DNA from: an uncultured Gammaproteobacteria bacterium
GTDB lineage: Bacteria; Patescibacteriota; Microgenomatia; JAMCZE01
Reading direction: 5' to 3'
Assembly (NCBI GenBank): GCA_964641255.1
Contig: CAZXMM010000001.1
Coordinates: 409,984-473,983, forward strand
Length of the DNA: 64,000 nucleotides
The notes under the pieces were generated by a model. The model had not been told where the DNA came from, ran no database searches, and saw nothing but the letters and a program-made list of their open reading frames with translations. Made by a program: the position numbers and the translations under genes. Positions 1 to 64,000 of this stretch are shown here, piece after piece; position 1 is the stretch's first letter; each line of letters begins with the position of its first letter.

Positions 1-340
1 TAGTGGCCACAAATGAGAATCAGTTGATCTAGCTCACTGTAGCGTCTGGCGGTTTCTTGTCTAAAGGTTTCTCCCCGGGCATCCATTAAGACCACCTTGG
101 TTCGAACATCCGGTTTCTTTATATCCTTGAGGGCGTTGAAAATAGGCTCGATTTGTAAAACCATGCCGACTCCCCCACCAAAGGGCCGGTCATCAACTGT
201 TCCTCGTTCATCAGTAGCCCACTTACGAAGATCATGGATGTTAATAGTAAGAAAAGAGCGATCTTGGGCGCGTTTAATAATGCTCTGATCAAAAGGGCCA
301 GTAAACATTTTGGGGAAAAGAGTAATTATGTCAATCTTCA
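1..340 (-). CDS. trmD: tRNA (guanine37-N1)-methyltransferase TrmD, N-terminal portion (gene continues past window start)
   Basis: Reverse-complement translation from ATG (complement of 338-340) reads MKIDIITLFPKMFTGPFDQSIIKRAQDRSFLTINIHDLRKWATDERGTVDDRPFGGGVGMVLQIEPIFNALKDIKK... with the conserved TrmD motifs ITLFPxMF and VDDRPxGGGxGMV. Open at the window edge, so absent from the ORF track. Confidence 0.9.
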
Positions 341-364
341 TAAGAATATATTATACTAGTCCTC
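341..364. promoter_or_regulatory. 24-bp divergent intergenic spacer between trmD start and the first glycan gene; AT-rich (aagaatatattatactagtcctc), TATA-like
   Basis: Start codons of oppositely oriented genes at 340 (-) and 365 (+). Only a TATATTATACT stretch lies between them, so the promoters must overlap or sit inside coding sequence. Confidence 0.3.
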
Positions 365-1114
365 ATGAAAAATATTGTGGTGGTAATGCCAACCTATAAC
401 GAAGCCGAAAATATTGGCCGAATGATTGACACGCTTGTTGGAGAGGAATTTCCAAAGATTAAAGACCACAAAATGATGCTTCTTGTTGTTGACGATCACT
501 CACCTGATGGTACTTGGAAGATAGTCCAGGAGAAACAAAAGAAGTATAAAAATATTTTCTTGAGTGATTCAGAAACGAAACGCGGTTTAGGTGGAGCCTA
601 TATTGATGGCTTTGGTTACGCGATTAAGGAATTAAAAGCCGATGGTATCATGGAGATGGATGCCGATTTTCAGCACGACCCCAAAGACGTAAAACGTTTT
701 GTGGCCGAATTTGATAAAGGTTATGACTATATTTTAGGCACTCGCTACATTCATGGCGGGTCAATTCCAAAAAACTGGGGATTTAAAAGAAAGTTTCTTT
801 CGGTAGTTGGTAATTGGTTTGGTCGCACAGCGCTCTTGTGGTTTGATATTCACGACCTAACCACTGGTTATCGTTTGGCTCGTGTTAAGGGATTTTTGGA
901 TCAGATGGATTTCAAACGAATTTTTTCTCGTTCCTATTCCTATAAATGGAGACTTATCTACGAGATGAAAAGTAGACGCGCGAAGATCAAAGAGATCGCG
1001 ATTATTTTTTCCCATCGTGAGAAGGGTTGGAGCAAAATGGATAGCGATGATTTTATTGAGAGTTTAAAAATCATTGGGCAAATTTGGCTGATACGACTTG
1101 GGCTACTTCAATGA
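365..1114 (+). CDS. GT2 polyprenyl-phosphate sugar synthase (Dpm1 / GtrB / CsbB-like)
   Basis: 249 aa with Dpm1-family motifs: VVMPTYNEAENI (N-terminal), VVDDHSPDGT (DxD/DDxS), EMDADFQHDP (DAD), and a C-terminal amphipathic/TM tail. Soluble GT-A size. Confidence 0.85.
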   Translation: MKNIVVVMPTYNEAENIGRMIDTLVGEEFPKIKDHKMMLLVVDDHSPDGTWKIVQEKQKKYKNIFLSDSETKRGLGGAYIDGFGYAIKELKADGIMEMDADFQHDPKDVKRFVAEFDKGYDYILGTRYIHGGSIPKNWGFKRKFLSVVGNWFGRTALLWFDIHDLTTGYRLARVKGFLDQMDFKRIFSRSYSYKWRLIYEMKSRRAKIKEIAIIFSHREKGWSKMDSDDFIESLKIIGQIWLIRLGLLQ

Positions 1115-1851
1115 AAACTCCACTTGTGGCGATAGTTGTTCCGACCCTGAATGAAGAAGGAGCCATTGGGGAGTTTCTTCGGTTACTCTTAATAGTTACC
1201 ACCGCGGAAAAAAAATTCCGCTGGCATCTGGTAGTAGTCGATAGTCAATCAGCGGACCGAACTACTGAAATAATTGACGCTTTTAAGCGAAGACACAAAG
1301 ATTTTTTGACCCTGATTAGTGCTCCCAGGGGTCTCGGGAGAAGTCTATTTTTAGGATTAGATTTTTGCTGTTTTAAACTTAAAGCCGATTATGCTATTAC
1401 TCTTGAGGCCGATCTATCAAACGACCCGAAACAGTTACCAGAATTTATCACCCCACTGACCACTGCCGATTTGGTAGTCGGTAGTCGCTATACAGCTGGT
1501 GGAAGAATTGAACACTGGTCATTTTGGCGCAAATTTCTAAGTTTTAGTGCCAACCTGACCTTACGGCTTTTAGTAGGAGGCAAAATTAAAGAGTACACCA
1601 ATCTCTATCGGAGCCTGCGCCTAACTAGCTGGAGAAAATTGCGACTGGGTTTAGTCAATACTACTGATTGGCTGTTTGTGCCCGCTTTAGTCTTTGAGGC
1701 AATTAGGCTCAAGCTTCGTATCAGTGAGATTCCAATTACTTATGCTGATCGAAGAGCGGGTCAGTCGAAGATGGATACCCCGTCTTATACCAAGAGCTTG
1801 CTCTTAGCTGCGATTCGCTTTAGAATGAATAAACATGGAACATTTTCTTAA
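1111..1851 (+). CDS. Dpm1/GtrB-like GT2 paralog with degenerate catalytic motifs
   Basis: ATG at 1111 overlaps the upstream stop (ATGA). Same fold pattern as the upstream gene, but the motifs are altered: VVPTLNEE, VVDSQSAD (instead of DDxSxD) and LEADLSND (instead of DAD). Confidence 0.7.
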   Translation: MKTPLVAIVVPTLNEEGAIGEFLRLLLIVTTAEKKFRWHLVVVDSQSADRTTEIIDAFKRRHKDFLTLISAPRGLGRSLFLGLDFCCFKLKADYAITLEADLSNDPKQLPEFITPLTTADLVVGSRYTAGGRIEHWSFWRKFLSFSANLTLRLLVGGKIKEYTNLYRSLRLTSWRKLRLGLVNTTDWLFVPALVFEAIRLKLRISEIPITYADRRAGQSKMDTPSYTKSLLLAAIRFRMNKHGTFS

Positions 1852-2299
1852 ATTTTTGGTGGTAGGGACGTTGGGTTTTATTATTAACACTCTAGGGCTA
1901 GTTCTGGGGGTAAAGGCTGGCCTTAGGCCCTCAATCGCTGCCCCAATCGGGTCTGAGGTGGCAATTATTTCCAATTTTATTTGGAATAACTTTTGGACAT
2001 TTTCTGACAAAGTAATTACCTCTCCCCAAGACATAGTCTTTAAGTTTATTCAGTTCAACTTTTTGTCCCTTGCTGCAGTGTTAATCCAGTTTGTGGCACT
2101 AAGACTGGGCGAGTTGCTGTTTGGAATGGTTAAATTCAAAGAGCCGTTTGTTAACTTACCCATTTTTGCTACCCTGCCATTTATCAAAAGGATACCGCTT
2201 GCCAAAAAGTTTTCCCTGTACTTTATCTTTTATATCGGTAGTGTTGGTCTCGGACTGGTGGTTAATTTCACTATGTACAGCCTCATTATTTGGCGTTAG
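1835..2299 (+). CDS. GtrA-family small membrane protein (putative polyprenyl-phosphate-sugar flippase)
   Basis: 154 aa with 4 predicted TM helices. N-terminus FLKFLVVGTLGFIINTLGLVL is typical of the GtrA family. It sits directly downstream of the Dpm1/GtrB-like pair. Confidence 0.8.
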   Translation: MEHFLKFLVVGTLGFIINTLGLVLGVKAGLRPSIAAPIGSEVAIISNFIWNNFWTFSDKVITSPQDIVFKFIQFNFLSLAAVLIQFVALRLGELLFGMVKFKEPFVNLPIFATLPFIKRIPLAKKFSLYFIFYIGSVGLGLVVNFTMYSLIIWR

Positions 2300-2306
2300 T
2301 AGCTAA

Positions 2307-3797
2307 ATGCGAAAACTACTCGGAACTACACTTCTTCCCCTTGTGTCCCTCATAGCTGTTGGGGCATTACTCCGGTTATACCGAATAGGCGACTATATTA
2401 GGTTTCTGGGCGATGAGGGTAGAGATGCGTTAGTCGTTAAAAGAATGATAGTGGAACACGACTGGACACTCCTTGGTCCCAACGCTTCGGTTGGTGGGTT
2501 TTATACCGGTCCAATTTACTATTACTTTATGTTGCCCTTTTTATGGTTGTCCAAGCTTGATCCGATTGGTCCGGCGGTAATGTCTGCTCTCTTTGGACTA
2601 CTAGCCATTGGTCTGATTTATTACTTTTGTCGACTGATCTTTAACCCCCGTGTGGCCCTCGTTGCGGCTGCCATTACTACTTTATCTCCGAAGTTTATCG
2701 AGATTTCGCGTTTTTCTTGGAACCCTAACCCCATTCCTGTCTTTGCACTGATAGTAGTCATCAGTCTCTATTTATCTTTCTTGCGCAAAAAATCTTATTA
2801 TGTTTTCTTTGCCGGTCTTGCTCTAGGGATAATGATCCAACTTCATTATTCGGGGCTAGTGTTTGTGGCAGTAATGGCTCCAATCGTGCTACTAATCCTT
2901 CCCCTTCGCAAGCTGCCCTTGACTATCCTGTTTGCCACTTTGGGTTTTGTTGCGGGTGAGTCACTTTTTTTAGTTTTTGAGGCTCGCCACGGATTTCCTA
3001 ATACTCGGACAGTTCTTGAGTTTTTTACGCGCCGCGATGACGGGGCCACTATTTCAGTCCAATTTGATATTTTAGGCAGCGCCAGAGACGTGCTGCGACG
3101 ACTTTATGAGACGGTGATTGGTACTGGTGGAATAGTGGTCGCTCTTTTGGCGACCTCTTCGTTAGTCGCACTAATTACCTGGGTAATTAGTCAGCGGGGA
3201 AAATTAGCTGACCGAGCCAAGGTAGTAGTTATTTTATCCTGGCTTTTAATGGGAACTTTAGGAACTACACTGTATCGGGGTCAGCTACTTGATCACTATT
3301 TCATTTTCCAATACCCTCTTGTCCCAATTTTTATTGCCCTACTTATTGACCGCCTTTTCAGGCTTAATTGGACAAGGTTTGTCTGTTTGGCGATTTTAAT
3401 ATTGGTATTTTACCTAGAAATTAGCCATTTATTTATTTGGTCTAACCCTAACTTTTTGGTCAGGCAGACAAAAGAGGTAGATAAACTGGTTTTAGATTTA
3501 GCTGGAGAGCGGCCCTACAATTTTGCCCTAATTGCCCCAGGTAATAGTGATCACGCATACCGCTATTTTCTAGAAATTCAAAACCGCAAGCCCGTAGTGG
3601 TGGAACCACCAGAGACCGACCCGATGAGGAATTCAATTACCGACCAGCTAATCGTAGTTTGCGAACAGAGAGATTGTAGTCCGCTGGGCTATCCTTTGTG
3701 GGAAGTCGCCGGTTTTGGGCGGGCGGAAATTGTTGATACGGTGATTGGCCCAGCTGGTATTAAAATTTTTAAACTTATCCACTATACTGGTACCTAA
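2307..3797 (+). CDS. Polytopic GT-C-like membrane glycosyltransferase, family A (ArnT/PMT_2-like)
   Basis: 496 aa with about 11-12 hydrophobic segments. First periplasmic loop reads RLYRIGDYIRFLGDEGRDALVVKRMI (DE motif). Paralogous to 28676-30181(-) and 13244-14812(-). Confidence 0.55.
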   Translation: MRKLLGTTLLPLVSLIAVGALLRLYRIGDYIRFLGDEGRDALVVKRMIVEHDWTLLGPNASVGGFYTGPIYYYFMLPFLWLSKLDPIGPAVMSALFGLLAIGLIYYFCRLIFNPRVALVAAAITTLSPKFIEISRFSWNPNPIPVFALIVVISLYLSFLRKKSYYVFFAGLALGIMIQLHYSGLVFVAVMAPIVLLILPLRKLPLTILFATLGFVAGESLFLVFEARHGFPNTRTVLEFFTRRDDGATISVQFDILGSARDVLRRLYETVIGTGGIVVALLATSSLVALITWVISQRGKLADRAKVVVILSWLLMGTLGTTLYRGQLLDHYFIFQYPLVPIFIALLIDRLFRLNWTRFVCLAILILVFYLEISHLFIWSNPNFLVRQTKEVDKLVLDLAGERPYNFALIAPGNSDHAYRYFLEIQNRKPVVVEPPETDPMRNSITDQLIVVCEQRDCSPLGYPLWEVAGFGRAEIVDTVIGPAGIKIFKLIHYTGT

Positions 3798-3798
3798 G

Positions 3799-4584
3799 AT
3801 GAAAAGTATCTACTTATCAGTCATAATTCCCTCCTACAACGAAACCGAGAATCTGAAGCGGGGAGTTTTGGACCAAGTTAACAGTTATCTTTCCAAGCAA
3901 AGCTATACTTGGGAAGTTATTGTGTCTGATGATGGTTCACCAGCTAAAGAATCTCGAGAGCTCGCTAAAGCCTTCTGTGATAATCATAAAGAGTTCACGT
4001 TTTTAGAGAACGCTCACGCCGGCAAACCCTTTGCTGTCTGGGCAGGCATCCAGAAAGCAAGCGGTAAGATTGTTCTTTTTACAGATATGGATCAGTCAAC
4101 TCCCATTACCGAGCTTTCAAAGCTTTTGCCTTATTTTGACCAAGGATACAAAATAGTCATTGGTAGTCGGGGCAGTGCTCGCAAAAATTCTAGCCCGCTG
4201 CGCTTGTTAGCCTCCACTGTATTTAGGGAAGTGCGCCGGACGTTCCTATTGAGAAATATTATCGATACTCAAGCCGGATTTAAAGCGCTTAATCGGGAAG
4301 TGGCACTAGAACTTTTCCCTCTGCTGCAAATTATCAGGCAGGGCGTCGAAGTAAACACCGGCTGGCGGGTTACTTCTTTTGATGTCGAACTACTCTACGC
4401 TGCGGAACGTAGAGGTTATAAGATAGCTGAGGTACCAGTGATTTGGGAAAACGAAGATTTAGCCATGGATACCAAAAAAAGCAGTAATAAGGGGAAATTT
4501 CTCAAAGAGTCGGTAGATATGCTGGGTGAGATTATCCGGGTGAAGAAAAATGCGATGCAGGGTCTTTACGATAAAAATAAATGA
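3799..4584 (+). CDS. GT2 polyprenyl-phosphate sugar synthase (Dpm1/GtrB-like)
   Basis: ATG at 3799 lies 1 nt after the upstream stop. Motifs LSVIIPSYNETENL, VSDDGSPAKES and FTDMDQSTP. Confidence 0.8.
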   Translation: MKSIYLSVIIPSYNETENLKRGVLDQVNSYLSKQSYTWEVIVSDDGSPAKESRELAKAFCDNHKEFTFLENAHAGKPFAVWAGIQKASGKIVLFTDMDQSTPITELSKLLPYFDQGYKIVIGSRGSARKNSSPLRLLASTVFREVRRTFLLRNIIDTQAGFKALNREVALELFPLLQIIRQGVEVNTGWRVTSFDVELLYAAERRGYKIAEVPVIWENEDLAMDTKKSSNKGKFLKESVDMLGEIIRVKKNAMQGLYDKNK

Positions 4585-5705
4585 TTGCGGTCTATTTGGC
4601 TTTACTGGGACTGTTGGGAATCTACACCTACTCTCAGATTGACCTTAACCTCACCCTTTTTCAGGCCCCTGTTTTTTTGACTTTCCAGCAGTACATGATC
4701 CAGTTAGGCTATTATCAAAGAACCTGGTCGGCAGCCCTTTTCCTTGGTCTCATCATTGGGCTCTTTGCACTTTACGGGTATTTTCTCAAGAATTTGCCCC
4801 TACTCACTAAGCGCCAATGGTTTTGTAGCGGGGTGGTTATTGGAATGGTAACACTTCTCTCTTACCCCGCGTTTTCCTACGATTTTTTTAATTATCTTTT
4901 TGACGCTCGTATTGTTACAGCGTATGGCCAAAACCCCTATTTTTTTAAAGCCCTAGACTTTCCTCTTGATCCCTGGATCCGTTTCATGCACTGGATCCAT
5001 CGCACTTATCCCTATGGTCCGGGTTGGCTCCTTATTACTACCCCATTGTCGTTTCTAGGTTTAGGGAAATTTGTTTTGACCGCTGTTTTATTCAAGTTAC
5101 TGTTTATTGCTAACTACTTTCTGGCATTATTTATAATTGGAAAAATCTACTCAATTATTAACCCCGAAAAAAGAACTTGGGCCCTTGTCTTTTTTGGATT
5201 AAACCCTCTTATTATTATAGAGACCCTCATTAGTCCCCATTTGGATGCAATTATGACCAGCTCTCTGTTATTAGGCTTTTACCTCATTTTAAAACAGCGC
5301 AAATGGCTCGCATTTCTGACCTTGATTTTTTCTGGCAGCATCAAGTTTCTGACTTGGGTTCTCATCCCCTTACACGGCATCAAACTTTCTTTTGAGAGAG
5401 GGGTAGAGCTATCCTTATTCTTATTAACACTAATTCTTGTTCCAGTGATTTTGCAGCGAGAGTTTTATCCCTGGTACGCAATTCCTCTGCTAGCCATAGT
5501 TGCGCTGTTGCCTAAAAGAAAATTTCTTCACTACTTGGCACTAGTTTTGTCCCTGGGGCTTCTTTGTCAGTACGGGTCCTTTCTTTACTTTGGAGAGTAC
5601 ACCACTCTTACTAGCTTGGTAAAACTAGGAGCCCTTTTGTTTCCTCTGGTTACTCTTTTGCCTCTCTATTTCGTTTCTAAGTATCCTTTTTCTTTCAAAG
5701 ATTGA
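4581..5705 (+). CDS. Polytopic membrane protein, candidate GT-C-type (possibly GT87/DUF2029-like mannosyltransferase) - function uncertain
   Basis: 374 aa with more than 9 hydrophobic helices. ATGA overlap with the upstream gene. Family assignment is tentative. Confidence 0.4.
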   Translation: MIAVYLALLGLLGIYTYSQIDLNLTLFQAPVFLTFQQYMIQLGYYQRTWSAALFLGLIIGLFALYGYFLKNLPLLTKRQWFCSGVVIGMVTLLSYPAFSYDFFNYLFDARIVTAYGQNPYFFKALDFPLDPWIRFMHWIHRTYPYGPGWLLITTPLSFLGLGKFVLTAVLFKLLFIANYFLALFIIGKIYSIINPEKRTWALVFFGLNPLIIIETLISPHLDAIMTSSLLLGFYLILKQRKWLAFLTLIFSGSIKFLTWVLIPLHGIKLSFERGVELSLFLLTLILVPVILQREFYPWYAIPLLAIVALLPKRKFLHYLALVLSLGLLCQYGSFLYFGEYTTLTSLVKLGALLFPLVTLLPLYFVSKYPFSFKD

Positions 5706-7366
5706 ACAAGAGCTGAAGCCTTATTTTTTTCAAAGTTGAAGTCTTCATCTAAATTGAAGTCTTGGGTTTTTGAACCTTTAAACTGTAAGCTGGGATTCAC
5801 ATCGTTGAGTCGGACATAGTTCTTGTTCAGAAAATCAATAAAGAAAGCATTATAGTCAGCTGAGCCGCCAAAAGCTGAGAAATAACGCTGGTAGACAATA
5901 ATGTCCGCTCGGTTAGCCGTGTAGTCGGCGATTACGCCGGATAAGAGTTTTGGACTGTTCACAAATTGTGGCAATATCCAATGATACTTAGACGGTACCT
6001 TGCAGTTTAGGTAATAGATTTCTTCAAACTGGAAGGGCCCCACCCAACAATAGTGGTCAGTGGGGACGACGGCATTAATTAGGGGTGCGACTTGGGGGCG
6101 GTCGTAAATAAGGGGCATAGTGCCCATATAGCGATTGTAGGTCATTCTCCAAAGCTCCATCGAGAAAAATAGAGTGGTAAATAGCCAGTAGATAAGGAGC
6201 CCGACAAAGGCAAACTTTAAAAACCCCGAAAATAGTGGTCCGTCTTCGCCTTGTTGGTCTTTGGCTATAAACCAGAAGAAGAAACTCGCATGGAAGAAAG
6301 TAATAAAGAAATACACTGCCGACTGGTAGTCGGTAGTTTGTGATGTGAGGGGATTGCCACGAACGGTACTGTAGACAATTAGTAAAAAGGAGAGTAAGAA
6401 CAATAGAAATTTCCGTTTCCATAGTAGGGTGACCCAAAGGACTACATTTGTCACTCCCATGGTGAGATTAAACGGCGTCATCAGATCTGTTCGGGTGATA
6501 CCAGAGAGTAGTACTTGATAGTTATTTAAGAAGTTATTCAAAATCACGATAGCATAGCGGATGGGGTTAAGGGAGGTTGATCCCGGAGGTCGAGGATAGT
6601 TATAGATGTAATAGTTTTTGTTATAGATGATAGCGTCAAAATAGTAGTCGGCTAAAGAGCCAGTGATTAAAAGATAGAGTAGAAAAAGACCATACGGTAG
6701 GCCAAAGATAAGAGCAAACAAAAGAACTTTTTTCACCAAAGCTTTATCGAGTCTAGTCTTTGTGGCCGTAACAAAAGAGACAAAGGTTACCAGGGTGAGG
6801 ATAATTGATTCATATAAATAGGTTGTCGACATGAGCATGGTGAGCGCGGAAAAGATTGACACGACGATAAGGTCAGCCTTCATCAGGGCTTGCCCTCTGT
6901 ACAATTTGACAAAGAGGAGAGTGTAAGCGGGGATCAGCATGTAACCACTTAGTGGATCGGCCAGAAACATATGACCCCAGAAATAGGTGGAAGCCAGGGC
7001 GATGAGGGGGGCGTAAATAAAAAAGAAGCCAGTATCCTGCCGATTTAACCGCTTTCTTAGTAACCATAGAGTTAACCCAAAAATCCCTAGGTAAAAAATT
7101 GCCGTCATAAGACGAAAACGCACGAACGATTGGTCTGAGAATATGCCTAGTAGCGCAGCAAAAAAGTAAGCTAGCGGGCCGTGGTGCGAAAAGAAGTCGC
7201 GATAAGGAAGTTTTCCCTTCAGAATGTCGTGTCCACCCAAAATATTATCAAATTCATCGGGATAACTATTGTGGACGCTATTAACTAAAAGAACAACTAG
7301 AAGACAAAAAAAGAAACTAAGAATTCTACGGTGTCTCTTTACAAAGTTCCACAAGGTGAGAACCAT
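5666..7366 (-). CDS. Polytopic membrane protein (GT-C-like candidate), unknown family
   Basis: 566 aa and highly hydrophobic throughout. Convergent with 4581-5705, overlapping its 3' end by 40 bp. Divergent from the YfhO gene at 7406. Confidence 0.4.
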   Translation of the reverse strand: MVLTLWNFVKRHRRILSFFFCLLVVLLVNSVHNSYPDEFDNILGGHDILKGKLPYRDFFSHHGPLAYFFAALLGIFSDQSFVRFRLMTAIFYLGIFGLTLWLLRKRLNRQDTGFFFIYAPLIALASTYFWGHMFLADPLSGYMLIPAYTLLFVKLYRGQALMKADLIVVSIFSALTMLMSTTYLYESIILTLVTFVSFVTATKTRLDKALVKKVLLFALIFGLPYGLFLLYLLITGSLADYYFDAIIYNKNYYIYNYPRPPGSTSLNPIRYAIVILNNFLNNYQVLLSGITRTDLMTPFNLTMGVTNVVLWVTLLWKRKFLLFLLSFLLIVYSTVRGNPLTSQTTDYQSAVYFFITFFHASFFFWFIAKDQQGEDGPLFSGFLKFAFVGLLIYWLFTTLFFSMELWRMTYNRYMGTMPLIYDRPQVAPLINAVVPTDHYCWVGPFQFEEIYYLNCKVPSKYHWILPQFVNSPKLLSGVIADYTANRADIIVYQRYFSAFGGSADYNAFFIDFLNKNYVRLNDVNPSLQFKGSKTQDFNLDEDFNFEKNKASALVQSLKEKGYLETK

Positions 7367-7405
7367 ACTCGTATATAATATACTATGTGGGTCGGTTAGT
7401 CACTA
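7367..7405. promoter_or_regulatory. Divergent intergenic region with TATATAATATACTAT element
   Basis: Only 39 bp separate the start codons of 5666-7366(-) and 7406-9790(+). The sequence ctcgTATATAATATACTATgtggg resembles overlapping -10 elements. Confidence 0.3.
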
Positions 7406-9790
7406 ATGGTTTTTGGATTTTCCATGAAACAAGGAGAGAAATCTATTTTAGTTGCAAGTCTGTTTGTGATTTTGGTGTTACTTCTTGGCCACTTAGCACA
7501 ATTCTGGAAATTCTATCTGCTGGGTCTTCTTCCGTTTCCAGGCGATACATTGGTGGCTTTTTATTTTCCTTGGAGTAGCGGGGGGTTTCCTGGATTTGAC
7601 CCCTTTACTCAATACAAGGCACAAAATACTGTCGACGTCATTAAACAAATGTTTCCCTGGCGAGATTTTGCTTTTGAAATGATAGCTAAGGGTCAATGGC
7701 CCCTGTGGAATCCCTACAGTTTTTCTGGCATGCCGCTTATAGCCAATTTGCAATCGGCCGTCTTTTTCCCTGGTCACGCTCTGTCTTTGTTCATCTCTTC
7801 TATTGCCGGGTGGATCACCATCGTTGTGGGTGAGCTGCTTTTCTTCGGATGGACCTCCTACCTCTTCCTTAGATCACAAAAACTTTCTCAAGTGGCGGCC
7901 GCATTTGGAGCTCTGGTTTCTATGGGTTTTTCCTACCTAGCTTTGTGGCACGCCCAACTGGTTATTACCGAGAGCTTGTTATTTTTGCCGCTAATTCTTA
8001 CTCTGGTTAATCGTTACATAAGTAGTAAGAAGCCCCACAACTTGCTTCTTGTTTCGTTTTTATTCACTTTCTGTTTGTTTGGTGGCCATGCTCAGACAAT
8101 TATTTATGTGTACCTAATTTTTTTCCTCTTTGCACTCTACCGTCGGGTTGCACTAGTGCCGCTCATCGTCACCTCACTACTTCCCGCCTTATTGGCTGCC
8201 GTCCAGTTACTACCCTCGCTGGAGGCTTATATGCTTTCGGCGCGAGAGGGTCAAGCTTCAAAGGAGCTTTTTGGACCTTTTATTTTCCAGTGGAAACAGA
8301 TGATTACTGTTGTTGCCCCAGATTTTTTCGGTCACCCAACCACTCGGAATTTTTGGGGACGAGATTATCGGGACTTTAACACTTACTTTGGTGTTACCGC
8401 TTTTGTGTTTAGTCTTACCGCACTTTTTAGTTGGCACCGCTTTAAAGATGTTAAATTTTTTGCATTTCTTGCCGGATTTGGGTTGTTACTTGCCACCTGG
8501 CCGTTGGTTTTTGTTTTTGATATTTTAAGTATTCCCATTCTTTCTTCTGGGGTACCCGCTCGGATGATGTTTTTATTTCAGTACGGAGGTGTGATTTTAT
8601 CAGCCTACGGTTTAGAAGCTATCTTGCGAGAGGATCATAAAAATCTTAGCAGCGCTGTGCACCGTACACTTTTTGTCGTCGTGTTAGTTATCGTGGCAAT
8701 TTGGGTGGTAGCCCTTGGGGAACAGGTCCATTTTGCGGTGACGAGAAACAACTTAGTCTTGCCAACGGCGATGCTTCTTATCACTAGCTTATTGATTTTT
8801 CTGCGTTTTACCCTACCCAAATTTAGAGCGGCCATAATCGTTACTATTTTTGGTCTGGTTATCGTCCAATCCACTTATTTCTTTGAAAAATACACAGCTT
8901 TTTCACCAGTTAAATTTACCTTTCCAACCCATCCCGTAATTACCTTTCTAAAACAATCTGGGGGCATTAATCGTTTTTTTGGCGTCGGTAATGCCTATTT
9001 TAATTACGATTTTTCCGTCTACTACCGTCTTTACGACATTCAGGGCTATGACTCACTTTATCCCAAACGCTATGGGGAATTCTCAGGATCGACTGAAAAT
9101 AACGGGAAAATTCCTGAAGCTGTTATGCGTTCCGATGCCGTTTTCCATCCCTGGAGCGAGTCTTACACCAAACGGGCTTTTGATTTGTTGGGGGCGAAAT
9201 ATTTACTAGAAAAGGATGACGATCCAGTGCAAAAATGGACTACCAACTCGTTAGTTTTTCATCCCGCTGAATATAATTTGGTTTGGCAACAAGATAAATG
9301 GAAGATATACGAACGGTATTCTGCCTTACCACGAGTAGCCCTGATGGATTCCTATATTAAAAGAAGTGATAAACAGGCAATCTTAGACGCTCTTTATGAA
9401 GACGCTTTCCCTTATCGCTCGACCCTCGTTTTAGAACAAGATCCCAAGATTACACCACAAAAAGCGCTGCTTAAAACGCTTACTATACTAAGTTATACAC
9501 CCAATGAAATTCAGGTGAAAACCCAAAGTGATGCTCCACAGCTGCTGTACCTATCCGATAATTTTTATCCTGGATGGTATGCTAGTGTTGATGGTAAGGA
9601 CTCTCCAATTTACCGCGCCAATTATACTTTCCGGGCCGTAGCTTTGCCTGCCGGCGAGCACCAAGTTAGAATGTCTTACGCTCCTCTCAGCTTTAGTCTG
9701 GGACTAGTCACTTCTCTAATCTCAGCTGTCTTAGCTACTGGAGTTCTCGGTTATCTCTTATTAAGAGATCGCCATCTGGGTGGTAGTTAA
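7406..9790 (+). CDS. YfhO-family polytopic membrane glycosyltransferase (GT-C)
   Basis: 794 aa. Many TM helices are followed by a C-terminal extracytoplasmic domain ending ...YLSDNFYPGWYASVDGKDSPIYRANYTFRAVALPAGEHQVRMSY, the characteristic YfhO C-terminus. The true start may instead be the ATG at 7424. Confidence 0.75.
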   Translation: MVFGFSMKQGEKSILVASLFVILVLLLGHLAQFWKFYLLGLLPFPGDTLVAFYFPWSSGGFPGFDPFTQYKAQNTVDVIKQMFPWRDFAFEMIAKGQWPLWNPYSFSGMPLIANLQSAVFFPGHALSLFISSIAGWITIVVGELLFFGWTSYLFLRSQKLSQVAAAFGALVSMGFSYLALWHAQLVITESLLFLPLILTLVNRYISSKKPHNLLLVSFLFTFCLFGGHAQTIIYVYLIFFLFALYRRVALVPLIVTSLLPALLAAVQLLPSLEAYMLSAREGQASKELFGPFIFQWKQMITVVAPDFFGHPTTRNFWGRDYRDFNTYFGVTAFVFSLTALFSWHRFKDVKFFAFLAGFGLLLATWPLVFVFDILSIPILSSGVPARMMFLFQYGGVILSAYGLEAILREDHKNLSSAVHRTLFVVVLVIVAIWVVALGEQVHFAVTRNNLVLPTAMLLITSLLIFLRFTLPKFRAAIIVTIFGLVIVQSTYFFEKYTAFSPVKFTFPTHPVITFLKQSGGINRFFGVGNAYFNYDFSVYYRLYDIQGYDSLYPKRYGEFSGSTENNGKIPEAVMRSDAVFHPWSESYTKRAFDLLGAKYLLEKDDDPVQKWTTNSLVFHPAEYNLVWQQDKWKIYERYSALPRVALMDSYIKRSDKQAILDALYEDAFPYRSTLVLEQDPKITPQKALLKTLTILSYTPNEIQVKTQSDAPQLLYLSDNFYPGWYASVDGKDSPIYRANYTFRAVALPAGEHQVRMSYAPLSFSLGLVTSLISAVLATGVLGYLLLRDRHLGGS

Positions 9791-9791
9791 T

Positions 9792-11354
9792 ATGATTGCG
9801 CTGCTGCGAAAAAATATTGTCTGGGGGATCTTAGTTTTGGCCCTGCTGCCATTTGTAACTCTAATTTTTACTCGCGGGTTTGGGTACACTGATGGTGGGT
9901 GGATGGTGGTACGGCAAATGTCCTTTCACGAGACCCTTCGCAGTGGTCAGTTTCCGGTTCGCTTTTTGGAAAACATCAACCATGGCTATGGTTACCCGGT
10001 GTTGAATTTTTTGTACCCCCTGCCTTTTTACTTGGGTGAGGCACTTCATCTGATGGGAGCGGACTTTGTTACGACTATAAAACTACTTTTTGCCTTGTCA
10101 TTCTTTGGGGGAGCGGTAGGGATGTTGCTGTTTGTCCGGCGGCACTTTGGCGACTGGGCAGGGGTTTTTGCCGCCATAATTTACTCACTCTTTCCCTACC
10201 ATCTGTTCGATATCTTTACTCGCGGGTCTTTAGGAGAGGTGGTAGCGTTTTTTTTCTTACCCCTGGTTTTCTTTTTTGCCGACGGCGTTTGTTATGGGGG
10301 TAAAAGGTCGCTACCAATTGTACTGCTTGGATTTGGTTTGGCTGGACTGATCACTAGCCACAACACCCTTACACTTCTATTTTTACCGGTAATACTCGGC
10401 TATTTTTTCATTCTTATTTACTTCACTCGAGCAGTTGCTGGTCTCATGCTAGCTGGGATTTTGGGATTACTTTTATCCGCTTTTTTTTGGCTCCCAGCTT
10501 TACTGGAACTTTCCCTGACTCGGGCTAGTAGTGTTCAGGTGGCGCAGTATTATAACTATTTTTTAACGGGTGTTAACTTTCCTGATTTATTAGGTGTGCC
10601 GTTTCTTTTCATCGTAATCGCTCTTACTGTTTTGGCAGTCAAAAGAGATTGGAAAATAACAATTACGACTAAGACTGTTGTTTTGACCCTCTTTCTTAGT
10701 GTTTCGCTCATAGCCGTTGCCCTGAGCACTCAATTTTTGGAATTTCTTTGGCAAGCAAAGTTTCTACCACAACTGGTGCAGTTTCCGTGGCGCTTCCTTG
10801 CTGTTCCTACCTTCACACTTAGTGTTATAGGCGGAGTGATTTTGGCACGGGACAAGAGGGTGGGTAGTGTTGCTATTATCCTGCTTGTTTTGGTCCAATT
10901 GGCTCGAATTAAAATAGAGTCAGCGCCAATGGAGGATACTTTTTACCAGTCAATTGACGAAACGACTACAGTAAAAAATGAATACATGCCACTGACAGTT
11001 AAAACTGATCCGCTTTTTCGACCCAACAAACAAATAGAAATTGTCGAGGGAAAAGGCGAAATTAATGACCTAGGAGAAGTTACCGCTAGTACTCCTAGCG
11101 TAGTGCAAATTAATAAAGTCTATTTTCCTGGAACTAAAGTTTTCGTGAATGGACAAGAGACTACTTTTGACTATGAGACCACTGGGTATATTCGTCTGGT
11201 CGTTCCCGCCGGGCGTCATCAAATAGTCAGGAAGTTTTCTGAGACCCCCCTTCGGTTGGCAGCTGATTTGCTTACAGCGCTCGGATTCTTGGTGTCCGGG
11301 GTGATACTAGTTTTGACCTATCGAAAAAACGGTGTCGTTGCCCGCCTGAAATAA
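9792..11354 (+). CDS. Polytopic membrane protein, family D (YfhO-like; tentatively COG5617 / PTPS-related membrane protein family)
   Basis: ATG at 9792 immediately follows the upstream TAA. Conserved N-terminal loop SFHETLRSGQFPVRFLENINHGYGYPVLNFLYPLPFYLGEA. C-terminal domain VYFPGTKVFVNGQETTFDYETTGYIRLVVPAGRHQIV resembles the YfhO C-terminus. Paralogs at 14855 and 34975. Confidence 0.5.
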   Translation: MIALLRKNIVWGILVLALLPFVTLIFTRGFGYTDGGWMVVRQMSFHETLRSGQFPVRFLENINHGYGYPVLNFLYPLPFYLGEALHLMGADFVTTIKLLFALSFFGGAVGMLLFVRRHFGDWAGVFAAIIYSLFPYHLFDIFTRGSLGEVVAFFFLPLVFFFADGVCYGGKRSLPIVLLGFGLAGLITSHNTLTLLFLPVILGYFFILIYFTRAVAGLMLAGILGLLLSAFFWLPALLELSLTRASSVQVAQYYNYFLTGVNFPDLLGVPFLFIVIALTVLAVKRDWKITITTKTVVLTLFLSVSLIAVALSTQFLEFLWQAKFLPQLVQFPWRFLAVPTFTLSVIGGVILARDKRVGSVAIILLVLVQLARIKIESAPMEDTFYQSIDETTTVKNEYMPLTVKTDPLFRPNKQIEIVEGKGEINDLGEVTASTPSVVQINKVYFPGTKVFVNGQETTFDYETTGYIRLVVPAGRHQIVRKFSETPLRLAADLLTALGFLVSGVILVLTYRKNGVVARLK

Positions 11355-13247
11355 GGGGTCAAGCTGTAAATTGTCTTCACAAGGTAGTGATTTACTTGTC
11401 GGGCGAATAAGGATGGTTGCTTGACTAACTTTAATAAGCTTGGCAACCTCAGCACAGTTGGTAGACTCGATGATTGTCTGATTTGCTTTAATCCTTGCCT
11501 CCAGCCCGACTACTCCGTGGTCACTGGTGCCAGCCAAGTAGACCGAGCGTTTAGAAAAGAGTGGTAGGCTCATTGCGGTGGCACTAAATGCTTCATTACT
11601 ACCAATAAGGAGAATGGAGTTCTTTTGGGTGCCATCTGCTAAGAAGGCGGCAATTTTCAGTCGGTCGGAAGAAAACAGGAACTTCTCACGCGTAGAGTAA
11701 CTGATGATATTACCCAGTCCTTCATGGAGAGTGCGGGTGGCGGCCAAAATAATAATTAATCCCAGTAACAATCTAAAAACCAGCTTGGGTAAACGTTTAA
11801 AATGACTGTCTATACTTAGCGCTAGAGGTAGTGCCGCCAAAGTAAGATATTGAATAATGAACTGAATCGTATTGGCGCCGCCAGTTGCTTGTACAAAAAA
11901 CAGACCCAAGAGCAAGCTACTAGTAAGGACTGCCAAATAAAATCCGACTAGCTCCAGGGGAATCCTTTTAAGGGTATGTTTGGTTTGCCAAAAGGCTAAA
12001 AGAGCTACCCCCAGCATGGATATGAGATAGGTTGCCGCATAAAAGAGTTCAATGCCAAGTACTTTTAAGTGCTGGCCTTGACCAATGAGGCTCAGTCGGG
12101 TTAGTTCCAAAGTTTGGAAGTGGAAAATTGATTGAGCCATGAAATTGTCAAATCTCCAGGTGCCAGAAAAAATTAACCCGCCCGCCCTATCGTTTATTGG
12201 TAAAAAGGTAAGCAGGCTAGTCGCCAGTGCTAAGAAAGCTATTCCCAGGGAATACCAGTCTTTTTTGTACAGACGAACTAGTACTAGTGTGCCAAGGCCG
12301 GCAAAGGCCACAATTCCGGTATAGACTTTAAATTCCAGTAAGATTCCGGTAACAATGCCAACTAGCAGGCCCAAAATCAGCTTTTTATCTCTTAACCACA
12401 CAAGAATAAGGGCAACTAATCCCAAAAAAAGCGCCAAGGAAAACGACCTAGGCGGACCCGTTAGTAGCTTACTGGCATCATCAATAATCGTGTAGTCTAA
12501 ATTGATTGTTTTAGTGCGGAGAAAAACAAGGATGTAGAGAAGATCACCGGCAAAAAATGTAAAGAAAAGAAACAGCCGCTGAAAGTTTTTACCTAAAGCT
12601 AGCAGTTGACTGATAGCAATAACAGCGGCTGCCATAAACCCAATTAAAAACACCGATGAGTATTGGTAAACAGTGGGAATGAGGGGGGGTCTGAAAATTC
12701 TCGCCAAATCAGCAAGAGCCAGATTAGATAGATAATGGTAGTTTTTTACTACAATCCCGGCTGACCCTGGCTCCATGGGGGGGAAATGATTGACCAGTTC
12801 GCTGGTGAGTGCTAAATGATAAATACCATCGGGGACACTACGGCAGCAAAAAAGAATATCGCCACTGCTGGTTTGAAATCCCATCAACCACACAGCAGCA
12901 AGCTGTAAGAAGCCACCACTTAAGATAATGACTAGTGAAAGAATATCCAACGTTCCGGGCGCTTTGGGAAAAGTTAGTTTAAATTTTACCCCTCGTTTTA
13001 GTAGCCACAGGCCACTCACAACCAAAAGATAGAGATAAGTTAAATCTCGTAGTCCCAACTGACCAAAGATGAAGCCCTGCAGAGCCCACAAAGCTATTCC
13101 AATTGTGAATGAAAGGGTCACACGCTGTGCAGTGGTCAACGGGACCGTTCTTAGTAGTAAGTCCCCTGGTAAGAAAAATGCTACCACCAGAGCCAAGACA
13201 TAAACGGGAATAAAAAGGAAGAAAGCAGAATCAGGGAAAAGGATCAT
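11307..13247 (-). CDS. Large polytopic membrane protein (GT-C-like candidate), unknown family
   Basis: 646 aa with more than 12 hydrophobic segments. Overlaps the 3' end of 9792-11354 by 48 bp (convergent). Start overlaps the upstream minus-strand gene (ATGA on - strand). Contains two C7 tracts on its coding strand. Confidence 0.4.
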   Translation of the reverse strand: MILFPDSAFFLFIPVYVLALVVAFFLPGDLLLRTVPLTTAQRVTLSFTIGIALWALQGFIFGQLGLRDLTYLYLLVVSGLWLLKRGVKFKLTFPKAPGTLDILSLVIILSGGFLQLAAVWLMGFQTSSGDILFCCRSVPDGIYHLALTSELVNHFPPMEPGSAGIVVKNYHYLSNLALADLARIFRPPLIPTVYQYSSVFLIGFMAAAVIAISQLLALGKNFQRLFLFFTFFAGDLLYILVFLRTKTINLDYTIIDDASKLLTGPPRSFSLALFLGLVALILVWLRDKKLILGLLVGIVTGILLEFKVYTGIVAFAGLGTLVLVRLYKKDWYSLGIAFLALATSLLTFLPINDRAGGLIFSGTWRFDNFMAQSIFHFQTLELTRLSLIGQGQHLKVLGIELFYAATYLISMLGVALLAFWQTKHTLKRIPLELVGFYLAVLTSSLLLGLFFVQATGGANTIQFIIQYLTLAALPLALSIDSHFKRLPKLVFRLLLGLIIILAATRTLHEGLGNIISYSTREKFLFSSDRLKIAAFLADGTQKNSILLIGSNEAFSATAMSLPLFSKRSVYLAGTSDHGVVGLEARIKANQTIIESTNCAEVAKLIKVSQATILIRPTSKSLPCEDNLQLDPLFQAGNDTVFSIGQN

Positions 13248-14812
13248 CTGGCTTTAAGGTGTAACCGCTCAAGAATATAGCTATCAAGCGAGAAGGGTGA
13301 CGGCAGTTTGTTTCGTTCCGACCAGGTAATGAGATCATCGAACAGATCTTCTGCATTGGCTTTATGCCAGTGATCTTGGGTCATTTGACTCGGAGTGGCG
13401 TTTGCAATGTCAACAATTTTATAGTCCTCGAAAGAGACAAGAATAGGGTAGCTCTGACAATTCTCACAGATTCCAATTGGATAGCCACCTGGGGCCGTTA
13501 GCCCGCGATTGTGGGCTAGAAAACTCATAGCTTGGCTAATATGACCGGGTCTGGTGTCCTGGTCATGAATCAAAAACTTTTTATCTGGATAGGTCTTTTG
13601 AAGGATATCAATATTTCGTTCAAATTCAGCGACTCGATTATTTGATAGTTTGGCTTGAGAAACGCTAACCATAAGACTGCCGATGAGAGCTACCATGCAA
13701 ACTAAAAAGCCCAAAGCCCGGTTCAGGCGAATTAAAGAAATGAGTAGGATGGTCGTAAAAATGAGAATAAAAGGAGCAAAATAGATTAAATAGCCCTCGA
13801 ATCGCTCTCCTTTGTAAAAACGGTTGAGAATCAGAAGGAGACCAAAAATTGCTCCAAGAATGTTGAGTGGTGTTCGAGCCAGTTTGGTTGTTATGACTCT
13901 TCCAAGAATGAGTGCTGCTACTCCGCTTAAAAGAGCCATACCTATTAACCAGACTCCTCCTACCACTAAGGCCCAATAGTTGGGGACTGCGGAAAAAATG
14001 AAAAGCTTCCAACTACTGGCGACATAAAACCGATGTTGACCAATTAAAAAGAAGTCCATGATGTTTCTAGTGTTGGCAAAGCTTTGGTTGCTGTCCCAAA
14101 GAAGCAGGGGTAGGGCTGGCACAAGAGATCCCAGCCCCGCCGCAACCATTAAGAATAACCGCGTTTTAAGGGTAGTCTTGGGAATAATTAGGAGGGGTAA
14201 CACTAGCACCATGAGATTGATGGCTTGATAATGAAGACTAATTCCAATCCCCAGAGAGATACCCATGGCAAAGGCAAAAAAAGCGCGTTTCTTTTGCCAG
14301 GCTAAAATTAAAAAGAAAAGTGTAGCGGCTGTCGCAATGCCAACAAACGTATGCTGCGTTAACACCAGTGAGCGATGGACTAGTTGTGGTGACACGGCCG
14401 CGACTAGTCCCATGAGAAGAGCTGTTCGTCTTCCGCCTAACAGCCTCCCAATAGCCACCATTAAAAAAACCAGGGCGAGGCCAAAGCCTAGGGTCACAAT
14501 CCAGGGAGCTGTAGGCACGCTTGGCAGAAGAAGATAAGTTCCCGCTATATACCAATAAAATAACGGACCGAATACAAACGGGCCGGCCGAGCTAAATGAG
14601 CCAATCAGGGGTAAATGCCCCCTCCTTAGAGTTTCTAGACCGATCATTGCATCCCGGGAGTCGTCAGATCCGAGCCCCCAGCGGGTAGGAAACTGGTAGA
14701 CCCGAAGAGCTAGAGATAAAAAAAACAAACAAATTAATGCTACTGGATAGGCATAAAGGGTAATAAAACCCCGAAATCGTACAAGCAGACTCATCACATT
14801 AAATTCTAACAC
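13244..14812 (-). CDS. Polytopic GT-C-like membrane glycosyltransferase, family A paralog
   Basis: 522 aa. N-terminal loop RVYQFPTRWGLGSDDSRDAMIGLETLRRGHLPLIGSFSSAGPFVFGPLFYWY parallels the 2307 and 28676 proteins. Confidence 0.5.
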   Translation of the reverse strand: MLEFNVMSLLVRFRGFITLYAYPVALICLFFLSLALRVYQFPTRWGLGSDDSRDAMIGLETLRRGHLPLIGSFSSAGPFVFGPLFYWYIAGTYLLLPSVPTAPWIVTLGFGLALVFLMVAIGRLLGGRRTALLMGLVAAVSPQLVHRSLVLTQHTFVGIATAATLFFLILAWQKKRAFFAFAMGISLGIGISLHYQAINLMVLVLPLLIIPKTTLKTRLFLMVAAGLGSLVPALPLLLWDSNQSFANTRNIMDFFLIGQHRFYVASSWKLFIFSAVPNYWALVVGGVWLIGMALLSGVAALILGRVITTKLARTPLNILGAIFGLLLILNRFYKGERFEGYLIYFAPFILIFTTILLISLIRLNRALGFLVCMVALIGSLMVSVSQAKLSNNRVAEFERNIDILQKTYPDKKFLIHDQDTRPGHISQAMSFLAHNRGLTAPGGYPIGICENCQSYPILVSFEDYKIVDIANATPSQMTQDHWHKANAEDLFDDLITWSERNKLPSPFSLDSYILERLHLKAR

Positions 14813-14854
14813 ATGTACCGAGCAGGGCTCCTCACAGTAGGATATAATTGCTCA
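14813..14854. promoter_or_regulatory. Short divergent region with TATAAT hexamer (14841-14846) between the minus-strand gene start (14812) and the probable + gene start (14855)
   Basis: The sequence aggaTATAATtgctcaATGtccATG places a -10-like hexamer 8-14 nt upstream of the candidate ATGs. This would imply a leaderless or very short-leader mRNA. Confidence 0.25.
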
Positions 14855-16585
14855 ATGTCCATGACCATCCGGTTTCTTAAGCAGTACGGAGTTTATCTGA
14901 TTCTTTTTGTTGTCAGTTTCTTTACTTGGGCGCCCCTGCTGCAACCAGGTTTTTTCTCTTTCCACGACTTTCAGCACGTAGCTCGGTTGTTTGCAATGGA
15001 TAAGGCACTTTGGGCCGGCCAATTTCCCGTTCGTTTTGTCAGCGGTTTGGGTTTTGGATACGGTTATGCCCTGTATAATTTTTACCCTCCTTTTGTCTAC
15101 TACTTAGGCGAGCTTTTCCACCTTTTTGGAGCCTCCTTTGTCGATTCAATTAAACTTGTCTGGGCCACCGCCCTAATTGGATCGGGACTTACAATGTATT
15201 TTTTAGGGAAAGAGTTCTGGGGAAAATCTGGTGGATTTCTTAGCGCTGTCCTTTATCTTTATATTCCCTACCACGCGGTTGATGCCTATGTCCGTGGCGC
15301 CCTAGCTGAACTGTTTACCTTCGTTTGGCTACCGCTGATTTTGCTCTTTTCTTACAAATTAATTCACACCAGCGAGCGTAAATATCTCTTATGGACCGGT
15401 GTTATCCTAGCCCTGTTAATGATTACCCATAACTTAATTTTTTTACCCTTTTTTGGCTTGTTTACCCTGTGGTTCTTTGCTTTATGTATTTTACATAAGC
15501 GACCCATTGCTCTCTTAGCTGTCCACTTTACGCTATCTGTTTTGGTATGTTTTGGCTTGTCTGCCTTTTTTTGGCTTCCAGCCCTAGCGGAAAAACAATT
15601 CACTCTGGTTGACCAAATTCTGCTTAAGAATCTGGCGTCTTACCAAATTCATTTTGTTTGCCCGGAGCAACTCTGGAACAGCTTATGGGGCTATGGGGGC
15701 TCAACGGCAACTTGTCTTGACGGGTTGTCGTTCAAAATTGGAAAAATTCATCTCCTGCTTGGGGTCGGTACCATTCTAGCCGTCTTAATTGTTACCATCA
15801 AACAAAAAAGTCTGGGGAAAAAGAGTCGGGTGGTTATTCTCTCTCTCGCCCTAGGGCTGTTTTCTGCTTTTATGACTACTGGCCTGTCGGCACCGCTTTG
15901 GACAGTGTTGTCGCCTTTGTGGTATCTACAATTTCCCTGGCGGTTTCTAGTTTTTGTGGCACTTTTTTTGTGTCTAGCAATTGGCATATTGCCTTCGCTT
16001 TTTAAGTGGCAAGCCCACCGTTACATGGCTTTAGTGTTGCTGGTTGGTTTGGTCGTCTGGCACAGTGCTAAAACTTTTCAACCGCAAACTTATTTTCCTG
16101 ACTGGAATGATGACCGAGCGACGAATAATCGAGAAATAATGGAGCGTGTTAGTAGTTCCTCTTTTGAATATTTACCCAAGGGGGTAGCTACCCATTTTGA
16201 TGACAAAGGTGATCTTAAGGTCAATGTCTCTTTCGATTTACGAGACAGGTACGAACTTTATATTGCCAATGATCAGGCAAAAACAGAAGCGAAGATTATT
16301 TTTCCTAATTCTTGGCGAGTTAGGGTAGTCAGTCCTGAGCCAACTACTGTACGATTTCCCATTGCAGTTTTTCCGGGTTGGCGAGCTTATGTTGATGGGG
16401 TGAGCACCCCCATCGAAACTAATAATGATCTAAAATTACTGACCGTACCAGTTGCTAAAGGTACCCACGATATTATTGTCAATTTTCAAGATACCCCAGT
16501 GCGGACAGTTGCCAATTTACTTACACTTAGCACCACCCTAGCGGTGGTAGCGGCTCTTTATGGATCCAGAAGAAGTCAAACATAA
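14855..16585 (+). CDS. Polytopic membrane protein, family D paralog (YfhO-like / COG5617-like)
   Basis: The ORF is open from 14813, but 14855 (MSMTIRF) is preferred because it leaves a divergent promoter. Conserved loop FHDFQHVARLFAMDKALWAGQFPVRFVSGLGFGYGYALYNFYPPFVYYLGE. C-terminal domain FPGWRAYVDGVSTPIETNNDLKLLTVPVAKGTHDII. Confidence 0.5.
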   Translation: MSMTIRFLKQYGVYLILFVVSFFTWAPLLQPGFFSFHDFQHVARLFAMDKALWAGQFPVRFVSGLGFGYGYALYNFYPPFVYYLGELFHLFGASFVDSIKLVWATALIGSGLTMYFLGKEFWGKSGGFLSAVLYLYIPYHAVDAYVRGALAELFTFVWLPLILLFSYKLIHTSERKYLLWTGVILALLMITHNLIFLPFFGLFTLWFFALCILHKRPIALLAVHFTLSVLVCFGLSAFFWLPALAEKQFTLVDQILLKNLASYQIHFVCPEQLWNSLWGYGGSTATCLDGLSFKIGKIHLLLGVGTILAVLIVTIKQKSLGKKSRVVILSLALGLFSAFMTTGLSAPLWTVLSPLWYLQFPWRFLVFVALFLCLAIGILPSLFKWQAHRYMALVLLVGLVVWHSAKTFQPQTYFPDWNDDRATNNREIMERVSSSSFEYLPKGVATHFDDKGDLKVNVSFDLRDRYELYIANDQAKTEAKIIFPNSWRVRVVSPEPTTVRFPIAVFPGWRAYVDGVSTPIETNNDLKLLTVPVAKGTHDIIVNFQDTPVRTVANLLTLSTTLAVVAALYGSRRSQT

Positions 16586-18008
16586 ACTTGTTCGCAGTGT
16601 AGTAGCTCTTACGGGAAGAAGTCTGTTCCTGCAGCTTATTAATGGAGCGGCCCTTTTTTTGTTGGGTGCTTTTCTATCGCCCTCGGCTGTAGGAGTCTAT
16701 CTGGTGGTTTCCGCAGTGATTAGAATTTTTAACCTTTTTACTGATGTGGGTTTAGGAGCCGCTCTAATTCAGAAGAAACAAGATCTCGATGAAAACGATA
16801 TTAAAGTAGCCTTCACTATTCAAGAGATACTAGTCATAGGAACCGTCACTGTGGGTTTTTTGTTAACCCCGGTAGTAAAGTCGCAGGCAAATCTTTCCCC
16901 AGATGGGGTAGTTCTTTACTACGTTTTACTACTGACGCTATTTATTTCTTCCCTCAAAGTGATTCCGTCAATTCTACTAGAGCGGAAAATCGCTTTTGAA
17001 AAACAAATCTTCCCCCAAATCGTTGAAGCGATAGTCTTTGATATTGTGGTAGTGTTTCTCGCAATGCGGGGACTCGAGGTTCAAGCCTACAGCTGGGCCA
17101 TTATTCTATCGGCTCTGGCCGGACTTCCCATCTACTATTTGATCTCACCCTGGCGAATTGGTTTTGCGTTCTCGTGGGCTAAAGCTAAGCATTTGTTTTC
17201 TTATGGCCTTGCCTTTCAAGGTAAAAGTGTCCTGGCGGTCATCAAAGACGATCTGCTCACTTTCTTTCTTTCTGGTCTGGTCGGGACCAGTGGGGTGGGC
17301 TATTGGGGTACGGCTCAGCGCTGGGCTTATTTTCCCTACCGATTTCTTGTCGATTCAATAACCAAAGTCACTTTTCCGGCTTACTCTCGGGTACAGGATA
17401 ACACCGCAGCTTTGCGCTCAGGAATTGAAAAGTCATTGTTTCTTGTGAGCCTAATACTCTTTCCAGTCTTAACTGCCATGATCATGCTCGTTCGTGAATT
17501 GATTTTTCTGATTCCTCGGTACGGCAAGTGGGAGCCAGCACTATTATCATTCTATTTTTTGTGCGCCCAGGCCGGACTGGCAGCTCTCACCAATATCCTG
17601 GTTAACGTGCTTGATGCTACCGGTCGAGTTCGAACCACCCTATACTTAATGGTCTTGTGGATTATTACTACCTGGATTCTTACCATTGTGCTTGTGGGTC
17701 GCCTGGGCTTTACTGGTATTGCCTTGGCCCAATTCTTAGTAGCCTTTTCCCTCATTTTGGTGGTCTATCTTACCAAGCGGGTGGTGGCTTTTTCATTCTG
17801 GGCTCAAGTTTACAAACCATTTATAGCGAGCGTGGTTATGGCTCTAGGTATAGGAATTTTGCAAGGGATCTTACCTAATAGCTCATCTCTTAGTGTTGTC
17901 GCCGAAGCGGTGAGTGGCGCTATAATATATGGGATGGTTATCCTACTGTTAGCCCGGAGACAAATTAAAGAGAATATGCACACCATACTTTCAGCCTACA
18001 AGCACTAG
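16560..18008 (+). CDS. Wzx-type oligosaccharide flippase (polysaccharide biosynthesis protein, MOP superfamily)
   Basis: 482 aa with about 12-14 TM helices. N-terminal LVRSVVALTGRSLFLQLINGAALFLLGAFLSPSAVGVY is typical of the PST/Wzx family. Confidence 0.7.
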   Translation: MDPEEVKHKLVRSVVALTGRSLFLQLINGAALFLLGAFLSPSAVGVYLVVSAVIRIFNLFTDVGLGAALIQKKQDLDENDIKVAFTIQEILVIGTVTVGFLLTPVVKSQANLSPDGVVLYYVLLLTLFISSLKVIPSILLERKIAFEKQIFPQIVEAIVFDIVVVFLAMRGLEVQAYSWAIILSALAGLPIYYLISPWRIGFAFSWAKAKHLFSYGLAFQGKSVLAVIKDDLLTFFLSGLVGTSGVGYWGTAQRWAYFPYRFLVDSITKVTFPAYSRVQDNTAALRSGIEKSLFLVSLILFPVLTAMIMLVRELIFLIPRYGKWEPALLSFYFLCAQAGLAALTNILVNVLDATGRVRTTLYLMVLWIITTWILTIVLVGRLGFTGIALAQFLVAFSLILVVYLTKRVVAFSFWAQVYKPFIASVVMALGIGILQGILPNSSSLSVVAEAVSGAIIYGMVILLLARRQIKENMHTILSAYKH

Positions 18009-18011
18009 ACT

Positions 18012-18824
18012 ATGGCAACGATTTCGGCGATTGTTTTTATCTTTTGGCCAGACGAAAGGGACTACCTAACGGCTTGCTTAGAAAGTGTAAAGTGGACCGA
18101 TGAAATTATTGTTATTGACAACGGCGCCAATGAAGAAACCGTAGCCGTTGCCAAAAAATATTCCAAGAAAATATATAAAACCGAAGATAAAAGCTTTGCT
18201 GGGCGGCATAATTTAGCGAGTCAAAAAGCTACGGGAGACTGGCTTCTTTTTATTGACGCCGATGAACGCATTTCCATGTCCCTTCGGGAAGAGATAAAAA
18301 AGACCATCAGTGAAGAAACGCCTTTAGCCGCTTTTGAGCTTAGACGCGTTAACTATTATTTGGCTAAGCCCTTTCGTTATGGGGATAGATACCCAGATTT
18401 TGTAACCAGATTATTTAAAAAAGATCGGTTACAGAATTGGACAGGAACAATTCATGAGTCTTCACAGGTAGCTGGTAATATAGCCCGACTAAATAGTCCC
18501 TTTTATCATTTCACTCACCGAAACATTGAGACAATGGTACAAAAAACCTTGGTTTTTTCTGATGCCGAAGCTCATCTTCGGCTGGCAGTTAATCATCCGC
18601 CGGTTGTTTGGTGGAGACTAATTCGAGTATTCCTTACCGAGTTTGTAAGGAGACTTTTTAGACTTCAGGGCTACCGAGAGGGCACGGAGGGCTGGATTGA
18701 CGGTATCTTACAGGCCTTTTCATTATTTATTATTTACGCTAGGTTATGGGAATTGCAGCGTAAAGTAAGCCTGGAAGCAAGCTACAAAAAACTTGATAAC
18801 CAGGTGCTTGCTGGAGAGATTTAA
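18012..18824 (+). CDS. GT2 family glycosyltransferase
   Basis: Motifs IIVIDNGANEET and LLFIDADERIS (DxD). Soluble, about 270 aa. Same subtype as 37407-38189. Confidence 0.75.
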   Translation: MATISAIVFIFWPDERDYLTACLESVKWTDEIIVIDNGANEETVAVAKKYSKKIYKTEDKSFAGRHNLASQKATGDWLLFIDADERISMSLREEIKKTISEETPLAAFELRRVNYYLAKPFRYGDRYPDFVTRLFKKDRLQNWTGTIHESSQVAGNIARLNSPFYHFTHRNIETMVQKTLVFSDAEAHLRLAVNHPPVVWWRLIRVFLTEFVRRLFRLQGYREGTEGWIDGILQAFSLFIIYARLWELQRKVSLEASYKKLDNQVLAGEI

Positions 18825-18827
18825 ACT

Positions 18828-19901
18828 ATGACAGTTGGTATCCAAAGTCCTTATTTAGATACTTTGGGCGGTGGGGAGCGTTATATTCTGACCATTGCTG
18901 AGTTTTTTTTGAAGCGTGGTGATAGTGTTGAAATTCTCTGGGATAAGGGCGGGGACCTAGCGAAAATGGGTGAGAGATTTGGATTAGATCTTCGTCGGGC
19001 GCGCTTTGTCCCCAATATTCTTGCAGCGAGTGGAACGCTACTAACGAGGCTGCTCGGCTCGCGCCACTATGATCTAATGGTGATACTATCGGACGGTAGT
19101 GTTCCCCTATGCGCAGCCAAACGCAATTGGATTCATTTGCAGGTTCCGTTTCAAATCTCCAATCGTCCAAAAATTATTAACAAACTCAAGCTTCTGGCTT
19201 ACGAGAGGGTTCTTTGTAACTCACAATTTACTAAAAAAATTATTGATACCACTTTTGGCATAAAAAGCACTACTCTCTATCCACCTGTCGATGTAACTAG
19301 TTTCACCCCGAGCAAGAAAGAGAATATCATTTTATCTGTGGGTCGTTTCTTTTCTCCAGCTCACGTACGAAATTTTGCTCCGAAAAAGCAGAAAGAAATG
19401 ATAGCGATTTTCAAAAAAATGGTAGACACCGGACTGACAGGTTGGGAGCTGGTCCTTATGGGGGCGGCGGCCGCAGGCCACGAGAATGAATTAAAGCAAC
19501 TTCGTCAGCAGGCTAGAGGCTACCCTGTTTCTTTTCTTACGGATGTTACCTACCAAATACTTAGAGAACAATTCGGCAAGGCGAGTATTTATTGGCATGC
19601 AGCCGGCTTTGGTGAGAATCTGGCTAAACATCCAGAAAGAGCTGAGCATTTTGGAATCACAACCGTTGAGGCAATGGCCTCGGGCTGCGTTCCTATTGTC
19701 TTTGCTGGGGGCGGACAAAAAGAAATCATTGTGGACGGGGAGACTGGGTTTTTCTGGACCACCGCCAATCAGTTAATAGTTAAGACTAATGAAGTAATTG
19801 CTGATAAGAAATTGCAAAGTTACATAAGTCAGAGGGCGAAGAACCGCTCACTAGATTTTGGCAAGGAAAAGTTTTATGAGGCACTTTATAAGCTGGCTTA
19901 A
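18828..19901 (+). CDS. GT4 family glycosyltransferase (GT-B)
   Basis: C-terminal EHFGITTVEAMASGCVPIVFAGGGQKEIIVDGETGF is the GT4 E-x7-E signature. Confidence 0.8.
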   Translation: MTVGIQSPYLDTLGGGERYILTIAEFFLKRGDSVEILWDKGGDLAKMGERFGLDLRRARFVPNILAASGTLLTRLLGSRHYDLMVILSDGSVPLCAAKRNWIHLQVPFQISNRPKIINKLKLLAYERVLCNSQFTKKIIDTTFGIKSTTLYPPVDVTSFTPSKKENIILSVGRFFSPAHVRNFAPKKQKEMIAIFKKMVDTGLTGWELVLMGAAAAGHENELKQLRQQARGYPVSFLTDVTYQILREQFGKASIYWHAAGFGENLAKHPERAEHFGITTVEAMASGCVPIVFAGGGQKEIIVDGETGFFWTTANQLIVKTNEVIADKKLQSYISQRAKNRSLDFGKEKFYEALYKLA

Positions 19902-22071
19902 CAAATTGTGGCCGATTATTGTCTTAACTTTGTTTGTGGGGTTTACCTATCGTCAGTTTTTTTGGAACCAGCTTCTACCCATCCCCGCAGACACGATTGT
20001 CGGACTCTACCATCCCTGGCGGGATTTTTATCTGGAACAGTATCCGAGCGGCATACCTTATAAAAATCACTTAGTTACCGACGCGGTGCGTCAACTTTAC
20101 CCCTGGCGGTTTTTGGCTATCTCTCAACTTAAGGAGGGAGTAGCTCCACTTTGGAATTCATTTAGTTTTTCCGGGATGCCACTGGCCGCCAATCTTCAGG
20201 CGGCAACCTATTATCCCCTCAACGGTTTATACTGGTTAACCGACTTTGCTACCGCGTGGAGTTTGCAAGTAGTGTTGCAAACTATCCTGGGGGGCGTCTT
20301 TATGATGCTTTTCTTGCGGCAGCTCAAATTACAGTCGGCGGCTATTGCTCTGGGTACTCTGGCGTGGGTGGGAAGTGGTTTTTTTGTTGCCTGGCTGACT
20401 TCCAATACGCTTGTCCAGGTAGCTATTTGGCTACCGCTTCTTTTTACAGGCATTGAGATTGTCACTAACCAGAAAAAAAACCTCTGGGGAGGAGCCATTA
20501 TCGCAGTGGCAATTTGTTGCAGTTTCCTAGCCGGAGCGCTCCAAATTTTTGGTTACTGCTTGGTGGCTGGTGTGGCTTACACTCTCTACCAGGATTTTAC
20601 TAGGCGCTCAATTAGGACGAGTTCAATTGTTCTCATTGGTAGTGCCTTGGGTCTTGGGTTAGCTTTTCCACAGTGGCGGGTGTTACTGCCCTTTTCTTTT
20701 GAGGTGGTTCGTAGTGTTAGTGATGCCGCCTGGATGGAACCGGGTTGGTTTTTGCCCTGGCAAAATCTAATTCAATTTATAGCTCCGGATTTTTTTGGTA
20801 ACCCGGCTACCCTAAATTACTTTGGGGTGTGGAACTACATGGAGTTTGTAGGCTATGTGGGGCTGGTCCCACTAGTGTTTTCTGTCAGCGCTGCTTTGTT
20901 TCAGTTTAGAAAAAATGTTTTCTGGGTGGGCCTCATAATCATCGCTGTTCTTTTGGCTACACCTAACCCCATTTCTGCTTTGCCGTTTGCCTGGAAATTT
21001 CCTTTTTTCAGTTTGGGACAACCCACTCGTCTCCTCGTTCTCATCGATTTTTCCTTAGCAATCCTCGCTGCGAAAGGATTACAGAGTATGCTCACAAAAG
21101 AGCTTAAGTTAAGTAAAATTATTGCTACCTCTGGGGTTATCGCGGGAATAATTGGTACTTTGTATGGTGTAGCGCTATTTTTTAATTTGGCTGTTAGCCG
21201 GCAAAACCTTATTCTTCCTACCGTACTTATTATTGTTGTTGTCCTACTATTATTTTTAGCAACGAAATCAAAATTTACTTTGGTTGCTGTTAGCTGCTTG
21301 GTAATAATCACGATTGCCGATTTGGGTCGATTTATGACTAAATTCACACCCTTCACTAGCCGCGACCAGCTTTATCCCCAAACACAGATAACAAAGTACT
21401 TATCAGACCAAGCCAAAAGTAACCCAATTCGGGTAGTAGCGCTCGATGATCGGATAATGCCCCCAAATTTCTCCATCATGTACGGCATTCCTATGGCTTC
21501 TGGTTATGATTCCTTTTTCTTAAAAGATTACGCGCTGCTGTTGGGTAAAATTGAAGGCACCAATAACTTTAACCGGATCATTACACCCAAAAACCTTGCC
21601 CACCCTCTATTTCCACTTTTAGGAGTGAACTATGTTTTGTCCTTTGATCCGTTACTACCAAGTGATGGGGCTAGTGGCACTTTTGCGCCTATCAGGTTGA
21701 CGTATACTATGAACGAGGGGCAAACCCATCTTTATCAAGTAATGAGCAGCTTACCGCGAGCTTTTTTTGTCTCAAACATTTTTCCAGAAAGAGACGAATT
21801 TATTCCTAGCGACCAAGCAATTGCGGAGGGGGTAGTGGAACAAGAGTTTTTGCCAGGAGGAATGGCGAAAATTGTTTCTTATTCTAACAACGAAGTAAAA
21901 ATAGAAGTGGTTAATGAAACCGATGGGTTTTTGGTTTTATTGGATACTTATTATCCTTCCTGGCAGGCAACGGTGGATGGAAAACCAACCAAAATCTATC
22001 GGACCGATTATGCTTTTAGAGGAGTTTTTGTGCCAGCAAATAGCCACCAGGTAATTTTTACAGTGAGGTAA
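19858..22071 (+). CDS. YfhO-family polytopic membrane glycosyltransferase (second copy)
   Basis: 737 aa. N-terminal loop IVGLYHPWRDFYLEQY...LYPWRF parallels the 7406 protein (LVAFYFPWSSGGF...MFPWRDF). C-terminus LLDTYYPSWQATVDGKPTKIYRTDYAFRGVFVPANSHQVIF. Confidence 0.75.
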   Translation: MARKSFMRHFISWLNKLWPIIVLTLFVGFTYRQFFWNQLLPIPADTIVGLYHPWRDFYLEQYPSGIPYKNHLVTDAVRQLYPWRFLAISQLKEGVAPLWNSFSFSGMPLAANLQAATYYPLNGLYWLTDFATAWSLQVVLQTILGGVFMMLFLRQLKLQSAAIALGTLAWVGSGFFVAWLTSNTLVQVAIWLPLLFTGIEIVTNQKKNLWGGAIIAVAICCSFLAGALQIFGYCLVAGVAYTLYQDFTRRSIRTSSIVLIGSALGLGLAFPQWRVLLPFSFEVVRSVSDAAWMEPGWFLPWQNLIQFIAPDFFGNPATLNYFGVWNYMEFVGYVGLVPLVFSVSAALFQFRKNVFWVGLIIIAVLLATPNPISALPFAWKFPFFSLGQPTRLLVLIDFSLAILAAKGLQSMLTKELKLSKIIATSGVIAGIIGTLYGVALFFNLAVSRQNLILPTVLIIVVVLLLFLATKSKFTLVAVSCLVIITIADLGRFMTKFTPFTSRDQLYPQTQITKYLSDQAKSNPIRVVALDDRIMPPNFSIMYGIPMASGYDSFFLKDYALLLGKIEGTNNFNRIITPKNLAHPLFPLLGVNYVLSFDPLLPSDGASGTFAPIRLTYTMNEGQTHLYQVMSSLPRAFFVSNIFPERDEFIPSDQAIAEGVVEQEFLPGGMAKIVSYSNNEVKIEVVNETDGFLVLLDTYYPSWQATVDGKPTKIYRTDYAFRGVFVPANSHQVIFTVR

Positions 22072-22072
22072 A

Positions 22073-23737
22073 ATGAGAATCAAACTACTACTTAAAAATC
22101 ACTACCTAATTCTACTTATCATTCTTCTGGGGTTTTTGTTGCGGTTTTATCAACTGGGAAGTACCCCCCCCTCAATGAATATTGACGAAGTCAGTATTGG
22201 CTACAATGCTTATTCAATTTTAAAAACAGGCCATGACGAATTTGGCAAATTTTTCCCCTTATCTTTTCGCTCTTATGATGATTACAAGCCACCGCTTTAT
22301 ATCTATTTGGTGGTGCCCGCGATTGCTATTTTGGGGCTGACTGATTTTGCGGTGCGTTTCCCCGCGGCACTGATGGGAACACTAGCAATTCTTACGACAT
22401 ACTTATTCGTTCGGGAACTATTTCCCCACAAAAAATCGATCGCTATGTTTTCGGCCCTACTTCTAGCCATTACCCCTTGGCATCTGCAGTTTACAAGAAC
22501 CGCGTTTGAAGTCGGAGGCATGGCCTTTTTGACCACTTTGGGACTTTTTCTCTACCTTAAAGGACTGCGAAGAAAACAATTGTTACTTATCGCTCTATCT
22601 GGTCTAATTCTTGCCTTGGAGGGATTTTTATATCAAGCGGCCAGACTGTTTACCCCACTACTGGGACTAGTTCTCTTGGCCATCTATCTCATCCCCCTGA
22701 TCTGGCAAAAGCAGTGGAAAAGACTACTTACTGTGGGATTTAGCTTTGGAATTGTTTTTTTACTTTTATTTGGTCCAATTATTTTCTTGACTCTTAGTCC
22801 AGAGGGACAAGCGCGTTTTCAAGGAACAAGTATTTTTCAGGATTTTGAGCCCCATGCTCAAGGAGTCGCTTTTCAGACCACAGACTGGCTAAGTGCGGAT
22901 CGGCTGGTGGTTTTAGCCTTTCATCAGGAGCCCCTATTCTATCTGCAAAAAATAGCCGTTGGGTACTTTACTCATCTTCGCCTGGATTTTCTTTATCTCG
23001 GTCTGGGAGGAGTCAAGGTTAATCTGATTCCTCATGTGGGTTTGGAGCTTCTTTGGACACTGCCGTTTTTACTCATTGGCCTTTTCTACCTTTTTGACTA
23101 TCACGACAAACGAGTAATTGGTCTTCTTTTGGGCTGGCTACTGATAAGTCCCATTCCTGCGGCATTGACTTGGGACATTCCTACTTCAATTCGTACTGCT
23201 GTTATGCTGCCGGTATTGGAGATTATTGTCTCTCTGGGCATAGTCATGATTGTTTCCAAGCTGCATAAAACACCTCGACTTCGTTTGCCCGCGCTGCTTT
23301 TTATCGCTGCAACCGGGGTTTATTTTTTTGCTTACATGCTTCATATGCTGTTTTTTCACCTGCCCGAGTATCTAAGTAAGCAGTGGTACGCGCCTTACCG
23401 AGAAGTGGTTGAGACAACCATGCGTTTGGCACCAAATTACGACAAAGTAATCGTTGGCACTAATCTTGATCAACCCCATGGTTTTTTTCTTTACTATAGT
23501 CACTATGACCCCAAGACCTACTTGGACAAGGATGGGGGAACGGTATCGGGTAGTTACACCACCACTGCCAATCATCTGGCTAACATCTATTTTGAACATC
23601 TTGGTTTTGATCAGATTAAAGAAAAAAACGTGCTAGTTGTTGGACACCGGGGGGATTTTCCAAGGGAGCTTAAACCACTCTTTGTGTTTCCCGTTGGAAC
23701 TGCTGAAAATGACATCGTAATTGTAGAGAAACAATGA
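22073..23737 (+). CDS. ArnT/PMT-like GT-C membrane glycosyltransferase, family B paralog 1
   Basis: 554 aa. Signature first loop RFYQLGSTPPSMNIDEVSIGYNAYSILKTGHDEFGKFFPLSFRSYDDYKPP (DE motif). Contains a C8 tract at 22164-22171. Confidence 0.7.
   Translation: MRIKLLLKNHYLILLIILLGFLLRFYQLGSTPPSMNIDEVSIGYNAYSILKTGHDEFGKFFPLSFRSYDDYKPPLYIYLVVPAIAILGLTDFAVRFPAALMGTLAILTTYLFVRELFPHKKSIAMFSALLLAITPWHLQFTRTAFEVGGMAFLTTLGLFLYLKGLRRKQLLLIALSGLILALEGFLYQAARLFTPLLGLVLLAIYLIPLIWQKQWKRLLTVGFSFGIVFLLLFGPIIFLTLSPEGQARFQGTSIFQDFEPHAQGVAFQTTDWLSADRLVVLAFHQEPLFYLQKIAVGYFTHLRLDFLYLGLGGVKVNLIPHVGLELLWTLPFLLIGLFYLFDYHDKRVIGLLLGWLLISPIPAALTWDIPTSIRTAVMLPVLEIIVSLGIVMIVSKLHKTPRLRLPALLFIAATGVYFFAYMLHMLFFHLPEYLSKQWYAPYREVVETTMRLAPNYDKVIVGTNLDQPHGFFLYYSHYDPKTYLDKDGGTVSGSYTTTANHLANIYFEHLGFDQIKEKNVLVVGHRGDFPRELKPLFVFPVGTAENDIVIVEKQ
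22164..22171. repeat. C8 homopolymeric tract inside the 5' end (codons about 31-33) of the family B GT-C gene
   Basis: Sequence gtaCCCCCCCCtcaatg, read directly. It encodes the TPPS segment. Confidence 0.9.
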
Positions 23738-25377
23738 AAAAGTTTTTGCTACTAGCATGGGCGATTTTTCTCTTAGGGGCAGTCCTAAGACTATATCGGT
23801 TGCCAACCATTCCAGCTGGCTTAAATCTTGATGAGGTGGCCATGGGTTACAATGCCTATTCCCTTCTTAAAACTGGCCACGACGAATATGGAGCCGTCTT
23901 GCCAATCTATTTTCGCTCGCATGATGATTATAAACCGCCCTTTATCATCTATACCCAGGTGCCATCGGTGGCTATTTTTGGGCTAAATGCTTTAGCCGTC
24001 AGGTTACCCTCCGCTTTAATGGGAATTTTGGGAATTGTTTTGACATACCATTTAGTTACTGAACTGTTTCCGAAGCGGAAAAAAACAGCGCTGCTAGCGA
24101 GCTTTTTGTTTGCCATTTCCCCTTGGGCCCTCCAGTTCAATCGCACGGCCTACGAGGTGGGCATGCAACCGACTCTGACGACAGGTGCTCTCTATTTTTT
24201 CCTTAGCGGTCTGAGACTTAAATCGTGGCTGAGAATGATACTAGCGGGAGTCTTTTTTGGACTGGGACCACATCTTTACACCGCTTCACGGGTCTTTGTT
24301 CCCACTCTTTTGGTGGCAAGCAGTCTCTTGTATCGCAAAGAGTTGTGGGGTAATCGGAAGTTGGCCATCGCTTTTGCTACCGCCTTGCTCATTTTTCTTC
24401 TGCCCGCTTTTTATTTATTAACCACTCCAGCTGGTCAAGTGCGTTTTAAAGGAACCAGTATCTTGCAAGATTATGGCCCCCATGCGCAGAATCTCGCTTG
24501 GCAAACAGCAGATTGGTTGAGGCGAGACCGCATCGGCGCAATGTTGTTTCACTCGGAAAAGATTGAGTTTTATCCTCAGATTCTAAGCGGCTATTTTGCC
24601 CATCTGCGCCTTGATTATCTCTTCTTGGGTAATTCCCACTCCAGCACCAATTATGTTCCCAATGCCGGGCTTATTTACGCGTGGGAATTACCCTTTATAG
24701 TGGCCGGATTTTTCTTTCTCTTTAAACAGAAAAACAAACGCATAGCTCTGTTGTTAACAGCCTGGATTATATTGGCGCCACTGCCAGCTTCTGTCACCTC
24801 GGGTATTCCCAGTTCCATTCGTACCACCATCTTTTTGCCCGCTTGGCAAATTATTTCCGCTTTTGGAATCCTAACACTTTACGCCAGGCTTATTACAGTT
24901 CGGAAAACGGTTAAATTAATTGTTTTGGGAGGATTTTGTGGGGTTGCTACCTACGCCCTTGGCTACTACTTGCACATGTATTACATTCATGCTCCCATAG
25001 CGCGGGGTAAGTTTTGGTACAGTTCTTATCCTGCTGTTGTTACGGTTACACAATCGCTTGCAAGCCAGTACCAAAAGGTCATAGTTTCTAATCGACTTGA
25101 TCAACCCCAAAGTTTTTTTCTGTTTTACACACACTATGATCCTAAGACGTACTTTGAAAAGGATGGTGGCACTGTTTCTGGAAGTTTTTCTGAGGATCGT
25201 AATCATTTCGGAAATTTTGAATTTAAGCCAATTCATTATTCCGAAATGTCTAAGGATACCGACTATTTGTACGTTGGTGTTGCTGACGACTTTCCCAAGA
25301 GTGCGCCATTAATCCAGAAATTCCTTAACCCAGATGGCAGCGACGGGGTCTATATAGTGGGAAATAAGAAAAATTGA
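23734..25377 (+). CDS. ArnT/PMT-like GT-C membrane glycosyltransferase, family B paralog 2
   Basis: ATGA overlap with the upstream gene. Loop RLYRLPTIPAGLNLDEVAMGYNAYSLLKTGHDEYGAVLPIYFRSHDDYKPP. Confidence 0.7.
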   Translation: MKKFLLLAWAIFLLGAVLRLYRLPTIPAGLNLDEVAMGYNAYSLLKTGHDEYGAVLPIYFRSHDDYKPPFIIYTQVPSVAIFGLNALAVRLPSALMGILGIVLTYHLVTELFPKRKKTALLASFLFAISPWALQFNRTAYEVGMQPTLTTGALYFFLSGLRLKSWLRMILAGVFFGLGPHLYTASRVFVPTLLVASSLLYRKELWGNRKLAIAFATALLIFLLPAFYLLTTPAGQVRFKGTSILQDYGPHAQNLAWQTADWLRRDRIGAMLFHSEKIEFYPQILSGYFAHLRLDYLFLGNSHSSTNYVPNAGLIYAWELPFIVAGFFFLFKQKNKRIALLLTAWIILAPLPASVTSGIPSSIRTTIFLPAWQIISAFGILTLYARLITVRKTVKLIVLGGFCGVATYALGYYLHMYYIHAPIARGKFWYSSYPAVVTVTQSLASQYQKVIVSNRLDQPQSFFLFYTHYDPKTYFEKDGGTVSGSFSEDRNHFGNFEFKPIHYSEMSKDTDYLYVGVADDFPKSAPLIQKFLNPDGSDGVYIVGNKKN

Positions 25378-27038
25378 TGAGAAGGATTTTACTGCTCTTA
25401 GCCGTTCTTTTGTTGGCGTTTTTTGTACGACTTTACCAAGTGCAAGTGATTCCGGTCTCGCTCTATTGGGATGAAGTGGCAATTGGGTACAATGCTTATG
25501 CCGTTTCGGAGACAGGCAAGGACGAGTATGGTTCCTCTTTTCCATTGCTGTTCAGGTCTTTTGATGACTATAAACTGCCAGGTCAAGTTTATCTCACGGC
25601 ACCCTTCGTTAAAATATTGGGTCTGAGTGAACTTGCTGTTCGCCTGCCAGCGGTACTCATGGGCACACTTGCTGTTTTAGCAACCTACGCTTTTACTCTA
25701 CAACTCTTTTCAAAACGAACCAAACTGGCACTGTTGAGCGGTTTTTTCTTAGCCATCTCGCCCTGGCACATACACTTTACTCGTGCCTCCTTTGAAGCGG
25801 GAAGTGCCCTGACACTGCTCATAGCGGGTGCTGCTTGTATCCTCAAGGGATTAAAAGCGAGACAACTTCCCGCCCTTATTATTGGCATCCTACTCCTAGC
25901 GGGGAGCACCTATTTTTACCGCTCTGCTCAAGTATTTGCCCCGCTCCTTGTTTTAGGTTTGTTACTTTTTTCGTGGAAGAAAACTATCCTTTCTATTAAA
26001 AAACCGCTACTGGTGGTAGTTATTTTTTCCGCTTTAGTAGCTTTAATTTACTTCGTTTCTTTTTTTGGTGTCGGCAATGTGCGCATTAATCAGGTCGGAG
26101 TAGCAAGTGAAACTTTTGATCAAACTGTTGAGAGTGCCAAACTTATTGAGCAAAGTGGTAGTACCGCACTTTCGCGAATTATCTACAACAGGCGTTTCAT
26201 TTATGCTCTCCAGTTTGCTAAAAACTATGCCGCCCATTTTAATCCGAATTTTCTGTTTTGGTCAGGAGATCCGTTTGGGCGACACCAAACGCCGGGTATG
26301 GGACAACTTTATTTTTGGGAAATTATCACACTGCCCCTTGGCCTTTTGGGCTTGTGGCTGTTTTCTAAAAAGAAGTTTGGGCTTCTTAGTTGGTGGGTTG
26401 TCTCGGCAATTGTTCCGGCAGCCCTTGCCTCACCCAGTCCTCATGCCCTGCGTAGTTTGAATATCCTTCCGATTCCACAAATACTTTCTGCCTGGGGCAT
26501 AATTTTTGTTAGTAGTTTGACAAAGAGTCACTGGGCTAAACTGAGTAGTAGTCTGGCCATAGCTGGAATTATTGCAGTCTTCCTCCATCGCTATTTGTCG
26601 CTTTACTTTATTTTGTCGCCGAGCTACAGTTCCTTTTCCTGGGGGGATCCTAATAAAGAGCTAGTTGCATACTTAACCCCACTGGAGAGTAAATATGACA
26701 AGGTCATTGTCACTGGCTTTAATTGGCAACCCTATATTTATTTTTTGTTTTATCAAAAAGTAAATCCCAAGGAGTTTCAAAACTCAGGAACCAGTTTTGA
26801 ATTTAAAAAGTATTGGTTTGGTTCGCCCGATTGGGACCCCCAAAATCCCTACCGTCAACTGCGTAATATTAATTTGGCCGACTTTAATAGATATGGCCAG
26901 AAGCTGCTTTTTGTGTTGTCTGAGGAAGAATATAAGCTTAAGAAAAGTGAGGTAGCAGTTTTGCGAGAAATGCGGGCTAAAAATAGCAGGTTAGTCTTTG
27001 TGCTAGCGCAGCCGATCACAACCTCAGATCTTCAGTGA
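25374..27038 (+). CDS. ArnT/PMT-like GT-C membrane glycosyltransferase, family B paralog 3
   Basis: ATGA overlap with the upstream gene. Loop RLYQVQVIPVSLYWDEVAIGYNAYAVSETGKDEYGSSFPLLFRSFDDYKLPG. Confidence 0.7.
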   Translation: MMRRILLLLAVLLLAFFVRLYQVQVIPVSLYWDEVAIGYNAYAVSETGKDEYGSSFPLLFRSFDDYKLPGQVYLTAPFVKILGLSELAVRLPAVLMGTLAVLATYAFTLQLFSKRTKLALLSGFFLAISPWHIHFTRASFEAGSALTLLIAGAACILKGLKARQLPALIIGILLLAGSTYFYRSAQVFAPLLVLGLLLFSWKKTILSIKKPLLVVVIFSALVALIYFVSFFGVGNVRINQVGVASETFDQTVESAKLIEQSGSTALSRIIYNRRFIYALQFAKNYAAHFNPNFLFWSGDPFGRHQTPGMGQLYFWEIITLPLGLLGLWLFSKKKFGLLSWWVVSAIVPAALASPSPHALRSLNILPIPQILSAWGIIFVSSLTKSHWAKLSSSLAIAGIIAVFLHRYLSLYFILSPSYSSFSWGDPNKELVAYLTPLESKYDKVIVTGFNWQPYIYFLFYQKVNPKEFQNSGTSFEFKKYWFGSPDWDPQNPYRQLRNINLADFNRYGQKLLFVLSEEEYKLKKSEVAVLREMRAKNSRLVFVLAQPITTSDLQ

Positions 27039-28701
27039 CCTGGGTTTTATCAATGAGAATCTTGGCTCCAATACTTCCGTTGGCCATGGGAATAGGGATT
27101 ACTGTTGCCCAATCGGGCTCGTCACAGTAGGAACTGTCCAGATAAATTTGATACTCGGTGTGTTCCACCATTTTGCTGGCACACGGACCAGCACCAGTGA
27201 AGCGGTAATTAAGAAAACTCATCTCATTATTTTTGGCATTTTTGTAAGCTTCTTGGGCGATTTTTGGATCAATCTTTTCAAAGAACAATGAATATATGTG
27301 AGTATCTAGGAAATAGGTAGTGGCGAGAACTTGATACTTTTTAGGTACTTTACTTAATTTTTGGGCAGCAATTCGGGATGGGTAATTGCGATTTAGCCAC
27401 TCATCTCCCCGTGCGTGGACACTATACTCGTGCCAGAAATATGCAAAGTGCCAAAGGGAGATTCCAAGCAGGAGAACAAAACAAATGCGCTTGAGATTTA
27501 GTTTTATTAAACCAGTAAGAGAACTAAGCCCCATAGCTCCTAAAATAACTAAAGGAACTATCATATTACTGGCCCTACTCATATTAGGATGACCGTCAGA
27601 GGTGATGGCGGCAACAAGAGGACCAACAAGTAGCCAGCCCCCCACAAGAATTAAAATTGGCCGAATTTTTGGTTGTCGCCAGCTGGCGGCGAGGCCCAGT
27701 AGCCAGATACCTATTCCAATTACGGTGACAAAGTTAACTACTCCTGACTTAGGGATTTGATAGCGACCGGCGCTGCCCCCTTCAAACAGCAGGAATTTTC
27801 CACTGAAGTAGTCAGTATAACGTTCAGTCACCGTCTGAAGAATGATTATTGGCTTATTATGAAACAGCCTGGTTACGTATGTAGAAGTTCCGTCTAATTC
27901 TTGGGAGATAAATTTGTCGATTTGCTGCTGGCTATAGAGATTCACTACTTGCCTGGCTCTACTAGTGGCAGGACCAAGAAAAACAATTGTAGCCACTGGA
28001 AAGATCAGATAGGCCGCTACCACGACGAGCCATAGTCTCAGTTTTTTCTTGTTCGAAGCCTTTAGGTAAAGGTAAAGCGTCAAGAAGGGTAAAAAAAGAA
28101 TAATGAACGGATTGGTTCCAGTATAAGTCCAAAAAGAAAGAAGCAGAGTCAGATAAGTAAAAAACCACCAAAATGGTTTCCGCTCGAGCGCAAAGATGGC
28201 CAGATTGGTAATAAGTAGTGTCATAAAGATTCCCACGACTTGCTCGGCGGTGGCTCGGGAAAGAATAATGTGCCAGGGAGAGATAGCGAGGAGGAGGCCA
28301 GACAAAACGGCCACAGATCGCTTTTTAAACAGTTGCCAAACCAAAAAATAAAGCAGGACTGGGCTAAACGCTCCAAAAATTGCTGCCGGTAATCTGACGG
28401 CCTCTTCATTTAGTCCCAGCAGTGCTACCACCGGCACAATTAAATAGACTATCCCCATAGGGCGATAGTCACCGAAAGTATCAACGTATAGAGCCAAGTA
28501 TTGGCTATAAACATTGCTACCGGTCTTTAAGACCGAGTAGGCGTTGTATCCGGCAACCGCCTCATCAAACTGAAAACCAGCGGGTAAGTGGCCTAGATCC
28601 CAAAGGCGGAAAAAAAGGGCAATGCTAAGGATGGCTAGGCAAGCGATTAAATGCTTTCTCATTTTGCTTCTAATCTCATCTAAAGAAAATCCCCAGCTCA
28701 A
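27016..28701 (-). CDS. ArnT/PMT-like GT-C membrane glycosyltransferase, family B paralog 4 (inverted orientation)
   Basis: Loop RLWDLGHLPAGFQFDEAVAGYNAYSVLKTGSNVYSQYLALYVDTFGDYRPMG. 3' end overlaps the convergent + gene by 23 bp. Start may be the internal ATG at 28662. Confidence 0.65.
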   Translation of the reverse strand: MSWGFSLDEIRSKMRKHLIACLAILSIALFFRLWDLGHLPAGFQFDEAVAGYNAYSVLKTGSNVYSQYLALYVDTFGDYRPMGIVYLIVPVVALLGLNEEAVRLPAAIFGAFSPVLLYFLVWQLFKKRSVAVLSGLLLAISPWHIILSRATAEQVVGIFMTLLITNLAIFALERKPFWWFFTYLTLLLSFWTYTGTNPFIILFLPFLTLYLYLKASNKKKLRLWLVVVAAYLIFPVATIVFLGPATSRARQVVNLYSQQQIDKFISQELDGTSTYVTRLFHNKPIIILQTVTERYTDYFSGKFLLFEGGSAGRYQIPKSGVVNFVTVIGIGIWLLGLAASWRQPKIRPILILVGGWLLVGPLVAAITSDGHPNMSRASNMIVPLVILGAMGLSSLTGLIKLNLKRICFVLLLGISLWHFAYFWHEYSVHARGDEWLNRNYPSRIAAQKLSKVPKKYQVLATTYFLDTHIYSLFFEKIDPKIAQEAYKNAKNNEMSFLNYRFTGAGPCASKMVEHTEYQIYLDSSYCDEPDWATVIPIPMANGSIGAKILIDKTQVTEDLRL

Positions 28702-30181
28702 TGTTTTTGTCGTGGGGAATTTTCATTTCTTCCACTGACAAATTGTATCTTAGGAGAGTATAGCCGTTAGGAAATGTTTTGGTAGAGACTGGTGGCTGTT
28801 TGATTCTTACCATGTTTTCAATCCACCACTGATAACCCATGTAGGGGTTATCAACTGGCGGTTGTTGGGCGATGACATAGGTGGTGGGTAGTTTGGTATA
28901 TTCACGACCAAAATTGCCTGCCGTTTCAAAGTTATAAATCATGGCATAACGCGGTTGATAGGCAAAAGCATCTGGTGAGTAGACAAAGTAGCCAAATTCC
29001 TTCCCCTCTTGTCCGGTGAGCACGCTTTTAGCAACTTGCGACAGCCCAAGCCAAGAGTTTGGATCTTTAAAGAAGAAATCCTTTTGCAGCCTTTGTAAAT
29101 AAACTGTGCTGCCTTGTAAATTAAGAGCTACCAAAATTATTGTTAAGCCAATGACAAGTTTTTTTAATCGCCCTTGAGCCAGTGAAACAAACCACAGGGT
29201 CGTTAAGGGCATCATGGGAAAATAGTAGTGATAGAGAAGTGTCCCTTTATTGAAAAATGTTGACCCCATAAATCCAAAATAGCAGAGTGCAAAAAGAAGA
29301 TGAGGTATGCGGCTTTTGACTAGAGTTTTGATTTGAAAAAGCGCACCTAATAGCGTGGTGATAAACAGCCCGAATACTAACTGCGACGGTAACCACCACC
29401 CCAGTTGCAAATTCATTATTTGATTAACTCGCTGACTGACGAAATTTGCGGGAGGCTGGGCTTTTGGGGAGAGGGCATAGTCAAAGAGTGCTTTGGCCAT
29501 TTGGTGATCGTGGCGGAAATCAAAAATTACAAAGTTGACCAACAGCAGGGGGACAATAATAAAAGTGAACCAGTGACGAAAAAGTCTCCTTCGAATTATT
29601 ACGATAGCAGTTACAACAAACGTGATCCCAAAAAGAGGTAGCATTGCCAACATGAACTGAACCATGAGGGCGCAAACAATAATATTAAGAAGCAGGAATT
29701 TCCATTGGGCACTTTGACAGTAACGAAGGAGAGTATAGTAATAAGCCCCACTAAGAAAAACGGTAGCGTGGCCATGAAAGAAGGCGTCATTATTGCGAAA
29801 GATCATGTTGCCTGACAGCAAAATGGCGTAAAGACAAGCGGGGACTAGTCCAAAAAGTTTTTTGGCAATAAAAAATCCCAAAGCAACCATCAAAATTGTT
29901 AATAAAATCCAAAACCAACCCTGGACTACTGGATTACCTTGACCCAGTAAAAAGGTGGGGTAGTTAAGATAGGACCACAGCGGTCCGTGATATAACCCGG
30001 CTATGTTGGAGCGCGGTCCAATAAAGACTAGTGTTTTTTCACTGATCTCCCGGTAAAGAAGAAAATCGCGGGCCACATCATTAAATAAATTAACTTCGCC
30101 GTGCAAGAGAGAGAAACTTGCAAGACCTATATGTAGCGTCGTTAGTATGATGGTTACTCCCAATAATACCTTTTTCCACAT
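28676..30181 (-). CDS. Polytopic GT-C-like membrane glycosyltransferase, family A paralog (inverted orientation)
   Basis: 501 aa. Loop EVNLFNDVARDFLLYREISEKTLVFIGPRSNIAGLYHGPLWSYLNY parallels the 2307 protein. Confidence 0.5.
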   Translation of the reverse strand: MWKKVLLGVTIILTTLHIGLASFSLLHGEVNLFNDVARDFLLYREISEKTLVFIGPRSNIAGLYHGPLWSYLNYPTFLLGQGNPVVQGWFWILLTILMVALGFFIAKKLFGLVPACLYAILLSGNMIFRNNDAFFHGHATVFLSGAYYYTLLRYCQSAQWKFLLLNIIVCALMVQFMLAMLPLFGITFVVTAIVIIRRRLFRHWFTFIIVPLLLVNFVIFDFRHDHQMAKALFDYALSPKAQPPANFVSQRVNQIMNLQLGWWLPSQLVFGLFITTLLGALFQIKTLVKSRIPHLLFALCYFGFMGSTFFNKGTLLYHYYFPMMPLTTLWFVSLAQGRLKKLVIGLTIILVALNLQGSTVYLQRLQKDFFFKDPNSWLGLSQVAKSVLTGQEGKEFGYFVYSPDAFAYQPRYAMIYNFETAGNFGREYTKLPTTYVIAQQPPVDNPYMGYQWWIENMVRIKQPPVSTKTFPNGYTLLRYNLSVEEMKIPHDKNIELGIFFR

Positions 30182-30184
30182 ATA

Positions 30185-31807
30185 ATGTATGGTAGCATGA
30201 AGCTAGTAAAAATACCTTTGGTCCTCATTATTTTTTTAGCCATTCTCCTTCGGCTTTTTCAGCTAAACTCTGTCCCGTTGGGTCTATCTTGGGACGAAGC
30301 CTCCCTTGGCTATAACGCCTATGCAATTGCCACTACGCTTCATGATGAGCACGGGGAATTTTTGCCCGTGGCCAGATTTATGGCCTTTGGTGACTATAAA
30401 CCGCCAGGGTACATTTATGTTTCCGCCGTAGCGGTAAAACTTTTGGGATTGTCGGAGTTTTCCACTAGACTGCCTTCGGCTCTAGCAGGAACGCTTCTGG
30501 TTGTAGTGGCCTACTTTTTAGTCAAAGAACTGCTCAGGCGCGAGTCAGTAGCGCTATTAACCGCGTTTGTAGTCGCGATTTCGCCCTGGGCACTACAGTT
30601 TTCTCATGCCGCTTTCGAGGCAAATTTAGCTACCGCTTTCTCGGCCACTGGCATTTTGTTTTTCTTGGTTGCCCTGCGAAAAAAACCGTGGGTCTTTTTT
30701 TCCTTGGCCAGTGTCTTTCTAGTTGCCTCGACCTATACTTTTAACAGTCATCGCATTTTTGTCCCCCTTATTTTGGTGGCTCTTACGCTTATTTACTTTA
30801 AAGCCGCACTTAAAAATTGGAAAGTTTTTATTGTTTTATACGGACTATTCTTTATTCTGTTCCTGCCCCAAGTACCCTTCCTTCTTTCCCAAGAGGGCAA
30901 GCTCCGCTTTAACGAAGTTGCCTGGATTAATGATCTTGAGCCTCTTGAAGAGGCCAATCTCCGAGTTGCGATAGATGACAATAGTGTCCTGGGGAAAATT
31001 GTCCACAACCGCCGTGTAGTCTATGGACTACAGTTCTTGGAACATTACACTGATACCTTTCGCTCTCAGTTCCTCTTTATCTCGGGCGACGTTAACCCAC
31101 GGTTGTCGATTCAATCTGTGGGAGAAATGTATTTATTAGAACTACCGCTGTTACTTTTGGGGATTTTCTTCTTAGCTAAAAAACACTCTAAATCTGGGCT
31201 CGTTCTTTTAGCGTGGACACTTTTGGCCCCATTACCAGGAGCGTTAGCCAGGGAAACCCCCCACGCCCTACGAACTCTGACCCTGCTACCTGTGCCGCAA
31301 ATATGTGTGGCGGCGGGGGTGTTTTTTTTAGCAGATTTATTAAGGAAATATGGGGCGAGCAAAAAAGTGGCCACCCTAATTATCCTTGGCGGTTATACTA
31401 TCTCGTTTGCTGTTTACTTACACGACTTTTATATAGCTTATCCCCAAATATCAGCTCTAGAGTGGCAATATGGGTATAAACAAATGGTAAAAAAAGTCAG
31501 TAGCCTAGCCAGTAACTACGATTCGATTTCAGTGACTGAGACCTATGGTCGACCCTACATTTACTTTTTGTTTCACGAGAATCATGCACCAAAGGATTAT
31601 TTAATTAGTCGGAATGTTGATCGGGACTGGTACGGATTTTGGTATGTGCGTTCTTTTGGTCCTTATGTTTTTGGCGCCCAAGCTCCTAAAGGGTCTAGGG
31701 TTTTATACGTCAGGGGACCAAACGAACCGGCCGAAAATACTCGGGAAATTGGTACTATTAATAACACCGACGGGGAAGTGATATTTGTTTTATCAGAAAG
31801 TAAATGA
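30185..31807 (+). CDS. ArnT/PMT-like GT-C membrane glycosyltransferase, family B paralog 5
   Basis: Loop RLFQLNSVPLGLSWDEASLGYNAYAIATTLHDEHGEFLPVARFMAFGDYKPPGY. Start is 3 bp from the divergent minus-strand start; an alternative ATG lies at 30197. Confidence 0.7.
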   Translation: MYGSMKLVKIPLVLIIFLAILLRLFQLNSVPLGLSWDEASLGYNAYAIATTLHDEHGEFLPVARFMAFGDYKPPGYIYVSAVAVKLLGLSEFSTRLPSALAGTLLVVVAYFLVKELLRRESVALLTAFVVAISPWALQFSHAAFEANLATAFSATGILFFLVALRKKPWVFFSLASVFLVASTYTFNSHRIFVPLILVALTLIYFKAALKNWKVFIVLYGLFFILFLPQVPFLLSQEGKLRFNEVAWINDLEPLEEANLRVAIDDNSVLGKIVHNRRVVYGLQFLEHYTDTFRSQFLFISGDVNPRLSIQSVGEMYLLELPLLLLGIFFLAKKHSKSGLVLLAWTLLAPLPGALARETPHALRTLTLLPVPQICVAAGVFFLADLLRKYGASKKVATLIILGGYTISFAVYLHDFYIAYPQISALEWQYGYKQMVKKVSSLASNYDSISVTETYGRPYIYFLFHENHAPKDYLISRNVDRDWYGFWYVRSFGPYVFGAQAPKGSRVLYVRGPNEPAENTREIGTINNTDGEVIFVLSESK

Positions 31808-33315
31808 GATTAAAACTTAAACTCTTTTTTTTAAGTCACTGGATTTTTCTAATCCTACTTACTTTGTATTTTGTTACTCGTCTTTACAAGTTGACGATTT
31901 TACCGCTGTTTACGGATGAATCGATCTACCTGTATTGGGCTAAAGTGATCGTTAGTACCAATAGTCAGTTTTTTATCTCTCTGACTGATGGCAAGCCGCC
32001 GATTCTCATTTGGCTCATGGCTTTGTTTCTTAAGGTGTTACCTGCTGACTGGTATCTCGTGGCTGGTAGACTACCATCAGTTCTAGCAGGAAGTGTCGGC
32101 CTGGCCTGTTTTTACGGTTTGGCACTGCAACTTTTTAACAGTAAAAAGGTCGCTGTTATGGCGGCAATTTTGTTGTTGATTTCTCCATTTCAGCTGCTTT
32201 ATGACCGGATGGCGCTTTTTGACGGATTGTTATCAGCAATGCTTCTGGCCACCTGTTTCCTGGCCGTTAAAACGGCAAAAAATCTATCTCTTAAATACAC
32301 CCTCTTATGGGGACTAGCCATTGGTTTGGCACTGCTGTCCAAGCCAACCGCCCTTATTGTCGCGGTCATAACACCGCTCCTGGGACTATTCGGTTTGGAG
32401 CAGGTTCTTGGGGGCAAGAAATTAGAAAAGTTTATATTACTTTCCCTGGTGGCCCTCGCACTTGGCGTAGGGCTTGAATACCTACAGCATTTTTCGTCAG
32501 TGTACTACCTCATGGTGGGCAAGAATGCCCAGTTTCAGCAACCACTCGAGGAGCTTATTCGTTCTCCCCTGGCACTTACTAGCGGGAATTTACAAGGATT
32601 TTTTCAGTGGCTTATCCCCTATTACACTAGTCCTGTTTTCGTTTTGGGTCTACTCAGCTTCGTAATTCTATTTTTCAAAAGATTCCGGCTTGGGCTAATT
32701 CTTCTCTCCTTGTGGCTGCTACCCATTGTGGCCCTAGCTACGGTGGGGCGGATCATTTTCCCCCGCTACATTCTTTTTACCACGCCCTATTTTCTTTTGC
32801 CCATCGCCTACGCGGTAGTCTGTTTGTTGGAACAAAGAAAACCGGTAGTAAAAATTGCCCTAGGAATTATCGTGGTTCTAACTTTCTTGCCCCAACTGAG
32901 TGTTGCTAAATTAATTCTAACTGACCCACCCAAGGCCCCTTTGCCAGACACTGACTATCAACAGTATATTTCTGAGCACCCCTCCGGTTATGGTCTAGAC
33001 CGGATATTTAGTTTCATTGATAAGGAAGCCCAAACAAAGCCGGTAACAGTAGTAACGCAGGGAACATTCGGTTTATATCCCTACGCTTTTACTTTGCACT
33101 ATTGGGGTAGTCCTAACGTGACAATCATGTCCCGTTGGCCACTGTCAGTTATTGATGAAGACATTTATGTCGCCAGCCGAAAAGGCCCGACCTTTATTAT
33201 TCTTAAGGAACATGACACTATTCCGAGTAATTTACCTCTAACACTCGTTTTAAAAAGCGAGAAACCAGGGGGGAAATATCCAATTCTAGTTACTATCCTT
33301 AGCGATCCAAAATGA
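31804..33315 (+). CDS. PMT_2/ArnT-like GT-C membrane glycosyltransferase (divergent subtype)
   Basis: 503 aa and polytopic. Loop RLYKLTILPLFTDESIYLYWAKVIVS (DE motif after TM1), the typical ArnT/PMT arrangement. Confidence 0.6.
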   Translation: MRLKLKLFFLSHWIFLILLTLYFVTRLYKLTILPLFTDESIYLYWAKVIVSTNSQFFISLTDGKPPILIWLMALFLKVLPADWYLVAGRLPSVLAGSVGLACFYGLALQLFNSKKVAVMAAILLLISPFQLLYDRMALFDGLLSAMLLATCFLAVKTAKNLSLKYTLLWGLAIGLALLSKPTALIVAVITPLLGLFGLEQVLGGKKLEKFILLSLVALALGVGLEYLQHFSSVYYLMVGKNAQFQQPLEELIRSPLALTSGNLQGFFQWLIPYYTSPVFVLGLLSFVILFFKRFRLGLILLSLWLLPIVALATVGRIIFPRYILFTTPYFLLPIAYAVVCLLEQRKPVVKIALGIIVVLTFLPQLSVAKLILTDPPKAPLPDTDYQQYISEHPSGYGLDRIFSFIDKEAQTKPVTVVTQGTFGLYPYAFTLHYWGSPNVTIMSRWPLSVIDEDIYVASRKGPTFIILKEHDTIPSNLPLTLVLKSEKPGGKYPILVTILSDPK

Positions 33316-34973
33316 AAAAACATTCAATTGTTTTGCTAACTTTGGTTGTGGTCTTGGGGTTGGTACTGCGCTTTTGGCATTTGGGCCAAGTGCCTCCTAG
33401 CTTGGATTGGGATGAAGCCTCACTCGGCTGGAATGCTTATTCGCTTTTAAAAACGGGGACTGATGAGTACGGGGTGAGCACTCCGTTGACCATTCGCTCC
33501 TTTAATGACTACAAGCCACCGGTTTATGTGTATGGCTTGACTTTGGTGCTCTTTTTTTTGGGACTTTCGGATTTTTCCATCCGTTTTTTATCGGCCCTCG
33601 CCGGGTCACTATCGGTGCTAGGTGTCTATTTTCTCGTTAGGGAATTAGTTCAAATTGGTAGGCGTGACAATTCTGTCACTAGCCTTCCCCTCCTATCTGC
33701 TTTGCTTCTAGCAATTTCCCCGTGGTCGGTCGGTTTTAGTCGCGTTGCCTTTGAGGCCAATCTGGCGCAATTATTTATTATTAGTGGTGCACTGTGGCTG
33801 TTAGTATTTTTGAGAAAACAAGCCTCTTGGCAGCTTTTTTTAGCACTTGGGAGCTACCTTGTTGCTTTTTACTGCTACCACAGCAGCCGCTTATTTGTCC
33901 CTTTGTTTTTGGTAAGTAGTGCACTTTGTTTACCACTTTTAAGTAAAGTTAGAAAACTACTACTCGTTGGGCTGGTGATTTTTGCCCTTTTTTTATTACC
34001 CGCTTTTAAAAGTGTGGTTACGGGGGATGGTACGGCCGCTCGGTTTGGGTCCGTCAGCATCTTTGCCCCGGAAGCCTACAAAGAACAAAAAGCTGTGCAA
34101 GAAAAAAGTTATCAGGAAGCTAAATCCCAGTCTGATCTGATCGGTAGCCTTAAAAATCACCGCTTTACTTTTTTTCCTCGGCAGTTTCTGGCCAATTATT
34201 TGTCCTATTTTGATTTTCGCTTCCTATTTTTACAAGCCGATGATAATAACCGTCATCACGCCCCCGATGTGGGATTACTGCCGCTTTGGGAGTCCCCGTT
34301 TTTAATTCTGGGTTTATTTTTTCTGTTTAGCAAAAGACCAGCCTGGAAAAGATTTCTTCTCATTTGGTTTCTTGCTGCCCCCGTTGCTGGGGCACTCGCC
34401 AGCCCCTCACCCCATGCGATTAGGTCTTTTGTTTTTTTGCCGACTTGGCAAATTATTACCGCTTTTGGGCTGCTATCAATTATCCAGATTTTATTTGGTT
34501 GGAAACGTAAACTTCTTGTTATGGCAATAGCCTGCTTAGCAATTGTTAACATTTATTATTTTGCTCATCAATATTTTATTCATGAACCTAAAGAGTATGC
34601 GGCCGATTTTCAATACGGCTATAAGCAAACTGTTCAAGTCGTAAAACCCCTTGAGCCCAACTACAAGGAAATATTTGTCACCAATTATTATGACCAGCCC
34701 TATATTTATTTTCTCCTCTATGGTGGGAGCGATCCGACTGTTAAAAATGACGGCACACTGGGAGAAAAGTATGGCAAAATTCGCTTTCTTAACTTTAGAA
34801 ATTTAAATAGTGAGGAAAAAAGACAGCTTCCCAAAGACGCTCTTTTTGTTGTCGCTCCTGGGGACGAAATTGCTCTATCGGTTGTAAAGGTTATCGTTAG
34901 GAGCCAGGACGGTAGACCACTCTTTATTGTGGGCGAGCAAGTTACCGATCTTGGATGGGGTAGTAGTCTTTAG
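33312..34973 (+). CDS. ArnT/PMT-like GT-C membrane glycosyltransferase, family B paralog 6
   Basis: Loop RFWHLGQVPPSLDWDEASLGWNAYSLLKTGTDEYGVSTPLTIRSFNDYKPPVY. Confidence 0.7.
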   Translation: MKKHSIVLLTLVVVLGLVLRFWHLGQVPPSLDWDEASLGWNAYSLLKTGTDEYGVSTPLTIRSFNDYKPPVYVYGLTLVLFFLGLSDFSIRFLSALAGSLSVLGVYFLVRELVQIGRRDNSVTSLPLLSALLLAISPWSVGFSRVAFEANLAQLFIISGALWLLVFLRKQASWQLFLALGSYLVAFYCYHSSRLFVPLFLVSSALCLPLLSKVRKLLLVGLVIFALFLLPAFKSVVTGDGTAARFGSVSIFAPEAYKEQKAVQEKSYQEAKSQSDLIGSLKNHRFTFFPRQFLANYLSYFDFRFLFLQADDNNRHHAPDVGLLPLWESPFLILGLFFLFSKRPAWKRFLLIWFLAAPVAGALASPSPHAIRSFVFLPTWQIITAFGLLSIIQILFGWKRKLLVMAIACLAIVNIYYFAHQYFIHEPKEYAADFQYGYKQTVQVVKPLEPNYKEIFVTNYYDQPYIYFLLYGGSDPTVKNDGTLGEKYGKIRFLNFRNLNSEEKRQLPKDALFVVAPGDEIALSVVKVIVRSQDGRPLFIVGEQVTDLGWGSSL

Positions 34974-34974
34974 T

Positions 34975-36693
34975 ATGAATATTTTGTCCTTACTGCGGCG
35001 TCTTTTTCCTGTGACAATCGTTGTAGTGTCTACTCTTTTGGCGCTCCAAGCTAGTATCCAAAATCCTTTTTATACCTCCCACGATGGGTTTTTGCATCTG
35101 GCCAGAATGGCGGCCTACTATCAAAGTCTTGAGGATGGTCAGTTTCCACCCCGGTGGGCCACCGGACTTAACGGCAACATGGGGTCACCTATCTTTGTCT
35201 TTATCTATCCTCTACCGTACCTCTTGGGCGCTTTAACTCACTTCTTAGGGTTAACTTACATTAACTCTTACCAGTTTTGGACAGTTGCCGGGACAGTAAT
35301 TTCCGCCATAGCCATGTACGCTTGGTTGCGGCAATCCTTTGACAGGGTAGCTAGTATGGTTGGAGCGATAGCTTATGTCTGGGTACCTTACCGGTTTCTA
35401 AACCTTTACGTCCGGGGGGCTTTTGCCGAAAATTTAGCTTTCACCCTGCCACCGCTAGTGTTGCTGTGTCTGGGTAACTTACTAAGTCGGAAGAGAAAAC
35501 TCCTGTGGTGGAGCCTATTCTCTTTATCACTGGCTGCGCTACTACTCATGCATAGTCAAATTGCGGCTCTTGCCCTGCCACTCATTATTGGGTTTGGGAC
35601 TATTCAAATGATTATCGCCAGGGACAAAAAAATAGTAGTGCCAGTGGTACTAGCTTTGGTTACCTCGTTTTTACTGGCCAGCTTTGTTTACCTTCCCGAT
35701 TTGTTTGAGCGCTCACTTGTTAACTTTGACAACAGCTTTTTCTTTTACAAAGATTACTTCGTGACTCCCTGGCAACTAGTAAGCAGTCCGTGGGGCTTTG
35801 GTTTTGATCTTCCTGGCACTATCCATGACGAAATGTCCTTTAAAATTGGCCAAACTCAAATTGCTGCCATGTTTGGATCGGCGGTGCTAATTAGTTGGCA
35901 GCTAGTCAAAAGAAAAAAGACTTTAGCTGTCGCAGCGCCTTTGCTTTTTCTGTTAGCCTCACTAGGCGCTCTTTTTTTGATGGTTGAGAGCCTGTTGGGG
36001 AAACTTATCTGGGAGTATTTACCAATTATTAAAACCATTGTTGATTATCCCTGGCGCCTTTTCTTTGTGGTGGTTTTTTCTGGGTCTTTTCTCCTAGCTT
36101 TTGTTCTTAGTCGGTTGTCTTTTAAGTATTTAATGGCCACGGTAGCAATTGTCTTTTTAATAATTTCCAATCGTAACCACACTCGAATTAACCTGCCGCA
36201 AAGTTTTACAAACAAACAGATAGAGAGCTATCGGGGTAGTGCCACAGCCGCAACGAATGAATACAAGCCCAGAGTTCACGTTAACGAGACGTTTGTAGAA
36301 AGACAATCAGCGGTTGAGGCGGTGCGGGGTGAGGTTTTTGTTTCTGGCGTCTGGCAAAGTGCTCTCGGCCTTGGTTTTACGACCCGGGCGACAATGTCTG
36401 GGCTAGTGCGAATTAACCGGTTTTATTTTCCTGAAACCATTATCAAGCGTAGCTCCCAGACCCTAGAATTGGGTCAAGATTATTTTGTGATTACTCCAGG
36501 TAAGACCGTACCAGACAACGACACCGGACTTATAAATCTCCTTGTCGTACCGGGGGAGTCTAGGTATACTCTTTCTTTTGAAGATAGTAAAATTCGTAAA
36601 GTCGGAAATATTCTTAGCCTGATAACCGTGCTGGGACTGGGTAGTATCCTGGCATTTGAACTGGCGCGGTGGGGTTTTTCTAAACGTGTATGA
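34975..36693 (+). CDS. Polytopic membrane protein, family D paralog 3 (YfhO-like / COG5617-like)
   Basis: ATG at 34975 follows the upstream TAG (the ORF is open from 34927). Loop SHDGFLHLARMAAYYQSLEDGQFPPRWATGLNGNMGSPIFVFIYPLPYLLG. Confidence 0.5.
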   Translation: MNILSLLRRLFPVTIVVVSTLLALQASIQNPFYTSHDGFLHLARMAAYYQSLEDGQFPPRWATGLNGNMGSPIFVFIYPLPYLLGALTHFLGLTYINSYQFWTVAGTVISAIAMYAWLRQSFDRVASMVGAIAYVWVPYRFLNLYVRGAFAENLAFTLPPLVLLCLGNLLSRKRKLLWWSLFSLSLAALLLMHSQIAALALPLIIGFGTIQMIIARDKKIVVPVVLALVTSFLLASFVYLPDLFERSLVNFDNSFFFYKDYFVTPWQLVSSPWGFGFDLPGTIHDEMSFKIGQTQIAAMFGSAVLISWQLVKRKKTLAVAAPLLFLLASLGALFLMVESLLGKLIWEYLPIIKTIVDYPWRLFFVVVFSGSFLLAFVLSRLSFKYLMATVAIVFLIISNRNHTRINLPQSFTNKQIESYRGSATAATNEYKPRVHVNETFVERQSAVEAVRGEVFVSGVWQSALGLGFTTRATMSGLVRINRFYFPETIIKRSSQTLELGQDYFVITPGKTVPDNDTGLINLLVVPGESRYTLSFEDSKIRKVGNILSLITVLGLGSILAFELARWGFSKRV

Positions 36694-37406
36694 AGAAGCT
36701 ATCAATTATTATTCCAGTCTATAACGAAGAAGCTACGCTCAAAGCGGTTTTGGAGCGGGTGGTAAGCGTGAAGTATTTAGTCCCGTTTGAAGTAATTATC
36801 GTTAATGACGGGTCTCGAGATAGAAGCGGAGTGATTGCGGAAAAATTCGTCCAAGGTAACAAAAGCGCCCGCTATATTTCCCACGAGAAGAATCAGGGGA
36901 AAGGCGCAGCGGTGAGGACCGGTGCCAAGGCAGCTAGTGGTGATTATCTAATTATCCAAGATGCGGACCTAGAATATGACCCCCAGGATATTGTTCGTTT
37001 GATAAGAGAGCTAGGAAATCATCCAAAAGACGCGGTAATCTATGGGTCCAGACTGATGCAGCCGCCAGTCTTATTTGGACCAGATAAAACCCCATTGCTA
37101 CTCCATTATTTTGGTAACCGCTTCTTAAGTCTAGTGACTAGTCTGCTCTATGGCGAGTGGATCACTGATATGGAGACGTGTTTTAAACTCATTCCTGCCA
37201 GCTTTATGCAAACAGTAAAGCTTAATGCTCGTGGTTTTGAACTAGAACCAGAGCTAACGGCCAAGCTTCTTAAGGGGGGATACGACATTTTCGAGATCTC
37301 TATCCAAACCAAACCTCGCGGGTTTGATGAGGGCAAGAAACTCCGGACTTTTTATGATGGCCGTAAGGCTCTATGGGCGCTCATTAAGTACCGGTTCACA
37401 AATTAG
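36690..37406 (+). CDS. GT2 polyprenyl-phosphate sugar synthase (Dpm1/GtrB-like)
   Basis: Motifs LSIIIPVYNEEATL, IVNDGSRDRSG and IQDADLEYDP. Confidence 0.8.
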   Translation: MKKLSIIIPVYNEEATLKAVLERVVSVKYLVPFEVIIVNDGSRDRSGVIAEKFVQGNKSARYISHEKNQGKGAAVRTGAKAASGDYLIIQDADLEYDPQDIVRLIRELGNHPKDAVIYGSRLMQPPVLFGPDKTPLLLHYFGNRFLSLVTSLLYGEWITDMETCFKLIPASFMQTVKLNARGFELEPELTAKLLKGGYDIFEISIQTKPRGFDEGKKLRTFYDGRKALWALIKYRFTN

Positions 37407-38189
37407 ATGGCTACTTTATCAGTCACCCTAGCCACATTTAACGAAGAAAAATTTTTGGCGCGGTGTTTAAAAGCGGTAAAAAATATTGCCGACGAAATTG
37501 TTGTTGTTGACGGGCACTCTACCGATAAGACAGTCGCGATTGCCAAGAGGTTTGGGGCCAAAGTAATAAGCAAGCCCAACGATCCCATAAATTTTCACAT
37601 TAACAAGCGGGCAGCTAATGACGCTGCTCAATCTGAGTGGATTTTGCAGCTCGATGCCGATGAAGTAGTCAGCCCCGCTTTAGCTAAAGAGATTAAAGAT
37701 AAGATTAGTAGTAATCCTTCTGAAAATGGCTACTGGCTACCCAGAGCCAACTTTTTTTTGGGACGCTTTCTCAGGAAAGGGGGGGCCTATCCTGACTACA
37801 CCATGCGTTTGTACCGGAAAAGTCAAGGTAATTTGCCAGCTTTAAATGTTCATGAACAGGCGGTCGTTAATGGGGCAGTTGGTTTTTTAAAAAATGATCT
37901 TCTTCACTACAGTAACCCAACTTTCGCTGACTATATTGAAAAGCGCTTCAATCGCTATACCGATGTGATGGCTAGAGATTTGCCAGGGGGGTTTGTCCGT
38001 AATGTGATTTGGCGGCCGTTATTTGATCCCCATCAGGGATTTCTTTCAATTTATTTTCGCCATTTGGGGTTTTTAGATGGATTTCCTGGCTATACTTGGG
38101 CTCTTTTTTCTGCTTTGCATTTTCCTATCGCTTATTTCAAAAAATTGGATCTAGAAAGGCTAGGGAAAGATGAAAGTAGCACTCATTAG
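37407..38189 (+). CDS. GT2 family glycosyltransferase (same subtype as 18012)
   Basis: Motifs IVVVDGHSTDKT and LQLDADEVVS. Contains T8 and G7 homopolymer runs (37754-37761, 37779-37785). Confidence 0.7.
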   Translation: MATLSVTLATFNEEKFLARCLKAVKNIADEIVVVDGHSTDKTVAIAKRFGAKVISKPNDPINFHINKRAANDAAQSEWILQLDADEVVSPALAKEIKDKISSNPSENGYWLPRANFFLGRFLRKGGAYPDYTMRLYRKSQGNLPALNVHEQAVVNGAVGFLKNDLLHYSNPTFADYIEKRFNRYTDVMARDLPGGFVRNVIWRPLFDPHQGFLSIYFRHLGFLDGFPGYTWALFSALHFPIAYFKKLDLERLGKDESSTH

Positions 38190-39219
38190 GGCTCCCCAGG
38201 TGCAAAGCCACGTTAGGGGGGTGGGTTTTTACGCCGATCGACTTCTTAGTCATCTTAATACGATTGACGGCGTAGTGGCCAAGCTCCTACCCTTTTCTAG
38301 GAATCCGATTTCCTACCTTTCTTATGATATTGTGCACTACTCGTATTTTGACCTCACCTTTCCAACTTATCTGCCAACTCTAGGTAAACCGACGGTAGTT
38401 ACTCTTCACGATGTTGTTCCCTTGCGGTTCCCCGGGGCTTTTCCGCTGGGGAAGCGGGGCCGGGTGGTTTGGCCAGTGCAGCGGCTACTTCTTAGGACTG
38501 CCTCGGCGGTAATTACTGACTCTAAAACGTCTCAAGTTGATATCGCTGAGTTAGCGGGGGTGCCAAGGAATAAAATTTATCCCATTTATTTGGCGGCGGA
38601 CCCAGCCTATAAGCCAGTAACTAGCGAAATAGTTAAGCAGCAGATTCGTAGGAAGTATCACTTGGGCCAAAACTTTGTGCTGTATGTAGGGGGGGTTAAC
38701 TGGAATAAAAATCTGCCTACACTCGCCAAAGCTTGTGAGCTTGGTCGGCTAGAGCTAGTCATTGTTGGAAAGGAAGCGCTTGGTGAAAGTCTGGATCCGG
38801 CGCACCATGAGAGTCAACCCTTTAGGGAATTTATGACGGTCGCTACCCGGTATCCCCAGATCAAAAGAGTGGGGTTTGTCCCCCTGGAGGAGCTGGCCGC
38901 TCTTTATAGTCTGGCTATGGTCTACGTTCAGCCCTCCTTTTATGAAGGATTTGGACTGCCTGTCCTTGAAGCCATGTCCTGCGGCTGTATCGTCATGAGT
39001 GGGAAAAACAGTAGTTTGGCTGAAATTGGAGGTGAGGCTACCTTATACAGCGATATTGATTCGCCAGAAAATTTGCAAAAAAAGATAGAATTTGTAAAAA
39101 CGCTTAGTCCCAAAGACAGGGCCCTACTTAGTGCTAAGTCCCGCGCCAGGGCGGCCGAGTTTACTTGGGAGAAAACGGCCAAAGAGACCTATGAAATTTA
39201 TAAAAAAGTTTTGGCATAA
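38170..39219 (+). CDS. GT4 family glycosyltransferase
   Basis: C-terminal FYEGFGLPVLEAMSCGCIVMSGKNSSLAEIGGEATLY is the E-x7-E signature. A G6 run lies at 38216-38221 near the 5' end. Confidence 0.8.
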   Translation: MKVALIRAPQVQSHVRGVGFYADRLLSHLNTIDGVVAKLLPFSRNPISYLSYDIVHYSYFDLTFPTYLPTLGKPTVVTLHDVVPLRFPGAFPLGKRGRVVWPVQRLLLRTASAVITDSKTSQVDIAELAGVPRNKIYPIYLAADPAYKPVTSEIVKQQIRRKYHLGQNFVLYVGGVNWNKNLPTLAKACELGRLELVIVGKEALGESLDPAHHESQPFREFMTVATRYPQIKRVGFVPLEELAALYSLAMVYVQPSFYEGFGLPVLEAMSCGCIVMSGKNSSLAEIGGEATLYSDIDSPENLQKKIEFVKTLSPKDRALLSAKSRARAAEFTWEKTAKETYEIYKKVLA

Positions 39220-40303
39220 TTACCATTTTGTCCTTCTCGTCGTTATCGTTTGGCGGGCGTATTTGTTTGCCGTTGGTTTTTTGGGATTTTCTCTACTCAC
39301 TTTCAAAGCCAGTTTCCCCTACATCGACCAACACTTAATTGCCAGCACTTTTCCCCAGTGGTTTTGGCACTGGGGTAATTTTGACGGAGTCCACTATCTT
39401 GATTTAGCTACCCACGGGTATCATGCGCAGGGACTGCACGTATTTTTCCCCATGTACCCCATAATTGTCAGTGGCCTAGAAAAAGTAATCGGTAATTACT
39501 TCTTGGCTGGGTTTATAGTTTCTCATGCCGCCATTGTTCTGGCGGCCCTACTTTTTTACAAGTTTTTAAAGACTTCCTATTCTGAGTCAGTAGCTAAATG
39601 GGCGATTGTTCTTTTGTTTGCCTTTCCGACCTCCTTTTTCTTTGGGAGTTTGTATACCGAGAGTCTATTTTTTCTCTTAATAGTGTTATCAATTAGTACT
39701 ACGGGTTATGTTAGTGCGGTTGTTAATTTTTTTGCGGGACTAACAAGGTTGGTGGGAGTTTTTTTAAGTTTGGGTAGTTTGTGGCCAAAAACCAAATGGA
39801 AATACTTTCTGATTTCTATCTCCGGGTTAATCGTGCTTCTGCTATATAGTTGGTATTTCTACTTTTCACCGCTACTGATTATTTCCGATCAAGCCAATTT
39901 TCAAAATGCCCGGGCTACCACTCTTTCTGGGCTTGTCACTCCCTTTCAGGTAGTGTTTCGCTATCTTAAGATTTTTACGACCGCTAACCCCACCCATTAT
40001 GACTATCTACTCGCTGTTTTAGAATTTTTAGCTTTTGGTCTGGGGACGGTGGTCCTCGCCCTTCTGACCTGGAAACGCAGATTTAAGGCTGAGTGGTTGG
40101 CCTTTGGCTGGTTATCGCTACTGTTACCTACGTTGTCAGGAACATTTTCCTCCATGCCCAGATATCTGCTGATCGTCTTCCCGCTCTTTATTGCCTTTGG
40201 ACAATTAAAAAACCGCTGGCTTAAATTAACAATACTGGCTCTGAGTACAATGCTGCTTAGTGTGTTGACCATGCTTTTCGTACGTGGTTATTTTGTAAGC
40301 TAA
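39191..40303 (+). CDS. Polytopic membrane protein resembling PIG-V / Mannosyl_trans2-type GT-C mannosyltransferase
   Basis: ATG at 39191 (the ORF is open from 39131). Loop FPQWFWHWGNFDGVHYLDLATHGYHAQGLHVFFPMYP matches the DG-HY...GY...FFP pattern of GPI mannosyltransferase 2-like proteins. Confidence 0.45.
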   Translation: MKFIKKFWHNYHFVLLVVIVWRAYLFAVGFLGFSLLTFKASFPYIDQHLIASTFPQWFWHWGNFDGVHYLDLATHGYHAQGLHVFFPMYPIIVSGLEKVIGNYFLAGFIVSHAAIVLAALLFYKFLKTSYSESVAKWAIVLLFAFPTSFFFGSLYTESLFFLLIVLSISTTGYVSAVVNFFAGLTRLVGVFLSLGSLWPKTKWKYFLISISGLIVLLLYSWYFYFSPLLIISDQANFQNARATTLSGLVTPFQVVFRYLKIFTTANPTHYDYLLAVLEFLAFGLGTVVLALLTWKRRFKAEWLAFGWLSLLLPTLSGTFSSMPRYLLIVFPLFIAFGQLKNRWLKLTILALSTMLLSVLTMLFVRGYFVS

Positions 40304-41760
40304 TGAAACGTTACATTCCTTACTGGCTATTTTGGTTATTATTTATTTTTTTAGCTCTAGTTTTTAGAGACTCTTTCACCCACTTCTTCTTGGCAGATGA
40401 CTTTTTTCATATCATTCTCTCCAGAGGTGAAGCGCTCATTGGGGCGTTTAATATCTTTGAGCGCGCTTTTCGGGAGTATTATATTTACCGCCCCCTAACT
40501 ACTCAGTTATTTTGGACGGTGGGAGAGTCTCTCTTTGGATTAAACCCACTCCCTTATCACGTAATAAATTTTGCTTTTTACCTGGTTAATATCATTTTAG
40601 CTTATAAAGTTGGAAGGTTACTTTTGGGGTCGCCGCGCAGAGCCGGGCTAGTCACCCTTGTTTACGCCCTATCAGGGTCTCACTTTTACCGGCTTTTCTT
40701 TCTGTCTACTATTCAGGATACGGTTATGGCCACGCTGGTTATGTCAACACTCCTGCTGTATGCCAAAAACAGGAAGTTAGCTTTTGTGGCCTTTACTTTA
40801 GCACTAACCGCTAAAGAGACAGCGGTGACTACCCCAGCGATGCTTTTTGCTTATGACCTCTTAATCAACAAAAAATTTGCCCCCCGCGTCATTAGCTACG
40901 GCATAATTTCGGTTCTTTATTTTGCCGCCCACAAATACTTTTTTGGATTTTATCAAGGCGGGCTTTACACCTATGAATTTGGCTTACGAAGTACCATCAC
41001 CAATTATCTTTGGTACTACTTCTGGTCATTTGGCCTTCCCGAAGATTTTGTAAACGTTGGAGTGTTATCTCGTACTTTTTTTACGGGGGGGCAAGTACTT
41101 CAGACTTACGGCTGGTTTGGGCAAATCATTTTTTATCTTTTTCTCGCCCTTCAATCTTTGCTGGCTGTTGGGGCAACGCTCTGGTTAAAAACCCGTTTGC
41201 AGTGGCGCACCGTTCTTTTTGGGATAGCTGTGTTTATAGCCTTTGTGTTGCCGGTGGGCTTTTTCCCCTTTCACAAGTTTGCAATTAATTTGGCGGCCCC
41301 GCTGTTGGGGGTGGCACTGGTAGTTAGTGTGATCGTTGGCAGGATAAAATGGCTAACTTTTCTGGTGATTTTAGTTATGGCTATACTCCTTAGTCTTACG
41401 GTCGACTTTAACACTAATAATCACTGGATTAGTAAACGGGGCAAAATAGCCAGGGATACACTTACTCAGCTCAAAGAGCGCTATCCGCAGGGACTGGACG
41501 GCCAAACGATTTACGTTCGCAATAACTTCCAGTATCATTGTAAAATTGACCCAGGCGAGCAAAAGAACTCGGCCGAAATTGCCTATAGCCTGGCCTACCG
41601 CGACGGTCTGGACGTCTTTTATCCGAGAGATAACTTTAGTGTCTATTTCGAGGACTTTGATCAGAATGCCCACTGTGATATGTCTGTCGCCCTCGTTGAT
41701 GGTTGTAGAATTATCCGCACGGTTAAAGCCGATAGGGATCACTGTCCGAAAGGAGAATAA
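40303..41760 (+). CDS. Polytopic membrane protein with C-terminal extracytoplasmic domain, unknown function (GT-C-like or polymerase/ligase candidate)
   Basis: 485 aa. About 11 TM helices are followed by a roughly 130 aa hydrophilic C-terminal domain. TAATG overlap with the upstream gene. Confidence 0.4.
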   Translation: MKRYIPYWLFWLLFIFLALVFRDSFTHFFLADDFFHIILSRGEALIGAFNIFERAFREYYIYRPLTTQLFWTVGESLFGLNPLPYHVINFAFYLVNIILAYKVGRLLLGSPRRAGLVTLVYALSGSHFYRLFFLSTIQDTVMATLVMSTLLLYAKNRKLAFVAFTLALTAKETAVTTPAMLFAYDLLINKKFAPRVISYGIISVLYFAAHKYFFGFYQGGLYTYEFGLRSTITNYLWYYFWSFGLPEDFVNVGVLSRTFFTGGQVLQTYGWFGQIIFYLFLALQSLLAVGATLWLKTRLQWRTVLFGIAVFIAFVLPVGFFPFHKFAINLAAPLLGVALVVSVIVGRIKWLTFLVILVMAILLSLTVDFNTNNHWISKRGKIARDTLTQLKERYPQGLDGQTIYVRNNFQYHCKIDPGEQKNSAEIAYSLAYRDGLDVFYPRDNFSVYFEDFDQNAHCDMSVALVDGCRIIRTVKADRDHCPKGE

Positions 41761-41762
41761 CG

Positions 41763-42455
41763 ATGAATAAAACTAAACCTGCCAAAAACAGCGAAGTTCT
41801 GGTTGTCATTCCCGCTTTTAATGAGGAGCAAACCCTTCCGGGAGTAATCAGGGATTTAAAAGAACACGGCTACTTTACGATCTTAGTGGTTGATGACGGT
41901 TCAGGCGATGCTACCAGTGCTGTAGCAAAAGAAAATGACGTCATGATGGTGCGCCATGTGGTTAACAGGGGTCTCGGAGCTGCTCTAGGAACTGGGTTTT
42001 CTTTTGCTAAACAAAATAACTTCAATTATCTTGTTACCTTTGACGGCGATGGCCAACATGAGGGCCGTAAGGTCAAGAAGCTGCTGGAGCCCATCATTAG
42101 TAACCAGGCTGATGTGGTAATCGGCAGTCGGCTCATTGACAGAAAAAGTGCGCCTTTTAAGATAAGAGTCCTTAATTATATAGCTAACTTGATCACCTTT
42201 GTTTTATATGGGGTGTGGACTACCGACTCGTTGTCTGGGTTACGAGCTTTTAATAAAGTGGCCTTAGAAAAAATTCATATTAAAACCGATCGCATGGAAG
42301 TGAGCAATGAGTTTTTTAAAGAAATCAGGCGTAATAAATTGCGCTTTATTGAAGTGCCGATAAAAGCGATTTATACTGACTACAGTAAAGCGCACACTCA
42401 CAATTTGGATCCGTGGTCAGTAGGGTTTAAAATGGTTTTGCGACTCTTTAGATGA
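41763..42455 (+). CDS. GT2 polyprenyl-phosphate sugar synthase (Dpm1/GtrB-like)
   Basis: Motifs VLVVIPAFNEEQTL, VVDDGSGDAT and TFDGDGQHE. Confidence 0.8.
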   Translation: MNKTKPAKNSEVLVVIPAFNEEQTLPGVIRDLKEHGYFTILVVDDGSGDATSAVAKENDVMMVRHVVNRGLGAALGTGFSFAKQNNFNYLVTFDGDGQHEGRKVKKLLEPIISNQADVVIGSRLIDRKSAPFKIRVLNYIANLITFVLYGVWTTDSLSGLRAFNKVALEKIHIKTDRMEVSNEFFKEIRRNKLRFIEVPIKAIYTDYSKAHTHNLDPWSVGFKMVLRLFR

Positions 42456-42796
42456 CAATGATGGGAATTTTGCAACTGCTACTTTTAATTTTTTTGGCCT
42501 TTGCTTTAAGCAGAGTGGTGCTTCGTTTCAAAGATGGGCTCATTAAACTCCCGGAATTTGTTTTTTGGGGACTGCTTTTTACTTCCGCAATTGTTGGAGT
42601 AGTTCTACCCCAGGAAACCACTAGATTAGCAAAACTACTGGGTATTGGCAGGGGGGCGGATTTGATTGTCTATGCTTCGCTAGCTACATTGTTTTACCTA
42701 GTCTTTCGCATTTATGTCCTGATGGAGGATATTCGCCATGAGATTACTAGTGTAGTTCGTAAGATTGCCCTAGAGAAACAGAGTAAAAGTAGATGA
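42452..42796 (+). CDS. Small 3-TM membrane protein (DUF2304-like), partner of the upstream Dpm1-like GT2
   Basis: 114 aa with three hydrophobic helices. Translationally coupled (ATGA) to the GT2, an arrangement typical of DUF2304 proteins. Confidence 0.5.
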   Translation: MTMMGILQLLLLIFLAFALSRVVLRFKDGLIKLPEFVFWGLLFTSAIVGVVLPQETTRLAKLLGIGRGADLIVYASLATLFYLVFRIYVLMEDIRHEITSVVRKIALEKQSKSR

Positions 42797-43896
42797 ATAT
42801 TCTCTATCTTCTTGATTTTTTTCCAAAGACGAGTAAGGGTGGTGATGAATTGGCAGGTGGCGTCGAATCGCGCTATTTCTATCTAGTAGAGGAACTGCGA
42901 AAAAGGGGACATACAGTTTCTGTTATAGCCCGTTCTGGTTTATTGACCGAAGTGGCAAAGTCATACCAACCAAACATTTTTGATCGTCTCTTTATCTTTC
43001 AGTGGCGAGCCATTAAAGAGGGCTTGGCAATCGATTTTGATGTAGTCGAAGGGGGGAGTTGGATTACCTATTTTGCCGCCTATATGCTCGGGAAATTAAA
43101 GCGAAAGCCAGTAGTCTTTTGCTACCATGATGTAGCCATTGGCAAGTGGTCCATGCTTTTTGGAAAGCTTGGCTTTATCGGAGAACTGGGAGAGCGATTT
43201 ATTCTCGCCCTCAGACCGGACGCTTTTGTAGCTGTTAGCGAAAGCACCAAGGAAGCATTAATCCAAAACGGAGTCGTCGCCAGCCGGGTAAGAGTAGTTC
43301 ATAATGGCGTAAGTTACCAGGATTTAGCTAAGGTTAAAGTAGCAGGTAAAAAGTATGACATTTGCTGTGTGGCCCGCCTGGTGCCTTACAAAAATGTTGC
43401 CGATTTGCTAGCGGCGATTGCCAAGTTGATAAAGCGTCACCCCAAGTTGTCAGTGGCCATTGTGGGCCAAGGCCCACAGGAAAATGAACTTAAAAAGTTG
43501 GCGACAAAACTGGGGATAAGTAAGTTGGTTGATTTCAAGGGTCATCTACCCAGTCACCTTGACGTTTTGCGCCTAATCAAATCGTCAAAGATCTTTTGTT
43601 TACCATCGAGTTTTGAGGGTTTTGGCATCAGTGTCATTGAGGCTCAAGCTTTGGGCGTGCCGGTGGTGGTGTCAGATATCCCCGCCCTTAAAGAAGTAAG
43701 TCAAAATGGAAAAGCTGGCGTGGTGTTTAAACTTGGTGATACCAAGGAGTTAGCCCTAAAACTGGAAAATTTGTTGCACGACCAAAAATTATCACAAAGT
43801 TTGCAAATAGAGGGCCGAAAGAGCGCCCAAAGGTATTCTTGGCCAGTACTAGCAAGGAGGTTGAGTATACTCTATGAAAATTTGCGTACTCACTGA
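42793..43896 (+). CDS. GT4 family glycosyltransferase
   Basis: SSFEGFGISVIEAQALGVPVVVSDIPALKEV (E-x7-E). Confidence 0.8.
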   Translation: MNILYLLDFFPKTSKGGDELAGGVESRYFYLVEELRKRGHTVSVIARSGLLTEVAKSYQPNIFDRLFIFQWRAIKEGLAIDFDVVEGGSWITYFAAYMLGKLKRKPVVFCYHDVAIGKWSMLFGKLGFIGELGERFILALRPDAFVAVSESTKEALIQNGVVASRVRVVHNGVSYQDLAKVKVAGKKYDICCVARLVPYKNVADLLAAIAKLIKRHPKLSVAIVGQGPQENELKKLATKLGISKLVDFKGHLPSHLDVLRLIKSSKIFCLPSSFEGFGISVIEAQALGVPVVVSDIPALKEVSQNGKAGVVFKLGDTKELALKLENLLHDQKLSQSLQIEGRKSAQRYSWPVLARRLSILYENLRTH

Positions 43897-44932
43897 CGCC
43901 TGGACACCGGTTTGGGGTGGTGGCCAGGAGCATATTTGGCAAGTCTACACGCGCTTAGCGGTCCAAGGCCACCAGGTTGATATTGTAGTGCCAAATCTGA
44001 CTGCTCAGGATAAAAAAAACCTTCGGAGAGTGGAAAACCACGGCAATCTACGAATCATCAGGTTTGGCCCTGCTTTTATCTTTCCCAACCTCTTCGGTCG
44101 TTTCCTTTTTGTGCTTAACACTTTCTACTTTACCCTCAGTACTAAATATGATTGGTACCACAGTCATAGCCCATCAACATCACTATGTCTGCCATTATTA
44201 AAATTACTGGGCAGAAGAGTGGCCTATACGGTTCATGGAAAAGGCAAAGATCTTTTGGGGGGTGGGCTAGTTAATAAGTTAGGGGTTCTTTCCCTACTAA
44301 ACAATCTATTGGTTTATTGGATGCCGTATGACGTTCTTTTTTCAGCGGCGGCTTCGTCAATTGAAAGAAAACCCCGTGCCAGAAAGCTTATCATCATTGG
44401 TAATGGCGTAGATGTGGCCGAGTTTGATAAAGAAAAAGCCACTCCCGATCCTAAACATTTTACGATTCTTTGTATTGGTCGGAGAGACCCAGTAAAAGGT
44501 CTGGAACTACTTGAGCAAGCAGTTATTCTAGTGCAAAAGAAGTACCCCCAGGTTAGACTAAATCTTGTTTCCGGGAGAAAAAGAACTGCCAGAGACTTCA
44601 AAACTGCAGACCTGTATGTTTTACCATCACTATCAGAAGGGTTACCCATTGTGATCTTGGAAGCAATGGCTGCCAGTTTGCCAATTGTTGCCACGGCTGT
44701 GGGTGATGTCCCGAAGCTTCTCAGCGAATCAGGTGCGGGTCAAGTAGTTAAACCAGGAGAAATTTCTGCACTCGCGATTGGGATCGAACAAAGTATCAGG
44801 AGGGAAGCAAAACTCAGAGAAATGGGGACCCAAGGCTACCACTACGTCAAAAAACATTTTACTTGGAAAGAAGTAACAAAACTTGTGTTTGAGGGCTATC
44901 AGTCCTTGAAGCCTACAAAGACTAACGAGTAG
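43874..44932 (+). CDS. GT4 family glycosyltransferase
   Basis: PSLSEGLPIVILEAMAASLPIVATAVGDVPKLL (E-x7-E). Confidence 0.8.
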   Translation: MKICVLTDAWTPVWGGGQEHIWQVYTRLAVQGHQVDIVVPNLTAQDKKNLRRVENHGNLRIIRFGPAFIFPNLFGRFLFVLNTFYFTLSTKYDWYHSHSPSTSLCLPLLKLLGRRVAYTVHGKGKDLLGGGLVNKLGVLSLLNNLLVYWMPYDVLFSAAASSIERKPRARKLIIIGNGVDVAEFDKEKATPDPKHFTILCIGRRDPVKGLELLEQAVILVQKKYPQVRLNLVSGRKRTARDFKTADLYVLPSLSEGLPIVILEAMAASLPIVATAVGDVPKLLSESGAGQVVKPGEISALAIGIEQSIRREAKLREMGTQGYHYVKKHFTWKEVTKLVFEGYQSLKPTKTNE

Positions 44933-45675
44933 CTAAGGTATTGGTCTAGTGGGGTTCCTCGCTCTAACTTTAAGCTCTTGATATCCGTGGTCTGTTTCCT
45001 TCCGAGAAGTTTTCTGACGATAACAATAGGATTAATAAAATTAAGCGAGTACCAGAGGTTATCTCCTAAGAATCGGTAGTGTTTTATTCCAAGTTTTAGG
45101 GCCAATTGTCGCCACTCAGATCTAGTGTAGGGATACTCTTCTCCTACTTTCCAAAGTTTGGCCATTTCAGCCGCTACCTTAAAGAAACGATAGGGCAGGT
45201 TATAGGCATTTGGGACCGAGATAATAGCGATGCCCTGTGGTTTGAGCAGATCAAAATGAGCTTGATTGATTGTCAGACGCCTTTCACCACTAAAATGTTC
45301 GGTGAGGCCAAATGACATGGCTATATCAAATTTTCCCTTCAGTTCTTTAGGCAGATTAAGGGCATCGGCCTGAATGAATGTGGCCTGTAGTCCATTATGT
45401 TTAAAGAAGGATTTTGCCCTTGATAGTGCTTTGGGAGAATAATCCAGGATCGTTACTTTAGCGCCGTTTTTGGCCATGAGAGCCGCGTTGGTACCAGCTC
45501 CCGCTCCTATTTCAATCACTTGTAAGTCCTTTGCAAAGCTAAAGTGGCTATTGACTAAGGAAAGAATCCGTTGCCAGCGAATCGACAGTTCTTCTTGAGC
45601 TAAGTTAAATCGGTCTTCATTAGGCGTGACATCTCTCCATAGTTTATCCCATAGCTCAGGTGAGTTTTGTGTCAT
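44899..45675 (-). CDS. Class I SAM-dependent methyltransferase
   Basis: Motif I VIEIGAGAGTNAALMAKNGAKVTILDYS, then FDIAMSFGLTEHF. Start placed at the internal ATG (MTQNSPELW; the ORF is open to 45852) to leave a 51-bp divergent spacer before the ABC permease gene. Confidence 0.75.
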   Translation of the reverse strand: MTQNSPELWDKLWRDVTPNEDRFNLAQEELSIRWQRILSLVNSHFSFAKDLQVIEIGAGAGTNAALMAKNGAKVTILDYSPKALSRAKSFFKHNGLQATFIQADALNLPKELKGKFDIAMSFGLTEHFSGERRLTINQAHFDLLKPQGIAIISVPNAYNLPYRFFKVAAEMAKLWKVGEEYPYTRSEWRQLALKLGIKHYRFLGDNLWYSLNFINPIVIVRKLLGRKQTTDIKSLKLERGTPLDQYLSYSLVFVGFKD

Positions 45676-45726
45676 AAGACTTACTAGAGATAATACACCA
45701 AAATCGCTATACTTACGCCTGAGAAT

Positions 45727-46548
45727 ATGATTAAGCCGATTATCATTCGTCCTAGTGAGCCGTGGTGGAAAATTGATTTTGCCGAAATTTGGCAGTATAA
45801 AAATTTGTTGTATGTTCTGGCTTGGCGTGATGTAACTGTTAGGTATAAGCAAACAGTTCTCGGGATTCTCTGGGCAGTTTTTCAGCCGTTGGTGACGACA
45901 GGTATTTTTAGCATCTTCTTTGGAACCATCGCCAAAATTCCTTCCGATGGACTGCCTTACCCACTGTTCACTTTCATCGGCCTTGCTTTGTGGAATTTTT
46001 TTTCAAGTGGAATAGCAAATGCCAGCAACAGTCTCATTACTAACGCGAGTATAATTACTAAGGTATATTTTCCCAGGTTTTTAGTTCCCTTTGCTTCAAT
46101 TGCTACATCTGGTGTCGATTTTGCCATTACACTTTTATTAGTTCTGGTAGCAATTTTATTATATGGCTACATACCCTCGATCCAAACTTTATACGTCTTT
46201 CCCATGCTTTTAGTAATTCTTGTTTTAGCCATGGGAGGACTGGGTCTAATGACAGCAGCGATCAATATTAAATTCCGCGATGTCCGTTATATTCTGCCTT
46301 TCTTCATTCAAATTGGTTTGTACATTACGCCAATTATTTATCCATTATCTGTGATTCATGATTATAGGCGGTGGATTTTAATGTTGAATCCTATGACGGC
46401 AGTTATTGAGAGTAGCCGTGCTTTGGTTAATTCAGCCTCATTGGATTGGCTAATGATTTCGATTGGGTTTTTAGTTGCCTTGGGGTTATTTATCCTTGGG
46501 CTCTATTTATTTAGGAAAACAGAATATTTATTTGTTGATATATCCTAA
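45727..46548 (+). CDS. ABC-2 type polysaccharide/teichoic-acid exporter permease (Wzm/TagG-like)
   Basis: 273 aa with 6 TM helices. N-terminal WRDVTVRYKQTVLGILWAVFQPL is the ABC-2 family signature. Confidence 0.8.
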   Translation: MIKPIIIRPSEPWWKIDFAEIWQYKNLLYVLAWRDVTVRYKQTVLGILWAVFQPLVTTGIFSIFFGTIAKIPSDGLPYPLFTFIGLALWNFFSSGIANASNSLITNASIITKVYFPRFLVPFASIATSGVDFAITLLLVLVAILLYGYIPSIQTLYVFPMLLVILVLAMGGLGLMTAAINIKFRDVRYILPFFIQIGLYITPIIYPLSVIHDYRRWILMLNPMTAVIESSRALVNSASLDWLMISIGFLVALGLFILGLYLFRKTEYLFVDIS

Positions 46549-46550
46549 CA

Positions 46551-47768
46551 ATGCAACCTATTATTGAAGTTAAAAATCTATCAAAGAAATATAGCTTAGG
46601 TTCATATCAACCTTACGAAACCCTTCGAGATACTATAGTAAGCTTATTTAATAAGCAGGGACTACACTCTAATAAATTAAAAAAACAAGAATTCTGGGCA
46701 CTAAAGGACATTAATTTTGAAGTACAAAAAGGCGAAGTTATTGGCATTATCGGCAGAAATGGGGCAGGCAAAAGTACCCTTCTTAGAATTCTAAGTCGAA
46801 TAACGCTTCCGACAGAAGGCGAAGCAATTATGCATGGACGGGTGGCCAGTCTGTTGGAGGTGGGAACGGGATTTAGTCCCGAGCTAACAGGCCGGGAAAA
46901 CATTTTTTTAAATGGTGCAGTTTTAGGGATGGGGCGCAAAGAAATCCAACGAAAATTTCAGGCTATCGTTAATTTTGCTGAAATAGGCAAGTTCATTGAC
47001 ACACCAGTCAAATACTATTCATCAGGGATGTATACCAGGCTAGCTTTTGCAGTAGCGGCTCATCTAGAGCCCGAGATTTTGATCGTTGACGAAGTATTGT
47101 CAGTTGGGGATTTAAGATTTCAAAAGAAGTCTTTAGGAAAGATTGAAGATTTGACCCATGCGGAAGGAAGGACAGTTTTGTTTGTTAGCCATAATATGGG
47201 AGCTGTAAACCAATTATGTCGTCATACTATTCTTTTGGATGGTGGAAAAGTGGTGTTTTATGGAGCTACAGAGGAAGCCATTCGGTTGTATTCGCTGCAG
47301 AGCTTTGATAAAAACCAATTTAAAACTGTGCTTCAGGGGGATTTAGCGACTACACTAAAGCTAACCCAGATTTTTATTAACAATAAAGAGGCTAATAATC
47401 AGGTGCTATTGCCGAATCAAAGCATTGAATTTAAGGCGAAATTTAAGAGTAAGAAGAAAAACTCTAACCTAGTCATTAATTTTTCGTTATATAAAGATGG
47501 TCAGAGGCTTTTTACATTAAGTGATACAGAAAACCCGAGAGATCAACCCACAGGAAATTTTATCTCCGAATTTCAAATTCCAAGCTACTTATTACGTCCA
47601 GGTTATTATTCCATTGCCTTGGGTGGGTATCGTGTGGGCAGTGGTGAGTGGTGCTGGGGTACCGATTTAGCAGGATTTACCATAGCAGAGGTTTGGGACA
47701 GGAAAAATATACAAACTAACTTAGGAATTTTCAATCTACCCAATTATGGGCAACGAAAAAATGAATAA
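46551..47768 (+). CDS. ABC exporter ATP-binding protein (Wzt/TagH-like) with about 150 aa C-terminal extra domain
   Basis: Walker A GRNGAGKST, signature YSSGMYTRLAFAVA, Walker B ILIVDEVLSVGD. The C-terminal 150 aa (YKDGQRLFTLSD...GYYSIALGGYRV) is beta-rich, as in Wzt carbohydrate-binding domains. Confidence 0.8.
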   Translation: MQPIIEVKNLSKKYSLGSYQPYETLRDTIVSLFNKQGLHSNKLKKQEFWALKDINFEVQKGEVIGIIGRNGAGKSTLLRILSRITLPTEGEAIMHGRVASLLEVGTGFSPELTGRENIFLNGAVLGMGRKEIQRKFQAIVNFAEIGKFIDTPVKYYSSGMYTRLAFAVAAHLEPEILIVDEVLSVGDLRFQKKSLGKIEDLTHAEGRTVLFVSHNMGAVNQLCRHTILLDGGKVVFYGATEEAIRLYSLQSFDKNQFKTVLQGDLATTLKLTQIFINNKEANNQVLLPNQSIEFKAKFKSKKKNSNLVINFSLYKDGQRLFTLSDTENPRDQPTGNFISEFQIPSYLLRPGYYSIALGGYRVGSGEWCWGTDLAGFTIAEVWDRKNIQTNLGIFNLPNYGQRKNE

Positions 47769-48492
47769 ACAAAGAAAGGTAATTACGAGAAGAACATGCT
47801 TTCCCCTTTGGGATGTAATTTTATTACACAACAAAATAGAAAACTTACCTCGTTTATTTAGGGCTATGGAATTATTTTTATGGGAATTCGCCTTCTTTAC
47901 CAGCGTCAATCGTCACGAACCAGTTGATAAAAACTTACAGCCTGTCCCGTGGTTAACGTATCCTGCTATCGAATTTTTAAACAGATTAAATTTTAAATCT
48001 AAATCGGTTTTTGAATTTGGGGCAGGTAATTCCTCACTTTATTTTTCAGGAAAGGGTGCTAGTGTTTTCAGTGTTGAGAGTGATTTACACTGGTATAATA
48101 GGCTTAGTCTCAGGATAGCTAATAATAACAAGCTTTATTACGCCAAAACCAAGAAGGAATATCTAGAGTCAATTAAAAAACCAAGGACAAAATTTGATGT
48201 AGTTCTAATCGATGGGCTTTATAGGTATAGCAGTTCTTCATTAGCAATCAAATATCTCAAACCAACCGGTTTTATTATTTTGGATAATAGCGAGTGGTTT
48301 CCTAGGGCGTTTGCCCAGCTCGAAAGTTGTGGGTTTACGCACGTCGACTTTAGTGGCTTTAGCCCATTTAATGACTACACACTTACCACCTCAATTTTTT
48401 TTAAAAAGTCTAGTTCCTTTGATTTTGATTCTGATAAAAATGCTCACTACTCGATTGGCTCGATAAAGCACATTTCCCCCGAGGACCGTTAA
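47761..48492 (+). CDS. Putative SAM-dependent methyltransferase (class I fold)
   Basis: FEFGAGNSSLYFSGKGASVFSVESD (G-x-G motif I) and VVLIDGLY (motif post-I/II). ATG at 47761 overlaps the ABC ATPase stop (ATGAATAA). Confidence 0.5.
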   Translation: MNKQRKVITRRTCFPLWDVILLHNKIENLPRLFRAMELFLWEFAFFTSVNRHEPVDKNLQPVPWLTYPAIEFLNRLNFKSKSVFEFGAGNSSLYFSGKGASVFSVESDLHWYNRLSLRIANNNKLYYAKTKKEYLESIKKPRTKFDVVLIDGLYRYSSSSLAIKYLKPTGFIILDNSEWFPRAFAQLESCGFTHVDFSGFSPFNDYTLTTSIFFKKSSSFDFDSDKNAHYSIGSIKHISPEDR

Positions 48493-48502
48493 GTTATTAA
48501 TC

Positions 48503-49375
48503 ATGAAGATTTATATTTTGCCAGTCGATAAGGAATTGCAACCGCACAAACAACCTTTTAAGTATCCAAAACATAACAATTTTTATGGTGTTGAGCAGGA
48601 CTTTTATGCATTTTTAACTACACATCGTCAGTTGTTGACAACTGATGAAAATAAGGCTGATTGGCATTATCTACCGATTTATTGGACACGACGACATCAT
48701 AATAAAGGTACTAGCAATGCGGCCCTTAAAGAATTGCAAGAAAAAGTTGACAAAATCATAGTAAACTCAAAAAAAACCTTTACCATTTGCCAGTATGATG
48801 ATGGACCTATGGTCAAATTAGGCAAAGGACAAGTTTTTCTATCCTCAAGAAAGTCGTACGTTGGCCTTGATATTCCTTTATTATCCGCGACTCATCGGTT
48901 TCCGCTGTTTAAACAATCAAAAAAGTATTTAGCTTCCTTCGTTGGAAGATTCTCAACACACCCTATACGACAGAGAATGGCTGAAAAGCTGAGTAACAGA
49001 CCTGGTCTTTTTATTAAAGACGGTGAGATCTCAGAAGGCGACTTTGTTAAGTTGATTCTAAGATCATATGTTTCGCTTTGCCCCCGAGGCTATGGGGGAA
49101 GTTCTTTTAGATTTTTTGAATCTCTGCAGTTAGGTGTTGTTCCTTTAATGATAGGTAATGTAGATACGAGACCCTTTAAAGAGTTTATTGACTGGAATGC
49201 TATTTCTTTTTTTGCTCGCGACGAAAACTCTGCCCTAGCTATTTTAGAAAAAGCAAATCTTAAACAGCTACTCAATATGGGTCAGAGAGCGCTGTCATTT
49301 TATCGATCAGATCTAGACTATGGCAAATGGTGTAAATACGTTATTATGGAACTGAAAAGGAGACAGTCTCAATAG
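48503..49375 (+). CDS. Exostosin-like (GT47 family) glycosyltransferase
   Basis: C-terminal LCPRGYGGSSFRFFESLQLGVVPLMI matches the exostosin-family consensus C-P-x-G...S-x-R-x-x-E-x-x-x-x-G-C/V-x-P-V. Confidence 0.5.
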   Translation: MKIYILPVDKELQPHKQPFKYPKHNNFYGVEQDFYAFLTTHRQLLTTDENKADWHYLPIYWTRRHHNKGTSNAALKELQEKVDKIIVNSKKTFTICQYDDGPMVKLGKGQVFLSSRKSYVGLDIPLLSATHRFPLFKQSKKYLASFVGRFSTHPIRQRMAEKLSNRPGLFIKDGEISEGDFVKLILRSYVSLCPRGYGGSSFRFFESLQLGVVPLMIGNVDTRPFKEFIDWNAISFFARDENSALAILEKANLKQLLNMGQRALSFYRSDLDYGKWCKYVIMELKRRQSQ

Positions 49376-49496
49376 TCTAGACCTTACTAAACATTATCGC
49401 CGGCACATGCCAGCAAAATTGTGAAAGTTCGAGTCCTGAAAAGAAATATAAAATAATTGTTATTAGTCAAACTGTTTTTATAGAAATCATAAAAAG
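49376..49496. promoter_or_regulatory. Largest intergenic spacer in the locus (121 bp, AT-rich); putative internal promoter / operon boundary
   Basis: Sequence ...gaaatataaaataattgttattagtcaaactgtttttatagaaatcataaaaagATG. The flanking genes are otherwise overlapping or separated by fewer than 15 bp. Confidence 0.35.
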
Positions 49497-50366
49497 ATGA
49501 TAAATCTAAGTTTTTTTATCCCTGCCTATAACTGCGCGACAACCATTGCAGAAGCTGTTGATTCAATTTTCAAGGCTAATTTTGTTAAGGGCGATGAAGT
49601 AATTATTGTGGACGACTGTTCAACTGATCGGACACTAAGAGCTATAACGGCTCAGATGAAAAAGCACCCCGAAATTTTATTGCTAAAACATCCGTTCAAT
49701 AAGGGCGCTGGTGCGGCACGGAACACGGCAATTGAACAAGCTCGGAACAAGCTAGTCTTTTGTTTAGACTCGGACAATTTGCTAGTTCCCAATAGCGTAA
49801 GACCGCTACTTGCCTATCATATCGAAACTAAGTCTGACGCCAGTGCCTTTCAACAGTTGCATTTTTTCAAGAAAACTCCCAGGCATGTTACCCATAAATG
49901 GACATTTCATCCTGGTGTGTATACTCTATCTGAACATCTTTCAAAGTCACAGCTTCCTGGAGCAAGTGGTAATTATTTATTCTCGAAGCAGGCTTGGCTT
50001 AGGGCGGGTCGTTATCCAGAGTTTGTTGGGGCATTAGATTCTTGGTCTTTTGGCTTGCGTCTTCTCGCCACCGGTTCGAAGATGTCAGTCTTTGAGAATA
50101 CGCATTACTTCCATCGCTTTGGCCATGAATCAGATTGGGTGCGGTATTCTCAAAAAAAACACTTTTTTTCTTTAGCTGCTTTGCAGGTAATTATTCCTTT
50201 CCTGGACTTGCTTGATCCGAAGGACATTGAATATATTATGAGTAAAAAAGGAAGGTACAATTGGTTTGAGCACATAGAAAAAAGGCCAATTCGCCTCAGA
50301 AAAACACCGATACAAAGTAGCCGTATCAGAGAGCTAATAAATAAATTAGGTAGTATTAAATCATGA
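49497..50366 (+). CDS. GT2 family glycosyltransferase
   Basis: FIPAYNCATTIAEAVDSI, VIIVDDCSTDRT and CLDSDN. Confidence 0.75.
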   Translation: MINLSFFIPAYNCATTIAEAVDSIFKANFVKGDEVIIVDDCSTDRTLRAITAQMKKHPEILLLKHPFNKGAGAARNTAIEQARNKLVFCLDSDNLLVPNSVRPLLAYHIETKSDASAFQQLHFFKKTPRHVTHKWTFHPGVYTLSEHLSKSQLPGASGNYLFSKQAWLRAGRYPEFVGALDSWSFGLRLLATGSKMSVFENTHYFHRFGHESDWVRYSQKKHFFSLAALQVIIPFLDLLDPKDIEYIMSKKGRYNWFEHIEKRPIRLRKTPIQSSRIRELINKLGSIKS

Positions 50367-51010
50367 GACTACATTTAGGATGTGGAGAAAATTATTTGAA
50401 GGGCTATTGTAATATCGATTTTTCATCGACGCATCATACAGTTCAAAAAAAAGGTGTGGCTGACAGATATGCCAATATTCTCAACTTAAAATATAAGAAA
50501 AGTTCAATTGAAGAAATACGACTGCATCATGTTTTTGAGCACTTTTCTCGAGCTATAGCTTGTGCATTATTGGTTAGTTGGCATTCATGGCTAGAGATTG
50601 GGGGACTTCTCAGAGTTGAAGTTCCTGATTTTGAAAATACTAGTAAGATTTTTGGTAGACTCCTTTCTACTGAACACCAAAGAAATGTCGCAATGCGACA
50701 TATTTTCGGGTCACAGGAAGCTAGCTGGGCAGTGCATTATACAGGTTGGACTGAAAAGACCCTGACTGCTCTTCTTAATAAGCTCGGGTATTCCATTGAG
50801 AAAGTAAATAGATTTACATACAAAGGAACATCAAATCTGGAAGTTTTCGCGCGTAAAGCGCAAAATGATCTTTCAAACGACGCTTCCACTAAAGTAGTCA
50901 AAAGTTTTCTGAAATCTTTCACTCTTGACGGATCTACATCTGAAAAAGAGATTTTATCTGTTTGGCTAAGTGAGTTTAAAAGCCAAGTAGCTAAAGGAGT
51001 ACGGAAGTGA
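50363..51010 (+). CDS. Putative class I SAM-dependent methyltransferase
   Basis: N-terminal MRLHLGCGENYLKGYCNIDF (LxLGCG motif I), then HVFEHF. Confidence 0.5.
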   Translation: MRLHLGCGENYLKGYCNIDFSSTHHTVQKKGVADRYANILNLKYKKSSIEEIRLHHVFEHFSRAIACALLVSWHSWLEIGGLLRVEVPDFENTSKIFGRLLSTEHQRNVAMRHIFGSQEASWAVHYTGWTEKTLTALLNKLGYSIEKVNRFTYKGTSNLEVFARKAQNDLSNDASTKVVKSFLKSFTLDGSTSEKEILSVWLSEFKSQVAKGVRK

Positions 51011-51741
51011 AAGGTGTCAGCGTGGTTATCCCCACTTATAATCGGGAAAAGTTTTTAACGGCAACCATAAATAGTGTACTTAAACAGACTGTCCCCGTTT
51101 TGGAGATTCTGGTTTGTGATGATGGGTCAATGGACCACAGTCGTCAGGTGATAAAGAAAATTGGCAGTACAAAGGTCCACTGGATTGCTGGATCCCACAC
51201 CGGATTGCCAGCTGTAGCAAGAAATCGAGGTATTGAACGGTCAAAAGGGGAGTTGATTGCATTTTTGGACAGTGATGATACCTGGCTACCAGAAAAAATG
51301 GCCAGGCAACTACCTTTTTTTGACGACCCCAAAGTACTAGGGGTAAGCGCGAATGCTTTACGGATGGTGAAAACTATTGAGAGTGGTCGTGTTATCGTTG
51401 GAAACAATAGCAATCTTTCTGTTGCTTCTCTTTTGTTCCAAAATTCAGTCATCTGCAGTTCAATGGTGGTTCGTCGATCTGCCTTGGAAGCTACTGGGGA
51501 CTTCTCTGAAAAAAATTCACTACGAGGATTTGAAGACTATGCCCTTTGGCTTAGGGTGGCAGCCCTTTTTCCGATCAGCTTTGTTGCCGAGCCGCTAGTT
51601 CGTTATCGTGACGAGTTTCAAGACAGTCTGCGTTATGAGTCCGAAAGGGATGTTGTGAAGCAAAAACTTGAAGTATTAAAAAATTTTCTTCCCTGGCTAA
51701 TTTACCATTTTCCATTAATTATTTCATACCACATGCAATGA
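51007..51741 (+). CDS. GT2 family glycosyltransferase
   Basis: GTG start. VSVVIPTYNREKFL, LVCDDGSMDHS and FLDSDDTWLPEK. Confidence 0.75.
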   Translation: MKGVSVVIPTYNREKFLTATINSVLKQTVPVLEILVCDDGSMDHSRQVIKKIGSTKVHWIAGSHTGLPAVARNRGIERSKGELIAFLDSDDTWLPEKMARQLPFFDDPKVLGVSANALRMVKTIESGRVIVGNNSNLSVASLLFQNSVICSSMVVRRSALEATGDFSEKNSLRGFEDYALWLRVAALFPISFVAEPLVRYRDEFQDSLRYESERDVVKQKLEVLKNFLPWLIYHFPLIISYHMQ

Positions 51742-53450
51742 TTGAGATTGGATTATTGGTTGTGGCAACAGGTAAATATATTCAATTTGTCGATCCTTTA
51801 TGGAAGTCAACTAAAAGGTACTTTCTTAAGCAACGCAATATCAGAGTAACTATGTTTGTTTTTACTGATTCTGATACTGTTCCAGCTGGAACTAAACGCC
51901 TGTTTTGGGAACATCGCGCCTTCCCCTTCGCCACTCTTCTTAGGTACCATGTGTTTACAAAGTACCAAAAGACCCTAAAGAAGATGGACTACCTCTTCTA
52001 TTGCGATGCTGACATGGAATTTGTTTCACTAGTAGGCGAAGAGATTCTTGGTAAACGAGTCGCCACCCTTCACCCAGGCTTTTATACTAAAGCTCGAAAA
52101 GATTTTACTTATGAAAATAATTCTAAGTCGACTGCCTATATTTCTCCTGATCAAGGGAAAGCGTATTATTGCGGTGGTTTCAATGGGGGAGAGGTAAAAG
52201 AATTTTTGAATATTGCCCGGATTCTAAAAAGGAATATTGATAAAGATTTGAAAAATGGCATTATCGCTTCACATAACGATGAAAGCCACTATAATTGGTA
52301 TCTCGCTAAACACCTTCCCACGTTGGTTCTTTCACCCTCATACTGCTATCCAGAAGATCTCTTACCAGCGGTTCGGGCGAAAGATCTGAAAAGCGGGATT
52401 AATAAGTTAATTTGGTTTCCGAAGCAACTGTTGGAACTAAAACCAAAATTAATCGCCAGAAGCAAAGACCATAGCAAAATTCGGTATACCGGGATTCGAC
52501 TGTTAATCGAAACACTTATCCAGTCTAAAGAAGTTCTTTTCCTGAAGGGTTTTACTATTCTTAACAGGGTTAGAGTTGAATGGGTTAGGCTAAAATGGCA
52601 CTACTTAAGATTGAAGGAGCAAAGCTATCGTAATTATCTTTTGCAACCGCCTATAAAGGTTATTCAGGTCTCACAAAATAGCGCTGCTAACAGAATGCTC
52701 CTCGTCACAGTGGCCTTTAATTGCGTCTGGACTATAGAGGCGCAAATAGATGCTTTAAAAAAGAACCTTCAGGATCCTTTTACTCACATAATAATTGATA
52801 ATTCTAGTGATAGTGCTAGACGATCAGAAATAGAACAAGTGGCTCGCACAAAGGGGGTGGGTTACATCTCTTTGCCGAAAACACCTTCACATATTTCACC
52901 GAGCATGTCTCATGGACTAGCTCTCAATTATGCTTGCAACTGGACTAGTAAGCACCTTGCGAAGTATGTAGTAATTGGCTTTTTGGATCATGATATTTAT
53001 CCATTCAAGTCGACAAATCTATTTCCAATTATGAAAAAGCAGCCCTTTTACGGCCTCTTACAAAATAGAGAAGAAAAGTGGTACTTATGGCCGGGCTTCA
53101 TGTTTTTTAATAGAGATTTCAGCAACAGTAAGCAAATAAATTTTCTTCCTCAAAATGGTCTTGATACTGGTGGAAGGAATTGGGAATCTATCTACCGCCA
53201 CATAGAAAAATCTTCAATTGAATTTCCCCAGCAGTTTTACGTATCCCTCAGTGACTATAAAAAGCTTCGCAATATTAATGCATTTCCTAAAATACCAATT
53301 TCCAAAAAGAATCAGCTAGTGAAAAAAGATCAATTAATAGAGATAATAGATAGCTGGGTGCATGTGTTTAATGCGTCGAATTGGCGAAAAGCAAATGATA
53401 AGGAAAAAGAAGTTAAAGAATTCTTACTATGGCTAAACAAGCATTCATAA
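51738..53450 (+). CDS. Two-domain glycosyltransferase: N-terminal GT6 domain (ABO blood-group / alpha-1,3-Gal(NAc) transferase family) fused to a C-terminal GT-A (GT2-like) domain
   Basis: N-terminal half aligns motif by motif with mammalian/bacterial GT6: FVFTDSD, DYLFYCDADMEFVSLVGEEILGKRVATLHPGFY, FTYENNSKSTAYISPDQGKAYYCGGFNGGEV and NDESHYNWYLAKHLPTLVLSPSY. C-terminal half (from about aa 300) reads LLVTVAFNCVWTIEAQI...IIIDNSSDSARR...YVVIGFLDHDIYPF, which looks GT-A. Confidence 0.8.
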   Translation: MIEIGLLVVATGKYIQFVDPLWKSTKRYFLKQRNIRVTMFVFTDSDTVPAGTKRLFWEHRAFPFATLLRYHVFTKYQKTLKKMDYLFYCDADMEFVSLVGEEILGKRVATLHPGFYTKARKDFTYENNSKSTAYISPDQGKAYYCGGFNGGEVKEFLNIARILKRNIDKDLKNGIIASHNDESHYNWYLAKHLPTLVLSPSYCYPEDLLPAVRAKDLKSGINKLIWFPKQLLELKPKLIARSKDHSKIRYTGIRLLIETLIQSKEVLFLKGFTILNRVRVEWVRLKWHYLRLKEQSYRNYLLQPPIKVIQVSQNSAANRMLLVTVAFNCVWTIEAQIDALKKNLQDPFTHIIIDNSSDSARRSEIEQVARTKGVGYISLPKTPSHISPSMSHGLALNYACNWTSKHLAKYVVIGFLDHDIYPFKSTNLFPIMKKQPFYGLLQNREEKWYLWPGFMFFNRDFSNSKQINFLPQNGLDTGGRNWESIYRHIEKSSIEFPQQFYVSLSDYKKLRNINAFPKIPISKKNQLVKKDQLIEIIDSWVHVFNASNWRKANDKEKEVKEFLLWLNKHS

Positions 53451-54070
53451 ATGTAACATACGAATCTCTTGTCACACCACCACTTGCTATTGGTGCGTGG
53501 ATACGAAAGGATTTTCCTGGTTTTGATAGGGATTACTTGGCAATCCATTGTTTAATCAGAAAGTATCAGCCCAAAACTTTCCTTGAAATTGGAACAAGCA
53601 CGGGGTTGGGAACCAAAGTAATTTGTACAGCTATTGGGATTAGGAAAGCCCATTGGTGGAATTTATTTGGTTCCCACGACGTATCAACACCAAAGGTTTT
53701 TTCAATCGATGTACCTCCAGGTACTGATCCAACAATTATTTATCCCGCAAAAGAAGACGGTCACCCAGATAAGACAGGAAAATACTGCAAATTTCCCTTC
53801 ACGCAGCTATTTGGCGACTCCCAAACATTTAATTTTAAACCGTACTATCCATTAGATGGTTGGTTCATCGATGGCAAACATAACTTTGAATTTGCTAGTA
53901 AGGATACAAGACAGGCTTTGAAGGCTAAAGCTAAGATAATTATCTGGCATGATATGCAAATCGAAGATGTTGCTCGTGCTGTAGAAATCGTTATGAGAAA
54001 GCAGAAACGATATAGCTGTTATCGTGTTGCGCAAACTCGAATCGCTTTCGCTGTACGCAAGATATCATAA
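53429..54070 (+). CDS. Class I SAM-dependent methyltransferase (CmcI/TylF-like O-methyltransferase fold)
   Basis: FLEIGTSTGLGTKVI (motif I), DGWFIDGKHNFE and IIIWHDM. Confidence 0.55.
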   Translation: MAKQAFINVTYESLVTPPLAIGAWIRKDFPGFDRDYLAIHCLIRKYQPKTFLEIGTSTGLGTKVICTAIGIRKAHWWNLFGSHDVSTPKVFSIDVPPGTDPTIIYPAKEDGHPDKTGKYCKFPFTQLFGDSQTFNFKPYYPLDGWFIDGKHNFEFASKDTRQALKAKAKIIIWHDMQIEDVARAVEIVMRKQKRYSCYRVAQTRIAFAVRKIS

Positions 54071-54957
54071 TGATTATTGTCAAATTAGTGGGTGGCCTGG
54101 GAAACCAAATGTTTCAATACGCGACCGCCCGCGCTCTTGCCGAAAGACACCGTTGTGAATTAAAGCTAGATACTAGTTGGTTCCGCAAGCCTGGATCAGA
54201 TACCCGCCGTTCTTACGGTCTAAGAGTTTTCAATACCGTTAAGGCCCAAGCCACGAAACGGGAAATTAATGCTGTCAAACATCGGAGCGGAAACAAATTG
54301 GACCGAATATTAAGAAGCCATTTTCGGGGTTTTTTTCCGTTGCGTAAAAGCTATTTCTTTGAAGAAAGCGCTCTTCATTTTAGCCCGGAAGTCCTTAAAC
54401 TGACCGATAATTCTTATTTGGAAGGCTTCTTTCAGTATTTGGCGTATTTTCAATCGATTGAAAAAATATTGCAGGATGAATTTCAGTTTATTAAGCAACC
54501 CAACAAGAAAAACAAGCTAATTTTAGATAAAATAGAGATACAAAATTCAGTGTCTGTCCATATCAGGAGAAAAGACTATATTTCTAATAAAAATTATCGT
54601 AGTTATTTTGCCCATCCTAGTAGGCTATATTATAAAAAGGCTATGGAAATGATTAATCGAAAAGTGCCCAGTCCTGACTTCTATATTTTTTCTGATGATA
54701 TACCTTGGGTAAAAAAGCATTTTAAAAATAATCATAACATGCATTTTATTTCCCATAATAAAGGGAAAAACGATTTTGAAGACATGAGACTTATGCAAAG
54801 CTGTAAACACAATATCACTGCCAATAGCTCCTTTAGCTGGTGGGCAGCATGGTTGAACCAAAATCCTCACAAGATCGTAATTACCCCCCGTAAATGGTAC
54901 CAAGACAAATTAGCCGAAATGACTGGGAAGTTTCCTCCTAATTGGACAAAGCTATAA
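54070..54957 (+). CDS. GT11 family alpha-1,2-fucosyltransferase
   Basis: Diagnostic GT11 motifs: MIIVKLVGGLGNQMFQYATARALA, SVHIRRKDYIS and ANSSFSWWAAWLN. Confidence 0.85.
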   Translation: MIIVKLVGGLGNQMFQYATARALAERHRCELKLDTSWFRKPGSDTRRSYGLRVFNTVKAQATKREINAVKHRSGNKLDRILRSHFRGFFPLRKSYFFEESALHFSPEVLKLTDNSYLEGFFQYLAYFQSIEKILQDEFQFIKQPNKKNKLILDKIEIQNSVSVHIRRKDYISNKNYRSYFAHPSRLYYKKAMEMINRKVPSPDFYIFSDDIPWVKKHFKNNHNMHFISHNKGKNDFEDMRLMQSCKHNITANSSFSWWAAWLNQNPHKIVITPRKWYQDKLAEMTGKFPPNWTKL

Positions 54958-54960
54958 ATT

Positions 54961-55764
54961 ATGAAACCACTCATTTCTTATAAGAAAAACGTGTTCTCCC
55001 AGAATGGTGAAGACGGAATTATTGCAGAAATTTTTAGACGTTTGAGGGTGGATAGTGGAGTTTGTATCGAATTTGGGGCTTGGGATGGAATTCATCTAAG
55101 TAATATCCGTAATCTGGTTATAAACGGTTGGACTGGAATATTTATTGAATCCGATAAGGAAAGGTTTAATCAACTAAAAAAGAATTATGCACAAAATAAA
55201 AATGTTATAAGCATTAACGCTACTGTCGGCTCTGGTATAAATAGCCTCCGAGCTATCTTTAGAAGAAAAGGTATCTCACTTTATTTAAATAAAATAGATT
55301 TTTTGAGCATAGATATTGATGGCCTGGATCATCATATTTTTGAGTCGTTAGATTTTAATCCTAAATTAATCTGTATTGAAGCAAATTCTGCCTTTTCACT
55401 AAATGAAAGTCTAAACCAAACTCTCTATTCGAAGGAAACGGGGAGATCTCTTCAATGCTTAACCACGATTGGTGAGTCTAAAAACTATGTTCTCATTTGC
55501 TTCACGGGCAATTGCCTTTTTTTAAGAAAGGATTTATTGGAGCAAACCAATTTGGAAGAGTTGTCTGTTAAAGAAGCTTACACAGCTTTCTTGGACTACC
55601 TAACAGAAAATGAGCGCCAATGGTTATTTCTAGTAAATCTAGGTTTAGTATTTCCGTACCGCCATTTCAAAAATACTTATCTTTCTCTTCAAAGTTTACA
55701 TTTATTGCCTCATCAAATTGCCCTCGCTATTGGCAAACTCTTAAGAGCTAAATTACTCGGATAA
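54961..55764 (+). CDS. FkbM-family methyltransferase (putative)
   Basis: N-terminal FSQNGEDGIIAEIF...GVCIEFGAWDG resembles the FkbM-domain start (SQxGED...DxGA). Confidence 0.45.
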   Translation: MKPLISYKKNVFSQNGEDGIIAEIFRRLRVDSGVCIEFGAWDGIHLSNIRNLVINGWTGIFIESDKERFNQLKKNYAQNKNVISINATVGSGINSLRAIFRRKGISLYLNKIDFLSIDIDGLDHHIFESLDFNPKLICIEANSAFSLNESLNQTLYSKETGRSLQCLTTIGESKNYVLICFTGNCLFLRKDLLEQTNLEELSVKEAYTAFLDYLTENERQWLFLVNLGLVFPYRHFKNTYLSLQSLHLLPHQIALAIGKLLRAKLLG

Positions 55765-55771
55765 TGGATTT

Positions 55772-56848
55772 ATGAATCGTTTTAAACCAGTAAAACTATC
55801 GGTAATAATGCCTGTATATAATGGTGCACTTTATCTACGAGAATCTATTGATAGCGTTCTTCGTCAGACCTTCACAAATTTTGAATTCATCATTATTGAT
55901 GATGGTTCTACTGATAAAACACAAGAAATTGTTGAGTCTTATTCTGATTTACGAATTAAGCTAGTAAAAAACTCTAAGAATTTAGGAATAGTTGACAGCC
56001 TGAATATTGGTCTGGTTAAAGCAACTGGTGAGTACGTCATCAGAGTAGACGCCGATGATATCTGTGTTAGAACTCGTTTTGAGAAGCAGGTTAAGTTTAT
56101 GGATGGTCACCCTACAGTGGGTGTTTGTGGAAGTGCCATAAGGATTTTTTCTAGAATTCCTGTGATTGGTATGACAATTGTAAAGCCTGTTAGCCATCGT
56201 GAGATCGTCTCGGAAATGCTTTTTCGCAATGTTATCCAACACCCAACTGTCATTTTGAGGAAAAACCTTTTCCAAAAGTACAAGCTTCGCTACCGGAGTT
56301 TATATCCACATGCGGAAGATTATGATTTGTGGTCCCGGGCCGGTAGGCTTTTTGATTTGGCAAATCTTCGTGAAGCCTTGTTGTATTACCGCTATCATTC
56401 AAAATCGATAGGCGCTACTTCTAATATCGTTCAACAAGCTAATGTTAGACAAGTCAGGCAAGAATATTGGAAATCATTGGGCATCAAACTTGATCCCGAC
56501 GAAATTGCTTTATTGCACAGTGTCTGCGACCTGTCTGTTGCTCCGATAGACGAGTTTACAGCTGCAAAGGTAGGAGCAGCCTTGTTAAGCTTTCAGTCCC
56601 AAGTGAATAAAAAAAATCTCTTTCCGCCGAAGTTTATTTCTAAACATACCTCCAAGCAGTGGTACGCTTTTTGTGCCAAACTCTCCACTCTTGGCCTAGT
56701 GGCCTGGAGATTATATTGGCAGTCTCCTCTTAGCAAAGCGGCAGCTTTGAGCATTTCAGATCGATTAATTTTCCTAATGCATTGTTCATTAAAAATGAGC
56801 GACTTTACTCTCCAAAGGAAACTTGCCAGACTGATTGCCGGTTGGTAG
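55772..56848 (+). CDS. GT2 family glycosyltransferase with about 120 aa C-terminal extension
   Basis: LSVIMPVYNGALYL, FIIIDDGSTDKT and RVDADDI. Confidence 0.8.
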   Translation: MNRFKPVKLSVIMPVYNGALYLRESIDSVLRQTFTNFEFIIIDDGSTDKTQEIVESYSDLRIKLVKNSKNLGIVDSLNIGLVKATGEYVIRVDADDICVRTRFEKQVKFMDGHPTVGVCGSAIRIFSRIPVIGMTIVKPVSHREIVSEMLFRNVIQHPTVILRKNLFQKYKLRYRSLYPHAEDYDLWSRAGRLFDLANLREALLYYRYHSKSIGATSNIVQQANVRQVRQEYWKSLGIKLDPDEIALLHSVCDLSVAPIDEFTAAKVGAALLSFQSQVNKKNLFPPKFISKHTSKQWYAFCAKLSTLGLVAWRLYWQSPLSKAAALSISDRLIFLMHCSLKMSDFTLQRKLARLIAGW

Positions 56849-56857
56849 TCTCAATAT

Positions 56858-58033
56858 ATGAAAATACATACGATAGAGAAAATTGGCTCCGAAAACAGTT
56901 TACGGCTGCAATTTCCCATAACCTTTGACGGCAAGGAAAGGAACTTCCCTACTGCTTTGTATTATCAAATAGAGAAAAAATTTGAATCCTTGTTAAGTTT
57001 AAATAGCGACAGTGCTCTGGTGGCCATGCTCCTTTTGGCAATGAACCTTAAAGAGGATATCTTTGTGGAAGGATCCGTTTCAGAACAATTGATTAATAAT
57101 TTGCTGAAATATCAAGATATTGTTCATGAATGGTTTCCCAAAACCTTCTACAAAATAAAAATATCTGCCGAGCACATTGTTAGCGAAACTAAATTGAAGA
57201 ACAAAGCCGTGGGGATGGGTTTCTCTGGAGGTGTAGATTCCTTCTACACTCTTTGGAGCCATCTTGCCCCGCAAGAAAAAGATGCTTCAAAGAGGGTGAC
57301 CCACGGGATCTTTGTTCATGGTTTTGATTTTTCTCTGCCTAAAAGAGCCAGCTATGATCGCGCCTATGAGGCCTACAAGGTAATGCTTGAAAGCCTTGGC
57401 CTTACTCTAATTGGTGTGGAGACTAACATCAGGCAGTTCACTGATTATTACAGTTGGGAGATGGCCCATGGCTCCGCCCTGGGAAGTTGTGCCTTACTGT
57501 TTGAAAAAGTTTTTGGCACTTTTTACATTGCCTCGTCAGATGTTCCAGCGGCACTTAAGCCACTTGGCTCGCACCCCGACCTTGATCCACTGTTATCTAG
57601 CAATCAGATGACGGTAGTTCATGATGGATTGCAAAGTTCAAGGGTAAAAAAGATAAAAGCCCTTATCACCTGGCCACTCACTTACGATAATCTTCGGACT
57701 TGTTGGAGAAATCAGGACGGAGTGAAGAATTGTGGGCGGTGTGATTATTGTCTGCGGGTAATGGCAATCCTGGAAGCATTTGGAGTTTTAGGAAAGTACA
57801 CAACCTATCCTCCCTCGTTCTCTTATAACAGCTTAATAAATGCTCAATTTGTCTCAAAAAATCGCCAAATAATTGCCGACGAGATTATTGCTCTGGCTAA
57901 GAAGAATCATAATGAAAAACTCGCCGGTGCAGTAAAACGGGCTAAAGAGCGTGGTGCCCTGCTTTTTAAAATCAAACCACTTACTGACTTTGTTGACCAG
58001 ACGATTTATCACCTTATGCATAAGTACCAATGA
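56858..58033 (+). CDS. QueC/ExsB-like PP-loop ATP pyrophosphatase with C-terminal Cys cluster and about 110 aa N-terminal extension; putative sugar amidotransferase/amidoligase
   Basis: PP-loop GMGFSGGVDSFYTL (SGGxDS). C-terminus TCWRNQDGVKNCGRCDYCLRVMAILEAFG matches the QueC zinc-site pattern C...CGxCxxCxxR...G. Confidence 0.5.
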   Translation: MKIHTIEKIGSENSLRLQFPITFDGKERNFPTALYYQIEKKFESLLSLNSDSALVAMLLLAMNLKEDIFVEGSVSEQLINNLLKYQDIVHEWFPKTFYKIKISAEHIVSETKLKNKAVGMGFSGGVDSFYTLWSHLAPQEKDASKRVTHGIFVHGFDFSLPKRASYDRAYEAYKVMLESLGLTLIGVETNIRQFTDYYSWEMAHGSALGSCALLFEKVFGTFYIASSDVPAALKPLGSHPDLDPLLSSNQMTVVHDGLQSSRVKKIKALITWPLTYDNLRTCWRNQDGVKNCGRCDYCLRVMAILEAFGVLGKYTTYPPSFSYNSLINAQFVSKNRQIIADEIIALAKKNHNEKLAGAVKRAKERGALLFKIKPLTDFVDQTIYHLMHKYQ

Positions 58034-59223
58034 CAATCATTCTTGACTGTGGTAGTTATCATTTGCAAAACCTCGGTGATATCGCCATGCTCCAAGTGAC
58101 TGAGCAGCAGATGAGAAAGTTTTGGCCCGAAGCAGGGATCTATGTTCTGACTCTCGTCCCCAAACGGTTGGCAGAATTTTGTCCACTAGCTTTGCCCTTG
58201 TCCACAGCGAGCCGTTATTTGTGGTTGGAACAACACCTCAAACGCATCAGCCATAAAGAACAGTGGGAGCAATTTCTTCATACCGCTGGTGCTCAAATTA
58301 CGGCTAAACCTGAAGAATTTAACCAAGTTTTTGCAAAGACCGATGCGGTAGTAGTCAGTGGCGGGGGCTTTATGAACGACATTTTTATCGATCACGCCAT
58401 TGATGTTTTAGATATGCTTGGGGAAGCCCAAAATCAGGGAAAGTGTACCGCGATGTTTGGTCAAGGATTTGGACCAGTGACTAATCCTGCTTTACTTGAG
58501 CGGATGAACCAGGTATTACCCCGTCTGGCAGTAGTAGGGCTACGGGAGAAATTATCCGGTCGTTCCTTAGTTAAAAATTTGGGGGTAACCGATCCCCAGA
58601 TTTTTGTGACCGGGGACGACTCTCTGGCTTTGGCTCCAAACAGAGAAAAACCAGGGGAGAGTATTGGGGTCAACTTGCGACTCTCCTACTATTCTGAGGT
58701 GACCCATAATCAAAGGCGAGCGGTAAAAGAAGCTGTTTTGGCTTTAACCGGGGAACTAGAAACTAAACTCGTTCCCTTGCCCATCTCTTTTTACCCGCAA
58801 GAGTCAGATGTTAAGAGTTTAACGTCTCTGTTTCCGGCCCAACTCTATCGCTACCCACTAGAGCGGGACGAAGAGTCGACTGTTCAATCAGCCTTGGCGC
58901 GCGCAGCTAGCTGTCGTACTGTTATTACTGGGAGTTATCATGGGGCGGTGTTTGCCCTGGCTTGCGGGGTTCCAGTAGTGGCACTGTCAGGCTCAACCTA
59001 TTATTTGGATAAATTTTTGGGTTTGGCAGATTTGTTTCCCGAAGGAGCGGTTCAAATTGTAGGTTTGGCCGATCGTTTTTTGCGTCTAAATCTGCAGTCG
59101 GCGACCAGAAAGGCCTGGGCTAAAGCCCATCTGCTAAAAGAGAAAATTTTACAAAGCGCAAAAGAACAAGCCCAACTGAGAGACCAAGCATATGAGAGGT
59201 TTTACGCTATACTTGAGCCATGA
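58030..59223 (+). CDS. Polysaccharide pyruvyl transferase family protein (CsaB/WcaK-like)
   Basis: N-terminal YHLQNLGDIAMLQV, then DAVVVSGGGFMNDIF. Both are characteristic of the PS_pyruv_trans family. Confidence 0.5.
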   Translation: MTIILDCGSYHLQNLGDIAMLQVTEQQMRKFWPEAGIYVLTLVPKRLAEFCPLALPLSTASRYLWLEQHLKRISHKEQWEQFLHTAGAQITAKPEEFNQVFAKTDAVVVSGGGFMNDIFIDHAIDVLDMLGEAQNQGKCTAMFGQGFGPVTNPALLERMNQVLPRLAVVGLREKLSGRSLVKNLGVTDPQIFVTGDDSLALAPNREKPGESIGVNLRLSYYSEVTHNQRRAVKEAVLALTGELETKLVPLPISFYPQESDVKSLTSLFPAQLYRYPLERDEESTVQSALARAASCRTVITGSYHGAVFALACGVPVVALSGSTYYLDKFLGLADLFPEGAVQIVGLADRFLRLNLQSATRKAWAKAHLLKEKILQSAKEQAQLRDQAYERFYAILEP

Positions 59224-60683
59224 AATCATTTTGGTTTGTTGCGCTTCTTTTGGTGGTCTCATTTAAACAATTGTTGTGGATTTCTGCTCTGCCAATCTTT
59301 CAGACGCCCGATGAACAGGCACACCTTGCCCAGCTGGCGTACTTAGCCGAACACCAGGTAACTAAAGTGCCAACCAATGTCGATTTATCCTTAGAAATTG
59401 CCACCACAGAAGAACTGCTTGGTACAAGACGTGATTCGTACGGCAATAATAAATTTACCTATCACCCTGAATTTAATATTACCTACAGTAAGGACCAAAC
59501 TGGAATCTTTGAAGTGGCGATGGCTACCCTTTCTGGGTCAGCAAGAACGGTATATGTGGGTGGGGAAGCAGCTCACTATCCACCACTCGGCTATGTGACT
59601 TCTCTACCATTCTATTATTTAGCCTATGATAGCTCGCTTATTGAGCGAATCTTTGCCTCTCGACTTCTTAATCTGATCATCCATCTTCTTCAGGTGCTGG
59701 TCGCCTATAAAATAGGTAAAACCATTTGGAAAAAGGAAAGGGAGGCTCTAGTGTTAGGCATTCTGGTTTCTTTTCAACCAATGATCTCCTTCGTGGCAGC
59801 GGGAATTCATCCGGATAACCTGCTTAATCTTTTGTACAGTTTGGGACTACTGTTTTTGTTGCGAGTTATCCGTGACGGGCTGCGCCTAAAACATCTTGTC
59901 GGCCTGGGTATAGTTCTAGTACTGGGTTTTTACACCAAACAACTCATTTTTCCGTTTTTTCCCCTAGCTCTGGCGACTCTGACCTATGTTCTACTTAAGA
60001 AAAAACGCCTGTTAGCTCTCGGCAGCTCCTTAGTCGTTCTTTTGGGACCAATCCCGCTATTTTTTGTTCCCATCTCGCTGCCCTATCTGCCTTTGGCTAC
60101 GGTCCATCATATTACGTTGCCCGAGTACCTTAATTTCCGGCTTAAGCGCCTAGTGTTTGAAATGTGGCCTTGGTACTGGGGAGTGTTTCGCTGGTTAAGT
60201 CTCGCCTTGCCCCGAGAAGTCATGCGACTAATTACCCGGGTGGCCCTGCTGGCAAGTGTAGGAATAGGTATCTATTTTTTGAAAGTAGTCACTAAAAGAC
60301 AACCGCTAACTTTTGAGGCCAAGGCGGCGATTCTTTTTCTGGTCTCGACCCTAACCTATATTATTTACCTATTCCTATGGGATTTTCGCTTAATGGACTA
60401 CTTGGGTTTTTCTCAGGGCCTCCAGGGCCGTTATCTATTCCCCAATATTGTGGCTCATCTAGCCCTGTTCCAACTAGGAATCATGACCTTGTTTAGCTTT
60501 AGAAAAAGACTGCAACAAGCGGTACTGGGTGTTTTAGCTGCCGCGATGGTGGGGCTAAATGTCGTTTCTTGGTGGCTCCTCTCCACGAGCTATTACGGAA
60601 CTGAGTGGCAGATGTTTCTGTTGCGCGCCTCACAGTACAAACCCGACTGGATTAAAGAAATGATCGGACTCCTGATACAATAA
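59220..60683 (+). CDS. Polytopic membrane protein (GT-C-like; PDE-motif loop), unknown family
   Basis: 487 aa with about 11 TM helices. First loop LPIFQTPDEQAHLAQLAYLAEHQ has the D-E pair typical of GT-C first loops. Confidence 0.4.
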   Translation: MKSFWFVALLLVVSFKQLLWISALPIFQTPDEQAHLAQLAYLAEHQVTKVPTNVDLSLEIATTEELLGTRRDSYGNNKFTYHPEFNITYSKDQTGIFEVAMATLSGSARTVYVGGEAAHYPPLGYVTSLPFYYLAYDSSLIERIFASRLLNLIIHLLQVLVAYKIGKTIWKKEREALVLGILVSFQPMISFVAAGIHPDNLLNLLYSLGLLFLLRVIRDGLRLKHLVGLGIVLVLGFYTKQLIFPFFPLALATLTYVLLKKKRLLALGSSLVVLLGPIPLFFVPISLPYLPLATVHHITLPEYLNFRLKRLVFEMWPWYWGVFRWLSLALPREVMRLITRVALLASVGIGIYFLKVVTKRQPLTFEAKAAILFLVSTLTYIIYLFLWDFRLMDYLGFSQGLQGRYLFPNIVAHLALFQLGIMTLFSFRKRLQQAVLGVLAAAMVGLNVVSWWLLSTSYYGTEWQMFLLRASQYKPDWIKEMIGLLIQ

Positions 60684-60688
60684 CTTTA

Positions 60689-61906
60689 ATGCGTAGTCTG
60701 ACTCAAAGCATCATCCTAACCGGCGGTACCGTCGTTAACTCTGTCTTGGGATTAGTATTTTACATTGTTATCGGCCGCACACTTTCTCTTGAGGCAGTAG
60801 GTTATTTTTCCTTTCTTTTAGGAATTGGGGTGCTTGCCGCTGACATTGGCGATCTAGGGGTGAGCCCCAGCATTATCCGCTTTGGACACGGTGACAGATT
60901 CCGAGCGGTTTTTTCAGTCGCTCTCCTTCAGCGAACTATGGTTGGTGCCATTTTTTTTGCCACTGCGCTGATAGCCCAACAATTCTATCCCGCTAATTTC
61001 TTTCTATCAGCGCTAGTGGCCTCATGCTTACTGCTCCTTTCTACAATCCTGCAGTCATTTTTAGCCAAACAAAGGTATGGTCTTTATGTTGGCGCCAGTC
61101 TTCTGAGCAATATTTTTCGCTTAGGAGCGGTACTAGGGCTCATCTCAGGGAGTCTGCTGACGATAGACAGCGCCCTCCTAGCTATGGTGGCCGCCAATCT
61201 CCTAGCTCTTAGTCTTGGGTTTATCGCCCTTTGTCTTTTAGAGAGAGGGCTTCCTTTGGTAAGGTCGGGTTTGAGCAAAATGTTGGGAGAAATGGCCCGT
61301 TTTGGCAGCTTTCTCGGTTTTTCGCTTTCGGTTAGCGCCCTAGCCTCCAAACTGGATAATCCCTTAGTCTTTTCGCTGGCTGGTCCCCAAGCGGCGGGGC
61401 TGTATTTTACCGCTCAGCGCTTAAGTTCCATTGTTCCCCAGGTAGCCGGCTCTCTTGATGGTGTCTTTGCCCCGAAGTTTTCTAAAGGCGAGGAAATTCG
61501 CAAACACTTTCGGGAATACGTGCTTTTTGCCGGTGTAGCAGCGCTAGGAATCTTGGTCGTGGTACCTTTCACTCCCTTGTTGCTTGCCTTTATCTTCGGT
61601 CCCAAATACGAGCTGGCAGCTCGGCTGCTTCAGGTTCTGTTTGTGGGAATGAGCCTTTTTATCTTTTCTGGTCCCTTCACTTCCTCACTGATATACCGGT
61701 TTAGTCAGACCAAGCTCCATTTTTTTACATCTCTTGTGCAACTGGCACTGAGCGTCGCCTTTATGGCTCTGCTAATTCCCCATTTTGCGGCCACTGGGGC
61801 GGCTTTGGCCTTTGTCATTGTCCAAGGACTGGATCTAGTAGCCATGATCAGTTTATATATAATCTTTAATTCGCGTGATCAAAATAACCACTCACACTCT
61901 CGTTAA
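60689..61906 (+). CDS. Wzx-type flippase / polysaccharide biosynthesis membrane protein (second copy)
   Basis: 405 aa with about 12 TM helices. N-terminus SIILTGGTVVNSVLGLVFYIVIGRTLSLEAVGYFSFLLGIGVLAADIGDLGVS is typical of the Wzx/PST family. Confidence 0.6.
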   Translation: MRSLTQSIILTGGTVVNSVLGLVFYIVIGRTLSLEAVGYFSFLLGIGVLAADIGDLGVSPSIIRFGHGDRFRAVFSVALLQRTMVGAIFFATALIAQQFYPANFFLSALVASCLLLLSTILQSFLAKQRYGLYVGASLLSNIFRLGAVLGLISGSLLTIDSALLAMVAANLLALSLGFIALCLLERGLPLVRSGLSKMLGEMARFGSFLGFSLSVSALASKLDNPLVFSLAGPQAAGLYFTAQRLSSIVPQVAGSLDGVFAPKFSKGEEIRKHFREYVLFAGVAALGILVVVPFTPLLLAFIFGPKYELAARLLQVLFVGMSLFIFSGPFTSSLIYRFSQTKLHFFTSLVQLALSVAFMALLIPHFAATGAALAFVIVQGLDLVAMISLYIIFNSRDQNNHSHSR

Positions 61907-62663
61907 AAACGAGGAAAACTTTATCTGGTTTGCCCTCAATTCCGTTCGCAAATTCGCCACTGAGATGCTCGTCTTTGATGATAATTCCACTGACAAGACC
62001 GCTGAAATTTTGAACTCAATCCGCGACCCTAAACTGAAAGTTACTAGAGGGACCTTAACCACGGCAGGAGACATTCGTAATACTATGCTTAAGGAAACCA
62101 AAACAGATTGGTTTCTTTTGCTGGATGGAGATGAAGTCTGGAATGAAAAGACACTTGAGAAACTACTGGATTTCTTGGAGGATTGTCCTCGGGATGTTTG
62201 GGGAGTTGTGATGAGAACAAGAAATTGTATCGGAGACGTCTATCATTATCAGCCCGAAAGTGCGGGACAATACACCCTGTTAGGTAGAAAGGGTAATCTA
62301 AATATTCGCGCCTATCGGAAACTTCCCAACCTACAGTGGTGTTGGGATTATCCCAGGGAAACTTACTGTGATTTGAGAGAAAATCCTATCAATAACCAAG
62401 ATGCTCATTTGCGTTTTTTTGATGACCACTATTGGCATATGACCTATTTGCCAAGGACGAGTAGCACGGCAGAGCGCAAACATCCCCAGCGACTCAAGAC
62501 GGAATGGGGAATTAAAATTAAAAATGTATCGGAATTACCAGAAGTTTTTTTTGTTGATCGGCCGTCCATGGTTCCTAATCCCTTACAAAATAGGAGGTCT
62601 AGCTACACATTGCGTGCCAGCCTAGTGAGCCCACTGTTGCGCTTGAAAAGGAGTCTACAATGA
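61875..62663 (+). CDS. GT2-like (GT-A) glycosyltransferase
   Basis: HTLVKNEENFI, LVFDDNSTDKT and LLLDGDEVW. Confidence 0.65.
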   Translation: MIKITTHTLVKNEENFIWFALNSVRKFATEMLVFDDNSTDKTAEILNSIRDPKLKVTRGTLTTAGDIRNTMLKETKTDWFLLLDGDEVWNEKTLEKLLDFLEDCPRDVWGVVMRTRNCIGDVYHYQPESAGQYTLLGRKGNLNIRAYRKLPNLQWCWDYPRETYCDLRENPINNQDAHLRFFDDHYWHMTYLPRTSSTAERKHPQRLKTEWGIKIKNVSELPEVFFVDRPSMVPNPLQNRRSSYTLRASLVSPLLRLKRSLQ

Positions 62664-63445
62664 AACGAGCGGCGATTAAGAGAAAGATTTGGCAAAATGA
62701 AAGGTATTACCAACATATTGCCACCATTGACCGATTTGATCATCCGGGATTTCTTTTCATAAAAGCGAAAAGTAAAACTGCTAGTGCCATTTTAGATGTA
62801 GGCTGTGGTGATGGCAGTAAATTGTCGAATTTCGGAAGCGCGCAGTCTCGCTTATTTGGGTGTGACATCAGCAGTGCGGGGATTGCTCGGGGGAAAAAAT
62901 TGTATCCCCAAATCAAGTTTTCGGTATTTGACGGGCTGACACTGCCGTACGAGGATAATTTCTTTGATTTGGTGACGACGATGTTTGTTTTGGAACACAC
63001 CAGCAATCCAGAGCCATTAATTAACGAAATGGTAAGAGTGACAAAAATAGGTGGCTATATAGCCTTTCTGGCACCTAATTTTGGCGCTCCCAATAGAGCC
63101 TCGCCAAACTTTGTGGGATCAAGATGGAAAAAACTAGCTTGTGGACTGCTTAATTTCTTTTTGATCAGTGGGAAAAACTTAAACTGGCAACTTGTCGAAC
63201 CCAAGGCGCTATCTATGGATTCATTTACTATTGACAGTGATACGACTGTCGAGCCTTATGTTTACTCGCTGCAGCATTTTGTAAAAAATTTAAATTGTCA
63301 CATTGTTTTTAGCTCCTCTTATTGGGAAATGGAGCAACCGGGGGCAAAATTTCTGCAAAGACTGTTTAAATTCTTAGGAACGAGCGGGCTTGCCCCATTT
63401 AAATATTTCGGCCCCCACCTTTTTGTATTTGCACAAAAGAAATGA
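62660..63445 (+). CDS. Class I SAM-dependent methyltransferase (Methyltransf_11-like)
   Basis: ILDVGCGDGSKLSNF, LFGCDIS and FDLVTTMFVLEHT. Confidence 0.8.
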   Translation: MKRAAIKRKIWQNERYYQHIATIDRFDHPGFLFIKAKSKTASAILDVGCGDGSKLSNFGSAQSRLFGCDISSAGIARGKKLYPQIKFSVFDGLTLPYEDNFFDLVTTMFVLEHTSNPEPLINEMVRVTKIGGYIAFLAPNFGAPNRASPNFVGSRWKKLACGLLNFFLISGKNLNWQLVEPKALSMDSFTIDSDTTVEPYVYSLQHFVKNLNCHIVFSSSYWEMEQPGAKFLQRLFKFLGTSGLAPFKYFGPHLFVFAQKK

Positions 63446-64000
63446 AAATAGCCTTTTTAAGCTTATATATGGGACATGTACCAAGGGGGGTAGAAACTTT
63501 TGTATTTGAAGTAGCTAATAGGCTCGCTAAAAAACACGAGGTGACCGTTTATCAGGGTGGACCCACGCTAAAAGGTGCGGTCTACAAAACAGTGGAAGTA
63601 ACTACAGAAATTGATTGGAACCAAAAAGATTCTCGAGGAACCCTATTGAAATTGTTTTTAATAGATTACTGGAGCCTTCTTCTTAAAAAATTCACCCTGG
63701 CAACCCTAAAGCTGTTCGATTCCTCTGTAGACATCGTCTTCCCCACGAATGGAGGCTGGCAAAGTGTGTTGATCAGGCTCTGGTCTATGGTAAAAGGTAT
63801 ACCCATGGTCATTGCCGGCCAATCTGGTCCCGGAGTCGATGATAGGATTAATCTCCTCTGTCGTCCCAATACCTTTATCAGTTTGACAGACTATCAAAGC
63901 CAGTGGGCCAAGCGAAATGGTTTCGGTGTTCCGGTAATAAAAATTCCGAATGGAGTGGATTTAGGGGTGTTTAATCCCAAGATTACACCAGCCAAAGTCG
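63442..64000 (+). CDS. GT4 family glycosyltransferase, N-terminal part (continues beyond window end)
   Basis: ATG at 63442 overlaps the upstream TGA (ATGA). Open frame to the window end, MKIAFLSLYMGHVPRGVETFVFEVANRLAKKHEVTVYQGG..., typical of a GT4 N-terminal domain. Not in the ORF track because it is unterminated. Confidence 0.6.
   Translation, partial: MKIAFLSLYMGHVPRGVETFVFEVANRLAKKHEVTVYQGGPTLKGAVYKTVEVTTEIDWNQKDSRGTLLKLFLIDYWSLLLKKFTLATLKLFDSSVDIVFPTNGGWQSVLIRLWSMVKGIPMVIAGQSGPGVDDRINLLCRPNTFISLTDYQSQWAKRNGFGVPVIKIPNGVDLGVFNPKITPAKV

Follow-up and report, generated by a model that had tools for sequence, protein, structure and literature searches.

A probable O-antigen-like variable cassette, predicted to make an ABC-exported and possibly blood-group-A/B-like glycan, in a Patescibacteria-type genome

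The window, by which we mean the whole 64-kb stretch of DNA analysed, carries a very large cell-envelope glycan locus, which includes some 20 proteins of GT-C type and, at 365-3797, a GT2-GT2-GtrA-PMT_2 group. A conserved backbone beginning near 34927 ends in a left anchor of four genes (41763..44932; GC 0.41-0.45), and a right anchor starts with a DUF2142 membrane protein (Table 1). Between both anchors lie an ABC exporter, glycosyltransferases and methyltransferase-like genes, and the family searches agree with the content given by the original prediction (ABC exporter, GT47, GT2s, GT6 fusion, GT11 and FkbM methyltransferase), the methyltransferase matches being weak. The slot between the anchors was compared in nine related loci (L001, L004, L010-L016).

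Table 1. Features of the slot and its anchors, with positions in the window
Feature	Position	Strand	Basis or remark
Left anchor GT2	41763-42455	+	Pfam
Left anchor DUF2304	42452-42796	+	Pfam
Left anchor GT4	42793-43896	+	Pfam
Left anchor GT4	43874-44932	+	Pfam
SAM-dependent methyltransferase	44899..45676	-	Pfam Methyltransf_25/31/11
Divergent intergenic region, 50 bp, 5' of wzm	45677..45726	.	Left edge of AT-shifted block
Wzm, ABC-2 permease of polysaccharide exporter	45727..46548	+	PF01061 3.6e-20
Wzt, ABC ATPase	46551..47768	+	PF00005; PDB match to Aquifex aeolicus Wzt
248-aa protein of no assigned function	47746..48492	+	Faint Methyltransf_24 similarity, E 0.15
GT47 (exostosin)-like glycosyltransferase	48503..49375	+	PF03016 4.8e-20, residues 137-242
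AT-rich spacer, 121 bp	49376..49496	.	Parts exporter sub-block from glycosyltransferase sub-block
GT2	49497-50366	+	Pfam
Conserved 215-aa protein, function not assigned	50363-51010	+	ORF; orthologue in L013
GT2	51007-51741	+	Pfam
Two-domain glycosyltransferase, GT6 N-terminal and GT-A-like C-terminal	51738..53450	+	PF03414 7.8e-43
Methyltransf_24/CmcI-like small protein, 213 aa	53429..54070	+	PF13578 E 6e-4, below cutoff
GT11 (alpha-1,2-fucosyltransferase family)	54070..54957	+	PF01531 5.7e-35, 121 bits
FkbM-like methyltransferase	54961..55764	+	PF05050 E 1.2e-4, at cutoff; TIGR01444 E 2e-4
GT2, 358 aa, last gene of AT-shifted block	55772..56848	+	PF00535 1.2e-37
391-aa protein of no assigned function	56858-58033	+	No Pfam match; GC 0.42
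CsaB-like polysaccharide pyruvyl transferase	58030-59223	+	PF04230 3.2e-31; CsaB model below cutoff; GC 0.47
Right anchor DUF2142 GT-C-type membrane protein	59220-60683	+	Pfam
Right anchor Wzx-like flippase	60689-61906	+	Pfam
Right anchor GT2	61875-62663	+	Pfam
Right anchor methyltransferase	62660-63445	+	Pfam

The first gene past the synteny break encodes the SAM-dependent methyltransferase; it has a host-like GC (0.42) and no orthologue at the matching position in relatives, and its start is likely the ATG at 45676 rather than the TTG at 45852 where the automatically called ORF begins. The divergent region beyond it contains promoter-like matches, yet no more than expected from shuffled sequence. 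The Wzm permease and the Wzt nucleotide-binding subunit are encoded side by side (PF01061, PF00005). Wzm matches NCBIfam galactan/KpsM-type permease models under their cutoffs and is 62% identical to its L001 orthologue and 51% to that of L004, while Wzt is 60% identical to its L001 orthologue. The best PDB matches of the ATPase are A. aeolicus Wzt, TarH/TagH and RfbE, with the full-length A. aeolicus protein at the top (8dku/7k2t, E 4e-63; query residues 45-360 aligned with residues 32-351 of 404). Wzt carries a C-terminal extension of ~150 aa which, searched alone, matches Pfam Wzt_C with E 1.4e-4 (22.4 bits, for a gathering cutoff of 30.4), and which is a putative cap-binding carbohydrate-binding domain (CBD). 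The 248-aa protein encoded next has no orthologue among the loci examined. No intergenic gap of the window is larger than the AT-rich spacer, as had been predicted; the spacer probably holds an internal promoter, and its RNA structure is not significant (z=-0.35).

In the glycosyltransferase sub-block, the first GT2 has an L001 orthologue with 44% identity, and L013 keeps the order of GT2, 215-aa protein and GT2, with 55% identity for the 215-aa protein and 43% for the second GT2. The GT6+GT11 pair recurs in four other genomes, where the GT11 orthologues are 40-46% (L001, L013, L015) or 34% (L004) identical. Only the gene of the 213-aa methyltransferase-like protein, a candidate sugar O-methyltransferase, stands between GT11 and the GT6 fusion; L001 and L015 likewise have a CmcI/Methyltransf_24 gene beside the fusion, and in P0006/P0026 the two are joined. 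The FkbM-like gene has the lowest GC of the island (0.345), and its product, a candidate chain-terminating or decorating enzyme, shares 42% identity with the N-terminal portion of a 487-aa FkbM protein encoded after Wzt in L004. The candidates for a capping enzyme, all with weak matches, are the products of the genes starting at 47746 (E 0.15), 53429 (E 6e-4) and 54961 (FkbM, E 1.2e-4). Orthologues of the 358-aa GT2 (38-41%) directly abut DUF2142 in L001, L013 and L015; the genes of the 391-aa protein and the pyruvyl transferase are absent from that position in these three loci, have a host-like GC and are slot genes specific to this genome. No ORF of the window has a Bac_transf/WecA-type match and a tblastn search with the L004 Bac_transf was empty; tblastn of the window with the gmd and fcl genes, which adjoin the cassette in L004, found neither. 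Genes for GDP-fucose supply and for an initiating phosphoglycosyl transferase presumably lie in another part of the genome.

The GT6 fusion joins, by a long helix, an N-terminal domain of the ABO-type family of retaining alpha-1,3-Gal/GalNAc-transferases (PF03414, 146.9 bits) to a C-terminal GT-A-like domain without Pfam family, which shows DNS/DHD motifs and a weak GT2 match (E 0.02). Against solved structures, the GT6 domain matches BoGT6a (4ayj, 4.5e-40) and human GTA/GTB (1e-36), the BoGT6a match covering only the 210 aa of this domain. The AF2 model of the fusion has a pLDDT of 84.7, and Foldseek of the GT6 model gives a GT-A fold with a TM of ~0.9 to BoGT6a and ~0.7 to GTA/GTB. A DXD motif (D90-A-D92) aligns with N95-A-N97 of BoGT6a, and E182 aligns with its catalytic Glu E192, the residue altered in the E192Q entries. 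In the donor-site sequence YYCGGFNGG, a Gly stands at the position of Gly268 in GTA. From its motif, the GT6 domain is presumably metal-dependent, and the DXD-bearing sub-clade consists of the window protein and five relatives. It is the adjacency of GT11 which suggests that Gal or GalNAc would be transferred onto a Fuc-alpha-1,2-Gal acceptor.

Maximum-likelihood two-breakpoint segmentation of the window places a low-GC block at 46,050-57,200 (gain of 63 nats in log-likelihood), almost exactly where the original prediction had put an AT-rich segment (45.7-57 kb). GC is 0.382 inside the block and 0.439 outside; the predicted interval itself (45,700-57,000) gives 0.383 versus 0.439. The real contrast is about 6 GC points, 4-5 times below the 25-30 points announced: at the very points sampled for that estimate, 200-bp windows give 29-31% inside, not 22-25%, and 40-50% in the flanks, not 48-58%, and over the full 64 kb such windows range from 27.5% to 56%. 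The shift as such is genuine, the suggested checks of GC profile, codon usage and tetranucleotide usage all separating the block from its flanks; it was its size that had been far overstated. Mean GC3 is 0.355 for the 13 ORFs of 45,727-58,033 and 0.434 for the 40 others (Mann-Whitney p=8e-7). The type-specific genes of the window stand at -4.6 GC points and -8.1 GC3 points relative to the flanks. Per gene, GC1 is also reduced and GC2 is not, and the shift persists among soluble-enzyme genes alone (GC3 0.350 in the block, 0.415 in the flanks, p=1e-4). In contrast, the dinucleotide signature does not distinguish block and flanks once protein type is controlled (delta* 25.7 between the block and soluble flank genes, null 39.5±12.6).

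The same GT6/GT11 cassette, with the core order GT2-(215-aa protein)-GT2-GT6 fusion-GT11-GT2, lies immediately upstream of DUF2142 in three of the nine loci (L001, L013, L015), and L004, from Nomurabacteria, has a rearranged version adjoining Bac_transf, fcl and gmd. The five others (L010, L011, L012, L014, L016) carry unrelated glycan genes beside one anchor, and their slots contain no orthologues of the 45.7-57 kb genes, only generic GT2-family matches (24-33%). The anchors themselves are conserved. On the left, gene order is kept in L010, L011, L012 and L016 (identity 40-72%) and partly in L001, the backbone as a whole being 40-75% identical in the former four before unrelated genes follow. 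On the right, L015 has the same order (DUF2142 48%, GT2 45%, methyltransferase 56%, Wzx-like gene present), and L014 keeps it too, DUF2142-Wzx-GT2 included (45/41/54% for DUF2142, GT2 and methyltransferase), with a PMT_2 inserted and unrelated genes upstream; DUF2142 is 45% identical in L001 and 48% in L013. Between the same genome pairs, cassette orthologues (38-62%) and anchor orthologues (44-56%) are similarly diverged. The scans found no conspecific or congeneric genome, the nearest relatives being ~40-75% identical per protein, and for the flank GT4 and DUF2142 proteins nothing above 52% except the genome itself.

Since several alternative gene sets lie between the same anchors, we infer from these deep comparisons between diverged genomes that the cassette has been exchanged or replaced over evolutionary time, with recombination inside the conserved anchors as the likeliest route, by analogy with O-antigen and capsule loci. 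The idea of a distinct replaceable module inside a resident GT-C-rich glycan locus is thus borne out, the module starting at the synteny break and ending in a right-anchored slot. Horizontal acquisition holds in part: the module is replaceable and horizontal exchange within the phylum is plausible, but the AT shift is not the dated mark of one acquisition. Overall, we consider it probable that the AT-shifted block forms the type-specific centre of a variable cassette set in a hypervariable slot (~44.9-59.2 kb), a degree of confidence given to the whole explanation of cassette, slot, export and standing AT shift.

Across eight loci, slot GC follows backbone GC (r=0.97) with a slope below 1, and is the lower of the two in six (Wilcoxon p=0.02; GC3 p=0.008); for the source organism, host GC is an estimate from ~50 kb of neighbouring glycan genes only. 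The offset widens as host GC rises, and none is seen in L001 and L012, both of low GC, or in L016. Slots with unrelated genes are AT-shifted as well (L014, p=0.0016; L010, p=0.01), and the GC of cassette orthologues, from about 26-35% up to 42%, follows the host. Since the same offset occurs in relatives' slots irrespective of their gene content, and cassette GC follows the host, the AT shift cannot be read as a dated acquisition signature; a modest shift of this kind is a lasting trait of the slot genes of the lineage, and it is not a trace of recent import from another phylum. Slot genes may circulate in a mostly AT-rich Patescibacteria gene pool, and/or be under weaker GC-maintaining selection.

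The original prediction had instead proposed low-GC host-associated donors. A recent, unameliorated import of a blood-group-antigen module from an animal-associated source (Bacteroides, Helicobacter or Firmicutes-like) would agree with the genuine GC3, codon-usage and tetranucleotide shift, with the mostly host-associated Gram-negative origin of characterised GT6 and GT11 enzymes (PMC3961637, PMC4202792), and with Bacteroides ovatus BoGT6a as the top structural match of the GT6 domain. We nevertheless judge it very improbable. The named closest full-length homologues of the fusion are from Nomurabacteria and the Patescibacteria group (31-44% identity over >95% of the length), beyond the reach of the single-domain BoGT6a match; the named relatives of the flank genes (Gottesmanbacteria, Microgenomates, Patescibacteria group) are likewise all Patescibacteria, and the host genome is of Patescibacteria/CPR type, probably Microgenomates-like. 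Host-associated donors are unlikely, every named relative being a Patescibacterium and one source metagenome environmental. Moreover, the complete cassette order is found again in four other such contigs, its GC tracks each host, and the offset extends to unrelated slot genes. The borders lack integrase, tRNA and repeats: the window contains no tRNA, only short chance-level repeats and no ORF with a mobility domain (integrase or transposase), which does not fit a classical mobile genomic island.

Replacement of the cassette has also to be weighed against vertical inheritance in a sub-clade, other lineages having diverged or lost the genes in situ and the AT shift arising only because fast-evolving glycan genes, under relaxed selection or little expressed, are exposed to AT-biased mutation pressure. 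The similar divergence of cassette and anchor orthologues, the host-tracking slot GC with its offset vanishing in AT-rich hosts, and the dinucleotide signature shared by the island and soluble flank genes are in agreement with this explanation, which we hold to be unlikely. L010 has the left backbone closest to the window (up to 75%), yet its slot is unrelated and its DUF2142, on the same contig, is only 37% identical, versus 44-50% in the cassette-sharing genomes; such discordance is expected from replacement. In addition, the backbone is 55-75% identical but the two GT4 genes beside the slot are only 40-47% identical, a drop resembling recombination-prone O-antigen junctions, and the slots hold wholly non-homologous genes rather than diverged versions. 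Chimerism, for which a check near 45.7 kb had been suggested, was considered in the form of two organisms of differing GC joined by assembly or binning near 45.7 and 57 kb; strand and composition do switch abruptly at the 50-bp divergent gap. No sign of it was found, and it is extremely improbable, since independent assemblies show each of the two types of junction again: the GT4-to-Wzm/Wzt transition in L001, and that from the 358-aa GT2 to DUF2142 in L001, L013 and L015. Proteins of the island and of both flanks each occur on two contigs (NCBI and Logan; longest 950,062 bp), ORFs overlap or pack tightly over the right border, and the shift is only 6 points.

Taken together, the gene content is that of a variable cassette of O-antigen-like kind, and the encoded families predict that its product is exported by the ABC transporter, probably capped and possibly a blood-group-A/B-like glycan. 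In the pathway which family knowledge suggests, a polyprenol-linked glycan would be assembled at the cytoplasmic face by the glycosyltransferases of the cassette (GT2s, GT47-like enzyme, GT6/GT-A fusion, GT11). Of these, GT11 would supply an H-like acceptor, Fuc-alpha-1,2-Gal, and the DXD-type GT6 domain would extend it with an alpha-1,3-Gal or GalNAc to form an A/B-like epitope. The chain may then be capped or decorated by one of the methyltransferase-like proteins, and Wzm/Wzt would export it with the Wzt C-terminal domain as cap sensor. Finally, the glycan could be attached to the monoderm envelope, or modified further there, by a GT-C enzyme acting outside the cytoplasm, for which the adjoining DUF2142 protein is the likeliest candidate, or by another ligase. 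A broader proposition, which we advance as speculative and rather doubtful, is that Patescibacteria, episymbionts of microbes in non-animal environments, maintain a slot-swappable, Wzm/Wzt-exported polymer with an ABH-like (fucosylated alpha-Gal/GalNAc) epitope made by an undescribed two-domain GT6/GT-A enzyme, that metal-dependent GT6 of bacteria have an environmental reservoir in the DXD sub-clade, and that DUF2142, closely linked to the cassette, is the missing surface ligase of ABC-exported glycans in such monoderm cells. If true, it would bear on the origin of the vertebrate ABO/GT6 family and on the direction of transfer.

A swappable glycan cassette is an ordinary kind of feature, and it is the host which is unusual. 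E. coli O86 is Wzx/Wzy-dependent, whereas the cassette pathway is ABC-transporter-dependent by its genes and the window lacks gmd and fcl. The likeness to O86, whose B antigen is made by GT11 plus the GT6 WbnI (PMC4202792), and to BoGT6a (PMC3961637) lies in GT6 and GT11 occurring in one cluster; unlike nearly all bacterial GT6 (NXN), the enzyme here has DXD and bears an additional GT-A-like domain. With enterobacterial O-antigen (rfb) and capsule loci, such as the Salmonella galactose-initiated clusters (PMC3715488), the slot shares conserved anchors around non-homologous alternative gene sets, type-specific glycosyltransferase genes below flank GC, identity and GC falling toward the variable centre, and a lack of classical mobile-element hallmarks. 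In Salmonella the O-antigen glycosyltransferase, wzx and wzy genes have 28-37% GC in a genome of 51-52%, dropping toward the type-specific centre (PMC3715488), an offset of 15-20 points compared with ~6 here. The present host differs in being a monoderm, ultra-small-genome Patescibacterium without LPS, the anchors are glycosyltransferases and GT-C proteins instead of housekeeping genes, and the variation is known between deeply diverged genomes only.

A CBD-bearing Wzt recognises a methylated cap (PMC9445017). With such CBD-dependent Wzm/Wzt systems (A. aeolicus WzmWzt, E. coli O9a WbdD; PMC9445017, PMC3482155) the cassette has in common a Wzm permease, a Wzt with a C-terminal extension putatively homologous to that of A. 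aeolicus, methyltransferase-like genes beside the transporter, glycosyltransferases which are all of cytoplasmic types, and no Wzy polymerase. It differs from them in that the window lacks a WbdD-like kinase, a coiled-coil ruler and an initiating transferase, the CBD assignment is sub-threshold, and the surface acceptor cannot be lipid A-core. A further likeness, predicted from genes, is to three-component extracytoplasmic glycosylation, in which a GT2 polyprenyl-P-sugar synthase, a GtrA-type flippase and a GT-C enzyme act together (PMC11127046); the GT2-GT2-GtrA-PMT_2 group, the many GT-C proteins and the DUF2142 adjoining the cassette correspond to it, and this likeness concerns the flanks, not the AT-shifted block.

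A 1-kb GC profile of the whole window displays a trough at ~46-57 kb, with values of 0.34-0.42 against 0.40-0.48 elsewhere. Maximum-likelihood two-breakpoint segmentation placed the borders of this island at 46,050 and 57,200, with a GC content of 0.382 within and 0.439 outside (gain of 63 nats). The original prediction had announced a low-GC island at 45.7-57 kb, and its location stands; its magnitudes (22-25% against 48-58% GC) do not, since 200-bp windows measured 29-31% at 47.8, 54.5 and 55.3 kb and 40-50% at 9.6, 20.3 and 30.2 kb, the most extreme 200-bp windows of the entire stretch being 27.5% and 56%. As a compositional island the feature is ordinary, and the extreme contrast is nonexistent. 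At the level of individual genes, GC3 was 0.355 for the island versus 0.434 for the other genes (p=8e-7); GC1 also carried the shift and GC2 showed none. Since polytopic membrane proteins predominate in the flanks, the island was tested again relative to 15 soluble-enzyme flank genes, and GC3 remained lower (0.350 versus 0.415, p=1e-4). The RSCU correlation was 0.72 for the island in this test versus 0.87 between the two flank classes, and the tetranucleotide correlation, compared over like-sized halves, was 0.72±0.03 for the island versus 0.84±0.03. A strong dinucleotide deviation of the island (delta* 56.6, null 25±9) was traced to the confounding contrast between soluble and polytopic membrane proteins, as the dinucleotide signature did not differ from that of the soluble flank genes (delta* 25.7, null 39.5±12.6). 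The GC profile, codon usage and tetranucleotides, which had been named as the check, thus give a significant shift and a codon usage that is not uniform: the island shift is real, statistically solid, correctly placed and ~6 GC points in size.

The gene calls made from the sequence were confirmed by Pfam, NCBIfam and PDB searches, and the only sizeable spacer described there is the 121-bp gap listed in the table, in which no significant fold was found. The C-terminus of Wzt gave a sub-threshold Wzt_C match. Promoter and terminator scans returned no matches above shuffle expectation. On the minus strand, a methyltransferase gene has a 126-nt overlap with wzm if it is started at the TTG of the mechanical ORF; with the in-frame ATG at 45676, a 50-bp divergent intergenic region takes the place of this overlap. 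The 3' end of the gene overlaps the convergent GT4 end by 34 nt.

Features of the variable slot and its surroundings (window positions)
Feature	Position	Remarks
Left anchor	41763-44932	GT2-DUF2304-GT4-GT4
Methyltransferase	44899-45852 (-)	
Wzm	45727 (+)	Pfam/NCBIfam/PDB searches
Wzt	46551 (+)	405 aa; alignment with full-length Aquifex aeolicus Wzt continues well past the nucleotide-binding domain
248-aa protein	between Wzt and GT47-like gene	no assigned family
GT47-like enzyme	after 248-aa protein	
121-bp spacer	after GT47-like gene	largest gap in the window
GT2, conserved 215-aa protein, second GT2	after spacer	215-aa protein without assigned family
GT6 fusion	51738-53450 (+), after second GT2	570 aa
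C-terminal domain of GT6 fusion	52650-53447	~270 aa, residues ~305-570
Methyltransf_24-like protein, GT11, FkbM-like protein, 358-aa GT2	after GT6 fusion	in this order
391-aa protein and CsaB-like pyruvyl transferase	56858-59223	GC 0.42 and 0.47, host-like; 391-aa protein without detectable family
Right anchor	59220-63445	DUF2142-Wzx-GT2-MTase

The remainder of the window is a single continuous glycosylation locus encoding ~20 GT-C-type polytopic membrane proteins (PMT_2, YfhO, PTPS_related and DUF2142, several being without a Pfam match), GT2 and GT4 enzymes, one GtrA and two Wzx-like flippases. This glycosylation super-locus occupies essentially the whole 64 kb, which is 99% coding, and especially 2307-36693. 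If the source contig is ~0.95 Mb, the envelope glycosylation locus would represent roughly 6-7% of the genome.

To delimit the variable part, gene contexts were compared for homologues sitting on long contigs (nine related loci, L001, L004 and L010-L016). The order GT2-GT4-(Mannosyl_trans2-like)-GT2-DUF2304-GT4-GT4 is common to the window, L010, L011, L012 and L016, and in L010 and L012 it extends leftward into PTPS_related. Directly past the second GT4, these four relatives each carry their own glycan genes, without homology between the sets. Identity of L010 to the window is 55-75% over 36.7-42.8 kb and decreases to 40-47% for the final pair of GT4 genes. This gradient (36690-44932) fits recombination breakpoints close to the slot and is like the one described for Salmonella O-antigen clusters at their rml end. 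On the right side, L014 has DUF2142(45%)-PMT_2-Wzx(41%)-GT2(54%) and L015 has DUF2142(48%)-Wzx-GT2(45%)-MTase(56%). Upstream of its DUF2142, L014 encodes CapK, UDP-glucose dehydrogenase, MBOAT, GT4 and epimerases, and no exporter, GT6 or GT11 is found among its slot genes.

The cassette itself recurs in L001, as GT4(44%)-MBOAT-AlgX-Wzm(62%)-Wzt(60%)-...-GT2(44%)-...-GT6 fusion(42%)-...-GT11(43%)-GT2(40%)-DUF2142(45%)-Wzx, in L013, as GT2-unk215(55%)-GT2(43%)-GT6 fusion(41%)-GT11(46%)-GT2(38%)-DUF2142(48%), and in L015, as GT6 fusion(42%)-...-GT11(40%)-GT2(41%)-DUF2142. The Nomurabacteria locus L004 is arranged as Bac_transf-Wzm(51%)-Wzt(47%)-FkbM(42%)-GT2(42%)-GT6 fusion(32%)-GT2-GT11(34%)-fcl-gmd; a small ORF with a GIY-YIG domain lies between its fcl and gmd (14229-14486 of L004) and may be a homing-endonuclease-like selfish element within a glycan cluster. 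These anchor and cassette orders define a slot of ~44.9-59.2 kb in the window, with the AT-shifted block nested within it. The 358-aa GT2 and DUF2142 are directly adjacent in L001, L013 and L015, and the two genes between them in the window, for the 391-aa and CsaB-like proteins, are exactly the slot genes missing in the other cassette-bearing genomes. DUF2142 orthologues come closest to that of the window (44-50%) on contigs also bearing GT6 fusions (19,222, 18,360 and 100,877 bp), whereas on the contigs with the best shared left backbone (L010-L012) DUF2142 reaches only 37-39%. This distribution suggests joint transfer or co-evolution of DUF2142 and the cassette, and a functional tie between this GT-C protein and the cassette.

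A 950,062-bp contig (NCBI and Logan) carries 100% matches to the GT6 fusion, the left-flank GT4 and the right-flank DUF2142; after these, the best relatives of all three share only 44-52% identity. Where relatives carry a name, those of the GT6 fusion are assigned to Candidatus Nomurabacteria or 'Patescibacteria group', and those of the flank genes to Gottesmanbacteria, Microgenomates or 'Patescibacteria group'. With relatives of the same phylum and a similar identity gap, the island and its flanks share their affinities and are similarly isolated. The metagenome that provided L013 also gave Borg elements of methane-oxidising archaea, indicating an environmental sample. The proposed donors, low-GC host-associated bacteria, are thus not borne out, the named relatives being Patescibacteria with one environmental source. 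A scan of genome contigs with Wzt recovered only distant ABC ATPases, its patterns being drawn from non-conserved stretches; a first metagenome scan with GT4 gave no match, and in a second one, with a GT4 alignment, just two orthologues came up among mostly generic GT4s.

Several origins of the AT shift could be considered. A recent block from one foreign donor is unlikely, because cassette GC tracks the hosts: orthologues have 26-35% GC in L004, 33-35% in L001 and L015, 38-40% in the window and 40-44% in L013. Given protein identities of 40-60%, there was ample time for amelioration. A classical integrative island was rejected, as neither tRNA nor mobility genes occur in the 64-kb window and border repeats are at chance level only. 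An assembly chimera was also considered and rejected. Over eight loci, the mean GC of slot genes follows that of the backbone (r=0.97) and lies below it in six (Wilcoxon p=0.02; p=0.008 for GC3), the offset being ~0 in hosts of 32-33% GC and -4.6 to -6.1 points in hosts of 44-48%. It is individually significant in slots filled with unrelated genes (L014, p=0.0016; L010, p=0.01). Together with the host-tracking GC, this indicates that the offset is a standing property of slot genes.

Such a standing offset is compatible with continual exchange in a mostly AT-rich Patescibacteria gene pool, with weaker GC-maintaining selection, which would act on fast-evolving and probably weakly expressed slot genes, or with both. 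In L001, L010-L015 and the window, slot GC rises on backbone GC with a slope of ~0.5-0.6 and converges at ~33%, AT-rich hosts showing no offset; this regularity, if examined genome-wide, could help to tell a shared gene pool from relaxed selection. In O-antigen and capsule biology, it is textbook knowledge that type-specific polysaccharide genes, set between conserved flanks, have a lower GC content than the genome. The same pattern has long been known in Salmonella O-antigen clusters, where GT genes, wzx and wzy show 28-37% GC versus 51-52% and GC declines toward the type-specific centre (PMC3715488). The feature works like a variable O-antigen/capsule-type cassette and agrees with one in the properties tested (conserved flanks, alternative gene sets, lower GC); as a classical mobile island it fails. 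From the original interpretation, the replaceable module within a resident locus is retained, and an extreme, demonstrably recent island from host-associated low-GC bacteria is not. When a glycan locus shows a modest decrease in GC, caution is needed in taking it as evidence of recent or cross-phylum transfer. Our data extend this locus architecture to Patescibacteria, where alternative cassettes lie between conserved anchors with an AT offset that scales with host GC. Patescibacteria surface glycans are presumed to mediate host-cell attachment and phage evasion, and are experimentally inaccessible.

The encoded pathway would be ABC-transporter-dependent, with cytoplasmic glycosyltransferases and a Wzm/Wzt exporter with a C-terminal extension. 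Export in A. aeolicus is licensed by a 3-O-methyl sugar cap that the CBD recognises (PMC9445017). The cassette has no polymerase, and its methyltransferase-like proteins are, from their families, candidates for a non-reducing-end cap. Membership of the CBD-dependent Wzm/Wzt pathway is plausible, the CBD and the capping enzymes being putative; its initiating enzyme is absent from the window, as are homologues of gmd, fcl, Bac_transf and Wzy_C. After export, the glycan would presumably be transferred to a wall or S-layer acceptor, for which the DUF2142 protein, tightly linked to the cassette, is a speculative candidate. CsaB-like pyruvyl transferases have been linked to wall-polymer anchoring by SLH domains, and the one present here hints, again speculatively, at an SLH-anchored wall polymer.

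GT11 enzymes form Fuc-alpha-1,2-Gal, to which GT6 enzymes (GTA, GTB, BoGT6a, WbnI) add alpha-1,3-GalNAc or Gal (PMC4202792, PMC3961637). Since the GT11/GT6 pairing recurs in five genomes, an A/B/H-like epitope is a reasonable prediction from the gene content, and the cassette points to a recurrent GT6+GT11 module outside animal-associated bacteria. Of more interest is the GT6/GT-A fusion family, with a rare DXD sub-clade in environmental Patescibacteria. In the GT6 domain of the window, the DXD motif is D90-A-D92 and the catalytic Glu is E182, the counterpart of BoGT6a E192 in the alignment; metal dependence is therefore predicted. The donor-site sequence YYCGGFNGG has a Gly where GTA has Gly268, which would leave room for GalNAc, although this is only a hint. 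The fusion family is split between a DXD sub-clade (the window protein and homologues P0002-P0005 and P0008, CD[AV]DM) and a NAN sub-clade (P0009-P0029) that includes the Nomurabacteria protein and carries the BoGT6a motif; the donor-site residue separates them as well (YYCGG versus YFAGG). Only two bacterial DXD-type GT6 were known in 2014 (PMC3961637).

The conserved C-terminal domain has invariant DNS and DHD motifs, a Rossmann-like beta/alpha pattern and a weak GT2 match; it matches no PDB sequence, and no Pfam family reaches threshold. In the structure model, it is predicted with mostly good confidence and is preceded by a helix of ~50 residues (253-302), the first part of which is of low confidence. 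When the two-domain model was searched by fold, GT6 structures were the only matches, which gave no structural placement for the C-terminal domain. It is probably a second, unclassified GT-A glycosyltransferase domain. Other metagenomic GT6 domains are fused to GT2, GT11, SAM methyltransferases, NAD-dependent epimerase/dehydratase, GT8 or a radical-SAM domain (P0006, P0021, P0025, P0026, P0030-P0032, P0044, P0052, P0082 and P0098); the characterised single-domain enzymes give no hint of such extensive domain shuffling around GT6.

Follow-up and report, generated by a model that had tools for sequence, protein, structure and literature searches.

A Wzm-Wzt exporter with a divergent carbohydrate-binding domain among methyltransferase genes: a candidate locus for methyl-cap-dependent glycan export

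The 64,000-nucleotide stretch of DNA analysed here (the window), from an uncultured gammaproteobacterium, encodes an ABC exporter whose ATPase has a long C-terminal extension and whose genes are flanked on both sides by methyltransferase genes. The question raised by this arrangement is whether the extension reads a methyl group placed at the end of a glycan chain and thereby controls export of the chain.

The transporter and the C-terminal domain of Wzt

The transporter genes and the domains of the ATPase are as follows.

45727-46548, plus strand: wzm, ABC-2 type permease, 273 amino acids (PF01061 ABC2_membrane, E 3.6e-20)
46551-47768, plus strand: wzt, ATPase, 405 amino acids (PF00005, E 1.3e-22)
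46551-47300, plus strand: wzt nucleotide-binding domain (NBD), residues 1-250 (PF00005)
47313-47768, plus strand: wzt carbohydrate-binding domain (CBD), residues 255-405 plus the stop codon (AF2 model, profiles and Foldseek)

The two genes are separated by 2 nt. Promoter and terminator scans gave only chance-level scores, and there is no tRNA in the 64-kb window. Wzm has at least five hydrophobic segments and is 62-64% identical to the wzm products of the syntenic loci L082 and L084; its match to the NCBIfam model for galactan Wzm/RfbD is weak (E 8.5e-17) and far under the 380-bit cut-off. In Wzt, the ABC_tran match spans residues 51-182 and the NBD ends near residue 250. The Walker A residues K74/S75, the signature YSSGM (156-160), the Walker B residues D180/E181 and H214 are invariant among 74 homologues, as is Y247 of the hinge helix (74/74). 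A sequence search of the PDB with Wzt returned A. aeolicus Wzt (8DKU/7K2T) as the best match (E 4e-63) with TarH/TagH next, and the closest PDB relatives overall are A. aeolicus WzmWzt followed by TarGH/TagH, mycobacterial Wzm-Wzt and KpsT. We read wzm-wzt as an ABC transporter that exports a lipid-linked glycan assembled in the cytoplasm; this assignment belongs to the cap-dependent reading of the locus, to which as a whole we give moderate confidence.

The first-pass annotation had described a beta-rich extension of about 150 residues after the NBD and had likened it to the sugar-recognising domain of Wzt proteins, and both descriptions stand. The extension (residues ~255-405, 151 amino acids) is all-beta in the AF2 model, where it forms a block with pLDDT 90-98 that contains ten beta strands between residues 269 and 378 and neither helices nor a transmembrane segment. 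The prediction is a confident beta-sandwich rather than a disordered tail, and the fold is not one foreign to carbohydrate binding. The best Foldseek match of Wzt is 8dku_A (E 1e-36, 418 columns); full-length WzmWzt chains (8DKU/7K2T) align over 404-418 columns at E 1e-36, compared with 243 columns at 1e-25 for NBD-only chains. Similarly, the Wzt family profile matches A. aeolicus Wzt (E 6.5e-99) through the CBD to chain residue 376, and scores 335 bits with the full-length protein versus 297 bits with the NBD chain alone. An hhalign comparison of the window CBD with 12 classic Wzt_C domains, each of which passes Pfam Wzt_C, gave a probability of 86.9% (E 4.2e-6, 111 columns). Homology of the CBD is visible only by full-length or profile searches; when PDB sequences were searched by phmmer with the isolated C-terminal 160 residues, only a chance-level match was obtained (Dot protein, E 0.78). 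The HMM check against Wzt_C (PF14524) proposed in the first-pass annotation had a divided outcome, in that the window domain stays under the gathering threshold (19.5 versus 30.4 bits; E 1e-3 for the sub-threshold match, residues 277-378) but 42 of the 74 full-length homologues match the family (best 1.1e-14), and the homology is at the level of profiles. At E<=0.01, 32 of the 74 members of the window Wzt subfamily have no Wzt_C match. Together, the profiles and the predicted structure support assignment of the extension as a Wzt-type carbohydrate-binding beta-sandwich that follows the NBD hinge helix. Median identity among the Wzt homologues is 31% for the CBD versus 70% for the NBD, and such faster divergence fits the expectation for a specificity domain. 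The subfamily to which the window CBD belongs, marked by LRPG/EWxW, is rare (114 representative clusters of 1.84 billion) and distinct from the classic Wzt_C domains with which the downstream methyltransferase family is associated elsewhere.

In A. aeolicus Wzt, 3-O-methyl-mannose is a ligand of the CBD whereas unmethylated mannose is not; the methyl group packs against Trp362, and the pocket is lined by Thr346 and Ala348 (PMC9445017). Conserved motifs of the window CBD are LRPG (348-351) and W367-x-W369. Among the 74 Wzt sequences, W367 is Trp in 68, position 369 is aromatic in 72, position 356 holds a small residue (Ala, Gly or Ser) in 71, and G358 is retained in 69. These positions align near A. 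aeolicus W362, T346 and A348, although the equivalent of Trp362 is W369 by HMMER and W367 by hhalign, a shift of two residues between the methods. The invariant Tyr247 is offset from A. aeolicus Tyr233, being matched to the residue just in front of it, and Tyr233 itself lies opposite Ser248. Judged from these alignments, the position of the methyl-stacking Trp of the A. aeolicus CBD appears to be conserved in the window Wzt family.

Methyltransferase genes and gene order around wzt

Both genes that flank the transporter had been called methyltransferases in the first-pass annotation, and both calls are borne out by what follows. These genes and a third, more distant candidate are listed here.

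47746-48492, plus strand: stand-alone class I COMT-like SAM methyltransferase, 248 amino acids (family profile, AF2 and Foldseek)
44899-45675, minus strand: divergent class I SAM methyltransferase, 258 amino acids from ATG 45675 (Methyltransf_25)
50363-51010, plus strand: 215-amino acid protein, distant homologue of Methyltransf_11-type methyltransferases (weak BLASTP similarity alone)

The downstream gene has two possible starts, ATG 47746 (23-nt overlap with wzt) and ATG 47761 (8-nt overlap), of which the latter, used in the first-pass annotation, is the alternative. Since the 248-residue protein alone has no match in Pfam or NCBIfam (its Methyltransf_24 score is 13.4 bits versus a cut-off of 26.3), the methyltransferase call needed evidence at the level of the family and of structure. 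Methyltransf_24 is matched at E<=1 by 40 of 45 relatives (best 7e-8), and the family profile finds 3CVO (1.4e-7) and TrmR (2e-3) in the PDB. The AF2 model (pLDDT 91.6) is a compact single domain with helices of at most 14 residues, and the best 50 Foldseek matches listed are all methyltransferases or aminopropyltransferases of one class I fold (E ~1e-6), mostly of the COMT/CCoAOMT/TrmR type. Motif I reads FEFGAGNS, with E90, G92 and G94 invariant. Residues D156, D180 and N181 are fully or almost fully conserved in the family alignment and may correspond to the metal-binding Asp/Asp/Asn triad of COMT. Neither a kinase domain nor a long coiled coil was found in the 248-residue protein by the Pfam scan or in the AF2 model.

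The divergent upstream gene is assigned by Pfam (Methyltransf_25, E 2.9e-17; Methyltransf_11, E 5e-14), and its PDB matches are generic small-molecule methyltransferases. A start at TTG 45852 (ORF 44899-45852) was rejected as it would overlap wzm by 126 nt; ATG 45675 is the sole other in-frame start in the first 90 codons and leaves a divergent intergenic region of 51 bp. In related loci the slot of this gene holds other tailoring genes, namely an epimerase (L081/L084) or MBOAT and AlgX (L082). WbdD chains are absent among the PDB sequence matches of both flanking methyltransferases. The 50363-51010 product is 23-25% identical to methyltransferases of L084 and L086 (BLASTP, E 2e-9), with no match in Pfam or in the PDB sequence search. 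In all, the array around wzm-wzt contains five or six methyltransferase-like genes, and some of their products surely methylate internal residues.

The family of the 248-residue enzyme is widespread, with at least 589 matching stretches in a scan of species-representative genomes. Among the 80 best genome loci it lies directly downstream of an extended wzt in 18, which are distributed over at least six phyla, and ~75% of the 80 have no wzt within 10 kb. The 12 CBDs scanned from the 18 wzt-linked loci all pass Pfam Wzt_C. A neighbourhood comparison of seven loci of the window Wzt subfamily gave a further pattern: in five of the six closest, the gene that abuts or overlaps wzt encodes a methyltransferase of another family. 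As judged from the sequences, this change of family after wzt is a non-orthologous displacement at a fixed position. One-to-one co-variation of methyltransferase family with CBD subfamily was tested and not seen, because the window CBD differs in subfamily from the classic domains found elsewhere. The order wzm-wzt-methyltransferase-glycosyltransferase (GT), with an interpretation in terms of cap-dependent export, has a published precedent (PMC7820976), and its conservation lends independent support to a logic in which capping precedes export. Genes downstream of wzt vary between relatives, and GC content falls from wzt onward in the window. In this analysis, both the CBD subfamily and the ruler-less methyltransferase family were met only in uncultured or uncharacterised organisms.

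A proposed export mechanism and its rivals

The proposed mechanism involves neighbouring genes for glycan synthesis and transport.

41763-42796, plus strand: GacI/GacJ-like pair, GT2 (230 amino acids; PF00535, E 1e-25) and DUF2304 (114 amino acids; PF10066, E 2.5e-19)
42793-43896 and 43874-44932, plus strand: GT4 pair, candidate backbone builders (Glycos_transf_1, E 4e-43 and 2e-22)
48503-49375, plus strand: GT47 (exostosin)-like glycosyltransferase, 290 amino acids (PF03016, E 4.8e-20)
49497-50366, plus strand: GT2 glycosyltransferase (PF00535, E 5.8e-29), conserved with the window Wzt subfamily
16560-18008: MOP/Wzx-family flippase (Polysacc_synt_3, E 1.5e-48)
60689-61906: MOP/Wzx-family flippase (Polysacc_synt, E 5.3e-13)

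The GT4 pair is syntenic with wzm-wzt in L082, L083 and L084 (37-45% identity), and in L082 and L084 the GT2 and DUF2304 pair is conserved upstream of GT4-GT4-wzm-wzt; GacI/GacJ function as a polyprenyl-phosphate sugar synthase pair (PMC9574508). Homologues of the downstream GT2 occur in L082-L087, and those of L086 and L087 are fusion proteins that begin with a Methyltransf_24 domain. The window also encodes a GtrA-like protein and ~21 polytopic membrane proteins, 12 of which have GT-C-type matches. The first-pass annotation had noted two Wzx flippases and had concluded that both major export routes are present side by side. Both flippase genes were found, one 28 kb upstream of wzm-wzt and the other 13 kb downstream, but the conclusion overreaches in that no Wzy family match was identified in the window, which holds several polytopic proteins without family assignment. 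ORF 56858-58033, beside the second flippase, was rejected as a Wzy polymerase as it has no transmembrane segments. By analogy, the context would fit equally well a logic of the Gram-positive rhamnan type, where Wzx-like flippases carry lipid-linked sugars across the membrane and decoration takes place on the outside (PMC9574508).

We propose that the locus probably directs methyl-cap-dependent glycan export, methyl being the inferred chemistry of the cap. The glycosyltransferases of the array, with the GT4 pair upstream and GT47 and GT2 downstream of wzt, would build the chain. Elongation would stop when a methyltransferase, for which the overlapping 248-residue enzyme is the best and most likely candidate, O-methylates the non-reducing terminal sugar. 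The CBD of Wzt would then bind this methylated terminus, with the conserved Trp367/Trp369 as part of the pocket. Export of the polymer by the transporter would follow only once the capped end is bound, and outside the membrane the product would probably be decorated or transferred by nearby GT-C enzymes. The cap logic of E. coli O8/O9a that the first-pass annotation had invoked is favoured by the gene order and by a closest solved relative that binds methyl caps, but it does not extend to the enzymes, which are not WbdD-like. Published terminators usually have a coiled-coil ruler (PMC11231755) and no such protein was identified at the locus, which counts against the cap reading. Also against it are the missing one-to-one pairing of methyltransferase family and CBD type, the ~75% of loci with the methyltransferase family that have no wzt within 10 kb, the presence of several methyltransferase-like genes in one array, and the alignment shifts at the pocket Trp and at Tyr247.

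The alternative that survives best retains cap-dependent export but with a cap other than methyl, such that the CBD reads a terminal sugar or another substituent and the methyltransferases act internally. Orthologues of the GT47-like gene (54% identity) follow wzt at a distance of one or two genes in L084, L086 and L087, where unrelated families have taken the place of the methyltransferase in between. Wzt CBDs are known to read Kdo or methyl-phosphate besides methyl caps (PMC9445017, PMC11231755), and the window CBD is of a distinct and rare subfamily. A residue added by the co-conserved GT47-like enzyme would be one example of such a cap, as is Kdo in Klebsiella O12/O4. However, five of the six closest relatives and 18 unrelated loci have a methyltransferase gene adjoining wzt, a pattern that would be difficult to account for if methylation had no bearing on export. 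The aromatic position used by A. aeolicus for stacking against the methyl group also appears to be conserved. We consider a non-methyl cap unlikely.

It is less probable still that the CBD is a general polymer-binding or regulatory appendage without need for a terminal modification, the methyltransferases serving only to tailor the glycan. The domain could then act as a chain tether or couple ATPase activity to the presence of substrate, and the A. aeolicus CBD does also contact downstream sugars and modulate ATPase activity (PMC9445017). The Wzt_C score of the window CBD under the gathering threshold and the failure to find a ruler-type terminator are in keeping with this role. Yet the Wzt CBD recognises a terminal modification in every capped-glycan system described in PMC9445017 and PMC11231755, and a CBD that diverges faster than the NBD, with variable downstream genes, is as a specificity reader should behave. 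It is highly improbable that the pump is of the teichoic-acid type (TagGH/TarGH) and exports a polyol-phosphate polymer, for although TagH models are the best NCBIfam matches (E 2e-59) and PDB matches include TarH/TagH, the TagH scores are far under the family cut-offs (202 versus 538 bits), WzmWzt O-antigen transporters, CBD included, come closest in the PDB whether sequence, profile or fold is compared, and the Pfam matches of the scanned neighbourhood are to sugar transferases (GT2, GT4, GT6, GT11 and GT47) with no glycerol- or ribitol-phosphate transferase family among them.

Two wider readings of the locus, doubtful when taken together, concern a hybrid export route and a COMT-like class of ruler-less cap methyltransferases. 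Based on the block GT2+DUF2304, GT4, GT4, wzm, wzt conserved in the window, L082 and L084, a polymer may be built on a polyprenyl-monophosphate sugar, methyl-capped, checked by the LRPG/EWxW CBD and exported by the ABC transporter, after which one of the ~20 GT-C enzymes may use it as an en-bloc donor. If true, such a pathway would be a cross between ABC export with a cap checkpoint and the multicomponent GT-C route of Gram-positive bacteria, in an organism whose genome may be small, to go by the 950-kb source contig. Separately, the family of the 248-residue COMT-like enzyme could represent cap methyltransferases that work without a ruler and form a widespread class not yet characterised.

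The analysis leaves the understanding of the export mechanism itself unchanged, as the quality-control design is already known. It would extend the cap-checkpoint model to a divergent, rare CBD subfamily missed by standard Pfam annotation and to a family of small methyltransferases without a ruler, repeatedly found directly after wzt across many phyla. Its practical value lies mainly in annotation: a wzt with a C-terminal beta domain followed immediately by any methyltransferase gene is a usable signature of capped-glycan export, and a testable role can now be given to a 248-residue family whose present labels are 'hypothetical' or a generic 'SAM-dependent methyltransferase'.

Comparison with known systems

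A. aeolicus WzmWzt (7K2T, 8DKU; PMC9445017) is the best match by sequence, family profile and fold, and has the same architecture of NBD, hinge helix and C-terminal beta-sandwich. Identity to the window Wzt is ~30% overall (Foldseek), the direct match between the CBDs is very weak, A. aeolicus His350 is Tyr360 in the window protein, and the window CBD falls in the separate LRPG/EWxW subfamily. The A. aeolicus system exports O-antigen, whereas the window polymer may not involve LPS.

The WbdA-WbdD-Wzm-Wzt system of E. coli O8/O9a (Klebsiella O5/O3) follows the same logic as that proposed here, with a cytoplasmic polymer whose chain is ended by a cap. The cap is made by methylation (O8) or methyl-phosphorylation (O9a), and its binding by the C-terminal module of Wzt licenses export. 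WbdD is a large protein that combines a methyltransferase domain (plus a kinase in O9a) with a coiled-coil ruler, unlike the window methyltransferases, which are single domains of 248 and 258 residues without a kinase or long coiled coil.

Gram-positive rhamnan pathways (S. pyogenes GAC, L. lactis Rha-CWPS; PMC9574508) share with the window an ABC-exported backbone and a GacI/GacJ-like pair, and their Wzx-/GtrA-type flippases and outside-decorating GT-C enzymes are also component types found in the window. The review describes no cap-reading CBD or methyl terminator for the GAC/Rha-CWPS systems. Unlike those loci, the window has no rhamnose biosynthesis genes that were seen, and GT-C-like proteins are far more numerous in it (~21 polytopic).

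The P. syringae CPA 'TET' operon (PMC7820976) has the same gene order, with a stand-alone SAM methyltransferase after a Wzt_C-bearing wzt and then glycosyltransferases. It differs in producing an LPS-linked rhamnan and in having a WbdA-like double GT4 polymerase, and its methyltransferase is likened to that of the window by gene order. The variable region of TET starts at wzt; in the window the GC content drops from wzt onward and the genes that follow wzt change between relatives, and GT-methyltransferase fusions are present in some relatives of both loci.

The exporter ATPase and its C-terminal domain

The pump encoded in the window is a Wzm/Wzt glycan exporter, the genes of which are separated by 2 nt in the ORF listing:

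45727-46548, + strand: wzm, ABC-2 permease, 273 aa (PF01061, E 3.6e-20)
46551-47768, + strand: wzt, ABC ATPase, 405 aa (PF00005, E 1.3e-22, residues 51-182)

The nucleotide-binding domain (NBD) of Wzt ends near residue 250, leaving ∼150 residues beyond it. Because an AlphaFold2 model built from 74 full-length homologues (overall identity 46-68%) places ten beta strands and no helices in residues 269-378, with block pLDDT values of 90-98 that exceed those of parts of the NBD, and a hydropathy scan found no transmembrane segment in the extension, this region is, as modelled, a real, folded and beta-rich domain. ORF listing, Pfam and AlphaFold2 thus confirm the permease and extended ATPase described in the first-pass annotation.

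The same annotation had likened the extension to the carbohydrate-binding domain (CBD) of Wzt proteins. The window protein scores below threshold against Pfam Wzt_C (19.5 bits, cut-off 30.4, E 1e-3), and phmmer found nothing in the PDB with the isolated domain. Nevertheless, four independent lines establish homology to Wzt-type CBDs despite the sub-threshold score. Wzt_C is matched at E≤0.01 by 42 of the 74 homologues (best 1.1e-14). The family profile aligns with chain residues 20 to 376 of Aquifex aeolicus Wzt (8DKU/7K2T), CBD included, scoring 335 bits against the full-length protein versus 297 for NBD-only chains. The top Foldseek matches are full-length A. aeolicus WzmWzt chains (E 1e-36, 404-418 aligned columns), compared with 1e-25 across 243 columns for NBD-only chains. 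Finally, hhalign of a 24-sequence alignment of the CBD subfamily against 12 classic CBDs, all 12 passing Pfam Wzt_C, gave 86.9% probability (E 4e-6, 111 columns). The extension (residues 255-405) is very probably a divergent cap-reading domain of the Wzt_C type.

When 1.84 billion representative proteins were searched exhaustively by phmmer with the window's CBD, only 114 clusters matched at E≤1e-3, almost all of them with the CBD at the C-terminus of ∼400-440-aa proteins or fragments of such proteins. Judged by its sequence, the domain belongs to a distinct, rare subfamily with the signature LRPG (348-351), G358-G359, W367-x-W369, W382 and G392. N395 likewise lies in the conserved C-terminal tail. 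A separate protein of 1120 aa (P0313) contains six stretches resembling it, which suggests that the CBD is found beyond Wzt ATPases too, in tandem copies.

In A. aeolicus the O antigen ends in a 3-O-methyl-mannose or 3-O-methyl-rhamnose cap, and the isolated CBD of Wzt binds 3-O-methyl-D-mannose but not mannose; Leu300, Thr346, Ala348 and Trp362 form the pocket for the methyl group, and binding is lost in the W362L mutant (PMC9445017). By pairwise and profile alignments, Thr346 corresponds to A356 in the window (Ala, Gly or Ser in 71 of 74 family members) and Ala348 to G358 (69 of 74). His350 is replaced by Y360 in the window, His being the commonest family residue at that site. Trp362 is aligned with W369 by HMMER (aromatic in 72/74) and with W367 by hhalign (Trp in 68/74); only one residue separates the two on the predicted strand 367-378, and therefore their side chains would be on the same sheet face. 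Median identity to the window Wzt is 31% for the CBD versus 70% for the NBD; a domain that determines specificity would be expected to diverge faster in this way.

Methyltransferases and their link to wzt

Five or six methyltransferase-like genes are present in the array:

44899-45675 (listed ORF to 45852), − strand: divergent upstream class I SAM methyltransferase (Methyltransf_25, E 2.9e-17)
47746 (or 47761)-48492, + strand: downstream methyltransferase, 248 aa (family profile and AlphaFold2 fold)
50363-51010: weak methyltransferase-like match
53429-54070: weak Methyltransf_24 match
54961-55764: weak FkbM match
62660-63445: Methyltransf_11 (E 8e-20)

The first-pass annotation had named the two genes flanking the transporter as methyltransferases, and both assignments stood, through Pfam upstream and through a family profile and AlphaFold2/Foldseek downstream. 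The upstream gene is assigned unambiguously to the class I SAM methyltransferases. Its listed TTG start (45852) gives a 126-nt overlap with wzm, and the likely true start is the ATG at 45675, from which the protein is 258 aa long and the divergent genes lie 51 bp apart. The 248-aa downstream protein alone has no match in Pfam or NCBIfam, and a few sources label its family members (220-240 aa) 'SAM-dependent methyltransferase'. Methyltransf_24 is matched at E≤1 by 40 of 45 aligned members (best 7e-8), and the family profile finds the PDB entries 3CVO ('methyltransferase-like protein', 1.4e-7) and the O-methyltransferase-like TrmR (2e-3). The 50 best Foldseek matches listed for its AlphaFold2 model (pLDDT 91.6) are all class I methyltransferase-fold enzymes, mostly COMT and caffeoyl-CoA O-methyltransferases (E about 1e-6). 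Motif I (F-E-F-G-A-G-N-S), D156, D180 and N181 are invariant or nearly so in the family, the last three presumably resembling the COMT metal triad. Family-level and structural evidence agree on a methyltransferase.

Two independent synteny tests agree in answering yes to a functional tie between this enzyme and the transporter. Among the 80 best genome loci with homologues of the 248-aa protein, 18 have an extended wzt (ORFs of 414-494 aa) directly upstream on the same strand, and most of these also have wzm, giving the order wzm-wzt-methyltransferase. Their hosts are cyanobacteria, Chloroflexota, Bacteroidota, Nitrospirota, Desulfovibrio and Nitrosomonadales, and all 12 of the Wzt C-terminal domains scanned from these loci pass Pfam Wzt_C. 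The second test covered six loci, the closest within the window's Wzt subfamily (L081-L087). In five of them a methyltransferase of a different family overlaps or abuts the wzt stop codon, the exception being L085:

L084 and L087: Methyltransf_11-type orthologues
L086: FkbM, then the Methyltransf_11 type of L084 and L087
L081 and L082: Methyltransf_23/11
L085: abutting gene with only a weak RXYLT1_C (GT47-related) match, then a gene with a weak Methyltransf_23 match

The gene that comes next is often orthologous to the GT47-like transferase of the window (54% identical in L084, L086 and L087). Going by gene order, a methyltransferase keeps a fixed place after wzt while its family changes. This non-orthologous displacement argues well for methylation itself being what is tied to the transporter. 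One-to-one pairing of the 248-aa family with the CBD subfamily was not found: elsewhere the family accompanies classic Wzt_C domains rather than the LRPG/EWxW type. Three quarters of its 80 best loci have no nearby wzt. L086 (9691-11169) and L087 (8160-9668) each encode a Methyltransf_24 domain joined to a GT2 that is 46-53% identical to its window orthologue (49497-50366). Methylation is thereby linked, in Rosetta-stone fashion, to one of the module's glycosyltransferases, which makes the fusion a possible terminator enzyme.

The surrounding glycan locus

A single long glycan locus fills the window. Its block GT2+DUF2304, GT4, GT4, wzm, wzt has syntenic counterparts in L082 and L084. The GT2 and DUF2304 genes, directly upstream of GT4-GT4-wzm-wzt (window 41763-42796; L082 3850-4877; L084 1123-2133), form a GacI/GacJ-like pair (polyprenyl-phosphate sugar synthase and activator) that may serve to start the exported polymer or to decorate it. 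The slot between GT4 and wzm is variable, containing a methyltransferase in the window, an epimerase in L081 and L084, and MBOAT and AlgX (O-acetylation) in L082.

About 21 polytopic membrane proteins are encoded in the window, 12 with GT-C-type Pfam matches, an unusually dense set of extracytoplasmic glycosyltransferases. The GT-C-type matches within 2307-41760 are to PMT_2, YfhO and PTPS_related, and DUF2142 is found at 59220-60683. Six ORFs in 22073-34973 look like a paralogue array because all resemble the same PMT_2 gene of L082 (28-32% identity).

The first-pass annotation had also placed both major export routes side by side. An ABC exporter and two MOP-family flippases are indeed present, but no Wzy polymerase was recognised within the window; the ORF at 56858-58033, beside the second flippase, was rejected as Wzy since it is not a membrane protein. 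In the Gram-positive rhamnan-type scheme, the backbone is exported by an ABC transporter while Wzx/GtrA flippases and GT-C enzymes attach lipid-linked sugars outside the membrane (PMC9574508). The window, which also encodes a GtrA-like protein, has this mix of ABC exporter, Wzx/GtrA-type and GT-C genes, so the claim of two routes is only partly right and the flippases may work in decoration instead of helping to make a polymer of their own by the Wzx/Wzy route.

Downstream, a 570-aa protein (51738-53450; L082 orthologue 42% identical) has two domains joined by a helical linker, the N-terminal one being GT6 (E 8e-43), and lies near a GT11 fucosyltransferase-like gene (54070-54957, E 6e-35). GT6 and GT11 enzymes together make blood-group-like epitopes in some bacteria. 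The co-directional sub-cluster at 55772-63445 comprises GT2, a soluble 391-aa protein without a family match, a polysaccharide pyruvyl transferase (E 3e-31), DUF2142, a Wzx-like flippase, GT2 and Methyltransf_11. No Wzy was recognised in it, and it may make a second glycan or a side chain with pyruvylation.

Proposed methyl-cap-dependent export and known systems

We propose that the adjacent stand-alone methyltransferase methylates the chain terminus, and that the methylated terminus, read by the Wzt_C-type domain, would be the most likely licence for Wzm/Wzt export. This full mechanism is somewhat favoured by the evidence. Because there are five or six methyltransferase-like genes in the array, we infer the capping enzyme from its adjacency to wzt. 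The first-pass annotation had proposed capping followed by export on the model of WbdD, the methyltransferase/kinase chain terminator of E. coli O8/O9a. That reading was largely right overall, given the CBD, the methyltransferases and the gene order, but the enzymes themselves differ from WbdD: neither flanking methyltransferase has a kinase domain or long coiled coil, or a WbdD chain among its PDB matches, and a WbdD-like identity was rejected. A coiled-coil ruler is usual in published terminators (PMC11231755), and none was identified at the locus, leaving aside the helical linker of the GT6 protein. Cap-reading Wzm/Wzt export is a known kind of system, and the novelty is modest, consisting of a rare CBD subfamily missed by Pfam and a methyltransferase family, uncharacterised and with no ruler, that is repeatedly met as the gene immediately following wzt.

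A published parallel in gene order is the Pseudomonas syringae TET operon, in which wzm, a wzt with a Wzt-like domain, a SAM methyltransferase and a glycosyltransferase follow one another; the same cap-type interpretation has been published, the variable part starts at wzt, and glycosyltransferase-methyltransferase fusions occur (PMC7820976). The window has the same order of wzt, methyltransferase and glycosyltransferases, and its relatives L086 and L087 also carry such a fusion. From wzt on, to about 56 kb, the GC content of the window falls from 0.43-0.45 to 0.36-0.40. This low-GC stretch (46000-56000), spanning the methyltransferase, GT47, GT2, GT6 and GT11 genes, resembles a cassette that varies or is exchanged horizontally, as has been described for the P. 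syringae TET operon.

Follow-up and report, generated by a model that had tools for sequence, protein, structure and literature searches.

A GT6-GT11 glycosyltransferase locus in a Microgenomates-group bacterium and its predicted blood-group-A-like glycan

Glycosyltransferases of families GT6 and GT11 are paired in E. coli O86, H. mustelae and B. ovatus, where they make true A/B antigens (PMC4202792, PMC3516806). The O86 cluster encodes WbnI (GT6), WbwK (GT11) and a GT2 beta-1,3-GalT; the H epitope is made by the GT11 enzyme and then capped by WbnI, which transfers Gal and belongs to the NXN group of bacterial enzymes (PMC4202792). A prokaryotic DXD clade of GT6, including homologues from cyanophage P-SSM2 and Parachlamydia, has also been described, and its member PaGT6 from Parachlamydia acanthamoebae was shown to be metal-dependent (PMC3516806, PMC3961637).

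We analysed a 64-kb stretch of DNA (the window) from an uncultured, ultra-small Microgenomates-group Patescibacteria (CPR) bacterium, whose named relatives are Candidatus Microgenomates, a Patescibacteria-group bacterium, Microgenomates bacterium GW2011_GWA1_48_10 and Candidatus Blackburnbacteria. Three consecutive + strand ORFs (51738-53450, 570 aa; 53429-54070, 213 aa; 54070-54957, 295 aa) agree with the gene order given in a first-pass annotation, in which GT11 lies two genes downstream of GT6. All of the blocks it had quoted were found in the translations (DADMEF, LHPGFY, AYISPDQGKAYYCGGFNGG and NDESH for GT6; GGLGNQMFQYA, HIRRKDY and SSFSWWAAW for GT11), and profile searches place the proteins inside both families, far beyond chance.

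Table 1. Features of the GT6-GT11 locus and its surroundings in the window
Feature	Coordinates	Strand	Evidence
Wzm (ABC-2 permease) and Wzt (ATPase, C-terminal extension)	45727..47768	+	PF01061, PF00005
GT2 (289 aa), conserved 215-aa methyltransferase-like ORF, GT2 (244 aa)	49497..51741	+	Pfam, PHROG, synteny
GT6 catalytic domain, aa 1-251 of the predicted bifunctional 570-aa protein	51738..52490	+	PF03414, PDB alignments, motif census, family alignment
Inter-domain linker, aa 252-302, predicted single long helix	52491..52643	+	AlphaFold model
C-terminal second glycosyltransferase domain (CTD), aa ~318-570, GT-A fold	52689..53450	+	
Probable SAM-dependent methyltransferase (Methyltransf_24/CmcI-like)	53429..54070	+	PF13578, synteny
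GT11 fucosyltransferase (predicted alpha-1,2)	54070..54957	+	PF01531
GT2 (358 aa), directly downstream of GT11 in related loci	55772..56848	+	PF00535 (E 1.2e-37), synteny
DUF2142 membrane protein and Polysacc_synt (MOP/Wzx-like) protein, distal module end	59220..61906	+	Pfam, synteny

The 570-aa protein matched Pfam Glyco_transf_6 over aa 2-210 (E 7.8e-43, 146.9 bits; cutoff 25 bits) and scored 196 bits against NCBIfam Gltr_6, under the full-length cutoff of 250; the GT6 domain occupies aa 1-~251 only. Its top solved-structure matches were BoGT6a (E 4.5e-40) and human GTA (E 1.2e-36). The catalytic motifs are intact: the DXD motif is D90-A-D92, the donor triad C145-G-G147, the catalytic residue E182 within H179-N-D-E182, and the C-terminal tail residues K243/H245/R249. 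The D-A-D triad aligns with D211-V-D213 of GTA and N95-A-N97 of BoGT6a. It had been singled out as a departure from several characterised bacterial GT6 enzymes; it is indeed present but is not exceptional, since DXD occurs in 77 of 113 homologous domains (motif census). Because DXD is kept and PaGT6 is metal-dependent, the enzyme probably depends on a divalent metal (Mn2+ or Mg2+).

The domain resembles the DXD clade (P-SSM2, marine metagenome homologues and PaGT6) in its minimal catalytic domain, intact DXD, xGG donor triad and KPK..(K)DH...R tail, and in lacking the NXN clade's NK..YGG insert. The P-SSM2 enzyme is about 39% identical to it over 97% of the domain and likewise has a GT11 gene nearby. 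In contrast to these relatives, GT6 here is linked through a long helix to another GT-A domain and is encoded in the Wzm/Wzt operon of a CPR bacterium, and the catalytic DE is preceded by His-Asn, in place of the Trp-His of P-SSM2. With its closest solved structure, BoGT6a (Bacteroides ovatus, PDB 4AYJ/4AYL/4CJ8), a blood-group-A synthase, it shares the acceptor His, Gly, Phe, Thr and Tyr, the catalytic Glu, the Lys/His/Arg tail and the xGG triad, consistent with UDP-GalNAc; BoGT6a, however, is a metal-independent enzyme with NAN in the place of DAD, retains Trp189-His190, and consists of a single catalytic domain.

The GT11 ORF matched Glyco_transf_11 with E 5.7e-35 and 121.4 bits (cutoff 23.9 bits), and over 7,800 homologues are 41-46% identical to it, the NCBI-labelled ones being named alpha-1,2-fucosyltransferase. 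Within its motif H164-I-R-R-K-D-Y170, residues H164, R166, D169 and Y170 are invariant in 120 homologues and R167 is kept in 118, while K168 is atypical (Gly in 101/120). Since the family also includes an alpha-1,3-fucosyltransferase (PMC4202792), the linkage is predicted rather than proven. GT11 accompanies GT6 in all nine independent related loci examined, from CPR bacteria, an archaeon and cyanophages: it is beside or near GT6 in L001, L002, L003, L004, L006, L007, L009 and L010, and fused to it in L008. Cyanophages P-SSM2 and B23 cluster the two genes, and four GT6+GT11 fusion proteins were found (P0032, P0052, P0098 and P0118). This co-occurrence and the fusions argue that GT6 and GT11 act in one pathway.

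The first-pass annotation had left the GT6 donor as either Gal or GalNAc. Three of the four positions that separate GTA from GTB (as defined in PMC4202792) are of the human A-transferase type, with R60, G114 and G147 identical to R176, G235 and G268 of GTA; the fourth, C145, is a small residue at GTA position 266 that matches neither enzyme. On the acceptor side, His112 (A1), Gly114 (A2) and Ala240 (A7) are shared with 2'-fucosyl-acceptor enzymes. The small A7 residue, which is Ala in GTA/B (PMC3516806), aligns with Ile228 of BoGT6a, and alpha3GalT has Trp there. Together, these residues suggest an A-type (GalNAc) transferase acting on a fucosylated acceptor, with GalNAc-α1,3-(Fuc-α1,2)Gal as the predicted product. 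Human GTA and GTB share the DXD motif as well; they differ in having a transmembrane/stem region, Trp300-His301 instead of His-Asn, and no extra C-terminal glycosyltransferase domain.

Taken as a whole, the explanation that we favour with moderate confidence is that 51738-54957 forms the core of a tightly packed operon extending from about 45.7 to 63.4 kb, whose product would be an ABC-transporter-dependent cell-surface glycan with a blood-group-A-like trisaccharide. GT11 would move L-fucose from GDP-fucose, most likely in alpha-1,2 linkage, onto a beta-galactoside to give an H-type disaccharide; the retaining GT6 domain would then put an alpha-1,3-linked hexosamine, predicted from its residues to be GalNAc, on the same galactose, completing the A-like trisaccharide.

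It is possible, if doubtful, that the glycan is fucosylated without being A/B-like: a diverged GT6 would take another donor or a non-H acceptor, and GT6 and GT11 would then decorate separate positions of the same polymer without forming a GalNAc/Gal-alpha1,3-(Fuc-alpha1,2)Gal epitope. A Trp (W189 in BoGT6a, W300 in GTA) contacts the acceptor in all solved GT6 structures (PMC3516806); here it is replaced by His179, and the neighbouring His that contacts donor O6 by Asn180. Because this pair at substrate contacts occurs in only 4 of 113 relatives (motif census), the substrate specificity may have shifted. The Cys at position 266, an insert of ~24 residues (aa ~209-233) near the acceptor site that the family alignment finds in the closest subgroup only, and the many methyltransferases, which suggest methylated sugars, are consistent with such a product. 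However, the three acceptor markers are those of the fucosylated-acceptor enzymes and not of alpha3GalT, the donor positions are mostly GTA-like, and the near-universal linkage and fusions of GT6 and GT11 are best accounted for if the two act in turn on one galactose.

Wzm (PF01061, E 3.6e-20) and Wzt (PF00005, E 1.3e-22; weak Wzt_C, E 0.001) are kept with the module in L001, L004, L006, L009, L010 and L011, and are the predicted exporter of an ABC-transporter-dependent glycan pathway. Like E. coli O86, the locus combines GT6, GT11 and GT2 in one surface-polysaccharide cluster. O86 follows the Wzx/Wzy route, in contrast to the Wzm/Wzt genes here, and its GT6 is not a fusion. The first-pass annotation had cautioned that a missing GDP-fucose supply would weaken the fucosyltransferase assignment. 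Within the 64-kb window, unlike O86, there is no gmd/fcl homologue (tblastn E > 4), which counts against the favoured reading as far as the window goes. In related loci Gmd and Fcl adjoin GT11: in the Nomurabacteria locus L006, in L009 and in the archaeal L002, with Gmd scoring 556 and 474 bits against a curated model (cutoff 415 bits). Nor did the window yield an initiating phosphoglycosyl transferase.

The genes immediately upstream of GT6 overlap by 4 nt and are translationally coupled; they encode two GT2 enzymes (Pfam E 5.8e-29 and 1.7e-30) and the 215-aa ORF, which matched a PHROG methyltransferase (E 2.4e-5). The 213-aa middle ORF scored 21 bits against PF13578 (E 6e-4), under the cutoff of 26.3, and had no match in PDB or PHROG. 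A 52% identical orthologue immediately follows the CTD gene in L011, and a Methyltransf_24 domain fused to GT6 (P0026) is distantly similar (E 5e-4). It is probably a SAM-dependent methyltransferase; the functional evidence for this is weak, but related loci keep the gene just behind the CTD. At the distal end, the order of DUF2142 and Polysacc_synt (Pfam E 1.3e-16 and 5.3e-13) is kept in L001, L004 and L007, with DUF2142 in L010 too. The nearby GT2 enzymes and several methyltransferases would finish and modify the glycan ahead of export. The operon is rich in methyltransferases. The first-pass annotation did not include the second glycosyltransferase domain, the conserved methyltransferase-like middle gene or the Wzm/Wzt context.

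By its architecture the 570-aa protein is predicted to be bifunctional, with GT6, a long basic helix and a second GT-A domain. The helix has pLDDT 52-78 in the full-length AlphaFold model, and aa 250-322 contain 12 K/R and 4 D/E. No transmembrane segment was found in the linker (the protein's highest 19-residue hydropathy is 1.25); being basic and hydrophobic, it may be a peripheral membrane-association segment. The CTD belongs to an unassigned family of about 790 clusters for which Pfam has no model. Its invariant motifs are D354-N-S356, S391-H-G393, D417-H-D419 (DXD), W448-Y-L-W451, D476-T-G-G479, W540/H542 and S547/W549. It would add a further sugar to the same chain, the galactose acceptor and the next backbone residue being candidates.

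A reading compatible with the favoured one, which we consider unlikely, is that GT6-CTD is a polymerase whose two transfers alternate and so extend a repeating backbone, GT11 fucosylating each repeat; the product would then be a polymer of A-like units. Two GT-A domains on one chain with a long helix between them, together with Wzm/Wzt and its weak Wzt_C carbohydrate-binding signal, recall bifunctional WbbM (PDB 6U4B) and K4CP chondroitin polymerase (PDB 2Z86), which carry two GT domains per polypeptide in Wzm/Wzt-type export pathways and both turn up as GT-A neighbours when the CTD is compared by structure. The CTD also recombines with different partners in loci of the same type: besides GT6, it is fused to the 244-aa GT2 (P0054/P0055) or to a homologue of the 358-aa GT2 (P0072). 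Processivity has no direct support, however, and in structure comparison the CTD resembles known polymerases no more closely than single-transfer GT-A enzymes. A Wzy_C protein in L006 and L009 and the Wzx-like genes in the window make repeat-unit assembly equally possible.

It is very improbable that the locus serves, as first suggested, to mimic the histo-blood-group antigens of vertebrates in a host-associated bacterium, or for lectin-targeted display to a host animal: known GT6/GT11 pairs do make true A/B antigens and the predicted product is A-like, but the source is a CPR bacterium, the GT6 motifs place the domain in the prokaryotic DXD clade and not in the NXN clade of gut and pathogenic bacteria, the module is also found in environmental CPR bacteria, Nomurabacteria, an uncultured archaeon and marine cyanophages, and the heavy methyltransferase content of the Wzm/Wzt operon suggests a modified epitope. 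The GT6/GT11 pairing is widespread in microbes, a general microbial glycan module, and so gives no evidence of animal-host mimicry. What stands of the proposed A/B-antigen pairing is the assignment to the two families, the functional coupling of the enzymes and the A-type residues. One locus is collinear with ours except that it lacks the GT6 domain, which suggests an add-on role for GT6 as a terminal decoration.

The proposed GT6 and GT11 genes lie in the same operon with one gene between them, as the first-pass annotation had placed them, and every motif quoted there for the two families was found in the ORF translations. The GT6 domain, which forms the N-terminal part of a 570-aa protein, matched PF03414 (Glyco_transf_6) over residues 2–210 with an E-value of 7.8e-43 and 146.9 bits (cutoff 25), and the GT11 protein matched PF01531 (Glyco_transf_11) with an E-value of 5.7e-35 and 121.4 bits (cutoff 23.9), so that both family calls exceed the curated Pfam thresholds. 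The NCBIfam Gltr_6 subfamily model scored 196 bits on the GT6 protein, under its cutoff of 250. Among solved structures, the best relatives of the GT6 domain were the Bacteroides ovatus enzyme BoGT6a (E 4.5e-40) and the human ABO transferase GTA (E 1.2e-36). Translational coupling links the three ORFs, which overlap by 22 nt and 1 nt; the gene upstream overlaps the first of them by 4 nt. Searches of the window for tRNAs and Rfam families found nothing.

Features of the window, in order of position
Feature	Position	Strand	Length (aa)	Match or basis
Membrane glycosyltransferase-like paralogue ORFs (>15)	within 365-36693		480-790	Pfam PMT_2, YfhO or PTPS_related
Two Dpm1-like GT2 genes	365-1851
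First Dpm1-like GT2 gene	365-1114
GtrA-like ORF	1835-2299
Class-I methyltransferase, clear	44899-45852	-
Methyltransferase, suspected	47746-48492			motif only
GT47-like ORF	48503-49375		290	Exostosin/GT47, E 4.8e-20
Methyltransferase-like, weak/sub-threshold	50363-51010			PHROG
Upstream GT2	51007-51741
GT6-CTD ORF	51738-53450	+	570
Middle gene; methyltransferase-like, weak/sub-threshold	53429-54070	+	213	Methyltransf_24
GT11 ORF	54070-54957	+	295
Methyltransferase-like, weak/sub-threshold	54961-55764			FkbM
Downstream GT2	55772-56848
PP-loop-like ORF	within 56858-59223		391	GFSGGVDS motif; weak QueC-like PHROG, E 7e-6
Polysaccharide pyruvyl transferase	within 56858-59223, after the 391-aa ORF			PF04230, E 3e-31
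Class-I methyltransferase, clear	62660-63445

The GT11 protein aligned over its full length with more than 7,800 homologues at 41–46% identity; those labelled by NCBI are named alpha-1,2-fucosyltransferase, by annotation only. It had no sequence-level match to a solved structure. Across an alignment of 120 homologues, the HxRRxDY motif shows no variation at H164, R166, D169 or Y170 and keeps R167 in 118; conservation is at least 95% in both terminal blocks, GGLGNQMFQY at the N-terminus and SSFSWWAAW at the C-terminus. Lys168 is unusual, being Gly in 101 of the 120. The GT11 family also holds an alpha-1,3-fucosyltransferase (PMC4202792), and the alpha-1,2 linkage is therefore a prediction.

GT11 accompanied GT6 in all nine independent related loci examined. 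GT6, its C-terminal partner domain (CTD) and GT11 formed one module in L001, a 709,729-bp MAG contig labelled Gammaproteobacteria, and in the Logan assembly L004; in L010, another Logan assembly, GT11 directly follows the GT6-CTD gene. L006 (Candidatus Nomurabacteria GCA_026395965.1) has the order GT6-CTD, GT2, GT11, Fcl, Gmd, and L009, from a JGI metagenome, shares this layout. Two further Logan assemblies carry fusions: in L007 a Methyltransf_24-GT6-CTD protein precedes GT11, and in L008 GT11 and GT6 form a single polypeptide. The uncultured archaeon LFW-28 encodes single-domain GT6 proteins at two loci, about 250 bp from GT11 in L002 and directly abutting it in L003. Altogether, GT6 and GT11 are fused in four proteins, and the two families are also clustered in cyanophages P-SSM2 and B23.

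The GDP-fucose synthesis genes gmd and fcl lie beside GT11 in L006, L009 and L002. Gmd scored 556 bits in L006 and 474 bits in L002 with the curated model (cutoff 415), and Fcl in L006 scored 494 bits, slightly below its cutoff of 500. No gmd or fcl homologue was found within the 64-kb window. Compared with the blood-group A/B cassettes of E. coli O86, H. mustelae and B. ovatus, the window has the GT6-GT11 pairing, which is kept in the nine loci, and no GDP-fucose genes.

Several of these loci have features of their own. L001 (CAZNUP010000001.1) is collinear with the window at 50–57% identity. A contig of equal length (709,729 bp) encodes a Dpm1-like protein that shares 65% identity with that of the window and sits among Microgenomates matches, and the L001 label ‘uncultured Gammaproteobacteria’ is probably wrong. 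The two GT6-GT11 pairs of LFW-28 (L002, 9989–11774; L003, 9201–10612) are separate pairs within one MAG, and some 5 kb downstream of one of them lie genes for Gmd and Fcl; GT6 was stated in 2014 not to be found in archaea (PMC3961637). Between fcl and gmd in L006 lies an 85-aa ORF with a GIY-YIG domain (14229–14486), which may be a homing-endonuclease-type insertion. The L008 contig encodes a 1,115-aa protein of several methyltransferase domains (10951–14298), separated by one GT2 gene from the GT11-GT6 fusion gene; it also encodes MCH and CcmH, and therefore does not look like CPR.

To assess the likely donor and acceptor of the GT6 domain, we compared its residues with those of characterized enzymes. 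Four positions separate GTA from its human counterpart GTB: 176 (Arg in GTA, Gly in GTB), 235 (Gly, Ser), 266 (Leu, Met) and 268 (Gly, Ala) (PMC4202792). The window GT6 has Arg60, Gly114, Cys145 and Gly147, respectively, and is thus GTA-like at three of the four; the fourth residue, Cys145, is small and is neither the Leu of GTA nor the Met of GTB. BoGT6a, a GalNAc transferase, reads AGG at 266–268 where the window GT6 reads C145-G-G147. For the acceptor, markers that set enzymes acting on 2'-fucosylated substrates apart from alpha3GalT have been given (PMC3516806), and His112 (A1), Gly114 (A2) and Ala240 (A7) are all of the GTA/BoGT6a type, the A7 position having been set by the family alignment and an end-to-end profile alignment to BoGT6a. 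By these markers, the domain is compatible with a 2'-fucosylated acceptor.

The catalytic D181-E182 is kept, its Glu aligned to GTA E303 and BoGT6a E192, with DE or EE in every aligned domain. In the tail, K243, H245 and R249 do not vary across the family alignment, and they line up with K231, H239 and R243 of BoGT6a; the C-terminal Lys and Arg close over the UDP diphosphate in GTA (K346/R352) and BoGT6a (K231/R243). The acceptor-stacking Trp (W300 in GTA, W189 in BoGT6a), which is highly conserved in GT6 (PMC3516806), is replaced by His179, and the donor-contact His by Asn180. This combination is rare: 4 of the 113 aligned homologous domains have HNDE or HNEE, versus 80 with WHDE, and the specificity of the window GT6 may differ given these two residues. 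Its membership in GT6 stands, since the Trp is a conserved feature and not a CAZy defining criterion. Near the acceptor site, the closest subgroup also carries roughly 24 inserted residues (aa ~209–233).

The metal motif D90-A-D92 aligns to D211-V-D213 of GTA and N95-A-N97 of BoGT6a; this site, where the subdomains join, reads DXD in metal-dependent GT6 enzymes and NXN in metal-independent ones. Bacterial GT6 enzymes are nearly always NXN according to the 2014 literature, and the first-pass annotation had remarked on the D-A-D triad, several characterized bacterial GT6 having NxN there. The triad is not unusual: DXD is found in 77 of the 113 homologous domains and N-forms in 36, and earlier work had recognized a prokaryotic DXD clade made up of cyanophage P-SSM2, sequences from marine metagenomes and the metal-dependent Parachlamydia GT6 (PMC3516806, PMC3961637). 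The P-SSM2 enzyme is 39% identical to the window domain and has the same tail architecture, and an insert present in the NXN clade is missing from the window GT6 and from the P-SSM2-type tail. GT6 homologues 41–43% identical to the window domain also occur in two ‘uncultured phage’ genomes that lack annotation (LR756502.1, 642 kb; LR745206.1, 635 kb), and score slightly above the P-SSM2 enzyme.

The C-terminal part of the 570-aa protein constitutes a second GT-A domain. The complete GT6-CTD architecture is common to about 28 proteins, in whose alignment the CTD is strongly conserved, with invariant motifs D354-N-S356, S391-H-G393, D417-H-D419, W448-Y-L-W451, D476-T-G-G479 and W540/H542/S547/W549. 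A pseudogene or assembly chimera can be dismissed, because the two domains recur together in proteins from independent sources and the catalytic residues are all intact. The AlphaFold model of the CTD (pLDDT 90.1, pTM 0.88) has a GT-A fold with a DXD motif, and Foldseek matched it to GT-A enzymes at probability 1.0, with a TM-score of only ~0.45 and identity of at most 17%. The CTD scored 15.3 bits with Pfam GT2 (PF00535), under the cutoff of 23.3, which two stand-alone relatives barely exceed (23.5 and 28.4 bits), and no PDB chain matched the CTD half of the profile. The CTD family comprises 792 representative clusters, chiefly stand-alone proteins of 250–300 aa. Its fusion partners differ between genomes: in P0054 and P0055 the CTD is joined to a homologue of the upstream GT2, in P0072 to one of the downstream GT2, and in P0021 and P0025 to GT6 together with a GT2.

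In the full-length model (pLDDT 85.6), two globular domains are linked by a single long helix (aa 252–302), and their relative orientation is uncertain because the pTM is 0.53. The region of this linker has a basic and hydrophobic composition; no transmembrane segment is present anywhere in the protein. Bacterial GT6 enzymes have been described as having a basic-hydrophobic membrane-binding (BHB) region (PMC3516806), and by that analogy we infer that the linker could mediate peripheral membrane association.

Comparison with L011, the locus of P0055, bears on the role of GT6. Its order is Wzm, Wzt, GT2_289, a 215-aa ORF, GT2_244-CTD, an orthologue of the 213-aa middle gene, GT11 and GT2_358 (GT2 genes named by length). 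Since L011 is collinear with the window yet free of GT6, the conserved fucosylated-glycan operon appears to be the backbone and the GT6 domain an accessory. An accessory GT6 fits its acting after GT11, and its activity would probably be terminal. The middle-gene orthologue in L011 is 52% identical and adjoins the CTD gene. We also considered linking the middle gene to the Methyltransf_24 domains fused to GT6 in P0006 and P0026, and rejected this as the similarity is marginal (E 0.005 and 5e-4); the L011 orthologue beside the CTD is the better evidence.

The locus contains a Wzm permease (PF01061) and a Wzt ATPase (PF00005), both kept in related loci; the carbohydrate-binding domain Wzt_C scored 19.5 bits on the Wzt (E 0.001), under its cutoff of 30.4, and none of the several methyltransferases is assigned as a chain terminator. 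The operon also holds five GT2 genes, a GT47-like gene, a GT4 gene, a pyruvyl transferase, a DUF2142 protein, a Wzx-like protein and four to six methyltransferase-like genes, and its glycan may also be pyruvylated. The named best matches of the first Dpm1-like GT2, which is of housekeeping type, were all Patescibacteria of the Microgenomates group. Host-glycan mimicry, the initial reading of the cassette, is opposed by this affiliation and by the Wzm/Wzt modified-glycan context, which together point to a modified surface glycan that an environmental episymbiont exports through an ABC transporter and not to vertebrate mimicry. G+C content is 0.36–0.40 over 46–56 kb, the Wzm/Wzt-GT6-GT11 part, versus 0.43–0.45 in the rest of the window, a drop that would fit horizontal acquisition but equally the low G+C usual in variable surface-glycan loci.

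We propose that GT11 and then GT6 act in sequence, most likely capping an H-type fucosylated galactose with an A-type GalNAc. We hold this overall model of the operon to be somewhat better than an even bet, its uncertainty stemming from the lack of gmd and fcl in the window and the atypical His179/Asn180. A broader scenario, which we regard as a long shot, is that CPR (Microgenomates) bacteria and some archaea make a methylated, possibly polymeric, A-like glycan (GalNAc-alpha1,3-[Fuc-alpha1,2]Gal) with a previously undescribed bifunctional GT6/novel-GT-A enzyme and export it by Wzm/Wzt. GT6 gain and loss, as between the window and L011, would then create an ABO-like A-versus-H surface polymorphism, perhaps driven by phage or microbial-host recognition.

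The GT6/GT11 pair itself was already known. GT6 enzymes have been known mainly from vertebrates, cyanophages and a small number of Gram-negative bacteria that live in the gut or cause disease. In the literature searched, we found GT6 or blood-group-like cassettes reported for neither Patescibacteria nor archaea, and as far as that literature shows, the bifunctional architecture, the unassigned partner domain and the occurrence in CPR bacteria and archaea are new. Across the window locus and its relatives, DXD-type GT6 with GT11 forms a mobile module that is common in uncultured CPR bacteria and present in at least one archaeon, and GT6 can form half of a bifunctional enzyme whose partner belongs to a GT-A family of ~790 clusters without Pfam or CAZy-style assignment or a solved relative. 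Comparing collinear loci that have GT6 with those that lack it amounts to a natural experiment in the diversification of terminal glycan epitopes. If the predicted product is confirmed, ultra-small episymbionts would bear A-like epitopes for reasons other than vertebrate mimicry, a result relevant to the proposal that the ABO family of vertebrates came from prokaryotes.

Elsewhere in the window, methyltransferase-like genes are unusually dense between 44899 and 63445. GT47 is chiefly a eukaryotic family, and the Exostosin/GT47 match is unusual for a CPR bacterium. Toward the start of the window, the two Dpm1-like GT2 genes and the GtrA-like ORF precede the very large expansion of membrane glycosyltransferase-like paralogues, an array that resembles a multiplied three-component extracytoplasmic glycosylation system.
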